DNA of 63,928 nucleotides, filler included, from Reclinomonas americana ATCC 50394 (GCA_048213135.1; 11 parts of 11 records of this genome joined end to end with filler, not necessarily neighbours in it), one strand, 5' to 3'. Shown: positions 1 to 63,928, counted from the whole stretch's first letter. The notes: generated from the sequence alone by a model not told the origin. A program made the numbers and translations.

Positions 1-472
1 CGTTTTCTTTCTCTCTGCATGAGCACTCACTTGTCCATTGGCTGCTTGTGCACATTGACCACGTGCGTTCGCAGACTGTACGAGCCCAGCATGCGCTTGG
101 AGCACAGTTGGCACTGCACACGTCATCATCATCAATGAGTACAAGAACAAGAGAGAACAAGAGAGACAGTCATATCGGCACTCAACTTTAAAGTGCTTCA
201 GGCGCTGATGATCAGTTAACGTCTTGATATCCTGCACAGTGCGCGTGTGTGAAAGAGTGTGTGTGAGTCAACATGCACATGGCCGACTGCTCTCTCTGGT
301 CGTCCATTGCGCAACTTGGAACGCCCGCATGCAGTAGTAGCACACGATGATCGGCTTCTTGTCCTTCTTCTTCTTTCGCTTGCCCATCTTTGTCTCAGTT
401 CCAGCGGAGGCACAACAAAAACTGGTGTCCTTCATGCGTCCTCTCATCCACGACTAGACGTTTATTGCACAC

Positions 473-1158
473 AATGGCTCCCTCAAGGCTGCTGCTCGGC
501 CTGCTCACATTCCACGCATTGTTGCGCACTCTCCACACTCTCTGTCTCTCTCTCTCTCTCTCACGCCTGATTTTGCAGTTTCTTTCTTGTTGGCGGCTCC
601 GTCTTCCACCTGCAACCACAGCTGCAGTGTGAGAGACTCCTCGGTATCATCCATACTCTCCCCTTTCGTCTCCCTCCCCGCCTCTCTCACACACACTGCA
701 CGCGCGCGCACAGAACCACTCGGAAAAACCTTCCCGCCCGACTCGACTTGTCTGGCGTTGTGGTCACACGGCGATGCATTCGGCCTCTTTTACTTTGCCA
801 CCTACAAGTACTGGCTTCTGTTCGGTCTGCTGACTGCGCTCATGGTCATTGCCGTGCGTGACGTCACGGCGTTGCGCTGCTTGCTCGGTCTGTGCATACC
901 CGTTTCGCTCTCCGTGGAAACGCTGACTGACTTGTCAGCCCGGCTCTGTGCTGTGTAGTCGTACACGGGATCAACTACTTGGCTGATGTGGCGTGGGCCG
1001 CTCAGCGTCTGCCCGAACAGGGCGGCACCATTGTTGCTGGCGTGCCGCAGCTGGATCTCCTGCCGCTGTCCGTGCTCGGTGTGGTGGACTTGCTGGTCGC
1101 TGCCTTGGCGCACTCGCGTCGTCGCGATGGCGTCGCCAGTAGCTCCAAGTGCAAGTGA
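473..1158 (+). CDS. Small multi-exon eukaryotic membrane protein, function unknown (approx. exons 473-520, 579-627, 714-886, 959-1158)
   Basis: Hydrophobic segments (MAPSRLLLGLLTFHAL; FGLFYFATYKYWLLFGLLTALMVIAV; LLPLSVLGVVDLLVAAL) are separated by short GT..AG pyrimidine/CT-rich introns. Stop TGA at 1156-1158. Exon boundaries are approximate. Confidence 0.5.
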
Positions 1159-1182
1159 AGGAGTTGTGGTGGTGGATTGTGT

Positions 1183-4100
1183 TCAGGCGGTGTCACCTGT
1201 TGCTTGTTGCGTGCGAAACTCGCGATAGGTGACCGGGAAGCGTTGGACCATGGCACGAAAGGCCGTCTGCGCATGTGCATGTGAGACCACGCGACTCGCT
1301 GCCGGTGTCACTCGCGCGGTGCACAATACCTTGCTGTCGAGTGACACGTCGGCGGTGACGAGCGGGTCGAGACGGAGTGCCTCGCGCCTGCGCGGCAGTT
1401 CCCTGGCGATGAGGTCCACAAAGAACTGTTCACGCGCCTCCCGCAGCCGCTGTCCGTACGCCGCCGAGGCCTCTGCCGACAACTGCTCCAGTGTCACTCG
1501 GCCGCCGGCCCACAGGCTGCTCACGCCCTCGGCCACCGACGTGGCACCGAGCTGCCGCGCCACCATCACTCGCAGAGTTGCATCGAGAGGCAAAGTGGGT
1601 GTGAGATGGTGTGAGTTGTGCGACGACACGCGTCGCAGCGATGCCAACAGCAGCGACGGGTACTGCTGCAGGTGAAGCGCACGCTGTGTCCAGGCACTCC
1701 ACGCCGTGTCCTCGCGCCCTTCCTCCTCCTCCTCCTCCTGATCTTCCTCCAGCAGCACATGCGCCACTGGCACGGGGTGCATGGCCTCAACCAGCACGCA
1801 CGTCAGCGCTCGCCGCACACCCAGACGGTGGGCGTCGGGCTTTCCCTCGCACAGCACGTCCGTCGAGTGCGACAACGAATGCCAGAACGAGTCCATGGCA
1901 TCAAGGGAGGAGCCGGCACGAATCAGCTCGCCAATGACGCGAGTTTTGCGAGCGGCACACCAGCGCAGACCACTCTCGATCCGCCGCAGGCTTCTGTTCC
2001 AGTCACCGACGTGCTCACGACACACATCAACCAGAGTGCCCGTGAAAGCGTCGCGATGCAGCGCCAGGTCCTCCTCCGTCACCTGCGAGTCGTGAGCAAC
2101 TCCCGCGAGCATGCGAAAAAACGAAAGAACGAACCACGACAGGAGCTCGCGCCGCTGCGGCTTGCGCGACAAGTCGCGCCCGAGCAGCTTCAGCCTCGGC
2201 GGCCTCCAATTCCAGCGAGCGGACCAGGAGAGCACGTGCATACTCGACTCCATTCTACATCGACAATCACGTGACTTGCAGCGAAGGGTGACGAACCACA
2301 ACGAGATCACACAGTGAGCGCACCATGCTCTCGGCGCCAACGGGTACCCACGGTGCCGATGGTGTAGGCGGCTCCAGGTCCAGCGCAGCGATCTCGAGTG
2401 GCACCGCCAATTGGTCACCCGCCAGCTGACGCAGCGCGTTCTCATCGTCCGCAGCGACGACTTGAGGTGCGCTGACCTCCTCCGCGGCCAGACGAGGAGA
2501 CAGCGGCGCTGCGGAGGGCATTTCTTCTGACAAGAGGCCGGCACGACGCCGACGGAGGGCCTCTCGCTGCCGCTCGTGCGCCAGTCGACGAAGCGTCTCG
2601 GGCCGCGGTCCAGTCACAGGGCACTTGTCATCCTCCACATTTGCACTGTGCGTGCGTGCAGTCGTCAGTGCTTTTGACGGTGTGTGATTATCCAAGAATG
2701 GCACACGGCTCACGCAACATCATGTCACCAACAGTAGCGTCGGCACCAGCTCTCCGCGCGGCCGCGGTCGCCTCTTCAGCGGCCTTGGCTTGCCGTCTCT
2801 GTTCCTCCTCATGCTCTTTTCTCTCCATCTCCTGCTGCTTCTCCGCGTGAACGAACCGGAGCAGCAGGGCCTCGCCATCGACCGCACACAGTTCTTGCGT
2901 GGCGCGCTTCAAGTCCAGGGGTCCTGCATCGTCACAGAAACCAATAAAGTGAGCGGCCGAGATTCGGGAATGCGGGGGAAATGATGACGCCGACCGTCGG
3001 GTAGATCGGCGACGCCCCATTCGAGCCACACGTCAAAGTACCACTCGTAGTCGGCATAGTCCACCGCGCACACACGCTCGCTCTGTCAAAACCACCCAGA
3101 TCAGTGCGAGCAAAAGATCGGCATCTGCCAGCAGAGTCACACGGAACGAACCAGCACAGTCGGCGGCCCCTCCTGTAATGACGCCAGGAGGCCTTCGAGA
3201 TCACTCAGGGCCCACCACACAGGCAACCACAGCATCCATGAAATGTGCGCTGGCGGAGTGGCCACTTGCACCACTTCAGCAAACCAGCTCCATGCACACT
3301 GTTCGGCTGTCATGCTGCGAGAGCACGAAAAATCAGGCCAGCTGTCTGTGCTGTGTGTGTGTGTGTCACACCAAACGCAACGGCATCGCCAGTCGCAGAT
3401 CGAGTTGCGCGACGGCCCACTGAGAGAACGCAGCCACTTCGTTCACCATCGACAAGTGGTGTTCAGCGATGACAGCTTCCTCTGGCGCGATCATCGTGGC
3501 GTCGCTGTTGGCTGCAATGTCGCGGAGTGTCGACAAGTCGCCGGCAAGAGCGAATGCCGAGTGCAGCTGTGCTGCTTTCTGCATGAACACCAGCAACACG
3601 AAGCGACTGTCAGCCATGCACTTTTGCGAAAGGCGTGTCGAAAGCATGCAGTTGTGCACTACTCACGTCGATCAAGGCGCGACTGTAACACTTGTCTTTG
3701 CTCACTTACATATCTCACTCTTCAGAGGATCTAATTCTTCGTCTCTCTCCTTGTCGGGTCGCTGCTCCTGTTTCCTTCTCCATCTCCCCTTCTTTTGTCT
3801 CTCTTCCCCGCTTCCTTCTCCAACTCGCCTCTTCGACACTCACTCCCTTTCCGTCTCTCTTTCTCCCCATCTCCATGTCTCGCCCTCACCATCTCTCCCT
3901 CTCCCGTTCTCCTGTTTTCTCTCCTGCTTCTCCGGAATCCCCTGGCTATCTCTGCTTTTCTCTCTCTCTCTCTCTCTCGCTTTCTTCTGAACTGACCTCT
4001 TCGAGACTCTCCCCTTGTCTCGTCTCCTTCTCCCCTTGTCTCGTCTCTCTTTCTAAACCTCTTCCGGCTTCCTTCTTCAACTCATCTCCTTCTTCCCTTC

Positions 4101-5420
4101 TCCATGTCCCATCTCTCTCCCTCTGCCGCTCTCCTTCTGCTTCTCCGTATCCCTTGGCTATCTCTGCTTTTCTCTCTCTCTCTTTCTCACTCTCTTTATC
4201 TCTCTCTCTCTCTCGCTTTTTTCTGAACTGACCTCTTCGACACTCTCCCCTTGTCTCGTCTGTCTTTCTAAACCTCTCCCGGCTTCCTTCTCCAACTCGC
4301 CTTTTTCTTCCCTTCTTCATGTCTCGCCCTCACCACTACCGTTCTCCTGTTTTCTCTCCTCCTTCTCCCTCCCCTTCCCCCTGCTTCTCCCTCCTCCTTT
4401 CCCTGCTCCTTACAAACCTCCTCCACCTCCCGCCGAACCACCGCATCCCCCCGACGACGCACATATCGCTTCAGCAGCGCACGACGAAACGCCCGCGCAT
4501 ATGTAAACGCCTGCTCATAGACGCTGCTGGCGCGCTGCTGCACCGCCACAGTCACCGCCTGTTGTGTGGCATGCAACGGCCGCTCGTACTCGGCGCTCGA
4601 TTCGCGGTTGAACGTCTCAGCATCCACGTGCAGCTCCACACTCTGCCATCACCGCTCAGCGCCAGCGCTACTCGCTCATATCATCAACAACACCCACCTG
4701 CATCGCCTTGAGCAGCGCGCGTGGCACTCTCTGCTCCACACTGCTCTTTCTCCACGTTCGCACCAGCAGCGGCCACCAGCGACCGAGTTGTCTCACCAAC
4801 CACCACATCGCGCCTCCGGCAATACTCTACCCAGCAGAAACAATCAATACTGTTCCTTCCCTTGACTCCTCTCGTTTTCCCACACGAGCAACGGACCCAC
4901 AGACTCCACTGCGCGAGGTGCCTCCACCAGCTCCCAGCTCGATTGCCAGTGGTAGAAGAGGACGAAGAGGGTGCCGTCAAGCCCATTTCTCTCTGCAGCG
5001 ACTCCTCTTGCGACTCGCTCAGTGCCGCCTCGCCCACATCGTTGTCTCCAGTCGACTCTCCCGCTCCACTTGCAATGGCCCGCGGATGATGGTCGCGGCC
5101 GGTTGGCGACAGTGCTGCCAGTCGCTGCGCCCACGCCTCCGGTTTCATCTCCAATGCCACCTGCTGATCATCATCTCCGAGTGACGAGGCGAGGATGCGC
5201 GAGTGCAGAGGCTGCGCGCTACCTGTGCAGCATCCAGCGTGAGCTTGGTTTGCATGTGTGAGTGTCTCTGTGTCTCTGTGTGCGCGCGCGCACCAAATGT
5301 TGAGCTGGCATCGCGTTGTGCACGCCACGGTAGGGCGGTGTAGGTGTTGACAGCGGGCCAGCTGAGGCGCTCAGCCCAGTCGCCGGCATTCAGGCGCCAG
5401 CTGAGACCGTCTGCGCTCAT
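1183..5420 (-). CDS. Multi-exon eukaryotic hypothetical gene(s), helical/coiled-coil; may be more than one gene
   Basis: A run of protein-like minus-strand ORF segments (5145-5420, 4684-5328, 4268-4639, 3366-3659, 2688-3029, 2267-2713, 1183-2544) interrupted by intron-like stretches. No family recognised. Confidence 0.4.
3740..4430. repeat. CT-rich low-complexity tract containing an imperfect ~210-bp tandem duplication
   Basis: The unit TGGCTATCTCTGCTTTTCTCTC...TTCTGAACTGACCTCTTCGA.ACTCTCCCCTTGTCTCGTCT...CTTTCTAAACCTCT occurs at ~3943-4084 and ~4155-4300. CATGTCTCGCCCTCACCA recurs at ~3874 and ~4318. Confidence 0.8.
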
Positions 5421-5532
5421 CTCATTTGTGGAAGGCGGGAGTCGTGATCGTGGGACACGGATGAGACCTCACTGTCAGCCTTCCTTCACTGTCTCACGCG
5501 GTGGCGACTTTCCTCTGCTTCACACTCTCTTC

Positions 5533-8500
5533 TCAATACTCATCCTCATAGTAGTCAAAGTCGTCGTATGCATCAGCTGCAGCGGTACTGCGCTTCTCGC
5601 GACGGCGTGGCTGACTACTCGAACCTGCAGCTGCGGTTGCGGTGGTCGATCCGTGGCGATCTGCTCCCTCTCTGCTCACCGAATCAGATGGTCTCGGCTG
5701 CGCGCGACGTCGGTCGTATTCATCGTGACCGGGACGCATCCCGCCTTCTTCGAGCTTGCTTGCAAACGATTCTGACAACTCCCTGCAACATGAAGTGGAA
5801 TTTTGTGAATTCGAACACAGCGTCTAATCCCAACAAGCGCTGGCTGTCCGCAACTCGAAAGCTTCTGTCACGGGGCATGGGAATCCAGGCTGCACCATTA
5901 CCTTCAGCGCAGCGTGGCACTTGCGGAGAATTTTGGCAAATTCTTGAAGATCATGCTCCATGTCCGTCACCTGCCAGTCATCGCACGACGACAAAGGAGG
6001 ACTTTCTCAGTTCACCATGCAAGTAGACACAGATCGGATGTGTAGCGTACCGATACACGAAACGTCTGTGCGACTTGTACCAAGTTGCTGCTTTTGTAGA
6101 ACTCCGTCACCCAAGCCAGCGGTTGCACTGTGAGCGATGGTCAATCAAACAGTTGTGAGGAGTAGCAGAGGTCGACGACTGAATCTGAACTACGCACCGT
6201 CCAGACGCACAGATGGTACGCATTCGACGCCGACAAAAATGTCGTCGCGCACTGACAGCACAAACTCGGACGGTGACTTCTCACCGAACCAATCATCGTA
6301 ACCGACCGCAGCCAGCAGAGGATGGCATAAACCGCGCCGGACTCGGTGCTCGTCAAGGCCGTGCAGCAGGCTACGGCCCTCACCTTCAGGGTGTTCATCA
6401 CCTCTTGCCGACATCAACAGCGGACGGCGGGGAAAGCGAGTCTCGGAGAGTGGCAGCTTGTCGACTGGTCGCAACTCGCCCCGACGATGCTTGGCCCGTA
6501 CAAATCTGAAAACGTAGTCATTGGCGACTTGCAGCACCTCCTCGTTGTAATCCTCGAGGCCTTGCAACAGACTGCATGGCAAGTACATGGTGATGCAAGA
6601 AAACGAGACGATGATCCACGAATAGTGCACACACCTTTCATGAGGCAGCTCCAGAGTCGACAGTTCCGAAGTGCACATTGGACGCGGAAATCGACGCATG
6701 AACAAGAACGCCATCAAGTTCAGCAGCAAGCGAACGCGGCCCTCTGGGCGGAGAGTCACCATCTCGTGGACAAGGCCGCGATTGAGCAAGAAACCGAGCG
6801 CCAGGTTGGCAGGTTCGGTGTAGAAAATGTGCGCGACGAGTCCAGCCGACGAGAGCGGGTTTCCGCGAGCGTCAACCAATCGCAGTCGACGCAGAATCTC
6901 AAGGCTCAGACGGCCCAGCTGATGCGACTGCTCAACTCGCTCCAGGTGACCGCGGACAAAGAATGACGAGTTGATCACCTGGCCGACTAGCCAGCTTGCC
7001 TGTTTGTGCACGCACTGATGAGAACATTGACAGTGGCAGTCGCGAAAGCAGCATCAATTCATCAACGCACCAGTTTGCTATCTCGGGCCTGCCTGGCAAA
7101 CGTCTGCATGCGGAGAACTGCGGTTGGAGTAACCGGCAAGTGCCCAGTAATATCGGCCGTACGCGCAGACATGAGTCGCTGGATGCGCTGCACGCTGAAA
7201 TTGACAAACACCAGGTGCCCAACGCCGTCGCCGCCCGCGAATCCACGGCGGCCAGAACGACCGCTCATTTGCTGGAACATGGCGGGAGTTGCAAACACTG
7301 AGTCCGACAAGAACACGGCAGCCCGCGCCGGCATATTGACGCCCTGTGCCAGTGTGCCGGTGGCCACGACAATCGAAAGCTTGCCCGTTTGGAACATCAC
7401 CTCGACAAGGCGCAGATAGCCCGACGGCAATGAGCGGTGGTGCAGGCCCACCCCTGCAAACGGCACCACAGTTGTCAGTAATCTCACAAGCAGTAAAAAG
7501 GTGCGCAGTCTGCACAGGATACCCCACCGATCTTGAGGGCTGAGAAGAGTCGTTTCACCAGCCTGAAAGAATCGCCAAACTTCTTGTCGCTCACGTCATC
7601 GGGCAGGTTGCCCAAATTCACGAGTTGCTCCTTTGCAATGCGCTCCAAGTCCGCTTTGGTCAGTCGTCGGGTACCGCCAGCACCGAGCAAGGTACCACCT
7701 CGTGCGTCAATGTCGTCAGCGATTGCGATCGCTACGCTCTCGGCCATGCGCCGGGAAAAGGAGAAAATCAGCGCTGGCATCAAGTCTGTCACACCAGCGG
7801 CAGTCGCTGCCTCGTGAATACAGGCAGTATAGACCAGAGCAACAACGACATGACACAATAAACTGACCACGCTCGTGCAAGAGGCTGACCAACGGCAGCA
7901 GCTGTTCCGGCTTCCTATACGGCGCAGAGTCGCTGACAGCCGCGGCGAGCGGGCGGCGGTACTTTTCCAGCACATCTTCCACAGCTTGATGCATCAGGCG
8001 ATTGGCACCACTGACGTCCGCGAAATCCACGTGCACTGGCTCACCGGCACGTTCTTCCTCCCAGTGCACGCATCTGCATAGTGGCACGAGTGAATTCATA
8101 TACATGTATGTCATCAGACAACACGCTGGCACCGGTATGCAAAGTCACCTCCATAGTACGTGTGTAACCTCGCGCTCCCACTGGTGTACTTGTGCACGCG
8201 TTTCATAATCCGACGGCACCGGTGGAACCACAAGTTCGTCGAGTGTGCCGAGGAGTCGGTCAATCAACGGTCCAAGAGCAGGCACGACATCGTCGGCCTC
8301 GAGACGCGCCTGCCGCAATCGGTCGCAGAGATCGTCGCGCAACTCGCTGCAGTGCTGGCGTGACAGCTTGACAGTGGACGGGAAGCGCGACAGTCGTACC
8401 AGTTGTGCAACCTCAACCGCGGCACACGGATGAAACTGACACACATACAAATCAGCTGCTGTCAGACTAAGGACTAGAAGGGCAGCAAATGTGTACAAAC

Positions 8501-11500
8501 CGCTTGAAGAGTGCCTGGAAGTCGGGGGTTCGTTGGCAGCACGTAGACCGAGGGCAGATGGTCGCTGAAACGGTTCTCTTGAATCACAGTCGCAAAGCCG
8601 CGGTACTCGGGGCTCTTGCGCGACTTGCAAACTTCGTGCTGCGGCAAGAAGAACAATACACGGCTGTGAGAGGTACAGGTCTACAGTCGACAGTGAAGAT
8701 TGCCACAAGTACAAACCAGCCAGTCACTGAAGGGTCCCACATTGCCAATGGTGGCCGACATGCCAACGAACGGGCACGGTGTGAGGAGAAGCAACCGTTC
8801 CCATGCTGTATACAAGGCAACCGCGATGAGTGGCTGCAATGCAATGGAGGAGAAAAGCAATGCATTGCACTTGCCTCCATCCTCGCGCATGGCATGCAAC
8901 TCATCGAAAATCACCCACTTCAGGTTATTGTACCAAGAAGAACGAACGGAAGTGGGCGATGTGAGGAGCATCTCCAGGATTGCAGGCACGGTGACCAGGA
9001 TTTGCACGCCAGAACTCTGTGCGTCAGTTCTGTGATTGCAACAGAGCATGAGAAGTGGTCTGCATATATGGCGAAACTAGTGCAGCTCGGCGCACCCGAA
9101 TCGCTGCGAACTGGTAAGCAACGTCACTCGGGATGAGTTTTCTTTGCGGAATCGATAGGCACTCAGTGTCACTGTGTGTTATTTGCAGGATTCAGTTTGC
9201 GATTGTTGTTGCGAGCAAGGCACAATAATCAGGAGGTCGACAAAACCTTGCTGAGCCAGCGCCCTGGTCGGACACACGTATACCTGCGGCGGGCCTGCGG
9301 TTGAGCATGCTGCACCACTCAGCGATGAAATAACAGCGCAATACTCACCACAACACCGTTGTCGTCGGAGCGCAGGATGCGCTCCATCAACAACATCGAA
9401 ATGAATGTCTTGCCCGACGATGTCGGCGCGCACACCAACATGGAGCGATTGAGGTCGATCATGTCCAACATCTTCTCTTGCCACGGTTCCTGTACATGCG
9501 CACTCGTTTGAGCCACATGGAGCACAAGCTCTGTCGAGTAGTGCGCGACATGCACACTCACCGGCATGAAGCCCATTCCCAGTGTCGGATACAACTCCGG
9601 ATGTCGTTCTTGATGAATGCGGCTCAGCTCGACGGCACCGGCAGCTGGATCGTCTTCACAGAGAGCGTACGCAGCTAGCAGCGCAGTTCGACGCTGCTCG
9701 TGCACTCGTCGTGTTTCTTCCTGTTTCTTCCGACTCGTGGGAATGATCTGTGTGAAGCCGGCAAATGTAAGCTCCCATATTAGTCACAACGACATGCGCA
9801 GGTTGTCGCACGCAACGATATCGGGCAATCCAGTTGAACGAGCAGCGATGTGCATCCGAAAGTACGAACGAGCTTCTTGCTTTATCTTCTCTTGATGACG
9901 CTCCATCGTCTCACGAGAGTCCTCCCGCGCACTGCGCAACACCTGCGCATCGCGTCAGTGAGGCACGCTGCAGTGGTATCGCTTTCTGTCTGGCATTACC
10001 TTGCCGCTGTGATAGTGGAATTTCTCAATCCACACACGCTCCTGTGCTCGGTCACCATCGTCCCAGAGGCGAGCTTCCTCCGCGCAGACCACAGCAAGTC
10101 GAAGTCTGGTCGCTGTGCACATGAAGTAGGTGAGAGAATACACAGAGGTTTCGACCAAATCAATGATGCCATACCGGTTGACGGAGTGTTGGGGAGCACC
10201 GATGCGACGGGCAACAGTCGGCGACGCAAATGACCGGCGTTTGCCGGGGATGCCGGCAGTACAGACACGTGCGAGTAGTCGCCTGTTTCGCTCTGAATGC
10301 CAGTGACGTCAACATCGACCGCTGCAAGCGCCCGCAGCATCCATTGCCAGTCTCGAAAGCACTCTGCGTGATGTCCGAAAGTGCTTTCGTCCACTGTTGC
10401 CACTGCAGCAGTGTGCAAAAGTACATGCGCAAATAGGCGACCATCGAAAATGTCGGCGACATTGTTGAGCGTGCCAGCCGTGCATCGCACAATGAAATCC
10501 TGTTCGCGATCAACGTCAGAACTGCGAATGGTCTGTGTGTGCAGTGATATTCACCTGTTCGGTGTCATTAATGCGCAGAGCAATGTCGGCCGCGACCACA
10601 GAAGCGCGCAGAGTGTTGAGAATTCGATCCAAGTGACGAGTGGGGAGTGGCAGTGGCTGCGAGGCGACGATCCATGAGTGACGAATGTCGATCAATTGCC
10701 GAACAGGCGATCCTGACGCACCTCAACAGCCTGCAGAATTCGTTGTGCGAGCGACAGGTGGCGCTGAAGCAAGCTGCAAAGCAGCAGCGCACGAAGCACG
10801 TGTGCCGGCACCTCTTCGCGAGACAACAGCGCCACGGCCACAGCGGTCGCAAGCAGTGCACGTCCACCTCGCTGGAGCGTGTCATCTACCGGTAGCTCGG
10901 CGTTCGTCAATAGTTGGCGATACATGACACAGGCTGCCTCAGTCCATGTCTCGTTCTCGTCCTCGGGCAACTGATTCCATGTGACACTTTTCTGTGCATT
11001 TCGCACGATGCCACTGCAGAAATGAGTGAGCGCAGATCTCCGTGCCTCCATGGTGTCGGGGAACTCGTCATCACTCAGTGCCCACTGCACGTCTAGCTCG
11101 CTCCTGTCGCACATATCGGCCAACGGAAGCGAGCCACTCAACTCGAGTGACGATGCAATCACAAAAGGGACGCGGCAGGCGAAATACATCCACGTGAACT
11201 GATGGTGCAAGTATTCCAGCCACACAGTGTACCGTCGTGGGGACGCTTCCTGAAAACCGCGATCAGATGAATGCAACTTGCCGATGACAACCATACGCGA
11301 GGCACCAACAAGTCACCATGAGTGGATGGGCGTCGTCGACCAGCTTGGATAGCAGCCTGCCAGGCTGCATGATGACAGCCGTGTAGCCGGTGGAGATCAC
11401 ATGCCGAGTGAATGCGATGTCGAACCACGATTCGAAGTGCAGCAAAGCCAACCAGGGATTGTCGATGAGTTTGGGCAGGACGCTACTTAACATACATGTG

Positions 11501-12785
11501 CATGTGAGTGATAAGAAGTACCAGCTGCTTGCTGCATAGCACTCGCGAACCGGTCACGCAGATGCTGGATGACAACCTCACGCGCCAAGCGCCACGCAGG
11601 TGACTGCGGAGGGCGACGGCAGAAAAACACAATCTGGAAGCGGCAGCCGTGCTGAAGCAGGCCCTGAAGCATGACAGTACACGTGAACACAACGATCACA
11701 GCATCCGTACTCAGCGGGATGAGAAAAAGTACAGACCATGAGTAGCTGTTCGACACGGAACACAAGTGTGAGATACTGTCCGCCAGTGATCCACGAATCG
11801 GCAGGTATGGAGGATGCGGCACAGAGAATGAGTGACTCGCTGCGCAGCACACACGAGTCAAGCATGTAAGCGTGTGAAGTACGAGGCTGCAAACATGCCA
11901 ACGCGCGTACCCGTCGAGCATGACGAGGTCGTCGGCCCCCACTCGCTCCACAAAATCAACACGCGCCATCACGCGCCAGTTGCACGTCAGCGACCCAAGA
12001 AGCTGCAGATGCTTGGCTTTGACGTCGCCGCGCGAGGAGCGCGGGAAGTAAGAACACGATTGCCATCACGACCAACAGCGGTACGAACCTTGTTGTTTCT
12101 TTCCTCCCTTCTTTCCCGTGACAGTAACATCAATCTCAGTCGCGGTTGCGGCGTCTGGAGTACAGCCGACGTCCGCATTCTCAATCTCATCACCAAGTCG
12201 CCGCAACCATTCGGTCACCAGAAGACGAACAGACTCATCGCTGGTATCCACAGGCAAAGCTGCAGATGCAGCTGCTGACGGATGCGACTCGCGCAAGGCA
12301 CACACACACGCGTACGCACACATACACAGGGGTTCATGATGTGCAGAGGGCGGCGGCGCAGCCGACGCACTCCACGCCGCACGCAGGCTCTCCAGCTCGG
12401 CGGCCGACGGTAGCGTTGGCAGAGGTGAGTCGGGACGCGCGGATGGCAGCGTATGCAGGGTGTCAAGAACACTCTCCTCGTCGTCGTCGTCTGCAACAGC
12501 GGCGGCCGGGGAATCGTCAGCTTCATCAAAGTCGTCTTCCCAGTCGGCGGGGGCGGCACCGGAAGCGATCGCCGAATCATCATCGTCATCGTCGTCGTCC
12601 CAGCCACTTGGAACGAACGGAGCACTCGGTGCGGCAGAAGCCCACTCGTCATCCTCCTCTTCCCATGCCGATCCTCCAGCCGATGATTCTTTCCCGCCCT
12701 GCCAACACGGTGAGCTCGCGGCATGTGCGAACCAGTGAGAGAGAGAGAGAGAGAGACAAGGACACACCTTAGAAGCGTGTGACAT
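5533..12785 (-). CDS. DDX60-like: DDX60-like Ski2-family DExH-box RNA helicase, multi-exon, apparently full length
   Basis: Motifs occur in order on successive exons: N-terminal DFV..DDLVMLDG, GGQYL and DIFDGRLF; Q/I EPWQEKMLD..CAPTSSGKT; Ia VYVCPTRALAQQ; II IFDELH; III MSATIGN; IV LMPALIFSFSR; GVGLHH..VATGTLAQGVNMPAR; VI QMSGRSGRRGF; C-terminal AWVTEFYKS and VTEAFE|ELSESFASKL, which resemble the DDX60 tail. Example intron 9284-9348 (GTGAGT..CAG). The start at 12785 is inferred. Confidence 0.85.
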
Positions 12786-13260
12786 GGAGTCGTACTCTCT
12801 TCGCGCACGGTGCAAAGGCGAACAACAAAAACGGAGCGGAACACGACAGCCGGTCAATAATGCGGTCAAATCCGACATCATTTCCGGCACCATAACAAAT
12901 ATGCTGTGAAATCAGCCAACGGATACACACCAGTAGTAGTCGACGAACCTCGAACGCCAACTTGAACTGGTGCATTCTGGGGCAGGATTCGTGTCGTGAT
13001 TGGCCAGGTGTTTTCGGACATCGGACAAGGCTGGTACCATGGTGGTCGATGCTGAAGACGGCGCATGGTGAGAACGAAAGGCACGCAAGAGAGTTGAGGT
13101 TGCTGAGCAGTCACTTCACTCTCAGTGACAGTTAGTCGCCTTCTCATCAAGAAGTGAGACAAAAAACCGGGCTCTCTTCGCTTCTCCTCTTGTTTTGTCA
13201 CCAAGAGGAGACAGTCCAGTCTGGCAGGCGCTGCGATTCTCCCTTCCGCGGGCCAGTCGG

Positions 13261-14513
13261 TCATTGCACCGCGGCAGCAGCAGCAGCAGGTGGTGTCCCG
13301 CCGCGCAGCTCACTCGTCATCGTCGTCCTCCTCAAAATCGTCCTCCTCGTCATCCTCATCGTCGTCATCGTCCACATGTTTCGGCGGCGGTGGCAGTGCA
13401 CGTGCTGCTGGCTCACACAGTGAGTGGAGAGACTCCACAGACTGAGTAACATGGACGACGACAACGCAACAGGTAGCAGGTGCGGATGGTTTCGGTGCCG
13501 GTGGTGCGCGTGCCGACGACTGTGCACTCCCGCCGCCATCTGCACAACTCAACAATGAGGGAAAGAAAAGGAGGCCACTCGTTGCAGGGCGGCGACGCAA
13601 CCAAAATCGTCGTCGTCGTACTCGTCGCTGTCCGACTCGTGCTTCTTCGCCGCGACTGCTGCTGGTGCCGGCTCTGTGACTGCACGTTAGCGCACGCAGA
13701 AGTGGATGAGCGGGTCGACAGTGAATGCAACTCGGCGGTGGCGGTGTTGACTTGGCAAGTGGTGTCCCGAGCGGTGGCGATTTGACTGCGTGTTGCCACC
13801 GGCCGTGAGTGAACCAACAGAGCAAGAGCAACCGCGCTTCTTTCTTCGACTCACCTCCAGGTGGCGATAGGATTGCTGCCCGAGCAACCGGCTTGACGGC
13901 CTCCTCCTCCTCGTCGTCATCCTCAAACCCATCGTCCTCCTCTCCCTCGTCACTGCTGCCGTGGTGCTTGCTGACAGCCACAGGCTTCGGCACCGGCTTC
14001 GCAGGCGGAGTGGCGCACGCGGCCACGGGCGACGCAGTCGCAGCGGAGGAAGTCGGAGTTTTGCTGACGGCGGCTGGAGGCGGTGGTGGTGATTTGACCG
14101 CAGGTGTCGCGCCCCGAGGCTTGTCGTCGTCGTCGTCTTCCTCCTCCTCATCCTCGTCAAACTGATCGCCGTACTCATCGTCATCATCCGATGCCGCCAC
14201 GGGCGGCTTGCTCGGCGCAACAGGCGCAACGATTGGCTTGCTGACCGGCGACGGCGCAACTGGAGGCTTTGCCGCTGGCGACGTCACCGATGCAGCGGGT
14301 TTCGGTGGTGGTGGCGGCGGCGGCGGCGGTTGCTTGCGGTCCTCCTCCGAGTCGTCCTCGGCATCAAAAGCGTCGCCATACTCGTCGTCATCGTCCTCGG
14401 CGGTCTGCTTCGGCTTGGCTGGTGGTGGCGCGATGGCAGGCTTCGCAGCCGGAGCTGGCATCGGTGCCCTTGGGGGAGGTGACTTGACAGTTGGCGTCCG
14501 CGTGTCGTCATCA
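13261..14513 (-). CDS. Proline-rich/acidic low-complexity eukaryotic protein, 5'-partial
   Basis: ORF 13310-14461 alternates poly-Pro and D/E tracts, with a repeated DDDDEYGD.F motif. It is open to the contig end. Confidence 0.65.
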
Positions 14514-14613
14514 NNNNNNNNNNNNNNNNNNNNNNNNNNNNNNNNNNNNNNNNNNNNTTAATTAATTAANNNNNNNNNNNNNNNNNNNNNNNNNNNNNNN
14601 NNNNNNNNNNNNN
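14514..14613. other. Artificial contig spacer N44-TTAATTAATTAA-N44 (also at 17123-17222, 19322-19421, 21701-21800, 24376-24475, 36189-36288, 50365-50464, 53350-53449, 56246-56345, 62122-62221)
   Basis: An identical 100-bp linker with stop codons in all six frames, present ten times. Confidence 0.98.
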
Positions 14614-16180
14614 AACACCAGGCTCCACGCGTGCTTGCTGCGGGGGCGTACATACTTGCGTGCCTCATCTGGCGATTTCGGTGACGTTGGCGACAGCGGG
14701 TGCTCGCCCACCACCGAGTACGCCGCGCTGGCCTTGTCCCATTCAAGTTTCTCTGTGCCAGTAACGTGTGTTAGCGAACTTGAGAGAGGCAGCGAGGTGA
14801 TTCACATGCAGGTACGCAACCGCAATTGGCAATGTAGCAATCATTAAACGTGCCCTTGCCCGGATTCCAACCACCAAAGATCACCAGAGTGCGACCATAC
14901 GCCGCCATGGTCTGGTACGCGCGCTTGCAGATCTGCGCAGCAGGAGGTGAATGAGGGTCGAGTCATTTCTCCTCCCCCTCCTGTGCCATGCGCAACATCT
15001 TCTTGTTCGCCCAGCAACGTGAACGAGTTGACCGATGAGTCGTACAGCCACAAGTCATTCTCAAAGCCTGCGTGGCGACCATGTTATCAGGCAGCAGCAG
15101 CATGAGTCATGGTGCGCAAGCAGCGGCACTCACCAGTGTCGGTGACTCCACCAAAGAAGTAGATCACGTCGCCAACGGCGGCTGCGCCGTGACCCGCACG
15201 AGCACTCGGCAACTGTGCCACAGTTGGCGTGAGCGAAAGGATAGCAAGGACACGAACGAGCACACACGCACCCCCTTGCCGACAAGAGCGCGAGGGGTGA
15301 GCTCCACCAACGAGTACGACTGCAAGTTGAACATGAAGAGGCGATTGGAGAGGCTGTTGATCGTGCTGTCGGTGTGCCCACCGAAAATGTACACACATGT
15401 GCCGATGCGAGTGGCACTCTGCAGCCGTGTCGTCAGCACAACAAACAAGCATATCGGAAAAGCACCAACTCCCCACTACGAAACATGGCCATACAGTGCT
15501 GGCGGCTTGATGCCCGTCGGCAACACCTCGGCCCACTGCATGGTAACTGACAAAGAGAGACAGACATATACATCAGACAAGACTCGCCACTCGTGTAAAG
15601 GAGACCGCGACTGGCGCACCAAGATTGAGCGCATGAATGTCGCGCAGCACTCGTCCATCCTGATCGATGCCACCAAACACAAACAGCTGTGCACCCGACG
15701 AGAACATCGTATGCTCACTGCGCGCACATGGTCCTGTGTACGAGCTCGGCGACGATGCCGAACAGGTGGTCTCCACACGCTCCCACCGATGCGACTCCAA
15801 CGAAAACACAAACAAATCGTCCAACGATCGCCCTGTCGCTCGTGTCGACGATGATGAAGAGGTCGAGGAGGACGATGGTGTGCTACTGGCCACCAGACCC
15901 CATCCTGTGCGCGCCACAGAGGGTCAGAAAAAACCACATATTGAAAAAGCTCTAACGCGGACAAGTGCGTGTGTGGGCGTGTGCGCGCACCGCCAAAGAG
16001 GAACACGCGCTTGTCGACTGCGACCATGGAGTGGCCTTGGCGAGGAGCGGGAAGAGCACCGAGCATGTGGCATTGAGACCAGACGACAGTGGTGCTGGCC
16101 GAGGAGGCACTGCCACTGTGAATGATCCCACTGCTGCTGGCACCTGTGCTGCTGTTGGCAGCGCCTGCTGATGCCGCCAT
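14614..16180 (-). CDS. Kelch-repeat beta-propeller protein, multi-exon, 3'-partial
   Basis: Repeated Kelch blades: PAPRQGHS..VFLFGG, PCARSEHT..LFVFGG, PPALYGH..VYIFGG, PSARAGHG..IYFFGG, and NDLWLYD. Confidence 0.85.
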
Positions 16181-16333
16181 GAGGGACAGAGAGATAGAGA
16201 GACGGGTGTCGGTGTGCTGGCTTGCTTGGAGACTGCACCGACGTCGTTTTTCGTGATTTGACCGTTGATATCAAGCGGGACAAAAGGTCGAGCTCGTCCT
16301 GCGCCCTTTGTAAAAACAATACGTACAACGAAC

Positions 16334-16967
16334 ATGGGATCGGCTTCGAGCTCCGAATGTGTCGTTGTGGACACGGACGACAACACTCGCTCTGCTCGAG
16401 GTGAGTATGATCCTGTTGCGCGCTTCGATCGCGAATTCGCGCACGCATGCGCATGCATGACCATGGGTTTGTTCGCATGCGATAGCACGGGAGAGGCTTC
16501 AACGCCTGGCCGCTGCCGATGAGAGGAGAAGGTATGCGTAGTGCTTGTTCATGCGCTATCATCTTTGAATTCCAGTCCTCCTTATTTACACATGCATGTG
16601 AAGGACGTGGTTGGCGGATGTCGAAGACGCTCTCGTGCAGCTCGGCGAGCCACTCGAAAGGACACAACTTCCTCCCAGCGATCCAGTCGCCACTTGGAGC
16701 AGTCTGCGCAGCTCTCTGCAAGAATGTGCAGATATTCTTGCCACGCACTCGGAGGTACCAGATCCGGAGGTCGTCGAGATGAGAGCTCGGGCGGCGCTCC
16801 ATGCAGTTAGGTCCCTCTTGTCGCTACCCAGTGCCGCCACAGATCAAAAAGAGGTGGACGAAACTCTCGACATCATCCTCACGGCTTTTAATTTCTTGTC
16901 GCGATCGGAAGTGCTTCCACCTGATTTTTCTTCCGTAGCGAGTGATAGTTACTGTTTAGTATACTGA
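16334..16967 (+). CDS. Three-exon eukaryotic hypothetical protein (exons 16334-16400, 16486-16531, 16604-16967) with a possible N-myristoylation start
   Basis: Two GT..AG introns splice in frame to give MGSASSSECVVVDTDDNTRSARARERLQRLAAADERRRTWLADVEDALVQ...YCLVY*. It is divergent from the Kelch gene across ~150 bp. Confidence 0.65.
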
Positions 16968-17033
16968 GGTTTCTGGAAGAGAAGAACGGAGCAGTCACAA
17001 TCGTAATCCAATTGTACTGTCCGTTCTTCTCTT
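16942..17033 (+). other. Conserved motif (GTGATAGTT-N10-ATACTGAGGTTTCTGG) plus long hairpin, copy 1
   Basis: A 14-bp perfect stem (16977-16990 / 17020-17033) starts directly after the motif. The same architecture is at 17745-17835 on the minus strand. Confidence 0.7.
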
Positions 17034-17457
17034 GTTTGTATTCACAAAGAGCGCCCTCCCTTTTCCCACCCTTTTTCTTCTGCAGCAGTCACACTCACGT
17101 TCTCTTTCTTGTTTCGAGCGCANNNNNNNNNNNNNNNNNNNNNNNNNNNNNNNNNNNNNNNNNNNNTTAATTAATTAANNNNNNNNNNNNNNNNNNNNNN
17201 NNNNNNNNNNNNNNNNNNNNNNGCTTCAGATCTGCTTCTACCGTCCTTTGTCTTGCACTCTCTTGAGGTTTCTGGTGTTGGAGGGCTATGAGCATGACGC
17301 TCGCTCGTACTTGGCGATTGGTGTGACTGTTTTTATGATTATTCGGATATTTGTACTTCTGCTTGAGACGCCTAAGCGACAGGGAACGACTACTCGAGGT
17401 TGTTTCCTTTGCTGACGCTCTGCTCTTACTCTGATAGTTTTACTGGAAAGAGTGATT

Positions 17458-17538
17458 GCAAATGAAAAGCCCCGTTTGTTGTGACTGCTGTTCCTCTGGA
17501 AGAAATCAGTCACCAACAAACGGGGGCTTTTCACTTGC
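17458..17538. repeat. Near-perfect ~30-bp inverted repeat (81-nt hairpin)
   Basis: 17458-17487 against the reverse complement of 17507-17538 shows one mismatch and two single-base indels. Confidence 0.85.
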
Positions 17539-17744
17539 TTTGCTTACAATCAAAAGACCGAAGGCAGATCAGAGCACAGGCAAAAGGGAAACACACCCAA
17601 AGAGGTATGAACTATCACCAGTAGAGTCCGCTGTAAACAAGAAAACCGAAGATGTAGGAGAAAACCATAATCAACAATAGAATATTAAACCAGCGTGGAC
17701 AATCGTGCCAGCGCGCGGAATGAAAAGATGAACAAGCAAATAAA

Positions 17745-17835
17745 AGTAGAACGATTGGAGACGACGAATTTGAAATGAGTTGGCTCCTGATCGTTCTACT
17801 CCAGAAACCTCAGTATGTCTAACAACAACTATCAC
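17745..17835 (-). other. Conserved motif plus long hairpin, copy 2
   Basis: AACTATCAC at 17827-17835 and CCAGAAACCTCAGTAT at 17801-17816. The 11-bp perfect stem 17745-17755 / 17790-17800 is extended by GGAG/CTCC. Confidence 0.7.
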
Positions 17836-17899
17836 CGACCGTAAACCTGGAGGATCAGCTCGTGTCGTGCATTGAGGCGTCGAACTCTGCCGATGTTGA

Positions 17900-19170
17900 C
17901 TGCACGGCTGTCACACCGCGGACAGCAGGTACGTCTGTTGCTCCTCCAGTTCCCTGCTTCTTGACCGTCACCCTCCTCTCCAAAGCACCATGCACATGGC
18001 CAGCGCGGCTTCTCCGCTACTCAAACTTGACCGGACCCCTGCTAGGACCTCGCCGCAGTGTGTACTACACAGCAGATACACGGCAAGGCACTTTACCTCA
18101 GGATGACGCGTGACGAGGCTGCTGACCTGACTTCCATACCCACCACTACTGGAGAACAACCGTGCGTGAAAAACATGTCTCCTTCATTGTTCGTGCCTCC
18201 ACGTTGCTCACTACTTGGTGTAGTGGATGAGAATATTTGGGAGGATCTGGTACGGGTGGAAAATGACACTGCGCGGTACGCAAACGACGGAGAAACGTGA
18301 GTGAACAAGCAGGTGAAACCTGTGCAGTGCTCGATCGATATCCTCGCGCAACTCTGAAGATGTGGGGAACCAAGTGAGTAAGTTTATCTGATCGCACCTA
18401 GCAACCGCGCCACTCCCACTCACATTCATCGTTCTTGACGGTCACAGCGTCACGTCCGGCAAAATTTCCCGATCCCTTCACGTACACGCTGTGGAAGCGG
18501 CGGCTGTCACGCCCCTGGCCCATGCGAGGCGGCAGGAAATGATCGTGTCGCTCGTCTGGAGCGTTCAAAGCATTCACCTGCACGTTGCATTCGCCAGTCA
18601 AGAAAAAGCACCTTGGGGCAGTGAGCAGAAACACATTTACACATACCGTTTCCATGTCTCCAAGCAGCACAGAGCACATGAGAATGGCTCGCTGCACATG
18701 CACGATGTGAGGACGCACGACACTCTGCTGCACACAAACAGACAAGATAGCAACACACCGCATTGTCGTTCGGCCTGGGCGACGTGTACACGTCGGCTTT
18801 CCTGCGATACGGCAGACACACGCACGATCAGTCGGCAATGACAAATCACAAGTCGCACTTACTGCACTCTCGCAACTGCAACAGATTGGCAAAGTACACT
18901 GCGCTCGCGACATTATAGTGAGCTCGGTCATTCACATAATATATTCGTCACTGCACGCACAAACCTCCGAGACCGAACATGTGGCAGGCGGGGTTCTGGT
19001 TGCGGACGTGACGATGTTGGCGGCACAACTGGCAGTCGGCCAAGCAGTTGACATTTGCTCGCCCATCGCCCACGGCCACGGCCACCTGGCAGCCAACATC
19101 CACGTTGAAGTCCGCCGGCGGAATCATCTGCACGCCCACTGTCACCCACCACAATTCGCAATGCAGGCAC
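17900..19170 (-). CDS. Probable multi-exon eukaryotic hypothetical gene; boundaries uncertain
   Basis: Several GT..AG intron candidates join segments such as ELREDIDRALH / VIFHPYQILPNILIHYT / GGYGSQVSSLVTRHPE. Confidence 0.3.
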
Positions 19171-19421
19171 TTTGAGTCACAAAACTCACCGAGCGATCAA
19201 GAATCGCGTCAACTGCCTTTTCATGCGTGCCGTGGAACCTGCAATGGTAGAGGGAAAGTGAGCTGCAGTACACACACACGCACACACACAAAGAAGTCTC
19301 GTAACAGCGAGATTGGCTTTANNNNNNNNNNNNNNNNNNNNNNNNNNNNNNNNNNNNNNNNNNNNTTAATTAATTAANNNNNNNNNNNNNNNNNNNNNNN
19401 NNNNNNNNNNNNNNNNNNNNN

Positions 19422-21600
19422 GTCAACTCCCACGCTCGTCGACAAGCAGAAGACATGACCCTCGGGAACTTTCGCACGTCGCGGCTCTTTGTGCAGATCG
19501 TGCATGGCGGCGAGGACGCCATAGTGACAGCCCGAACCCAGGGCCGACACGTTTCTGCGTGCGAGTGTGGTTTAGCAATAGTCTCGAGCAACAAGAAATG
19601 CAAGCAGACTTACTTGTGCAGACACGCAAAGACGATCTTCTCTCCTTCGTAGTCAAGAATGAGTTGGACAACGAGACCCTTGAGGGCGCGCATCAGCGGC
19701 TGTGTACAACACACCCAGCAGGCGACGGTGAACAAGGGAACAGACAGGCTACACAGCGCAAGGCATGGCACGTACCTCCGACTTGAGACCGTTGCGGAAA
19801 CAGACCACCACGACTGCCTTGATGTGTTGCAGCTGCGCTGCCGCGAATGTGACGTCTTTCACTCGAGCCGCGAAGTCAAAGTCTGCGTTGTGTGATGGTC
19901 GTGAGGTTCCACGGAGGAGTAGCTCTCTCTCTCTCTCTCTTTCAAACACACCTCTGCCATCGGGAAGGGCAAAGTCGTCCACCTGCTGCCGGAGGTGGTC
20001 GCCGAGCTCGGGATAGACTTCTCGAATTCGACGCAAGTAGCTCTGAAGGTTTGTGAAACAGGCTTGTGAAACACTATGGCACCTGAGAGAAGTTGCAGGA
20101 GAGGCAAACTCACCGAGTCGTGGCGAATCACCAATACGGAGCACCGGGGCAAAGTGAACGCGTCGCCACACACCACCCTCACATCGACGGCCGGTGCATC
20201 CATGTACTTGTCCTCGATACAAACTGTGCGACGGAAGAGAAGCTCCACAGCTGCTGCAGAAATACAGTGAGACAACTGGAGCGCTAGCACACAGCAAGCA
20301 CAAGGCCGTCTACGCACGTGGATCGGCTGGAGCTCTGTTCACATTTTCGATGAGTCACTACATTCGTAAGCAGCAACGACGAACTCGAACGCAACGGAGC
20401 GGCAACAACGACGGGGGCTACACGGAGCTCTCTGAAGTAAGGACAACATCTTGTGATGAGTCAACTGCGCATCACGAAGGAGAGAAAAAAGTGAAACGCA
20501 ACGCGGGGGCGTTGAATACATCGGCAGCTGGCACAGCGACAGCAGGAGATGGAACAGCTCCATCGAAAATGTTGCCACCACGTGGATTGTGCACGCTGCA
20601 GCACAGAAAAACATACAATCAGCGTGGCCAACAATTACAATAACAACAACAACAACAAGCATGACTCTCTATCGTCCGTTCGCAACTTTGGCGGACGGCG
20701 AATTTGTACACTGCACGACGATGAAAGGCGCAGGTGAGGCTCTGTACTTCACAACACGAAAGAAAGAACACAACTTGGGAGGCTGTGGAAGACGATCGTC
20801 GCGCAAGTGCAGTCGCTGCTCCACGTAGGAAGCGTGATAGCTCTCGATCTCAAGCTCTTCCAGTCGCCGTCGACACTCCTGCATACCATACGCGACAAGG
20901 AAAATGACGCTGTCAGCGTCTCAGTCGTCACACACTTGCACACGGCAGCACGGCGCACCTCTTCTGTGAGGCCACGTGGCGGATCTGTCCTCTGCGGCGC
21001 AGCCACTGGCGGAGGTCCAACTCTTGGTGCACCCTGCTGCTGCGCATTGAAAGGCTCGAACCCCGGCGGCAAATCACTCGGCGGCCGGCCAGCTGCGCCG
21101 GGAGCCGCACCACCTGGCGCTCGACCGGCACCTCCAGCAGCGGGAGCAAATCCACCAGGTGCTCGACCAGCACCACCAGCAGCGGGAGCAAATCCACCAG
21201 GTGCTCGACCAGCACCACCAGCAGCGGGAGCAAATCCACCAGGTGCTCGACCAGCACCACCAGCAGCGGGAGCAAATCCACCAGGTGCTCGACCGGCACC
21301 ACCGGCAGCGACCGGCACGAAACCCTTCACGGGGGGAGGACCGCCATCACGCGCCCCGGCCGGTGGCCCAGCAGGACCACGATCCAAGCGAGCGCTCACG
21401 CCAGGCAGCTCACTAGGACCACCGTAACCACCGACAAGCGGCGGTGGCTGCGGTTGTTGTGGTCGTACAGTAAGCGTGGCCGCCGCACCTCGTCCGCCAA
21501 AGATGTCGTCGTCGTCGGCGGCCACGCTGAAGGCGGCAGCGGCCGCGCCAGGAGCACCAGGTGGTCCCTGAGAACCGAGGCCGTCGCTTAGCTAAGTACG
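19422..21600 (-). CDS. Multi-exon eukaryotic hypothetical protein with a Gly/Ala/Pro repeat region
   Basis: ORF 20749-21525 is followed by protein-like exons (ECRRRLEELEIESYHASY; IEDKYMDAPAVDVRVVCGDAF; HNADFDFAARVKDVTF). Confidence 0.5.
21110..21310 (-). repeat. Coding 42-bp tandem repeat, ~4.8 copies (GGFAPAAGGAGRAP)
   Basis: The unit CCACCAGGTGCTCGACCAGCACCACCAGCAGCGGGAGCAAAT is repeated head to tail with no spacers. Confidence 0.9.
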
Positions 21601-21800
21601 AGAGTGGAAAGGAAAAAAAGAGTAATGCATTTCTTACCTGCGCCACCATCATATCAAGACCATGATCCTTGTGCATGAAACCTCAACAGTCAGCAAGAGT
21701 NNNNNNNNNNNNNNNNNNNNNNNNNNNNNNNNNNNNNNNNNNNNTTAATTAATTAANNNNNNNNNNNNNNNNNNNNNNNNNNNNNNNNNNNNNNNNNNNN

Positions 21801-24187
21801 CAAAAATCACTGAAAGTCAAGCACGAGCACTCACCACAGAGCTCTCCAAGTCTGCGTTGACAGCGCACGATACAAAAAGTCAGCAGCAATATGAGAGCAT
21901 GTAGAGACGAAATGATGCCGAAAACACGACTCACCGTCACCGCCCCACTCCGCGGCAGACATTTCCTCCTCTAGCGCAGCTCGTCGCCGGTCAGCAGCGT
22001 GGCGGAAATCAGCCGGCAGTAAACGACGAAGCTCTCTGAAGATATCCGACTTTTCCGACATGGGTGCGTTGAGGTCCACGGTTCGTCCGTGGATGGTCTG
22101 ACTGCGCTCCACCAGTTTGCCGTACCGTTCCTCGGCGTCGTCCAGGTCCGCCTAAAAAAAGAGAAGGCACGGTACGGTAATTACACCGCACGAAACGGCT
22201 CAACGATCGCACACAGTCCAAACCAGTGATGCAGCACTGCGAATCTCTTCCAGTACTCTCACACGCAAGTCCATCACAGCGCACGCAGATTCCAGCAACG
22301 TGCGCAACAGCACATCTGTGCAACAAAAGACGAACGGCATCAGTCATGTGAGAAACACATTGCTTCTCTCACGAGTGCATACCGACTGGGATGTCATCTT
22401 CTGGCCCGCCAGGAGTCGGCCCGCCGGGTGTCACTTCCGGCACATAGCCACGGTGAGCAGCAGCAAAAAGCTCTGCATATGATGGGTCGTTGCTCGCTTC
22501 GACAGGCAACTGCACGTCACAACTGTGAGGCAAGATGGACAGGAGCAAGGGATAGCGACTTGTAGTACCTGCACCGGTCGGGGATTCGAGGGACCCTCGT
22601 TGGGGTACATGTCGACGACGGCTGCAGCGGATGACTGCGAAGATGAGGCGCTCGGTGCCTTTGCGTGTGATGGGGACGTACTCTGTGGCCTTGGCGACTC
22701 TGGCCGACGGCCCGGCTGTGGCGGCGGCTTCTCGCCCGTCCGTTCCACAATTGCTGCTGCTGGTGCCGCCGGTACTGCTGCTGGTGCTGCGGATGCTGAT
22801 GGACCCTGCCCGCGCAGCAAACCTACTTCAGAACCAGCAAAGCACGCACGCACACACACACACAATTGCCAGCGCACGAACCAAATCATCTACATGATCA
22901 AACACAAACGTCATCAGCTGGTCCATGATTCGAGTGTCATCGAAGAGCGTGGACTCGAACGACGCAAACGCCATGTTCAGCACCCGATCCGTCACCTCGG
23001 GCGCAAATTCTCTGACTTTCTGTGATGGTGTAGATCGAAATATGCGTGAGAAGAGAGAGCACGCGCACTCGGGTGACCATACAACAACAGACCTCGCTCA
23101 AGTAAACTTTCCTGGCTGCAATATTTGCCTGGTCCGCCATCGTCGTCGGCCGCACCGGTGTCGGCACCAGGGCCGCCGCCATGCCTACCGACTGCTTCTG
23201 CGTACGCAGCCGGTCGATGAGCACCTGCACCGCACGGACCTCGTTCACATCGATGGCGTCCACTTCACGCTCCGCGTCGGACCGCGACAGGTCCGGAAGA
23301 GCCTCGCGAACACGCTGCGCACGACAGGAGTGAGCACCACATAATGTAGTCGACAGAGGCGAGCCAGAGGGAAGTGACCTTGACAGCGGCTTCGCGCAAG
23401 CCTGTTGGGGCCTGCGTGAAGATCCAGGTGAGAAGACCGAACATGCACGGAGTTCATAACACAGCACAATAGCACATACACACCGCTTGCTGTTGCTGCG
23501 GTGGTGGCAGCGGTGGAGAGCGCACCTGTGGCACTGGTGGCGGAGACTGCACCTGCAGTGGTGGAGAGCGCACCGATTGTGGCGACAGCACTTGTTGGGC
23601 TACAGGCGGCGACTGCGCCTGCTGCGGAGGAGGAGGAGGACGCACTGGCTGTGGCGACAGCACCTGCTGTGCAGCAGACGGCGGCTGCACCGGAGGCAGT
23701 GGCGGAGAGCTTACTTCTCGCGCAGGCGGTTGCACTAGTGGCAGCACCTGCTGTGGAGGTGCCGCCACCACAAGCGGTCGCACGGACTGCTGTGGCTGCT
23801 GCTGCGGCTGCGGCTGCTGACGCAGAGGCGAGAAGAGCGGGGCAGGTGCATTCGCGTTGCTCTGCGGTGGCCGCTCATTCGCCGCCGCCTTTGTGCACAA
23901 CGAGAGATGAGAGAGACCACAATCAAAGACACGCACGCACTCACACACACACCTGCGCATTCTGAGCAGCTGCTGCACGCGCGGCAGCCAGAGCAGCGCC
24001 CGAGGGATTCATCTGGATGAGCGGGGGTGGAGCAGCCGCAGCAGAGGGAGCAGCAGATGCGCCTCCTTCCGCGGGCAAGTGTGTGTGATAGCACTCGATG
24101 CATGCGAGCGAGGCGGCTTTGAAGGCATTGCACTTGAACTCGGCCGCAGTGCACGCACACTCCGGGCAGTTCCCAGCGCTCGCCATG
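21801..24187 (-). CDS. Multi-exon Pro/Gln-rich eukaryotic protein with an N-terminal Cys/His motif
   Basis: CPECACTAAEFKCNAFKAASLACIECYHTH is followed by (Q/R)SPP repeats and helical exons. The start is inferred. Confidence 0.55.
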
Positions 24188-24475
24188 AGCGAAGGAAGGA
24201 AGAAGCCAAGTGTCCGCCGGATATTGACAGGTTTTTCAAGAAAGGGTCGTCCGCCTGTGACGTCGACTGTGGAAATGGAAGCAGTGGCTGTCGAGTTTGA
24301 CACTGGCGCATTGTAGAGTGCCACGTGGCGATGAGTGGAATGGGCCCGCACCTCGAGCTCGTTTGCAAGCATTACNNNNNNNNNNNNNNNNNNNNNNNNN
24401 NNNNNNNNNNNNNNNNNNNTTAATTAATTAANNNNNNNNNNNNNNNNNNNNNNNNNNNNNNNNNNNNNNNNNNNN

Positions 24476-24880
24476 GGCCGCGTTGTCCTCGCCACGGGCC
24501 CGCCTGGCCAGATACTCGAAAACCTTTCGGGCCTCCTCTTCGGTGACGTCCTTTGCTTTGCGGCTCGCCGTGCGCGGCTCGTCGGGACGGCCGCGCCGCG
24601 CATCGACGAGTTCGATCAGTTTCGCCATGATATCTCCGCGGGACGGAGGCGCCACCACTTCCTGCTCGATCAGCATGTCCAGAGCGAAGCCGAGCTGGCG
24701 GCGGTAGACCCGCACAGTCGACCCCTTGATCACGCCGCCTGCCTTGAGGGAGCGCAGGAGCGCCTCCAGAGGCGGAAGGTCCGGGTAGTCCCGGCGAGCA
24801 CGACGAAGGTGCTGGTCACCCTCGGCACGGGGATCGGCGGCGATGAGTGGTACGGTCGGTTTCTCGGTCTCGGATGGCAT
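24476..24880 (-). CDS. N-terminal part of a putative divergent tyrosine recombinase/integrase (3'-partial)
   Basis: A helical STVRVYRRQL segment and basic linker RRGRPDEPRTASRKAK resemble the core-binding region and linker of integrase-like proteins. The catalytic residues would lie beyond the contig end. Confidence 0.45.
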
Positions 24881-25233
24881 CGGACACCTGTTAGTTCAGA
24901 CGCTTTCCCTGAGCCTACGGATCCCGATGAATAGGACCATGCCGGACTTTCTGGGGCGGCCGGTCAGAGCGTGGTTCGGCAAGCAGCCAACGAGCGCGGT
25001 GGCGCCGGTTGTGCTGGAGCCGTTAGTTCAGAACGCGCAGCACCAAACGGGCTTGGCGGAGTTCTACAGGTCGAGGCCCGATCGCGTCCCCCGACTTACC
25101 AGCTGCCAAAACGTCGAAAGAGTTCTGTCAGGCCGGCGCATCCAATGATGCGCGGCGAGTATTCTTCAATCTTCTTCAATTCCCAGCGGATTGCAGCGTA
25201 TCGCTTCAATTCGGCGATATATTCTGGCGTGAG

Positions 25234-25812
25234 ATGAAAAGTTTTGAAGAGACTTGGCTTTCTGCTATCCTGCAGGCATCGGCGTGGAGCGAGGCTGCGG
25301 GGATGGGGAAAGACGGAATCGACGAGCACATTGCCGCGGGAGCGCGCGCGGTCGCGGCGGCTCTGGATGGGCCGGCCGGTCAGATCCCGCTCGATCGCAT
25401 CGTCATCCGTCATCTCGCCTGGTTCGATCTATGCCAGGAACGCGGTATGACCTGGTCCCAGATGGCACTCCTTCTGCGGAATGCCGGTGCAGGGCGCGAA
25501 AACGGACAGCCCTTCACCCCGGGGCATCTGAGCAGCGTGGTGTGGCGGCAGCGCCAGAAGAGTGCTGGCGGGCAAGCCACGTCGGCGTCACGGTCGTCTC
25601 CACCAGCGCTTGCGGTTGCCGGATACCCGGACGCAAGACAGCCTTCGCTCCCGCATTCCCGTAAAACGGCCAGCCCTCCGCCGGTTTTCTCTATTCCGGC
25701 GCGGCCTCAGCTCCCGCCGGTCCCGCCACCCGAACCGGTGCCGTCTGACGTGCGCGCCATGATGCGCCGTGCCGCGCAGCTGCGGAACGAGCGCTTCGAT
25801 GACGAGGAATAG
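25234..25812 (+). CDS. TraK/StbA-like DNA-binding protein (true start may be 25303)
   Basis: HTH-like HLAWFDLCQERGMTWSQMALLLRNAG..FTPGHLSSVVWRQR, then a Pro-rich linker. It lies upstream of a TraL/StbB-like ATPase. Confidence 0.5.
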   Translation: MKSFEETWLSAILQASAWSEAAGMGKDGIDEHIAAGARAVAAALDGPAGQIPLDRIVIRHLAWFDLCQERGMTWSQMALLLRNAGAGRENGQPFTPGHLSSVVWRQRQKSAGGQATSASRSSPPALAVAGYPDARQPSLPHSRKTASPPPVFSIPARPQLPPVPPPEPVPSDVRAMMRRAAQLRNERFDDEE

Positions 25813-25864
25813 CGATGCGTGTTCCGGGTAGAGTAGCCGATGCGGATACGGGACGGGCGGCAGG

Positions 25865-26941
25865 ATGAAGCGGCCCATCACCGAATCGGAACGCCGCAGG
25901 CTCTCGCTTGAGCACAGGCAGCGAGCAGCCGAGCGCATGGGCGTGTCCAATGACGAGGCGCCGGGCCTGGACATGCGCACCGCCCCCGAACCGCTTCGGC
26001 TGGGCACGGGGAACAGTTTCGTGCCGCTGCTCGTACCCGACCGGACACTGAAGGCGGCCGCGGGGCGCTACCCGTCGCGCGCGATCGTTGCAAGGCTGCG
26101 CCGGTCACTGGCCGTGCATAGCCTTATGGCCCTCCACGGGCTGCAGCCGTTGCTCGGCACCCGGCAGGCTGCCCGGGACAGGATCGCCACGGTGGCGCCA
26201 AGCGGCATCGACCACCTGATGCGTGAGGGCCGCCAATATCTGTCGCAGGAAACCGCCTTTGACTCGGAAGAGGAGTTGCGGCGGCTGTTCGAGCGCAAGC
26301 GGGAATTGCTCAAAGACGCAGGCATCGACATCCCGTGGCGCCGGGAAGAGCTGGTCGAGGCGGAACTGGCCGCCGTGCGGCTGGTCTCGATCGCCTCGGT
26401 TCGGGCCCAGGTGATCCTGTCGGCGTTCGAGGCGGCTCAGCGTTCGGCCAGGCCTGGCAGGACGGCGAATGGAGACGAGGAAGCGGTCATCGACGAAACC
26501 GCCTGGCAGGCGATCCGGGAGACGTTCGCCCGCTACCATCCTGAGCTTGGCATCGGCTCGCTCTGGGAGATCGCGGCCTATGCCGACATCAACCCCTGCA
26601 CCCTCTGGCCGCAGCATACCGCTCGCTTCGCCACCCTGTTCGAACTCGCCCGTTTCATCGGCCGGGTCGACCGCGGGATCGAGGCCAGCCTCGCCTGCGT
26701 TCATCTCGATTTGCTGGAAGCGGCCCTGACGGAGATGCCGGATCCTTTTGACGAGGATCAGGCGCAGTTGGCCATGGTGAGCCGGGTCAAGCTCCGCCAG
26801 CACTTCCGGCAGGAAGCGCTTCTGGCGGTCGCCGGCGAGGCCAGGCGCGAAGGCGCAAGCCTTCGCATCGCACGCGGGACGCGTGCTCTCAGCCTCGCGG
26901 AACCTCCCGGGCCGCATGGTTCCGGCAACCCACCGGCCTGA
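25865..26941 (+). CDS. Hypothetical protein, 358 aa, mostly helical
   Basis: Long ORF with GC3-rich codons and an AGG RBS-like sequence, in the same orientation as its neighbours. Confidence 0.75.
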   Translation: MKRPITESERRRLSLEHRQRAAERMGVSNDEAPGLDMRTAPEPLRLGTGNSFVPLLVPDRTLKAAAGRYPSRAIVARLRRSLAVHSLMALHGLQPLLGTRQAARDRIATVAPSGIDHLMREGRQYLSQETAFDSEEELRRLFERKRELLKDAGIDIPWRREELVEAELAAVRLVSIASVRAQVILSAFEAAQRSARPGRTANGDEEAVIDETAWQAIRETFARYHPELGIGSLWEIAAYADINPCTLWPQHTARFATLFELARFIGRVDRGIEASLACVHLDLLEAALTEMPDPFDEDQAQLAMVSRVKLRQHFRQEALLAVAGEARREGASLRIARGTRALSLAEPPGPHGSGNPPA

Positions 26942-27105
26942 GCGCCCGCCATCGGCCGGAATCCAGGCCGGCGCGGCCATCCGGATCGTGCAGCGATGCC
27001 TGCAAGCCCCTGACGTTTCGTCGCAATTTCGGCGGCATTATTGTCGCCGCCGGCGCGCTGAATGCCCCTATCGAAAGGGTCCCCCCATCCACACAGGGAC
27101 CCGAC

Positions 27106-27942
27106 ATGACGAAGAACCAGACCTCTCACAACACCGCCGCCACCGCCGTGCTGATCACCGCCGACGATGGCGGTGTCGGCAAGACCACCTGCGCGATCCA
27201 GGTCGCGACGGCCTTCAAGCTGGCGAATCTCCCGGTTGACCTGTTCCAGCTCGACACGAAGGCCAAGCTCGCCACCAAGACCGGCTTGCCCGTGACTTCG
27301 CTCTCGATCGCCGACCAGCACAGCGCGCGCGGCGACGACCTCAACGCAGCCGACGTGATCGCGCCTTGGTACCGGGCGGTCACCGGCATGCGGGAGACCG
27401 GACGCTCGTCGATTCTGGAGGTCGGTGGAGCGAACGCCGGGCTCTTCCATGCCGGCGTCGCCGAAATCGACGTCCAGGAGGACATCGCCGCCCTCGACCT
27501 TTCGGTAACGGCCTTCCTCGTGACCAGGGCCGGCGAAGACTCCGCTCTCCAGACCCTGCGCGAGGCGAAGCGGCTCGGCACGACCCTGCCGGGCGCCGAA
27601 CTCGTCCTCGTCCGAAATGAAGTCGCCGGCTGCCCCGTGGCTGCCGCCGCGTATCTCGATGAGTCGGTACGTAAGCGCTACCTCGCCCTCTTCGAGCGCC
27701 ATGTCTCGATCCGGATGCCGCGTGTCCGGCCGCGTTCGATGGCGCTCTACGAGCGCCTGCACGTCACGCCCGACATCGTCGTGTCGTGGCACGCCGACAA
27801 CTATGGCGAGGCGATCCGCCGGAGCGGGCGTCCGCGCGACGAAGCCAAAATCTTCGTGAAGGACATCGCCGCCTGGTCGGGCGTGATCCAGGACGAGCTG
27901 CTGCGCGCGCTGCCGATTCTGGGCGGGCCGTCCGATGGCTGA
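27106..27942 (+). CDS. ParA/MinD-superfamily ATPase, TraL/StbB-like
   Basis: Walker A DDGGVGKTT; Walker B region SILEVGGAN; LVLVRNEVAG and IRMPRV resemble the TraL layout. Confidence 0.7.
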   Translation: MTKNQTSHNTAATAVLITADDGGVGKTTCAIQVATAFKLANLPVDLFQLDTKAKLATKTGLPVTSLSIADQHSARGDDLNAADVIAPWYRAVTGMRETGRSSILEVGGANAGLFHAGVAEIDVQEDIAALDLSVTAFLVTRAGEDSALQTLREAKRLGTTLPGAELVLVRNEVAGCPVAAAAYLDESVRKRYLALFERHVSIRMPRVRPRSMALYERLHVTPDIVVSWHADNYGEAIRRSGRPRDEAKIFVKDIAAWSGVIQDELLRALPILGGPSDG

Positions 27943-28561
27943 GGGCCGCGCCAGATTCATGCGGAACGTTCGCGCGGTTGCCGATGAGGAGCGACAGGCA
28001 TCGGCACGTCTGATCAGGCGCCTGAAAGGCCTGACGCCGGCCCAGCTCCTGCGGGAGCCCATGTCGACCGTCTCGCAATTGTCGATGCGGCAGTATCGCG
28101 ACATCGTCTCGACGATCGCTCCCGAACTCTCCTTGCCGAAGGAGACCTCGGAAGATGAAGCCCTCCCCGCGATCAGCCTCGGAGAGCGCATCCACGCGGT
28201 CTGGAGAGGAATGACGACGCTGGCCCGCAGGTTGGTCATCGGTACGCTGATCGTCGTGATCGGCATCCCGGTCACCGTGCTGGTCCTCCCCTGGGGGCTT
28301 TGGTGGCTCGTCCCCTATACGTTGGTGCGCCCCCGCGACAGCACCGGTTGGCCATCCTGCCGGCGCCTGGCCTGGCATATCGATGGGTGCCTCTATCACG
28401 CACCGGCCGACCTGTACTGGGAGTGGGTCGCCGCTCAGGCGGCCCAGCCCGTCGCGGAGATTAGGGCCAATAATCGGCATCTGCCCGCAGCCTATATCCC
28501 CGCCAGAAGCGCGGTCGTGATCTGGCACGGCCGGGGGCAACTCGCGAAGAAAGCACGATGA
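27935..28561 (+). CDS. Membrane protein with a C-terminal degenerate LysM-like segment
   Basis: TM helix LVIGTLIVVIGIPVTVLVLPWGLWWLV. The tail CLYHAPADLYWEWVAAQAAQPVAEIRANNRHLPAAYIPARSAVVIW follows LysM spacing. It overlaps the ATPase stop by 8 nt. Confidence 0.6.
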   Translation: MAEGRARFMRNVRAVADEERQASARLIRRLKGLTPAQLLREPMSTVSQLSMRQYRDIVSTIAPELSLPKETSEDEALPAISLGERIHAVWRGMTTLARRLVIGTLIVVIGIPVTVLVLPWGLWWLVPYTLVRPRDSTGWPSCRRLAWHIDGCLYHAPADLYWEWVAAQAAQPVAEIRANNRHLPAAYIPARSAVVIWHGRGQLAKKAR

Positions 28562-28690
28562 CCAACGGGAATCCGGGCCGACCGGTTCGGCATCGCCGGA
28601 CGTATTCGCTGCTTTCGCCAAACGAGGATCGCGAAGGCGGATCATCGCCGCCAACGGTGAAATGGCGGCAATCGGGACAGCCCCGGCAGC

Positions 28691-28801
28691 ATGGTTGCCG
28701 CGGTCAGCCTCTCAGGCCCGGCCGCGCGGATCGATCGCACGCGCATGGCCGAACTTGGCGACCTCACCCGGCGCGCCTCTGCCGCGCTGCCGCTTGGGTA
28801 A
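28691..28801 (+). pseudogene. IclR-family regulator, C-terminal remnant
   Basis: MVAAVSLSGPAARIDRTRMAELGDLTRRASAALPLG* matches the IclR effector-domain tail. No N-terminal HTH is present. Confidence 0.55.
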
Positions 28802-29110
28802 CCTGCCGCACGGGCGCAGTTTCGCATCTGATCCGCCCAACCTCGACGCCAGTGGCCTAGTTTTGCTCCACATATGACAGATCCCGAAACGCACTCATAC
28901 GGCGTCTGCCTGCAGGCCTACTGGAGCGGCTGGAGAGCAATTTTTCTTTTGATAGAGTGATTTAATCCATCCCGAAAGATGATTGCGCTTGACCGCGCGC
29001 GCCGTCGGACAGGATCATCATCCATAACGAATCGGAAGACTGACGTGCGCCGACAAGCTGCCGATTGGCGCCCCGGCTGCGAAAGGCAATCAGGGCGAAG
29101 GTAGCAGACG

Positions 29111-30850
29111 GTGACGATGGAAGCGCCGACATTGCAGATTTCTCTTCGGCAACCGTCGCTGCTGGATTTGTGCGCAGTCCGGAATGCTGTCGATACCGTT
29201 GCCAATGCGGGCATCGAGGCGCGGGGCGCGATCTTCACGCGCCGCGAGGTTGTCGATTTCCTGCTGGACCTGACCGGCTACACGCCGACCTCCCCTCTTC
29301 TCCGGATGCGCTTGCTGGAGCCGGCATTCGGCGGCGGCGACTTTCTGCTTCCCGCTGTCGAACGCCTTCTTGCGGCATGGAAACTTGCCGGGTGTCCGTC
29401 GCCCGCAACCGCTCTGCGTGATTGCATCAGGGCCGTCGAATTGCATCGCGCTACGTTTACAGAAACTCGCGACCGCGTATTTGCAATGCTCGTCGCCGGC
29501 GGGATAGCGCGAGGCGAGGCAAAGGCCATTGTCGAACAATGGCTGCTCTACGGTGATTTCCTGCTCGCCCCACTGAAAGACGAGTTCGATGTCGTGATCG
29601 GTAATCCGCCATATGTACGCCAGGAATTGATCCCCGACGCGCTCATGGCTGAATACCGCGCACGGTATCGGACGATTTACGACCGCGCCGACTTGTATGT
29701 GCCGTTCATCGAGCGGTCGTTGAACTCACTCGGAAAGGGCGGGCAGCTAGGCTTTATCTGTGCCGACCGGTGGATGAAAAATCGCTACGGCGCACTCCTC
29801 CGAAAGATGATCACCGAGCATTTTCATCTCAAAATCTATGTCGACATGGTCGATACCCCGGCCTTTCATTCCGAAGTTATCGCCTATCCTGCCATTACCG
29901 TTATTTCTCGGGAAAAGCCCGGCGTCACACGCATCGCTCACCGTCCCGCCATCGACGCCGACGGGTTGAGCGCTCTTGCGACTCGGCTTCTGGATGCGAA
30001 GGCCCCTGAAGCTTCTTCGGGTATCCGCGAGCTGCACAGTACAACCGCTGGCTCGGAGCCATGGATTCTTGAGTCTTCCGACCAATTGAACCTGATCCGC
30101 CGCCTGGAGCGTGACTTTCCAACGTTGGAAGCTGCCGGCTGCAAGGTTGGCATTGGCGTTGCGACCGGGGCGGACAAGGCTTTCATCGGAATGTTTGACA
30201 GCCTCGATGTCGAGGATGATCGAAAACTGCCTCTGGTCATGACCCGCGACATTCTCGAGGGGCATGTACAATGGCGTGGCCTCGGCGTCGTCAACCCGTT
30301 TAGCGACGATGGCCGCCTTGTCGATCTGGATTCATATCCGCGTTTGCGTTGCTATTTCGAAGCGCGGAAAGAAGAAATCGCTGGCCGCCACGTCGCGCAA
30401 AAGGCCCCCGCGAACTGGTATAGGACGATTGACCGGATCTATCCCGGCCTAGCCGCTAAGCCGAAGCTTCTCGTGCCCGATATCAAGGGTGAAGCCCACA
30501 TCGTCTATGAGCGCGGGGAATTATATCCTCATCACAATCTCTATTTCGTCACATCAGACGATTGGGACTTGAGAGCGCTGCAAGCCGTCTTGCTCTCAGG
30601 CATTACGCGACTTTTCATTTCGACCTACTCGACAAAGATGCGCGGCGGGTATCTTCGCTTTCAGGCACAATACCTGCGCCGTCTGCGGCTGCCCCGGTGG
30701 CCGGACGTTCCCGAGAAGCTCCGGAGCACGCTGGTCGAGGCAGCAAAACTTCGGGATATCGCAGCGTGCAATCAAACTGCGTTCGAGCTTTACGGCCTTT
30801 CCAAAGCCGAAAGGTCGGTGATCGGGGGGAATGGCGCGGATGGGAATTGA
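29111..30850 (+). CDS. Type II N6-adenine DNA methyltransferase, M.PaeR7I/M.XhoI-like (gamma class)
   Basis: Motif [16 protein letters not shown], motif [12 protein letters not shown], motif IV VIGNPPY, and a TaqI-like C-terminal TRD (YPHHNLY). The start may be the ATG at 29117. Confidence 0.92.
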
Positions 30851-31577
30851 CCTTGCCGATTACGAGCGCAAGGCCCGCGAGGCGACGATGGCTTTTTGGG
30901 GCAACCGCGAAAAAGCCAGACAAAAACAACTCGAATCCGGCAAGCCGGATCAGGGAGAACGTGCTGGCGTTACCGCCGGAACCAACATGGACGGCTTTGT
31001 CGCCCTTGTCATGGATTTGGTCGAGGCGAATGGTCTTAGCCGCGCCGAGATACACCGCAAGCGCGCCGTCCTGACGCTGCCGGGATATTTCCGCCCGACC
31101 AAGCTCTGGGACATTCTGGTGATCCATAAAGGGGAGTTGATTGCGGCTGTCGAGCTCAAGAGCCAGGTCGGACCGTCCTTCAGCAACAATTTCAACAACC
31201 GGACCGAGGAAGCCATCGGCACCGCGCACGACCTCTGGACAGCCTACCGGGAAGGTGCGTTTGGGAAACGTCCGCGTCCTTTTGTCGGCTGGATGATGAT
31301 GGTCGAGGATGCGCCGAAATCTCGTCGTCCGGTCACAGATCGTTCGCCGCATTTCCCCGTATTCAAGGAGTTTCAGGGCGCGTCCTACCTCAAGCGCTAC
31401 GACATTCTTTGCCAACGGCTTGTGCAGGAGCAGCTGTACACCACGGCATCCGTGCTGACGTCCCCACGCACGGCTGCGGCCAGCGGCGAGTATGCGGACA
31501 TGTCAGACCTGACAAGTATCAAGACCTTCGTGACCTCCTTTGCCGGCCATATCGCTGCAACCGCCGCGAGAGGATGA
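30840..31577 (+). CDS. PaeR7I/XhoI-family type II restriction endonuclease (predicted site CTCGAG)
   Basis: [43 protein letters not shown] and ASYLKRY are hallmarks of the XhoI family. It overlaps the MTase stop. Confidence 0.92.
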
Positions 31578-31731
31578 CCGTTGATCACCGCTTTGCGAGA
31601 GTCTTGGTATGGGGGCTGCCTATATGATCGGCGGCTCTTCGCCTAGCCACTCAAGCAAGAGCGCTTCGAGGCCATTCGCGGAATATACCGCCGGCGCCGC
31701 GCCATGGCCCCGGCGGTATTGTGCGAGATCT

Positions 31732-32551
31732 TCAGTCGGCGAGACGGCTCAGGGCCTTCCAGTCGAACTCGACGCCGTGGCCGGGTTGGTTGGACGCAAT
31801 GGCGTTGCCGTCGCGAATGACGAGCGGTTCAGCGATATAGCGATCCAGCCCGAAGCTATGACCTCGAGATAGGAGCGGTTGGGGCAGGCGGCCAGCAGAT
31901 GCACGGTGACATCTTGCGCGCCATGCGAGGTGACTGGCAGGTTGAACGCTTCGGCCAGCCGCGCGATCTTGATGAAGCCGGTGACGCCGCCGCAATTGGT
32001 GACGTCCGGCTCCGGGAAGGTAACACCGCCCGACGCCATGTAGATCTTGAATTCCCAGGGCGTACGCAGATTCTCACCGGCGGCGATCGGGATGCCGCCT
32101 TCACGGACGATGCGTGCGTGGCCGGCGGGATCGTCGGGAATGGTCGGCTCCTCCAGCCAGACGAGCTCCGAGGATTGGAAAGCGCGGGCGGCGCGGATGG
32201 CCTCATCGACCGACCACTTCATGTTGGCGTCCGCCATCAGCGGGAAATCGGCGCCCAGATGGGCTCGCATCGCCTTGACGCGCTCGACGTCTGCGGAAAG
32301 CCACCCACGCCCGACCTTCATCTTGATGGCGCGGAACCCCTTTTCGAGATTGCGGTCGGTCTGCGCCAGCAAGGCATCGAGGCTGAATTCGAGATCGACG
32401 CCGCCGGCATAGCAGGGGACGTAATCGTCATAGCCGCCGAGCAGATGCCATAGGGCAGGCCGAGCTTCTTGGCCTTCAGGTCCCACAGCGCCATGTCGAC
32501 GGCCGAGAGCGCCAGCATGCTGGGGCCGCCGCGGCCGCTATAGTGCAGCCC
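31732..32551 (-). pseudogene. Mandelate racemase/muconate lactonizing enzyme family; 5'-truncated, two frameshifts
   Basis: AVDMALWDLKAK, KMKVG, LMADAN, WLEEP, AAGEN and PGHGVEFDW are spread over three frames (shifts near 32452 and 31860). The N-terminus is absent. Confidence 0.8.
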
Positions 32552-32947
32552 CTACGTACGAATACGCCAAGGACCGCGGGATAGATGCCCGCGCGTGTGC
32601 GATACCGGGGCTATGATGGTGGATCGCGAGGGTCAGGCGGCCTGCTGATCCGCAGGTTTTTCGGCTTCGCACAGGCGTTTCCACTCCCACGGCAGCAGTT
32701 CGGGCAGGCGCGAGACGGACAGACCCGAGTTGAACAGTGTTTTTGGCGAAGGTTATATTTTCCAATGAGATGCGGCGCCGTTCTGGCGTGTTACCACTAC
32801 ATTTTCAGGGGCTGACGGTCAGGTGTCAACGGCGGCGCAAAAGTCGGCCATTGGGCGGCGTAAAACCAGGCCAGGTTTGGCGCGTGCAGGAGCCCGCCGT
32901 GAGGGCGTAGCCCGAGCGGTGGGCTCCTGCACGCGCGGCGATTTTTT

Positions 32948-33715
32948 CTATGGGTTGCCGGCGGCCTTCCGGGCTCGGCTTTGCGCAAGGCGGTAGCTGT
33001 CGCCGTTCATCTCGAGAATGCTGACGTGATGGGTCAGACGGTCGAGCAGCGCGCCGGTCAGCCGCTCGGATCCCAGCGTTTGCGTCCATTCGTCAAAGGG
33101 CAGATTGCTGGTGATCAGGGTGGCGCCGCGCTCGTAGCGTTGCGAGATCAGCTCGAACAGCAGTTCCGCTCCGGTCTTCGACAGCGGCACGAAGCCCAGC
33201 TCGTCGATGATCAGCAGCTTGTAGGCGGCCATCTGCTTCTGGAAGCGCAGCAGGCGCCGCTCGTCGCGAGCCTCCATCATCTCGCTGACGAGAGCGGCCG
33301 CGGTCGTGAAGCCAACGGACAGGCCCTTCTGACATGCCGCCAACCCGAGACCCAGGCAAACATGGGTCTTGCCCGTACCGCTGGGACCGAGCACGATGAC
33401 ATTCTCGCGGCGCTCGATCCATTCGCAGCGCGCGAGCTCCAGCACCTGCATCTTGTTGAGCTTTGGGATGGCGGCGAAGTCGAAGCTGTCGAGGCTTTTG
33501 ACGACCGGGAACCTTGCTGCCTTGATGCGGCGCTCGACCTTGCGGCGGTCCCGTTCGATCATCTCCCGTTCGGCCAGCCGGGTGAGATAGCCGACATGAT
33601 CGACACCCTCCGTGGCGCATTGCCGGGCCAGCTTCTGATACTCGCGCTGGACGGTCGGCAGCTTGAGGGTTTTGAGATAGTGGTCCAGCAGGATCGCGGA
33701 AGCCTCGGCGCTCAT
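32948..33715 (-). CDS. istB: IS21-family helper ATPase IstB
   Basis: LKTLKLP, GPSGTGKTH, LLIIDELGF, TSNLPF and ALLDRLTH. Confidence 0.95.
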   Translation of the reverse strand: MSAEASAILLDHYLKTLKLPTVQREYQKLARQCATEGVDHVGYLTRLAEREMIERDRRKVERRIKAARFPVVKSLDSFDFAAIPKLNKMQVLELARCEWIERRENVIVLGPSGTGKTHVCLGLGLAACQKGLSVGFTTAAALVSEMMEARDERRLLRFQKQMAAYKLLIIDELGFVPLSKTGAELLFELISQRYERGATLITSNLPFDEWTQTLGSERLTGALLDRLTHHVSILEMNGDSYRLAQSRARKAAGNP

Positions 33716-34032
33716 GCCACCTGCTCCCCTTCACTGCCGCCAAGCAGGCGCAGATAGGCCTTCACCGAGGTTGTCTCCACCGTCGCCCTCGGCAGGTAGG
33801 GATAGATGGACAGGTCCAGTCTCGGCGGCCGGTGCTCCACCCGGCACAGGATCAGATGCTTGACGGCGTCGAAGCCGATCGCGCCGAGCTGGAGGGCCTG
33901 CTTCACCGCCGCATGCAGATCGGATACCGCGAAGCTCTCCAGCAGACGCAGAACCTGCACATACTCGCGCCGTCCGTGCTTTGCCATCCGCGCCTCCATC
34001 AGGCGGCGCAGCGTGGCGAACTCCTCGGGCAG
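33712..34032 (-). pseudogene. istA: IS21 transposase IstA, C-terminal fragment
   Basis: LPEEFATLRRLMEARMAKHGRREYVQVLRLLE..PPRLDL..YPYLP, with ATGA overlap to istB. The DDE core is missing. Confidence 0.85.
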
Positions 34033-34262
34033 ACGAACTTCGAGCCCTCAAGCCGCTTGTGCACCAGCACCAGCCCGGTGCGATCCCAGACCAGGATCTT
34101 GATTCGGTCAGCCCTTTTGGCGCGGAAGACGATGGCCGCGCCGCTGTAGGGATCAAGGCCGAGTTCCTCCTGCGCCGCCGCGGCCAGCCCGTCGAGGCCG
34201 CGCCGGAAGTCGACCGGACGCGTCGCCATGTAGATCTTCAGATCGGCGCCCGGCGCAATCAT
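34031..34262 (-). pseudogene. tnpB: IS66 accessory protein TnpB, 3'-truncated
   Basis: PVDFRRGLDGL..FRAKRADRIKILVWDRTGLVLVHKRLE, broken at KFV where W would normally follow. Confidence 0.88.
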
Positions 34263-34711
34263 CGCGCAGCCCGCACCGCACGGATCACCTGCACCAACTG
34301 CTCAAGGTCAACCGCGGTGCGGATCACCGCATCGCCGACCACGATCTCAACCTTCGCCGGCGCCGATTTCAGCGGCTTCGTCGGCGGCCGGGGCGACGGC
34401 GCGTCTTCCACCAGCAGCGGCGCGAACAACGGCTCCGGGCTCTCCGAAAGGGCCAGCTCTCCCAGACGAAGGCGCCGCCGCCAATCATAGACCTGCGAGC
34501 GTGTCGCGCCATGCTTGCGCGCGACCACCGCCACCTGCGCCCCCGGCAGCAGGCTCTCCGCAGCTATGCGGGCCCTTTCGCCCTCCGTGCGAACCCGCCG
34601 CCCCGTTGGACCCTCAACAACCTCAAGCCGGCCTACGTAGCCAGGTGTCGCGACGTCCAAATGGACGTCCATTTGGACGTCTGCTTCCAACCCGGCCCTC
34701 CGTCTCGCCAA
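34259..34711 (-). CDS. tnpA: IS66 TnpA (HTH) protein; start probably near 34672
   Basis: RLEVVEGPTGRR..ARIAAESLLPGAQVAVVARKHG..QVYDWRRR. Confidence 0.85.
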   Translation of the reverse strand: MARRRAGLEADVQMDVHLDVATPGYVGRLEVVEGPTGRRVRTEGERARIAAESLLPGAQVAVVARKHGATRSQVYDWRRRLRLGELALSESPEPLFAPLLVEDAPSPRPPTKPLKSAPAKVEIVVGDAVIRTAVDLEQLVQVIRAVRAAR

Positions 34712-34836
34712 TCGGAGGAGGCTGCCACATTCAGCTCATGTACCCAACGAGGGGAGCGGCGCAGCGCTTACATGAGAAAGGCTATCCGGTCGTGATCAAC
34801 TCCGAACCGGAAACGGCTCTTTGTGTTTCGGCCCTT

Positions 34837-35063
34837 TAATTGCGGGGAGCTGTCAACCTCAGTTTCGCGCCGTCATCGCCGGGGTCATGGTCCTTTCCGA
34901 GGTCGAGCGCCTCATGATGATGTTCGGGTCGGGTGCCTCAACGTGTGCAACGACGTTCCAGTGGACGTCAGCCGAAACAACGAGGTCACCACAACCGCCG
35001 TCCCGGCGGGGACATCGCGAGTGCCGAGATTGGCGCCCGTGAGCAGGTTGACGCGGATAAAAA
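34837..35063 (-). ncRNA. Putative bridge RNA/seekRNA of the IS1111-type element; exact ends unknown
   Basis: An internal loop carries two 9-nt segments matching the two flanks of the element, enclosed by the stems GGUG-CCUCG/UGAGG-CACC and GACGU/ACGUC. Confidence 0.8.
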
Positions 35064-36092
35064 CTATGCCGTCTTTTCGCTTCCCCATTCGAAGCTAGTG
35101 CCGTCGACCCAGATGCAGTGGAGGAGCACGGCCATCTTGCGTGCGACGGCCACCTTGGCCTTCTTCATCCCGATCCGCTTGGAGAGACGAATGCCCCATG
35201 CTTTCAGCGTCGACCATTTCTTCGTTCGATGCATCAGGACGCTGGCTGCCTCGTAGAGATAGGTTCGCAGCAGGCGATCTCCCCAATGCGAGACACGGCC
35301 GCTGACATCCGTTTCGCCGGATTGCTTTCGCCGCGGCGTCAGGCCCAGGTAGGCACCGACATCGCTGGCCCAGGAAAAGCGCGAGGGATCGTCGATCGTG
35401 TGGCGGTAGGTCAGCGCCGTCACCACGCCGACGCCGGGAACCGTCATCAGCCGGCGCGTGGTGCAGTCGTCACGAGCGAGGCGCCGGACCTGACGATCGA
35501 GTTTCTCTTGTTCCTCGCAAGCCTGTTCATGGACGCTGAGGAGCGCCCCAATCACGGATCGGAGCGGATGACCCTCGACAACCAGCTCCAGGACCTTTCG
35601 CCGGAACTGCGCACCAATCGATCGGCTGAACTGCAGCCCATGTTCCTTCAGCATCGAACGGATCTGGTTCTCCAGATCGCGGCGGATGGCGACAAGCCTC
35701 GAGCGTGCGACGAGCAGGGATCGGGTTGCCTGACTCTCTGTACTCTTCACTTTGACTTCTCGGTACCAGCCGACCCGAACCAACTCCGCCAGGCCTTGGG
35801 CGTCGTTCTCGTCGCTCTTGTTCATTCGAACCGACAGCACGGCTTTCGCGTGACGGGCGTCGATGCAGACGACGGGCAGGCCGATCCGGTTGAGTTCATG
35901 CCACAGCCAGCTCGACATCGCGCCGGTCTCAAAGCCGATCCGCTCGGCGCTCGGCGCGCGCTTGCTCAACAGTTCAGCCAAAGCACCGGGATCGGACCTC
36001 GCCCTGCCTTGAAAGACGACCTTTCCAGATTCATCGACGACGCAAACGCTGGTCTCTTTCTGCGATACATCCAGCCCGACATACTGTTTCAT
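35064..36092 (-). CDS. IS110-family DEDD recombinase/transposase (342 aa)
   Basis: [12 protein letters not shown] and KSDENDA supply DEDD. C-terminal VPGVG and [12 protein letters not shown] contain the catalytic Ser. Confidence 0.95.
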
Positions 36093-36523
36093 GATGACCA
36101 TCCCGTGCTCGGGCCGGCGCCGCTGCCTGCCGTCCGTCACTCTGAAGTCAGGGGCTCAGCGGCAGCAATTACGTCATCGTGTGCAAGTNNNNNNNNNNNN
36201 NNNNNNNNNNNNNNNNNNNNNNNNNNNNNNNNTTAATTAATTAANNNNNNNNNNNNNNNNNNNNNNNNNNNNNNNNNNNNNNNNNNNNGTCCCAGCAGCA
36301 GCTTCCCGTCACAAACCATGCAGCTCTCCCGCGTCAGCGGGTTCGTTCAATCCTCAAACCGCCACATGCGGCAATCCGCCCACACCGCCGAGTTGGAATC
36401 ACGACAACACGGCAGGAGCAAATTGCAGAAAAACCGTTGCTCCAAAGCTGACAAAATTAAATATTGGGAAGTTGCTGTCCGGTTGCGTTGTCAACGCGTT
36501 GCGCGTTCCTCCGGACGACAAAG

Positions 36524-37495
36524 CTATCGTCCGGGCGAGGCGCCCGAAGCCCGCACGATCTCGGCCCATCTCGGGATGTCGGCACGGATCAAGGCCGCGA
36601 GATCTTCGGGGGAGCCTCCGACGATTCCCAATCCCAGCTCGGCCAGCCTTGATGCGGTTGCCGGCTCTCGGACAGCCTCAAGGAGCACCGAATAGAGCTT
36701 CGACACGATATCAGGCGGCGTTCCTTTGGGCGCGATAATCCCATACCAGTTGTCGGCCTCGACGCTCGGGAAGCCGAGTTCGGCCATCGTCGGCACATCC
36801 GGCAGTGTGGGGGAACGGACGTTGCTCGCCAGTGCAAGGGCTTTTAAGCTACCGCCCTGAATCTGCGGCAGGAGAACCGGCAGATCGGCGAACATTAATT
36901 CGATCTGCCCCGCTACCACATCGTTGATCGCTGGCCCGACCCCTCGGTAGGGAACATGAACGAGGTCGATCCCGGTGGCGCGCTTTAGCAGCTCCCCCGC
37001 CAGATGAGGGAGACTGCCGGCTCCTGACGACCCGAAGCTGATCTGTCCGGGCCGCTGCTTGGCGACCGCGATCAGGTCAGCGAGCGTGGTGACCTTGGCT
37101 TTCGGCCCTGCGACGAGAAGCTCCGGCACGCGTGCGAGCAACATGACGGGCGCGAAATCTGCAGCAGGATCGTAGGGCATCCGTTCCATCAGGCTGACAT
37201 TGATCGCAAGTGGCCCGGTGGTCGACAGTCCTATCGTGTATCCGTCTGGAGCGGCCCTCGCGACACCATCCGTCCCGGTGACGCCGCCGGCGCCGGCCCG
37301 ATTCTCAACGATCACAGGCTGACGCAAGAGCTCCGTCATGCGCTGCCCAAGAATTCGGGCGACGATATCGCCCGATCCCCCCGCGGCAAACGGCACGATG
37401 AAGTGTATCGGGCGCGTTGGGAAGCTGTCGGCCATCGCTCCGAGGGGGCAGAGAAGGGCAAACAGGGCGAGCAGGGCTCGCTGAAATATGGGCAT
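36524..37495 (-). CDS. Bug/TctC tripartite tricarboxylate transporter substrate-binding protein
   Basis: Signal peptide; IVPFAAGGSGDIVAR, VENRAGAGG, HVPYRG and LPDVPTMAE. Confidence 0.95.
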   Translation of the reverse strand: MPIFQRALLALFALLCPLGAMADSFPTRPIHFIVPFAAGGSGDIVARILGQRMTELLRQPVIVENRAGAGGVTGTDGVARAAPDGYTIGLSTTGPLAINVSLMERMPYDPAADFAPVMLLARVPELLVAGPKAKVTTLADLIAVAKQRPGQISFGSSGAGSLPHLAGELLKRATGIDLVHVPYRGVGPAINDVVAGQIELMFADLPVLLPQIQGGSLKALALASNVRSPTLPDVPTMAELGFPSVEADNWYGIIAPKGTPPDIVSKLYSVLLEAVREPATASRLAELGLGIVGGSPEDLAALIRADIPRWAEIVRASGASPGR

Positions 37496-37563
37496 GGCGG
37501 ACCTCCCCTATGCGCGAGCGAACTCGCGAATTTATCGTTGACTAGCGCTCTTCAGCTTTCGGA

Positions 37564-38790
37564 TCAGTTGGCCGATCCGGTCGCGTTGACACGGCCCCCG
37601 CATTGATGCGCTCGCTCAGCAGAGGCCTGAGCGAGCGTCAGATGTGCCCAGCCGTCGCGTTCTCCCTCGATAAAGACGACGGTCGGACCGAGCGCATCGC
37701 TCATCCGGCGCAGATAGCCGAAAATTCGGGAGCCCCTCGCGTCGCCCACGCGCAACGGTTCTGTGCTTCCGTCGGAGAGAATCTCAGCCGGAATGAACCC
37801 TGCGTTGACAACGCCGCCCGCCGACACGTCGAGTGTCGCAATTCCAGTCATCCGCGCATCTGGGTGAAACGGATAGAGAGGGAAGCCGGGGCGCGGCCCA
37901 TGGGCGTAGTCGCCATATTGAGCTCGGCTTGCGGCGAGTTGCTTTGGGCTCGGTTCAAAATGCGTGAAGTGATGTACGAAGGCGCCAATTCCGTAGAAGA
38001 TGGGACAGCCAGCCCGATATTCGACGCCGCGAAGGCTGTGGTGATGGTGGCACAGCACGGCATCCGCCCCAAGGTCCACGATCCGGCGCGCAACCTCCGT
38101 CTCGTAGCTCTGCAGGGTCTCAAACTGGCTCGACGCCCCCCAATGGCAGGCCACGACGACGACCTCTGCGGATTTGCGGGCAGCCTCGATGGCTTCGCCC
38201 AGGCGCACAAGGTCATCGGGGTCGGCGGCCGTCGTGATGAGCGGTCGCGCTCCCGGGTCCCAAAACGTGGGGTCTGGCTGGGAATAATGGGTCCGGATCC
38301 GGATCGCAGCCAAGCCCGGCCGTCCGTCCCGCGCTTCGTAGCCGACCGGGAAGACGCTGGCGACTGCCAGAAAGGCGACCCGCACGCCATTGCGTTCGAC
38401 GACTGCTGGCCGCAGAGCTGCCGTGACGTTGATGCCGGCTCCTGTCGTCGCGATACCCTGTTCCCGCAGAACGTCGAGAGTGTCGGCGAGACCCCGGTAG
38501 CCGCCATCGACGATGTGATTGTTGGCGCAGGTCATCACGTGAAACGGCACTGCGCCGAGGCAGGACGCGCGGGCACGCCGCGTTGTCATGCCATGGCGCG
38601 TCGTCGGCGCGGGTGCAGGGTCGTCGGAGTAGACGCCCTCGCAGTTGCCGACGACAATATCGGCATCATGCAGCAGGGATGTAACGTGCCGGAATGCCGA
38701 GGCACCATCATCGAGATCAACGAACACATCTCCGACCGCGAAGATTGAGACGCATCCCGACTGATTATTCACGCTTTGCCTCTTGGGCAT
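37564..38790 (-). CDS. CapA-family (PGA_cap) metallophosphoesterase-like protein, cytoplasmic
   Basis: AVGD, GNCEG, ANNHIVDGG, HWG, HHHH and PIFYGIG. No signal peptide seen. The start is inferred from its position directly after the CaiB stop. Confidence 0.85.
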   Translation of the reverse strand: MPKRQSVNNQSGCVSIFAVGDVFVDLDDGASAFRHVTSLLHDADIVVGNCEGVYSDDPAPAPTTRHGMTTRRARASCLGAVPFHVMTCANNHIVDGGYRGLADTLDVLREQGIATTGAGINVTAALRPAVVERNGVRVAFLAVASVFPVGYEARDGRPGLAAIRIRTHYSQPDPTFWDPGARPLITTAADPDDLVRLGEAIEAARKSAEVVVVACHWGASSQFETLQSYETEVARRIVDLGADAVLCHHHHSLRGVEYRAGCPIFYGIGAFVHHFTHFEPSPKQLAASRAQYGDYAHGPRPGFPLYPFHPDARMTGIATLDVSAGGVVNAGFIPAEILSDGSTEPLRVGDARGSRIFGYLRRMSDALGPTVVFIEGERDGWAHLTLAQASAERAHQCGGRVNATGSAN

Positions 38791-38791
38791 T

Positions 38792-39931
38792 TCAGGTATC
38801 CGCGCCTGCGCCGAGGATGCGGGCATTGTCTTCGCCCAACCGCGGCGGTTTGCGCAGAATCGCACCCGGCGTACCCCGGAGTTTCAGCGGGATTCCGGCG
38901 ATGCGCACATCAGCGATGCCGGATGGCACGATCATCTCGCGCGCCGCTGCCTGCTCCTGCTCCAGGACCTCGGCGATGTCGTTGACGACGCTGGTAGGAA
39001 TGCCTAATCGCATGGCGAGATCGACCCAGTGTTGAGCGTCGTGGGCCTGAAAAACGGGGATGAGCTGTTCGTGCAGCGCATCGCGGTTGCGCAATCGGTC
39101 GACATTCGTCTTGAAACGCGGGTCATCGATCAGATCGCCCCGGCCGATCGCTTTGCAAAAGGCCGGGTAGGAGCGACTGTCCACGCCGAGATAAAATTCA
39201 CGGTCACGGGCCGCGAACATGCCGTACGGGGCAAGAAAGGCGAAGAACGGGCCGTGCTTGCCCGGGAGGCCGGCTCCGCCTGTGTAATCGGCGATGTAAT
39301 GGCTGATGAGATGCACGGCGGTATCGTATAGTGACAGATCGATCTCCTGGCCTCGGCCTGTCTTGTCGCGCTCTCGCAAGGCGAGCACGATGCCATAGGC
39401 GGCATGGGCACCGGTGAGAAGGTCGATCGGAGAGGGGCCGGTGCGCACCGATGGCCGACCGGGCTCGCCCGTGATGCTCATGTGGCCAACATAAGCTTGG
39501 AGGAGCATGTCGAGACCGGGACGATCACGCAGCGGGCCATCCTGACCGAAGCCCGAAATGCTGCAATAGATGATGTCCGGCCTGATTGCGGCGGCGTCAG
39601 CGTAGCCGAAACCCAGACGAGTGGCGACGCCGGGTCGAAAGTTCTCGAGGATCACATCGGCGCTCGCGATGAGCTTCCGAACGGCGGCTTTGCCTTCTGT
39701 CGACTTAAGGTCGAGCACCACGTTCGACTTGTTGCGGTTCAGAGCCAGATACAGACCACTGAACTGGCCGTCCTCGCCGACCCGCGCCGAACCCCAGCGA
39801 CGGGAGCTTTCGCCTTCGGGCGGCTCGAGCTTGATAACCTCGGCGCCAAAATCGCCGAGCAACATGCCACAGGCCGGGCCCGCCATGGCTTGGCTGAAAT
39901 CGAGCACTCTGATGCCTTCTAATGCCGCCAC
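38792..39931 (-). CDS. CaiB/BaiF family III CoA-transferase
   Basis: LEGIRVLDFS..AGP, GAEVIKLE, NRNK, ENFRPG and SISGFGQDGP. GTG start with a GGGG RBS. Confidence 0.95.
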   Translation of the reverse strand: MAALEGIRVLDFSQAMAGPACGMLLGDFGAEVIKLEPPEGESSRRWGSARVGEDGQFSGLYLALNRNKSNVVLDLKSTEGKAAVRKLIASADVILENFRPGVATRLGFGYADAAAIRPDIIYCSISGFGQDGPLRDRPGLDMLLQAYVGHMSITGEPGRPSVRTGPSPIDLLTGAHAAYGIVLALRERDKTGRGQEIDLSLYDTAVHLISHYIADYTGGAGLPGKHGPFFAFLAPYGMFAARDREFYLGVDSRSYPAFCKAIGRGDLIDDPRFKTNVDRLRNRDALHEQLIPVFQAHDAQHWVDLAMRLGIPTSVVNDIAEVLEQEQAAAREMIVPSGIADVRIAGIPLKLRGTPGAILRKPPRLGEDNARILGAGADT

Positions 39932-40081
39932 AATATGTCCCCTTTGATCTTTGCCCAGTGGTTTCAACAGATGGCCACACGACATGAGAGTCATTGCGGG
40001 GCACTGTTCAGGGAGGAGAATCAAACACGAGGCCCGTCATCACGAAAATAGATTTTTCAGCGTGCCTCCATATCTTATTGG

Positions 40082-40969
40082 TTATGATGTCCTCGCGAAT
40101 TTCGTCAACGCTCGGTCGAAAAACGCGTTGGCCGCCCGGCCTGGTGCCAGCCCTTCCCGTCGGCAGAGCCAAAACGGAACCGTGGGATCGCCTGCGATTG
40201 GTATTTTAACATTGCCCTCGAAGTCGCGTCCCATCCCAGCAAAGGCGACGAGCAGACCACGTCCCGATGCCACCATCTCGCTCAGGAATCCTTGGCTTTT
40301 GCTCTCGATCATGACATCGGGCTTTTTGCCGAGTTTAACGGCCATATCGTCCACCAGAGAGCGCTGGTTGTACCCCGTCGGGAACAGAATGAGCGGCTCG
40401 TCCAGGATGCGGCTCCAATCAAGCTCCCGTTCGCTCGCAAGTGTTGAATGCGCGGACGTCCATGCGACGACAGGATGCTGCTCGATCAGCACGACCTCCA
40501 GCCCGTCAGTGGTGTGATGGCCGGCGATGATTCCGAGATCGAGGTCGCGCGCGCGGAGACGGGCAGCAATATTTTCCGAAGAATCTTCGATCGTTGACAG
40601 GCGTACGCCCGGGTGCACCGTCAGAAACTCCCTGACAAATCCGGGAAGCAGAATGGCCGAGGCGATTGGAGGCGCCGCGATCGCGATGTGGCCGGCATCG
40701 AGCGAGCGCAACTCGCGCAAATGCCGCTCCATGCTGGCAATCTCAGCGCGGATCATGCGGGCGTGATCAAGGAAGAGAGCTCCCTCGTGAGTGCTCTGCA
40801 CCCGGCTCCCGGAACGATCCAGGAGGCGAACGCCCGCATTCTCCTCAAGCTTGCGGATCGCGATGCTCACCGCCGGCTGCACCATGCCGAGCCGCTCCCC
40901 GGCAGCCGAGAAGCCGCCCTCTTCGAGCACGGCAATGAAGACCTCGATTTGGCGGAAGCTCCAGCGCAT
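40082..40969 (-). CDS. LysR-family transcriptional regulator
   Basis: HTH FSAAGERLGMVQPAVSIAIRKLE. Confidence 0.95.
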   Translation of the reverse strand: MRWSFRQIEVFIAVLEEGGFSAAGERLGMVQPAVSIAIRKLEENAGVRLLDRSGSRVQSTHEGALFLDHARMIRAEIASMERHLRELRSLDAGHIAIAAPPIASAILLPGFVREFLTVHPGVRLSTIEDSSENIAARLRARDLDLGIIAGHHTTDGLEVVLIEQHPVVAWTSAHSTLASERELDWSRILDEPLILFPTGYNQRSLVDDMAVKLGKKPDVMIESKSQGFLSEMVASGRGLLVAFAGMGRDFEGNVKIPIAGDPTVPFWLCRREGLAPGRAANAFFDRALTKFARTS

Positions 40970-40972
40970 AAC

Positions 40973-41007
40973 GAAAATATATCGAATCCGAGTAAATTAT
41001 ATATTTC
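40973..41007. promoter_or_regulatory. AT-rich inverted repeat in the divergent LysR/thiolase intergenic region (candidate LysR site)
   Basis: GAAAATATAT..ATATATTTC dyad directly upstream of the lysR start. Confidence 0.45.
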
Positions 41008-41155
41008 CTTACGATAGATCGGAAGTGCAGTAAAGGGCGGCGCCTTTCGTTGGCGGGGTGTCGTTCGAGGAGGTCGATATGAAGGGCAGCAGGCCGAATT
41101 TTTCTGAACCGATCGAGCGATCGCTTGCTGCCGTTCCCAAGGCCGGCATCCGGGA

Positions 41156-42334
41156 ATGAGGGCCACGACCGCAATTACCGGTGCGGGTTCCACCGGCGTG
41201 GGATCTCATGCCGAGCATACGTCAATCTCGCTTGCGAGCGAGGCGGTATCCCTCGCACTGGCCGATGCCGGCCTATCGCGTCAGGAGATCGACGGCCTCA
41301 TCGTCCATATAGGGGCGCCGCGTGGTGCGGACTACGATGAAACGGCCGCGCTACTGGGCCTCAAAGTGCGCTTCGCCAGCCAGACCTGGAGCCACGGCCG
41401 CTTCGGCGCGACCGTCATCCAGCACGCCGCGATGGCTGTGTCATGCGGCTTGGCCGATCGTGTTCTGTGCCTGGGCGCTTACAAAAACAGCAATCTCGGC
41501 CTGATAGGTAGCCGGACCTCGTGGGGTTTTGAGGAATCGCTGCGCTTCGGCGGCGGCCCGCATGGTGAGACTCCTCACGCGGGCTTCAACGGCCCGGTCG
41601 CTTCGGCGGCTTTTGCCGCCCGGCGCTATTTCCACAAATATGGTGCGTCTCCCGGCAAGCTCGCTGCGGTTCCGCTCGCCTTTCGCAAGCACGCGATGCT
41701 CAACCCCGAGGCGCGAATCCGAAAGCCGCTAACTCGCGACGACTATCTCGGCGCCCCTTTCATCGTCGAACCGTTGCGACTGTTCGATTGCTCCGTCGTC
41801 GTCGACGGAGCTGTTGCCCTCATTGTCACCTCGGCTGAGCGGGCGAAGGACGGCCCGTCCCGACCAGTTTTTCTGCTGGGCGCTCAGGGCGTGCATGCCG
41901 GGCCCGAGGAGTTCATCTTCGGCCAGCCGGGCCTCGGCGTTGGCCAAGCCAGCGTCTTCGATTGGCAGCCGCCGGGCGCGAACCAGACCGTCTACCGCAT
42001 GGCCGGGCTCGACCCTGCCGATGTCGACCTTCTGCAAGTCTATGACGCATTCTCGCCGCTCGTCCTTCTGTCGCTCGAGCGGCTGGGTTTCTGCGGCGTC
42101 GGAGAAGCTGCCGACTTCGTGCAAGACGGACGCATCGAACTTGGCGGCGAGATCCCGGTTAATACCAGTGGCGGCATGCTGTCGGAAGGCCATCTCAACG
42201 GCTGGAGCCAGATGATGGAGATCGTGCGGCAGTTGCGCCACCAGGCCGGCGCGCGGCAGGTGCCCGACGCGAAGGTCGCCCAATGGGGAACGGCGCTCGG
42301 CGACTCGATCATTTTCGGCAATTCGGATGTGTGA
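41156..42334 (+). CDS. SCP2-type thiolase/lipid-transfer-like (Ltp2-like) protein
   Basis: PLRLFDCS..DGAVA, QVYDAFS and VNTSGGMLSEGH. No N-terminal acyl-accepting Cys is evident. Confidence 0.9.
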   Translation: MRATTAITGAGSTGVGSHAEHTSISLASEAVSLALADAGLSRQEIDGLIVHIGAPRGADYDETAALLGLKVRFASQTWSHGRFGATVIQHAAMAVSCGLADRVLCLGAYKNSNLGLIGSRTSWGFEESLRFGGGPHGETPHAGFNGPVASAAFAARRYFHKYGASPGKLAAVPLAFRKHAMLNPEARIRKPLTRDDYLGAPFIVEPLRLFDCSVVVDGAVALIVTSAERAKDGPSRPVFLLGAQGVHAGPEEFIFGQPGLGVGQASVFDWQPPGANQTVYRMAGLDPADVDLLQVYDAFSPLVLLSLERLGFCGVGEAADFVQDGRIELGGEIPVNTSGGMLSEGHLNGWSQMMEIVRQLRHQAGARQVPDAKVAQWGTALGDSIIFGNSDV

Positions 42335-42343
42335 GGTGCAGCG

Positions 42344-42790
42344 ATGAAGCATGCCGTCCTGGACCGGAGCTTCCCGATCGATCCCGCCGGCCTTCTGCCT
42401 CCGGTTACGTCCGATAACGCGCCCTTTTGGAATGGCCTCGCCCAGGGCCGGCTGATGCTGCAGCAGTGCCCGTCCTGTCGCAAGCTTCGTTATCCGGTCG
42501 CGCCCGTTTGTGCTGTCTGCGGCAGCACCGAGATTGCCTGGGCGGAGATGAGCGGGCGCGGCAAGGTGTTCAGCTGGGTGCGTTACCATCGCAGCTACTT
42601 GCCGGAATTCGCCGACCGCCTGCCCTATGTGGTGGCTCTTGTGGAGCTTGATGAAGGAGTGCGCCTCTTTGGCTGCCTCGTCGACCGGGAACCCGATCCC
42701 TTCATCGACCAACCCGTCAAGCTCGTGATCGAGCGCTGGCCCGATGGGCGCTGTGTCGCGTCGTTTACCTCAGCGGGAGTCGAACAATGA
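42344..42790 (+). CDS. DUF35 Zn-ribbon/OB-fold partner protein
   Basis: PFWNG..QCPSC..YP..VCAVCGS..SGRGKVFSW..PYVVALVELDEG. Confidence 0.92.
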   Translation: MKHAVLDRSFPIDPAGLLPPVTSDNAPFWNGLAQGRLMLQQCPSCRKLRYPVAPVCAVCGSTEIAWAEMSGRGKVFSWVRYHRSYLPEFADRLPYVVALVELDEGVRLFGCLVDREPDPFIDQPVKLVIERWPDGRCVASFTSAGVEQ

Positions 42791-43806
42791 GAGCAGTGGT
42801 GATGCGCGAACTGGGGCCGCCCTCCGTCCTCAGGGTGGAGGAGATTCCGGTGCCCGCGATCGGCCCGGAAGAGGTACTGGTCAAGGTGGGCGCCGTCGGC
42901 GTGACCTATCACGACGTCGTCCAGCGCAACGGCACCATGCGCCGCGACACCCAGCTCCCAATCGTGCTCGGCTACGAGATAGCCGGCACAGTGGAGCGTC
43001 TTGGCGAACGCGTCTCGGGCCTCAAGCTCGGTGACAGGATTTGTACCAAGGCGTTCCATTCCTGCGGGATGTGCCGTCTGTGCCGCAACGGCATGGAAAC
43101 GGCATGCGAGAAGCGGCGGCCGGTCCATGGTGGCTATGCCGAATACGTCGCCCTGCCGGAAGAGGTCTGCGTCGTGGTTCCAGCCGATATGCCCTTGGAG
43201 GTCGCGTGCATGCTCGGACCGTCGACGGGCGTCGCGTTGAACGCGGTGCGCGATACCGGCAAAGTGCGGATCGGCGAAACCGTGTTGGTCACGGGCGCCA
43301 GTGGCGGCGTGGGGCTTCCGACGCTCGAGCTTGCACACAGCGCCGGAGCCACTGTCATCGCACTCAGTCGCTCGCAGGAGAAGAGTGCCGCCTTGCACGA
43401 GGCCGGCGCGCATCACGTCATCGTCGCGGATAGTGGTCGCGACTTTTCGAAGGACGTTCGGGCGTTGACCGACGGCAATGGCGTTGATGTCGTGATCGAT
43501 AATGTCGGGAGCCGTGTCTTCACGCCGAGCTTCAAGAGCCTCTCGCTCGGCGGTCGCTACGTGATGGTTGGCCAACTCGTCCGCGAGGATATTTCGATCA
43601 ACCCAGCCTTCATTTTCTTCAAGCGCGCCCAGATCCTTGGTGTCGGAAGCGTTCGCCGCGATCAGCTGGAAGACGCCGTGAAGCTCGCGGCCTCGGGCCG
43701 AGTAAGGCCCAGGATTGCCGAGGTTCTGCCGCTCGAGGCGGCGGCTGACGCTCATGCGCGGGTTGAGGCGGGGGCGCTCGTAGGGCGCGTCGTGCTACGC
43801 CCCTGA
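42787..43806 (+). CDS. Zn-binding medium-chain dehydrogenase/reductase
   Basis: CGMCRLCRNGMETAC, VLVTGASGGVG and GYE in place of GHE. ATGA coupling to the OB-fold gene. Confidence 0.92.
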   Translation: MRAVVMRELGPPSVLRVEEIPVPAIGPEEVLVKVGAVGVTYHDVVQRNGTMRRDTQLPIVLGYEIAGTVERLGERVSGLKLGDRICTKAFHSCGMCRLCRNGMETACEKRRPVHGGYAEYVALPEEVCVVVPADMPLEVACMLGPSTGVALNAVRDTGKVRIGETVLVTGASGGVGLPTLELAHSAGATVIALSRSQEKSAALHEAGAHHVIVADSGRDFSKDVRALTDGNGVDVVIDNVGSRVFTPSFKSLSLGGRYVMVGQLVREDISINPAFIFFKRAQILGVGSVRRDQLEDAVKLAASGRVRPRIAEVLPLEAAADAHARVEAGALVGRVVLRP

Positions 43807-43834
43807 GCGAGGCTCACTAGCTCCGGAAGCCGTC

Positions 43835-44020
43835 ATGGGGCCGCTGATCGACAACAGCCAATTTGCCAAGGTGAGAGTGCCGTTGGAGGGTGCAGGGCGC
43901 GAAGCTGTTGCTGAGCGGCAAGATCGACGGCCGCTTCGTCGAGCAGGCGTTCATGTTCGGTGTGACACCGGACATGAACCTCTATAAGAGAGAGCCTTTC
44001 AGGCCCGTGGCGCCTTCTCT
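43835..44020 (+). pseudogene. Aldehyde dehydrogenase remnant
   Basis: MGPLIDNSQF, then (frameshifted) GAKLLLSGKIDGRFVEQ..GVTPDMNLYKREPFRPVA, a decayed form of the E.FGPV motif. Confidence 0.6.
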
Positions 44021-44100
44021 GCCGCCTCGTATGCTCCATGCACGTTCCGATACTAAACAAAGGCACAGATCGACACCCGGCCTCCGAACGGACGCGCGAT

Positions 44101-44814
44101 CTAATGGATTCCGATCCCGATATAGCGCTCGATCAGGGCCTGATCCTGTCGCAGCACTTCCGGCTTCCCCGACCACGCAATCCGCCCTCGCTCGAGGATA
44201 ATGACGTCATCGGCGAAATCGAGCGCGCGCTCGATCTGCTGCTCGACGAGGACGAACGTCATCTGTCGGCTTGCGGCCAACCGATCGAAGGACGCCATGA
44301 GTTCGTCGCATATGATCGGGGCCAGCCCCTCCAAGGGTTCATCCATCAGAAGCGCTGTCGGGCGCCCAAGAATCGCGCGCGCCGTGGAAAGCATCTGCTG
44401 CTCTCCCCCCGACAGTTGCCCGCCGAGGTTCTTGCGGCGCTCCTTGAGGCGTGGAAACATCGCATAGGCTTCCTCAAGCTCGTCGCGGGATCGCCCTTTT
44501 TGCCCGGCGATCAAGTTCTCTTCGACAGTCAGAGACGGGAACACATCGCGCGTCTGAGGTACATAGCCGAAGCCTTGGGCAGCCCGTGCGGACGGACGAA
44601 AGACAGAGACGTCCACTCCGTCCAGAATGATCTCACCCGCATGCCGTTGCGTAAGTCCCATCAGGCTTGCGAGCAGGGTCGTCTTGCCCATGCCGTTGCG
44701 CCCGAGCACGGAAAGCCGGCTCCCCGCCGGCACCCGCAGCGAGATCTCCTCGACGATACGGGTCGCGCCATAGCCCGCAACGAGCTTCCGAACCTCGATC
44801 TCAGCGGCGGCCAT
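44101..44814 (-). CDS. Branched-chain-type ABC ATPase (LivF-like)
   Basis: GRNGMGKTT, LSGGEQQM and MDEPLEGLAP. Confidence 0.93.
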   Translation of the reverse strand: MAAAEIEVRKLVAGYGATRIVEEISLRVPAGSRLSVLGRNGMGKTTLLASLMGLTQRHAGEIILDGVDVSVFRPSARAAQGFGYVPQTRDVFPSLTVEENLIAGQKGRSRDELEEAYAMFPRLKERRKNLGGQLSGGEQQMLSTARAILGRPTALLMDEPLEGLAPIICDELMASFDRLAASRQMTFVLVEQQIERALDFADDVIILERGRIAWSGKPEVLRQDQALIERYIGIGIH

Positions 44815-45559
44815 GGGCATAGCTCCCCAGATAAGCCTCCCGCACGCGCGCATCGGCCGCGACAGCTGCCGGAGGCCCTTCGAAGATCAACTCGCCGCCA
44901 GCGAGGACGACCACGTTCCGCGCGAAGCGGAAGACGAGATCCATGTCGTGCTCGATCATCATGACGGCGATATCGTGCGGAAGACGTTCCATCGCCTCGA
45001 TGATGAGAGAAGACTGATCCTGTGGCACTCCGGCAGCGGGCTCGTCGAGGAGGAGAACCTTCGGGCGAAGCGCGAGCGCGATGGCGAGTTCGAGCAGCCG
45101 CTGCTGGCCATAGGCGATCTCCCCGACGCGACGATAGGCCAGGGGCGAAATGCGAAGAGTCTGCAATATTTCGAGCGCTTCGGTCTCGACCAGAGTGTCG
45201 CGGCGAGCGTCGCGGAAGATGTCTCCTGAGCGACCCTGCCGTTGCAGAACCGCGAGCGCGACGTTGTCGACGACCGTAAGCTCTCGAAACAGTCGGCTCA
45301 CCTGGAATGTCCTGACGAGCCCGCGGCGAACGCGCTCCGCCACGCCGCTACGGGTCACATCCATTCCTCCGAGGATCACCCGTCCCTGGCTCGGTGTCAG
45401 GGCGCCGGTCACCAGATTGACGAACGTCGTCTTGCCGGCGCCGTTCGGCCCGATGAGCGCCACGCGGGCGCCAGGATCGAGCGTCATGGAGACATTGCGC
45501 GTCACAGCGATTCCGCCGAAGGATTTCGAAATCCCCTCGACGCGCAGGAGATCGCTCAT
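44801..45559 (-). CDS. Branched-chain-type ABC ATPase (LivG-like)
   Basis: MSDLLRVEGISKSFGG, GPNGAGKTT, LLLDEPAAG and VREAYLG. Confidence 0.93.
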   Translation of the reverse strand: MSDLLRVEGISKSFGGIAVTRNVSMTLDPGARVALIGPNGAGKTTFVNLVTGALTPSQGRVILGGMDVTRSGVAERVRRGLVRTFQVSRLFRELTVVDNVALAVLQRQGRSGDIFRDARRDTLVETEALEILQTLRISPLAYRRVGEIAYGQQRLLELAIALALRPKVLLLDEPAAGVPQDQSSLIIEAMERLPHDIAVMMIEHDMDLVFRFARNVVVLAGGELIFEGPPAAVAADARVREAYLGSYAHGRR

Positions 45560-46557
45560 GGCCGCCTCGGCATAGGTTTGAAAAGGCGGACCAGGCCGAA
45601 GGCCAGCCCCTGCAAGCCGGTTGGCAAGAACAGCACGACCCCAAGCAGAAGGAAGCCCACCAGCATCAGCCAGTGAAACGGGTTCGCGGCCGAGATGACG
45701 TATTCGCAAATCTGGAAGACGGCGGTACCGAGGAGTGCGCCGTAGAGGGTGCCGGTGCCTCCGAGCGCCAGCATGATGAGGCCTTCCGCCGAGCGTTCGA
45801 AGCTGACGCTGTCGAGAGCAACCACGCCGGTCGTCACCACCGTCAGCCCGCCAGCAACACCGGCGACGCCACCCGAGATCGCATACATCTTGACGAGCGC
45901 GCCATAGGCTGAGGCGCCCATGAAGCGCACCCGCAAGGCATCCTCCTTGATGCCGCGGCACAACAGCCCAAAGGGCGAGCGTACGAGGACGATCAGCAGG
46001 ACCATCACCGCGAACACCACGGCGAGGGTGAAAATATAGGCAGTCCGGCCGAAGAAATCGAATGCGAAAAGGCCGAGGACCGGGCCGGGCGTGATCCCGG
46101 AGAGGCCGTCGCTCCCGCCCGTGTAGGAAGATGCCTTGTTCGCCAGCTGGTAGACGAGCTGGACGATGGCGATCGACACGACGATCTGGGGTAACCCGGA
46201 GAAACGGGCGATGAGGGCGCCCGACACCACCCCCATGACGGTGCCCGCGCAGGCTCCGACGAGGAGAAGAAGGATGGGATCGGTCACCCCGCCGAGGCAG
46301 GCGATGCCGGCCGCATAGGCGCCGGCCCCGAACAGGGCCGCATGCCCGAGCGTCGCAACCCCGCAGAACCCGACGACGAGGTCGAGCGAGAGCACGAAGA
46401 GCGCTATCACGAGGAGGCGCGTGAGGAAGGCGAGATCGTCGGCGAGCAGATAATAGCCGGCAGCCCCGATGGCCAGCAGGGCGAGCGGCCCCCAGACGAT
46501 GCTCGATCTTGCTTTTCGCATTAAATCTCCCGCAACCGGGCTGGCGACGGCGCTCAT
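45556..46557 (-). CDS. Branched-chain-type ABC permease (LivM-like)
   Basis: SLDLVVGFCG..LGHAALFGAGAY, TGGSDGL and multiple TM segments. Confidence 0.92.
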   Translation of the reverse strand: MSAVASPVAGDLMRKARSSIVWGPLALLAIGAAGYYLLADDLAFLTRLLVIALFVLSLDLVVGFCGVATLGHAALFGAGAYAAGIACLGGVTDPILLLLVGACAGTVMGVVSGALIARFSGLPQIVVSIAIVQLVYQLANKASSYTGGSDGLSGITPGPVLGLFAFDFFGRTAYIFTLAVVFAVMVLLIVLVRSPFGLLCRGIKEDALRVRFMGASAYGALVKMYAISGGVAGVAGGLTVVTTGVVALDSVSFERSAEGLIMLALGGTGTLYGALLGTAVFQICEYVISAANPFHWLMLVGFLLLGVVLFLPTGLQGLAFGLVRLFKPMPRRP

Positions 46558-46559
46558 CG

Positions 46560-47423
46560 TCAATGCCTCCGCCCGAGAAGTCCGCGGGGAAAGAGGAACA
46601 CAACACCGATGACGGCAAGGTAGAAGAAAAACTCGCCGAACTCGGGAAAGAGATATTTGCCCGTCGTATCCACGAAGCCGAGGAGCAGGGCCGCCAGGAG
46701 CGCGCCAGGGATCGAACCGGCCCCACCGACCGAGACGACGACCAGGAAGGTCACCATGTAGCGCATGGCATAGAACGGATCGATCGGCAGCATTTCGGCC
46801 CCCACCACGCCGCCGAACGCTCCGAGCGCAACGGAAAGCCCGAAGCTCGCGGCATAAATGATGTCTGTCCGGATTCCGAGTGCGCTCGCCATGGCGGCGT
46901 TGTCGACCGATGCGCGGAGCCTGATCCCGAAATCCGTCCGGTCGATCAGGAGCCACAGACCTCCGGCGATGATCAAACCACAGACGATGACAAAGATGCG
47001 ATGAGCCGCGACCGTCCGGAAGCCGAGATCGACCGGGCCGCTCAGAAAAGCGGGAAGGGGCACGGGCTTGAGGCTCGGGCCGAAGATGAAGTTTGTTGCA
47101 CCGATGATGATGAAGGTGATCGCGATCGTCATCAGGGCGTGCACGAGAGCGTCGGTCGTGCCATAAATGCGGCGATAGATCAGCTCGAGCGGCATGGCTG
47201 CGACCACGGCAACCGCCACTGCAATAGCGATGGCGACGCCGTAGCCGAGACCAAGGTCGCGGATAGCGTAGGAAGCAACATATCCGCCGATCATCGCAAA
47301 GGCGCCGTGCGCGAGATTGACAACCCGCATCAGCCCCATCGTGACTGAGAGCCCGATGGAGATGATGAACAGGACCATGCCGTACGCAAAGGCGTCGACG
47401 GCGATACTCAGTAAGATCTGCAC
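46560..47423 (-). CDS. Branched-chain-type ABC permease (LivH-like)
   Basis: GLSVTMGLMRVVNLAHGAFAMIG, VGGAGS and PRGLLG. Confidence 0.93.
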   Translation of the reverse strand: MQILLSIAVDAFAYGMVLFIISIGLSVTMGLMRVVNLAHGAFAMIGGYVASYAIRDLGLGYGVAIAIAVAVAVVAAMPLELIYRRIYGTTDALVHALMTIAITFIIIGATNFIFGPSLKPVPLPAFLSGPVDLGFRTVAAHRIFVIVCGLIIAGGLWLLIDRTDFGIRLRASVDNAAMASALGIRTDIIYAASFGLSVALGAFGGVVGAEMLPIDPFYAMRYMVTFLVVVSVGGAGSIPGALLAALLLGFVDTTGKYLFPEFGEFFFYLAVIGVVFLFPRGLLGRRH

Positions 47424-47461
47424 CGGAGCTCCAGTCCTCAGCTACGCGCGCGCCGGTCGTG

Positions 47462-48640
47462 TCACTTGGCGCCGAAAAGCCCTGCTTCCGGAACGTCCGG
47501 AACCGAGGTGATCTCCTTGTTGACGTATTTGCCGTCGACCTTCTCCACGATCCGCAGATAGATGTTCTGGCGGACGTGACGGGTCTGCGGGTCGATCGTG
47601 ACCGGACCGCGGGGGCTCGTCCACGACAGGCCTTTCACGGCCGCTACCGCCTTGGCGGCGTCCTTTTTTCCACCTGTCGCCTCGATCATCTTCGCGATCA
47701 CCCGCATGCCGTCGAATGCGCCGACCGCCGTGAAGGAAAGCTCGTCCGGATTTCCGATGGCTTTCGCCGCCGCCGCGACGAACGCCTTGTTCTCGGAGCT
47801 ATCGTGCGAGACCGCGTAGTGAAAGGTCGTGAGCACTCCGAGAGCCGCTTCGCCGAGGGCCGGGAGCGAGGACTCCTCCGTCAGGTCGCCCGGCGCCAGG
47901 AACTTGATCCCCTGTGTGTCGAGACCTGCATCGCGATAGCTCTTCAGCAGCGACACGGTCGTGGGTCCGGCCGGAACGAAAGCGAACAGGGCATCGGCCC
48001 CCGAATTCTTCACGCGTTGCATGATGGGGGCGAAATCCGTCGTCTGGAGAGGCATGCGGATCGTTTCCGTGATCTGCCCGCCCGACAGCTTGAAAGCCCG
48101 GCCGAAGGCGTCTTCGGCATCGATGCCGGGCCCATAGTCACTGACGGCCGTCACGACCTTCTTGATTCCGCGTTCGATCGCCACCTTGGCGAGCGGCGAA
48201 CTCGTCTGAAACTGCGTGAACGAGGTCCGGACGACGAAAGGGCTCTTCTCGGTGATCGCGAGGGTGGCTGCGTTGAAGATCACGAGCGGCGTGTTGGATT
48301 GCTCGAGTATCGGGACAATCGCATAGGCATCCGGTGTGGTGTAGACGCCGCCCAGGATGTCGATTTTCTCGCGCACGATCAATTCCTGCGCGAGCGCCTT
48401 GGCCTTGGCCGGATCAGGCACAGGGAGATCGCGGTAGACGATCTCGATGTCCTCGGACCCGGCCTTCTTGCCGTTGATGGCGAAATAGGCGTCGATCCCT
48501 GCCTTGAAGTTCTTGCCGTGCACCGAATACGGCCCGGAGAACGGTCCTATGATTCCGACCTTCACCGTGGCGGCGGAGACGACCGCGCTGCTCAGGATGA
48601 GCCCGGCTGCGATGACGGTGCCCAAGAGATAGCGTGCCAT
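47462..48640 (-). CDS. ABC substrate-binding protein, aromatic-acid-binding type (PBP1/Liv family)
   Basis: Signal peptide; VKVGIIGPFSGP, FNAAT, DYGPG and SPRGP. It is directly downstream of pobA. Confidence 0.9.
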   Translation of the reverse strand: MARYLLGTVIAAGLILSSAVVSAATVKVGIIGPFSGPYSVHGKNFKAGIDAYFAINGKKAGSEDIEIVYRDLPVPDPAKAKALAQELIVREKIDILGGVYTTPDAYAIVPILEQSNTPLVIFNAATLAITEKSPFVVRTSFTQFQTSSPLAKVAIERGIKKVVTAVSDYGPGIDAEDAFGRAFKLSGGQITETIRMPLQTTDFAPIMQRVKNSGADALFAFVPAGPTTVSLLKSYRDAGLDTQGIKFLAPGDLTEESSLPALGEAALGVLTTFHYAVSHDSSENKAFVAAAAKAIGNPDELSFTAVGAFDGMRVIAKMIEATGGKKDAAKAVAAVKGLSWTSPRGPVTIDPQTRHVRQNIYLRIVEKVDGKYVNKEITSVPDVPEAGLFGAK

Positions 48641-48712
48641 GTTGTTTCCTTTCCCCAGTTTGCCCGGCGACCTTGCAAGGGACGCCTTTTCGTTCTTGAG
48701 AGTTATCGTCGT

Positions 48713-49882
48713 TCAATACAGGAGGCCGACGTAGTTTTCGGCAAGGACCGTCCTGGCTGCCAGCGAAGCGACGAGATAATCGCGCTCCGCCTCTTGAACA
48801 CGGCGCTCGAAAGGGCTCTGGGCCGGAAAGACGTGCAGCAATGACGTCATCCACCAGGAAAACCGTTCCGCCTTCCAAACGCGGGCGAGTGCGCGGGACG
48901 AATATCCGTCCAGTCCCACGTTCGAGCCCTCGTCGTAGTGTTCGATTAGAGCTTCAGAGAGATAGAGTGCGTCACTGACGGCGAGGTTCAATCCTTTCGC
49001 GCCGGTGGGTGGAACAATATGGGCGGCATCTCCGGCCAGCATGAGGCGGCCGAACCGCATGGGCTCCGCGACGAAGCTGCGCAGCGGCGCGATCGCCTTC
49101 TCGACGGAAGGTGCTGCCACCACGGCCTCAGCAGTCTCCGGATCAAGGCGCAGACGCAATTCGTCCCAGAAGCGCTTGTCGGGCCAGTTCGCGATGCTGT
49201 CGTCCGCCGGCACCTGCAAATAACAGCGGCTGCGGGTCGGCGTACGCATCGAGAAGAGAGAAAATCCGCGCGGATGAGCCGAATAAACCACGTCCGACGA
49301 CGCACGCGGCACATCCGCCATCACCCCGAGCCAGCCGAAAGGATAGATGCGATCGAACGTTTGTATCGAATGCTCGGGTATGCAGGTCCGGCTGATGCCG
49401 TGAAATCCGTCGCAACCCAAGATGAAGTCACATGTGAGTTCGCGTTCTTGGCCATTGTTCCGGTACACGACCCGTGGCTTGTCGGTTGCGAAATCCTGCA
49501 GAGCCATGACCTCCGCCTCGTAGACCGTTGGCGCGCCAGCGGCTTCTCGCGCGTCCGTAAGGTCTCGAACCACCTCGGTCTGACCGTAGAGCGTGACCTC
49601 CTTTCCGGTTAGGGCCTTCACATCGATGCGATGCCGCTGACCGTCGAAGCTGATGGTGATCCCTTCATGGACGATCCCCTCTGCCTTCAGACGCTGGCCA
49701 ACGCCGATCCGGTCGAGGAGGGCGACGGTTTCCTGTTCGAGGAGGCCAGCACGAACACGGGAGCGCACGCGATCACGGCTTCTACTTTCCAGAATGATGT
49801 TCTCGATGCCTGCCTGGCCGAGGATGTGACCGAGCAGAAGGCCTGCCGGTCCAGCTCCGATGATGGCGACTTTGGTGCGCAT
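48713..49882 (-). CDS. pobA: 4-hydroxybenzoate 3-monooxygenase
   Basis: MRTKVAIIGAGPAG, RAGLLEQ, YGQTEV, GCDGFHG, YPFGWLG, GDAAHIVPPTGAKGLN and LAENYVGL. Confidence 0.97.
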   Translation of the reverse strand: MRTKVAIIGAGPAGLLLGHILGQAGIENIILESRSRDRVRSRVRAGLLEQETVALLDRIGVGQRLKAEGIVHEGITISFDGQRHRIDVKALTGKEVTLYGQTEVVRDLTDAREAAGAPTVYEAEVMALQDFATDKPRVVYRNNGQERELTCDFILGCDGFHGISRTCIPEHSIQTFDRIYPFGWLGVMADVPRASSDVVYSAHPRGFSLFSMRTPTRSRCYLQVPADDSIANWPDKRFWDELRLRLDPETAEAVVAAPSVEKAIAPLRSFVAEPMRFGRLMLAGDAAHIVPPTGAKGLNLAVSDALYLSEALIEHYDEGSNVGLDGYSSRALARVWKAERFSWWMTSLLHVFPAQSPFERRVQEAERDYLVASLAARTVLAENYVGLLY

Positions 49883-49929
49883 CCGTTCTCCGGAAGGAAA
49901 GAGTTTACGATGCCGGTGGGCGGCACGCG

Positions 49930-50562
49930 TCAGCCGGAGGCTTCCGAACCGGCCTGCTCGGCGTCGAGCTTGAAGAACACGGTCTCACCTTCGCCCTGAA
50001 AATGGATGTCGAAACGCAGGGTTTGCGAGTTCCCCGGGCGCGCCACCAAGGTCGCGCGCCTTGTCGGATGAACCCTGGCCAAAATCGGATCCGCCGCATT
50101 AGCGTCCGGTTCGTCCGGGAAATACATTCTGGTGACGAGTTGTCGGGTGAGCCCGCGACCGAACACTGCAACGTTGAAATGCGGCGCCAAGACAGTCCCG
50201 TCCGAGAGCTTGGTTGGGATCGGCTTTGCAATCACGACCCGGAAGCGCCCTTCTTGAAGAGCACGGGCACGAACCGATTGGTCGCCGGACCAGAATTCGA
50301 CGAATGCCTCGAAGGCGATCGGCTTTCCCTGCCCGTCAACCAGTTGGCCCTCCACCTCGACGGCNNNNNNNNNNNNNNNNNNNNNNNNNNNNNNNNNNNN
50401 NNNNNNNNTTAATTAATTAANNNNNNNNNNNNNNNNNNNNNNNNNNNNNNNNNNNNNNNNNNNNATCCGCCGCTGGATCAACGAGCATTCGAGGTCTTCT
50501 CGCATCAGCGCAAAGCCGAATAACGGGCCTGAGGTCTGTGAAGGAGTGAGAACCTTGCTCAT
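49930..50562 (-). CDS. pcaG: Protocatechuate 3,4-dioxygenase alpha-like subunit, split across the spacer 50365-50464
   Basis: The N-terminus MSKVLTPSQTSGP (start 50562, ATGA overlap with pcaH) is on contig 8. APHFNVAVFGRGL..TRMYFPDE..RFDIHFQGEGETVFF is on contig 7. Confidence 0.85.
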
Positions 50563-51353
50563 TCGCGGTCCTCCAGGGGAGTTGCGCCTGATCCGCGTAG
50601 AACGATGTCGAATCGATAGGCCAGAGCCGACTCGTTTCTGTTCGGCGGCGCCGTCGCGTCTATCAATGCGCTCTTGGCAATCAGGCGCCCCGTGTCATCC
50701 ATCGACGAACCTGCATTCGCGGTGTTTATGACGTCGATGATCGACGCTGCATCTTCAAGCTTTCCGATCAGACGATCCTGCCCACGTGCATCCGGGATTC
50801 CAAGAAGCATCCTGTCCTGGCGAAGCAGCGGATCTCCTTCGAAGTACATTTGCGTGATCAGTCGACTGTCGAAGCCCGCACCATATAGGGAGAAGTGGAT
50901 ATGGGACGCACGCCAGCCCTTCTCGCCTGTGCGATAGAATGTCGGATAGGCGCCCGGCCGGATCGTGACGAGTCGATAGCGCCCGTCGGAATCGGTCAGG
51001 CATCGCCCGGCGCCGGTGAAGTTGGGATCGAGCGGAAAACCCCACAGATCAATCGGGTCGACGTAGCGGCCGGCGGCATTGGCCTGCCATGTCTCGATCA
51101 GCGTGTTTCTCACAGGGCGCTCGTCGCTATCGGTCACCCGCCCGAAGATGATGATCCGTTCCCCTAGCGGCTCGCCGGCATGCTGTCGGGTCAGATCGCT
51201 GTCGAGAGGTCCAACCTTCAGCCTCCCGAAAGCCGGGCCTTGCACATTGTGAAACCAGCCGCGCGGCAACTGGACAATCGGCTTTAGCGGCGCCCGGAGG
51301 ACCGTAACCTCGTAACCCGGATCGCGGTACGGTGGATCTACATCCTGGTACAT
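50559..51353 (-). CDS. pcaH: Protocatechuate 3,4-dioxygenase beta-like subunit, divergent
   Basis: DLTRQHAGEPLGERII, WQANAAGRY, DPNFTGAGR, RPGAYP, WRASHIHFS and YRFDIVLRG. The Tyr/Tyr/His/His iron ligands are present. The start is inferred. Confidence 0.9.
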   Translation of the reverse strand: MYQDVDPPYRDPGYEVTVLRAPLKPIVQLPRGWFHNVQGPAFGRLKVGPLDSDLTRQHAGEPLGERIIIFGRVTDSDERPVRNTLIETWQANAAGRYVDPIDLWGFPLDPNFTGAGRCLTDSDGRYRLVTIRPGAYPTFYRTGEKGWRASHIHFSLYGAGFDSRLITQMYFEGDPLLRQDRMLLGIPDARGQDRLIGKLEDAASIIDVINTANAGSSMDDTGRLIAKSALIDATAPPNRNESALAYRFDIVLRGSGATPLEDRE

Positions 51354-52780
51354 GGCGTCGTCTCCCGACCCTTGAATGCCCCCTCGTCCCAGCGGGCTGA
51401 AGTTGAAACATACGCGCTCTCTGACATTTCCGAAATTTATTGTTTTCATTAGCCCATATCTAAATACATATGATCGATCCGGACACGACCTCCGTGGTCA
51501 CAGACGCGTTTGAGATCCTGAGCCCCCACCTCCAGAAGAGCGCGCCTTGCATCACACCGGGTGGGCGGAGAATGGCGCACTCAGAGGATTGCCTTGTGCT
51601 CTCGTCTGTGACGTTTCTGTTAGGTTACTTTAACCCCGACGCATTTATGGAGCCATCAAGTCGCCTTAGTCTCGGCGATTTGAATCATATCTGTTCAGAA
51701 ATTTCGCCGCAGTCGATTTTTGCCGAGCATACCGTGGTCGTACAAGTGCCCAGGATTTGGTGTGTACTCGGCGGCGACGGTAGTACGCCCCAAACCGCGG
51801 CGAGCGCCACCTCGCAGGTGAGCTGCATGAAGGCGTGAGCCAATGCGCCGGAGTCGCGTGCGGAAAGAACGCGGCTGCGTGCCTCCTGCCATTGCGGAAA
51901 CGCGTCTGCTGCCGAACTACCACTGATGAAGCGCGCGAACGCACCGGCTGCCTTTCGCTCACTATGGCGCAACAACCGGGTGGCCGGAGTGAGTGCATGA
52001 ATGCCGTTCGTGGGCTCGTAGATTGCGGTGACGCGAGCATGGGGTCGGAACAAGAACTGTTCCCGGCGACACGCTAAGGCCGAACGAAGCATGAACGTCA
52101 TGCGGCACGAAGCAGTCTCGGCGGCAGCCGAAGCGACCTGAAGCCTTCTGGCATCTGATGCTCGCTGTCCCAAGTATAGATGCCCGTCAGATTAATATGC
52201 TCCCAACTCAGCGGTGAGATGTGCTTCAACAACGGGTCTGGAATGTTCCGTCCCGCCCGCTTGAGTGAATATCCGAGATCAATGCGCTCCTCCAGATATC
52301 CGGCGGCAAGTCGCGCGACGAGGGCAACACGCTGCTCGTCATGTTCACCCTCGATCGCGTCTTCGGGCGCGACGAATACCAGGCAAACTCAGAACGTCTA
52401 ATCCCGCTGGGTGAAAACCTTATCAAGGCGATCCTGGACCTCCGAATCGCATTCCGCGCCGGCCTCAAGCGATAGGAGTAACCTGGGCCCGCCTGAACTG
52501 CCGTCGTCCAAAAACGAGCAACTTCGGACACCCCTCCCCGCTCAAACTTCCGCTTTCCGGCATTCCAGCTGCCGTGGCGACGCGACCGCCCAACCTGCCG
52601 ATGTGCCGAGCGGCCCGCGATGGCTTGGGCTGACAACCTCCACCATCGAAACCTATGTCGTGTCATTGTGGCGATCGCAACGGAATCGTCATCAAACTCG
52701 CGGGACACCCTGGCTCGTTCACTTAGAAACTGTACTCTCCACGAGAACGGCGAAGTAGCTTCCTTAGGGACGAACGATCG

Positions 52781-54569
52781 ATGGGCAGTTCACAGCTGGT
52801 CTCTTTGGGGACGTCCTTCGGGAAGAATCCTTTCATTGTTTTGGGAGCGACGGCGCGGGACAACCGCAACCGCGTCGTCGAGTTGGCCGATGAGGTCTCC
52901 CTGATTGCCGATGGCGACGAAGCGCACAAGGCGCAGTCCGCACTCCTGAACATCAGGACGCGCCTCGCAGCCGAGATGGGGTGGATGCCGGGAGTGGCCC
53001 CGAGCAAGGCGGCTGCGGCGGTCGAAGACCTCGCTGCCAACATATCCAATCCGGAGACCGGATCAGATTTGCCTCCGCTCGCACGCGCGAATCTGCTCAG
53101 TGCGGCCGCTCAGGCCGGGGATGGATCACTGACTCGCGCTCAGGTCGCATCGCTCTTCTACCGATTGGCGATGGCGGTCGAGGCCGTAGACCTGTCGGCC
53201 GTAGCTCGCGACATCAACGAGGATCGCTCGATCGCCGGATTTCCGCCTGTTCGGGACGAAGAGCTCATCGTCCATGAGTTCGAGAGCAGGAAGGGCGAAT
53301 ATCGCTCGGCCATCAACGCTCTGCTCACCTGGGACTGCCAAGGCACACANNNNNNNNNNNNNNNNNNNNNNNNNNNNNNNNNNNNNNNNNNNNTTAATTA
53401 ATTAANNNNNNNNNNNNNNNNNNNNNNNNNNNNNNNNNNNNNNNNNNNNGAGCAGGAAGGGCGAATATCGCTCGGCCATCAACGCTCTGCTCGACTCGCT
53501 TCCCAGCCAATCAATCGTCGATGTCATGGAGGAGGTGGTCGCGAAATCGACAAGTGCCGGCAGTGAGCACGCCCCAGCTTTCGTACAGGAGGTTGTAGCA
53601 TCCTATGATCTTGCCCTGCAGGCCTTCGTCGAGGCCGAAGCGGCTAACGTGGCGAAGCTGGTGAAACGAGGTCTCGCCTTAGCCTCCAAGGGGGAGGCTC
53701 AAGTCGTTCAAGTCATCCAGGAGATTGAGAAGGTAGCGACCAACTTCAACAAGATCATTGGCCCGGTTCAGCTTGTCGCCAGAGCAAACGGAATCGATCA
53801 TGTGGCCACTAGGAACTTCGCTGCAGAGATCCGCAGCCTCGCCATCGATCTGCACAACGACCATGACTTCGTGGACACTCCAGCCCGCATCTCCACATTC
53901 CTCAACGACCATTTCGGCCAACTGGATACTATTGCCGATCAGGTTTCCGAGGATCTCTCCTACTTGAAGGAGACGGCCGAGCAGCGAAAGCGCTCGGATG
54001 CCGAGTTCCGGCAAATGATCACCTACAGCGCCAAAATCGGCATCCTATTTAAGGAAAACGTCTCCATTTCGCCCGAAGGCATTACGTACCAGGAGCGCCG
54101 ATTTGCGCTCGAAAACATCACCCACCTGCGATGGTGGAACGCAAACGGCATGTACAAGATCTTCGTCGGCACGGCCGGATCGTCATTTCAGATCGACACG
54201 AGTCGGCAAGATATCTTCCTCAACCTGATCGACCGCATCTGGAAGGCCGTAGGCGTTCGTTTGCTCGTTGAAATGGTGCGCAAGTTGCGCGCCGGCGAGC
54301 CATTCGCATTCGGTTCCGCTGTCATCAGGAACGACAGCGTCGTCCTGACGCGCCACAAGACCTTCAGCGCGAATGAGCAGGTCACGCTCAGCTGGCGCAA
54401 CGTGAACGTCATGACGGAACACGGAAGGCTCATCATTAAGTCACGGAACCAGGGGAACGTGTATACGGCTATCCCCTTTCAGGAATGCAACAACCTCCCG
54501 GTCCTCGACATGCTCTTGAGCAAGTTCCTCAGGTCTGGGAAGGATACGATTTCCGAGATGTTCGACTGA
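52781..54569 (+). CDS. Uncharacterised ~540-aa protein split across contigs 8 and 9 (join 52781-53326 to 53493-54569): J-domain-like N-terminus, helical middle, beta-rich PH-like C-terminus
   Basis: A 43-bp exact overlap (53284-53326 = 53450-53492) joins the two ORFs in frame. The domain guesses come from sequence pattern only. Confidence 0.8.
53327..53349 (+). other. Untrimmed 454 adaptor-B-like sequence
   Basis: GACTGCCAAGGCACACA matches the 454 Titanium B adaptor read-through. It appears just after the point where the contig 8/9 overlap diverges. Confidence 0.85.

Positions 54570-63928: not shown

Follow-up and report, generated by a model that had tools for sequence, protein, structure and literature searches.

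Evidence for an intact IS1111-group insertion sequence with seekRNA guides aimed at the repeat tips of other mobile elements

The 63.9-kb window, the whole stretch of DNA analysed here, carries on its minus strand, at 36180..34833, what is very probably an intact insertion sequence of the IS1111 group (IS110 family), equipped with seekRNA guides aimed at the target TTGCAC|GCCGAAACA. Four parts of this reading are demonstrated by the present analysis: family membership, the position of the ends, the fold of the RNA and the covariation between guides and flanks. The initial annotation of the window was right in its general reading of an RNA-guided IS1111-type element whose target is readable from a loop, and the element is another member of this known kind. 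The sequence of one copy is enough to read the target of an IS1111-type element, but only after an empty site has fixed the ends, and it is in the position of the left end that the account given here departs from the earlier one.

Layout of the element and its place in the IS110 family

The features of the element are collected in Table 1. The window consists of contigs chained by N44-TTAATTAATTAA-N44 linkers, and the contig bearing the element stops at 36188, with only AC remaining beyond TTGCAC; the left flank available in the window amounts to 11 bases outside 36177, the edge that the initial annotation had chosen. The strings quoted in that annotation, at 34990..34931, 34832..34824 and 36186..36178, are all present there, and no second copy of the element was found within the 63.9-kb window.

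Table 1. Features of the insertion sequence and its target, in window coordinates
Feature	Position	Strand	Details
Whole insertion sequence	34833..36180	-	1348 bp, ACGATGACG... to ...GCAATTAAAGG; ends from empty and occupied sites in relatives
Left target half TTGCAC	36181..36186	-	covaries with guide 2 in relatives
Left end	36165..36180	-	extension ACGATGACG 36180..36172, then sub-terminal inverted repeat TAATTGC 36171..36165
Upstream non-coding region	36180..36093	-	88 nt
Transposase gene	35064..36092	-	342 aa from ATG at 36092
Non-coding region 3' of gene	35063..34833	-	231 nt, ends in GCAATTAAAGG
Target-binding stem-loop of seekRNA / bridge RNA	34924..35000	-	RNAalifold consensus, 42 relatives
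Outer stem of target-binding stem-loop	34990..34981 pairs with 34940..34931	-	
Guide 1, UGUUUCGGC	34971..34979	-	9/9 match to right flank in window
Inner hairpin of target-binding stem-loop	34969..34952	-	
Guide 2, UUGCACACG	34942..34950	-	UGCAC reads left target half; ACG = first three bases of left end
Candidate donor-binding part	34884..34922	-	putative; CAUCAUCAU 34922..34914, hairpin GAGGCGCUCGACCUC 34913..34899, AAAGGACCAUGAC 34896..34884
TTGACA, -35-like hexamer	34851..34856	-	18 nt from right end; putative promoter role
Right end	34833..34843	-	sub-terminal repeat GCAATTA 34843..34837, extension AAGG 34836..34833; anchor CGCAATTAAAGG present in relatives
Right target half and tip of host-element inverted repeat, GCCGAAACACA	34822..34832	-	past 34822 sequence unique

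The transposase gene looks intact, and its product is of the DEDD/serine type. Profile searches returned PF01548 (E 3e-22) and PF02371 (E 1e-20), the match to NF033542, 'IS110 family RNA-guided transposase', scored 252.5 bits against a cut-off of 140, and the C-terminal part contains the GL-P----S(T)G motif, which falls opposite GLTPRRYESG when aligned with the IS621 transposase (structure 8wt6). These matches bear out the earlier call of an IS1111-type element with an intact transposase. The SG motif itself has been described for both the IS110 and the IS1111 families by Siddiquee et al. 2024 (PMC11187229).

The DEDD (RuvC-like) N-terminal domain is combined, as in the IS1111 group, with a C-terminal PF02371 domain, and the non-coding region downstream of the gene (231 nt) is longer than that upstream (88 nt). 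The inverted repeats are sub-terminal, TAATTGC and GCAATTA forming a perfect 7-bp pair; the terminal extensions counted from this perfect repeat are unequal, 9 and 4 bases, numbers that depend on the start chosen for an imperfect repeat. For IS1111 elements, sub-terminal repeats of 'usually 11-13' bp, longer than the one seen here, and asymmetric extensions of 7 (or 6) bases at the left and 3 at the right have been given (PMC11187229); a range of 7-17 bp for the repeats, which takes in the present 7 bp, appears in Durrant et al. 2024 (PMC11208160). In IS1111 seekRNAs the complement of the top strand lies 5' of the complement of the bottom strand (PMC11187229), and this order is found here and also in the relatives, guide 2, the 3' guide, having the sequence of the top strand of the left target half. 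Finally, the 56 related insertions that could be parsed use a single type of site in a single orientation without duplication: in all 56, the left end faces the TTG... half and the right end faces the GCC... half with its 11-base repeat tip.

Published IS1111 elements offer the nearest comparison. ISEc11, ISKpn4, ISPst6 and ISPa11 (PMC11187229) are alike in the type of transposase, the long downstream non-coding region, the order of the guides in a short RNA, the use of one site and orientation without duplication, and natural retargeting between relatives. They differ in their targets, which are a linear site, attC or REP rather than inverted-repeat tips; in their repeats and extensions, since the window repeat is only 7 bp perfect with extensions of 9 + 4 bases as against 7 (or 6) + 3; and in that the guide matches abut on the target here, whereas the published ones are said to overlap (PMC11187229).

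With IS621 (PMC11208160; structure 8wt6) the element shares the reading of opposite strands of two target halves by the strands of an internal loop, a second RNA segment resembling the donor joint, and an alignable catalytic SG motif. It nevertheless lies outside the IS621-type bridge systems in the narrow sense: its RNA is in the right end, whereas that of IS621 is in the left end upstream of the gene, and it has no shared core dinucleotide. In IS621, target and donor share one core dinucleotide that is included in all four guides (PMC11208160); here there is no CT-like common core, donor AC standing against target GC, with a left junction TTGCAC-AC-G, a right junction AAAGG-GC-C and an empty site in which GC alone is present. 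The order of the guides is also reversed relative to IS621, and the candidate donor-reading bases fall outside a simple closed internal loop, an arrangement that Durrant et al. (PMC11208160) describe for many IS1111 members.

Empty sites, the left end and the host elements

Relatives were sought by scanning one genome per species; this gave 184 relatives, from which 80 loci were kept; the encoded proteins are 96-99% identical to that of the window in Bosea and 65-91% identical in Mesorhizobium, Rhizobium, Sphingopyxis, Bradyrhizobium and others. Parsing relied on three conserved anchors, namely ATGACGTAATTGC at the left end, GACCTCG...GTTGAGGC closing the loop and CGCAATTAAAGG at the right end, and reduced the 81 sequences (the window and the 80 loci) to 62 parsed, 59 with both flanks and 56 distinct insertions, an insertion being counted as distinct by unique DNA past its right flank. 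The 19 of 81 sequences left out, 14 of which were inspected, each lacked an anchor through truncation, interruption or a contig end. Among these, guide 1 corresponds exactly to the right flank in L033, L034 and L037 and is off by 1-2 bases in L029 and L030; none of them was counted.

The right flanks of the relatives are alike for 11 bases only (GCCGnnnnACA) and then diverge; the left flanks are long and held in common. Within the fetched loci, uninterrupted sequence of the form ...CAATATTGCAG GCCGAATGACA could be set against occupied sequence of the form ...ATATTGCAG-ACG[ATGACG...AAAGG]GCCGAATGACA. In Sphingopyxis sp. J-6 (G005), which harbours a 74%-identical relative, there are seven empty sites, GGGTCCCTTTTGAAC|GCCGTTTGACA, and five occupied ones, and the occupied junctions (L006, L007, L011, L012 and L014) have ACG...AAAGG as their sole difference from the empty sites, nothing being duplicated. 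The empty 17-mer that corresponds to the window copy, TTGCACGCCGAAACACA (TTGCAC + GCCGAAACACA), occurs at 13 places in 7 of 201 genomes (the closest relative's family), and its reversed control gave 0 matches in the same 201. All 13 places prove to be the outer tip of multicopy elements, identical on the inside and unique on the outside after ...ACACA. The 18-bp target proposed in the initial annotation, TTGCACACGGCCGAAACA, was by contrast found in 0 of 201 genomes, an absence that is weak when taken alone since only ~0.02 chance matches are expected, and it is the 13 matches of the ACG-free 17-mer that are informative.

At the left junction ACG directly precedes ATGACG in 54 of the 56 insertions, and the neighbouring bases vary. 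Because the empty sites lack ACG and the occupied sites have it, the element starts at 36180 and not at 36177, the previously assigned edge being three bases too far in. ACG (36180..36178) therefore belongs to the element, and the target is TTGCAC|GCCGAAACA.

IS21-type and other elements carry this target in their terminal inverted repeats, 11 bp in from the outer tip. One such tip adjoins an IS21-family IstA gene, with rve and Mu-transposase C-terminal domains (NF033546, 312 bits). An identical 21-bp tip flanks elements with an ISL3-family transposase (NF033550, 273 bits), where it lies outside their GGCTCTGAC repeats, and flanks short gene-less elements as well. The host element of the window copy is itself out of view because the contig ends at 36188. 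Close relatives occupy at least two host contexts, of GTCAGACCC type and of GGGGTC type, and contigs of three other samples match the window up to 34821/34822, beyond which each continues into a sequence of its own; the varied contexts and the three divergent contigs together argue for repeated insertion, or at least repeated spread.

IS4321 and IS5075, likewise of the IS1111 family, reportedly insert in terminal inverted repeats carried by transposons of the Tn21 family. Their hosts are Tn21-family elements, whereas those seen here are IS21-family, ISL3-family and gene-less short elements, and IS21-type hosts are in this way added to the Tn21-type hosts already known for these two. Full-text literature searches, together with motif searches of the supplements of PMC11187229 and PMC11208160 and with ISfinder outside their coverage, turned up no paper in which this clade, or targeting of IS21-type tips, is described.

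Covariation of guides and flanks

On the minus strand, 34990..34931 reads GGUGACCUCG-U-UGUUUCGGC-U-GACGUCCACUGGAACGUC-G-UUGCACACG-U-UGAGGCACC. Guide 1, UGUUUCGGC (34979..34971), is the reverse complement of GCCGAAACA (34832..34824), and guide 2, UUGCACACG (34950..34942), is identical to TTGCACACG (36186..36178). Each guide 9-mer occurs 3 times in the 63.9-kb window, where ~0.6 occurrences are expected, and at least three matches were reached in 2 of 100 shuffles for one 9-mer and in 3 of 100 for the other. Besides guide and flank, there is one more copy of each 9-mer (20936 and 13377), in an unrelated context. It is the covariation of guide and flank in the 56 related insertions, rather than the window copy, that serves to exclude chance.

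Guide 1 agrees exactly with the right flank in 51 of these 56 insertions, with one mismatch in 3, with two in 1 and with four in 1, the last of which has a one-base deletion in the flank. Mismatches add up to 9, where shuffling gave 91 on average and not one of 10000 shuffles came as low. Guide 1 and flank fall together into seven classes, GCCGAAACA, GCCGATTGA, GCCGTTTGA, GCCGAATGA, GCCGAATAA, GCCGATTCA and GCTTATTCA. On a tree built from the gene and the inner left end, with guides and flanks excluded, the variable four-base core of guide 1 changed at least 13 times and the same bases of the flank at least 15 times, and the two cores are equal in 53 of 56 rows; the class of the window's own guide-1 core, AAAC, has at least three separate origins. 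Covariation of guides and flanks across homologues had been put forward in the initial annotation as a check on its reading, and the outcome of that check is positive.

Guide 2 matches its flank more loosely than guide 1. Its mismatch total is 73 as against 120 when shuffled (0 of 10000 shuffles as low), its positions 2-6 equal the flank in only 29 of the 56 relatives, and all Sphingopyxis copies show two mismatches to it; it ends in ACG in 56 of 56. As its first base (column 59), 25 of 42 relatives have C, 16 have U and one has A, and this position is paired to G of the other strand. This base is probably not a reading position, since it pairs with that G and varies while the target keeps T. 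Guide 2 covers five to six target bases together with the ACG of the element's own left end.

The two strands of the loop are the target guides, and the system may be programmable by analogy to published work. The description of two perfect 9-nt guides in the initial annotation holds for guide 1, which matches at 9/9 positions, but overstates the left guide, because three bases of the latter read the element's own left end and its first U does not track the target. The 'left flank' recognised there, TTGCACACG, is indeed identical to guide 2, but its last three bases, ACG (36180..36178), lie inside the element.

Other explanations of why the non-coding region matches the flanks have to be weighed against these data. 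That the matches arose by chance, as the one further occurrence of each 9-mer elsewhere in the window might suggest, is so improbable as to be negligible when 0 of 10000 shuffles reach the observed agreement between guides and flanks and at least 13 coupled changes are found on the tree. It is also extremely unlikely that the loop reads the element's own ends in donor recognition, with TTGCAC and GCCGAAACA forming part of the element: guide 2 does agree with the element's own end in its last three bases, but there are 13 places where TTGCAC and GCCGAAACACA directly adjoin and the element is absent, the equivalent halves adjoin at 7 places in Sphingopyxis sp. J-6, and the flank halves vary among relatives where the true ends do not. 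The arrangement originally proposed, an element at 36177..34833 with the 18-bp target TTGCACACGGCCGAAACA and two full 9-nt guides, accounts for the exact match of both 9-mers in the window copy; it must be judged very unlikely in view of the ACG-free 17-mer at 13 places that are always element tips, the seven J-6 empty sites without ACG beside five occupied ones with it, and an ACG that 54 of 56 left junctions have in common beside bases that vary, to which the absence of the 18-mer from 201 genomes (~0.02 expected) adds weakly.

A further explanation, which is unlikely on present evidence, treats the element as a passive passenger, its copies having been spread by a host element of IS21 type or another kind, and each guide-flank match reflecting one old insertion per lineage. 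All five Sphingopyxis copies, which have at least 70 bases of left flank in common and two guide-2 mismatches, would fit such a history, but this pattern does not discriminate, because identical host copies would give it either way. A passive history is harder to reconcile with a guide-1 core that changed at least 13 times and was followed by the flank in 53 of 56 rows, with the presence of the same guide class in different host contexts, with the seven host ends that stand empty in Sphingopyxis sp. J-6, and with the intact state of the reading frame and the RNA. The relatives make up a natural retargeting series, in which right guides fall into seven classes, left guides occur in fourteen variants and the transposases share 65-99% identity with that of the window; rules for designing IS1111-type guides, at present less developed than those of IS621, could draw on this series.

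RNA fold, candidate donor segment and junctions

RNAalifold, applied to 42 distinct relatives, gave a consensus in which a large internal loop lies between an outer stem and an inner hairpin. Paired cells make up 98%, 9 pairs have changed on both sides in a compensatory way, and these compensatory changes substantiate the stem, internal loop and hairpin drawn in the initial annotation. The observed values were reached by 0 of 500 shuffles on four of five measures and by 9 of 500 for further pair types, and slid controls of the fold were at most 49% paired. Folding of the single sequence was no better than that of shuffles (z -1.26 over all 231 nt of the region, z +0.27 over its 121-nt core), and a search of Rfam found no relevant family, its single match (E 4.5) being attributable to chance.

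A mechanism may be proposed on this basis. The 231-nt downstream region encodes what is very probably a seekRNA (bridge RNA), one internal loop of which holds both guides, guide 2 running on into the ACG with which the left end of the element begins; entry takes place in one orientation, and no duplication is made. By comparison with published relatives, the RNA would be made and then bound by the transposase, and the element would be excised as a circle with abutted ends AAAGG|ACGATG, such abutted ends in the circle having been published for both families (PMC11187229). A second RNA segment, AAAGGACCAUGAC, would read the donor joint, and exchange would occur at a two-base core, AC in the donor and GC in the target, as again suggested by the published relatives. 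After such an exchange the left junction would keep AC and the right junction GC, with C alone in common.

Within the AAAGGACCAUGAC segment, AAAGGACCATGAC matches 12 of the 13 bases of the putative joint AAAGG|ACGATGAC, a figure reached by 0 of 1000 shuffles, and CAUCAUCAU, which lies across a small conserved hairpin, can pair with 7 of the 9 bases of ACGATGACG. The candidate donor segment is invariant or nearly so in 42 relatives. We infer that CAUCAUCAU and AAAGGACCAUGAC may together constitute the donor-reading part, and we put this conditionally because the ends are invariant in all relatives, which leaves no room for covariation, and the distant relatives do not settle the matter. In the distant plasmid relatives L113-L115, whose transposases are 41-49% identical, L113 is without a usable sub-terminal repeat, and in L114 and L115, the ends of which could not be fixed, the non-coding region and the end regions match each other in the same sense over 9-10 nt.

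The hexamer TTGACA is conserved in relatives over a variable spacer, and a promoter scan found no sigma-70-like promoter in the integrated copy. The putative joint would generate TTGACA-N17-GACGAT, in which the second hexamer matches at 3 of 6 positions. The conservation of TTGACA and the promoter-free state of the integrated copy fit a promoter that could form only when the ends are joined, albeit with a weak second hexamer, GACGAT.

It is possible, and is offered only tentatively, that the clade lives on other transposons, inserting 11 bp from their repeat tips with a right guide that has been re-aimed at least 13 times as the tips varied, and that exchange may not need an identical core dinucleotide (AC versus GC). 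If only one core base is indeed common, then an identical dinucleotide may be unneeded. Odd junctions were observed at the left of L057 (GCG) and at the right of L055 (ACCG), which could then be the alternative outcome of exchange at a mismatched core; these are two cases only and prove nothing.

None of the sequencing-run contigs examined contained a circle joint. Contigs from RNA libraries cover the region of the element, and contigs cannot show transcription. One of them, a 271-nt contig of sequencing run X15 (34928..35198), has a depth of 63 compared with 8 for the gene body and shows 10 differences from the window; this depth is unusable as evidence, because contig depth cannot rank the parts of a gene and 10 positions differ. 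Run X15 also yielded one 90-base skip from 35010 to 35101, at a depth of 2.9.

Inverted-repeat tips and related insertions

Another of the window's contigs breaks off after the first 25 bases of an inverted-repeat tip (TGTCAAACGGCTCGCAAAGTTGCCC, 62097..62121) similar in type to the one which bears the target of the IS1111-group element. The right half of this tip, GCCGTTTGA, differs at four positions from guide 1 of the element, and the tip is therefore no target for this copy. A 21-bp tip is common to IS21-type elements and to elements encoding an ISL3-family transposase, the latter found at loci in other genomes (see table). In these ISL3-type elements the tip lies outside their GGCTCTGAC repeats, at both ends and in inverted orientation, and there is no 8-bp duplication; at two further loci, L044 and L080, the left side runs on instead into IS21-like inner repeats.

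A close relative of the element, 94% identical in DNA sequence, lies on an annotated plasmid of Bosea sp. NBC_00550 (locus L116), where it is inserted in the right tip of a gene-less element of about 125 bp (3377..3500); the left target half there is TTGCAT, with one mismatch to the guide. Among the 56 related insertions two have odd junctions: the left junction of L057 is GCG, against the usual ACG, and the right flank of L055 begins ACCG, against the usual GCCG. In each, the first core base is that of the other partner.

The left-end octamer and neighbouring remnants

Eight bases of the element's left end (36179..36172) recur as CGATGACG in its non-coding region, at 34871..34878 of the window. 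Because this octamer is not conserved beyond the Bosea and Mesorhizobium relatives, its recurrence is probably due to chance.

Adjoining the element, 32948..34780 is a heap of broken insertion sequences. The 95-aa frame within it resembles the C-terminal end of an IstA, and we take GTAAGCGC to be the usual IS66 end.

Composition of the window

The 11 contigs of the window (1..63928) are joined by linkers of the form N44-TTAATTAATTAA-N44. CA- or CT-rich simple repeats occur at the ends of some contigs, for example 17223..19321 and 62222..63928, and contigs such as these look dissimilar to contig 24476..36188, which is alphaproteobacterial. DNA from more than one organism may be combined in the record.

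Features of the window and of loci from other genomes
Feature	Location	Strand	Remark
N runs	window, starting at 14514, 17123, 19322, 21701, 24376, 36189, 50365, 53350, 56246, 62122
Eco57I-type methylase	29111..30850	+	TaqI-like specificity domain
XhoI-type endonuclease	30831..31577	+	PF04555, 341 bits
IS21 IstB	32948..33715	-
95-aa frame	33712..33999	-	without Pfam match
IS66 TnpB	33999..34262	-
IS66-type HTH protein	34259..34711	-
GTAAGCGC	window, near 34770
ISL3-family transposase elements with 21-bp tip	L042 749..2402; L096 1..1518; also L021, L027, L002, L062

The window also houses a restriction-modification pair (29111..31577), in which the methylase gene overlaps the start of the endonuclease gene.
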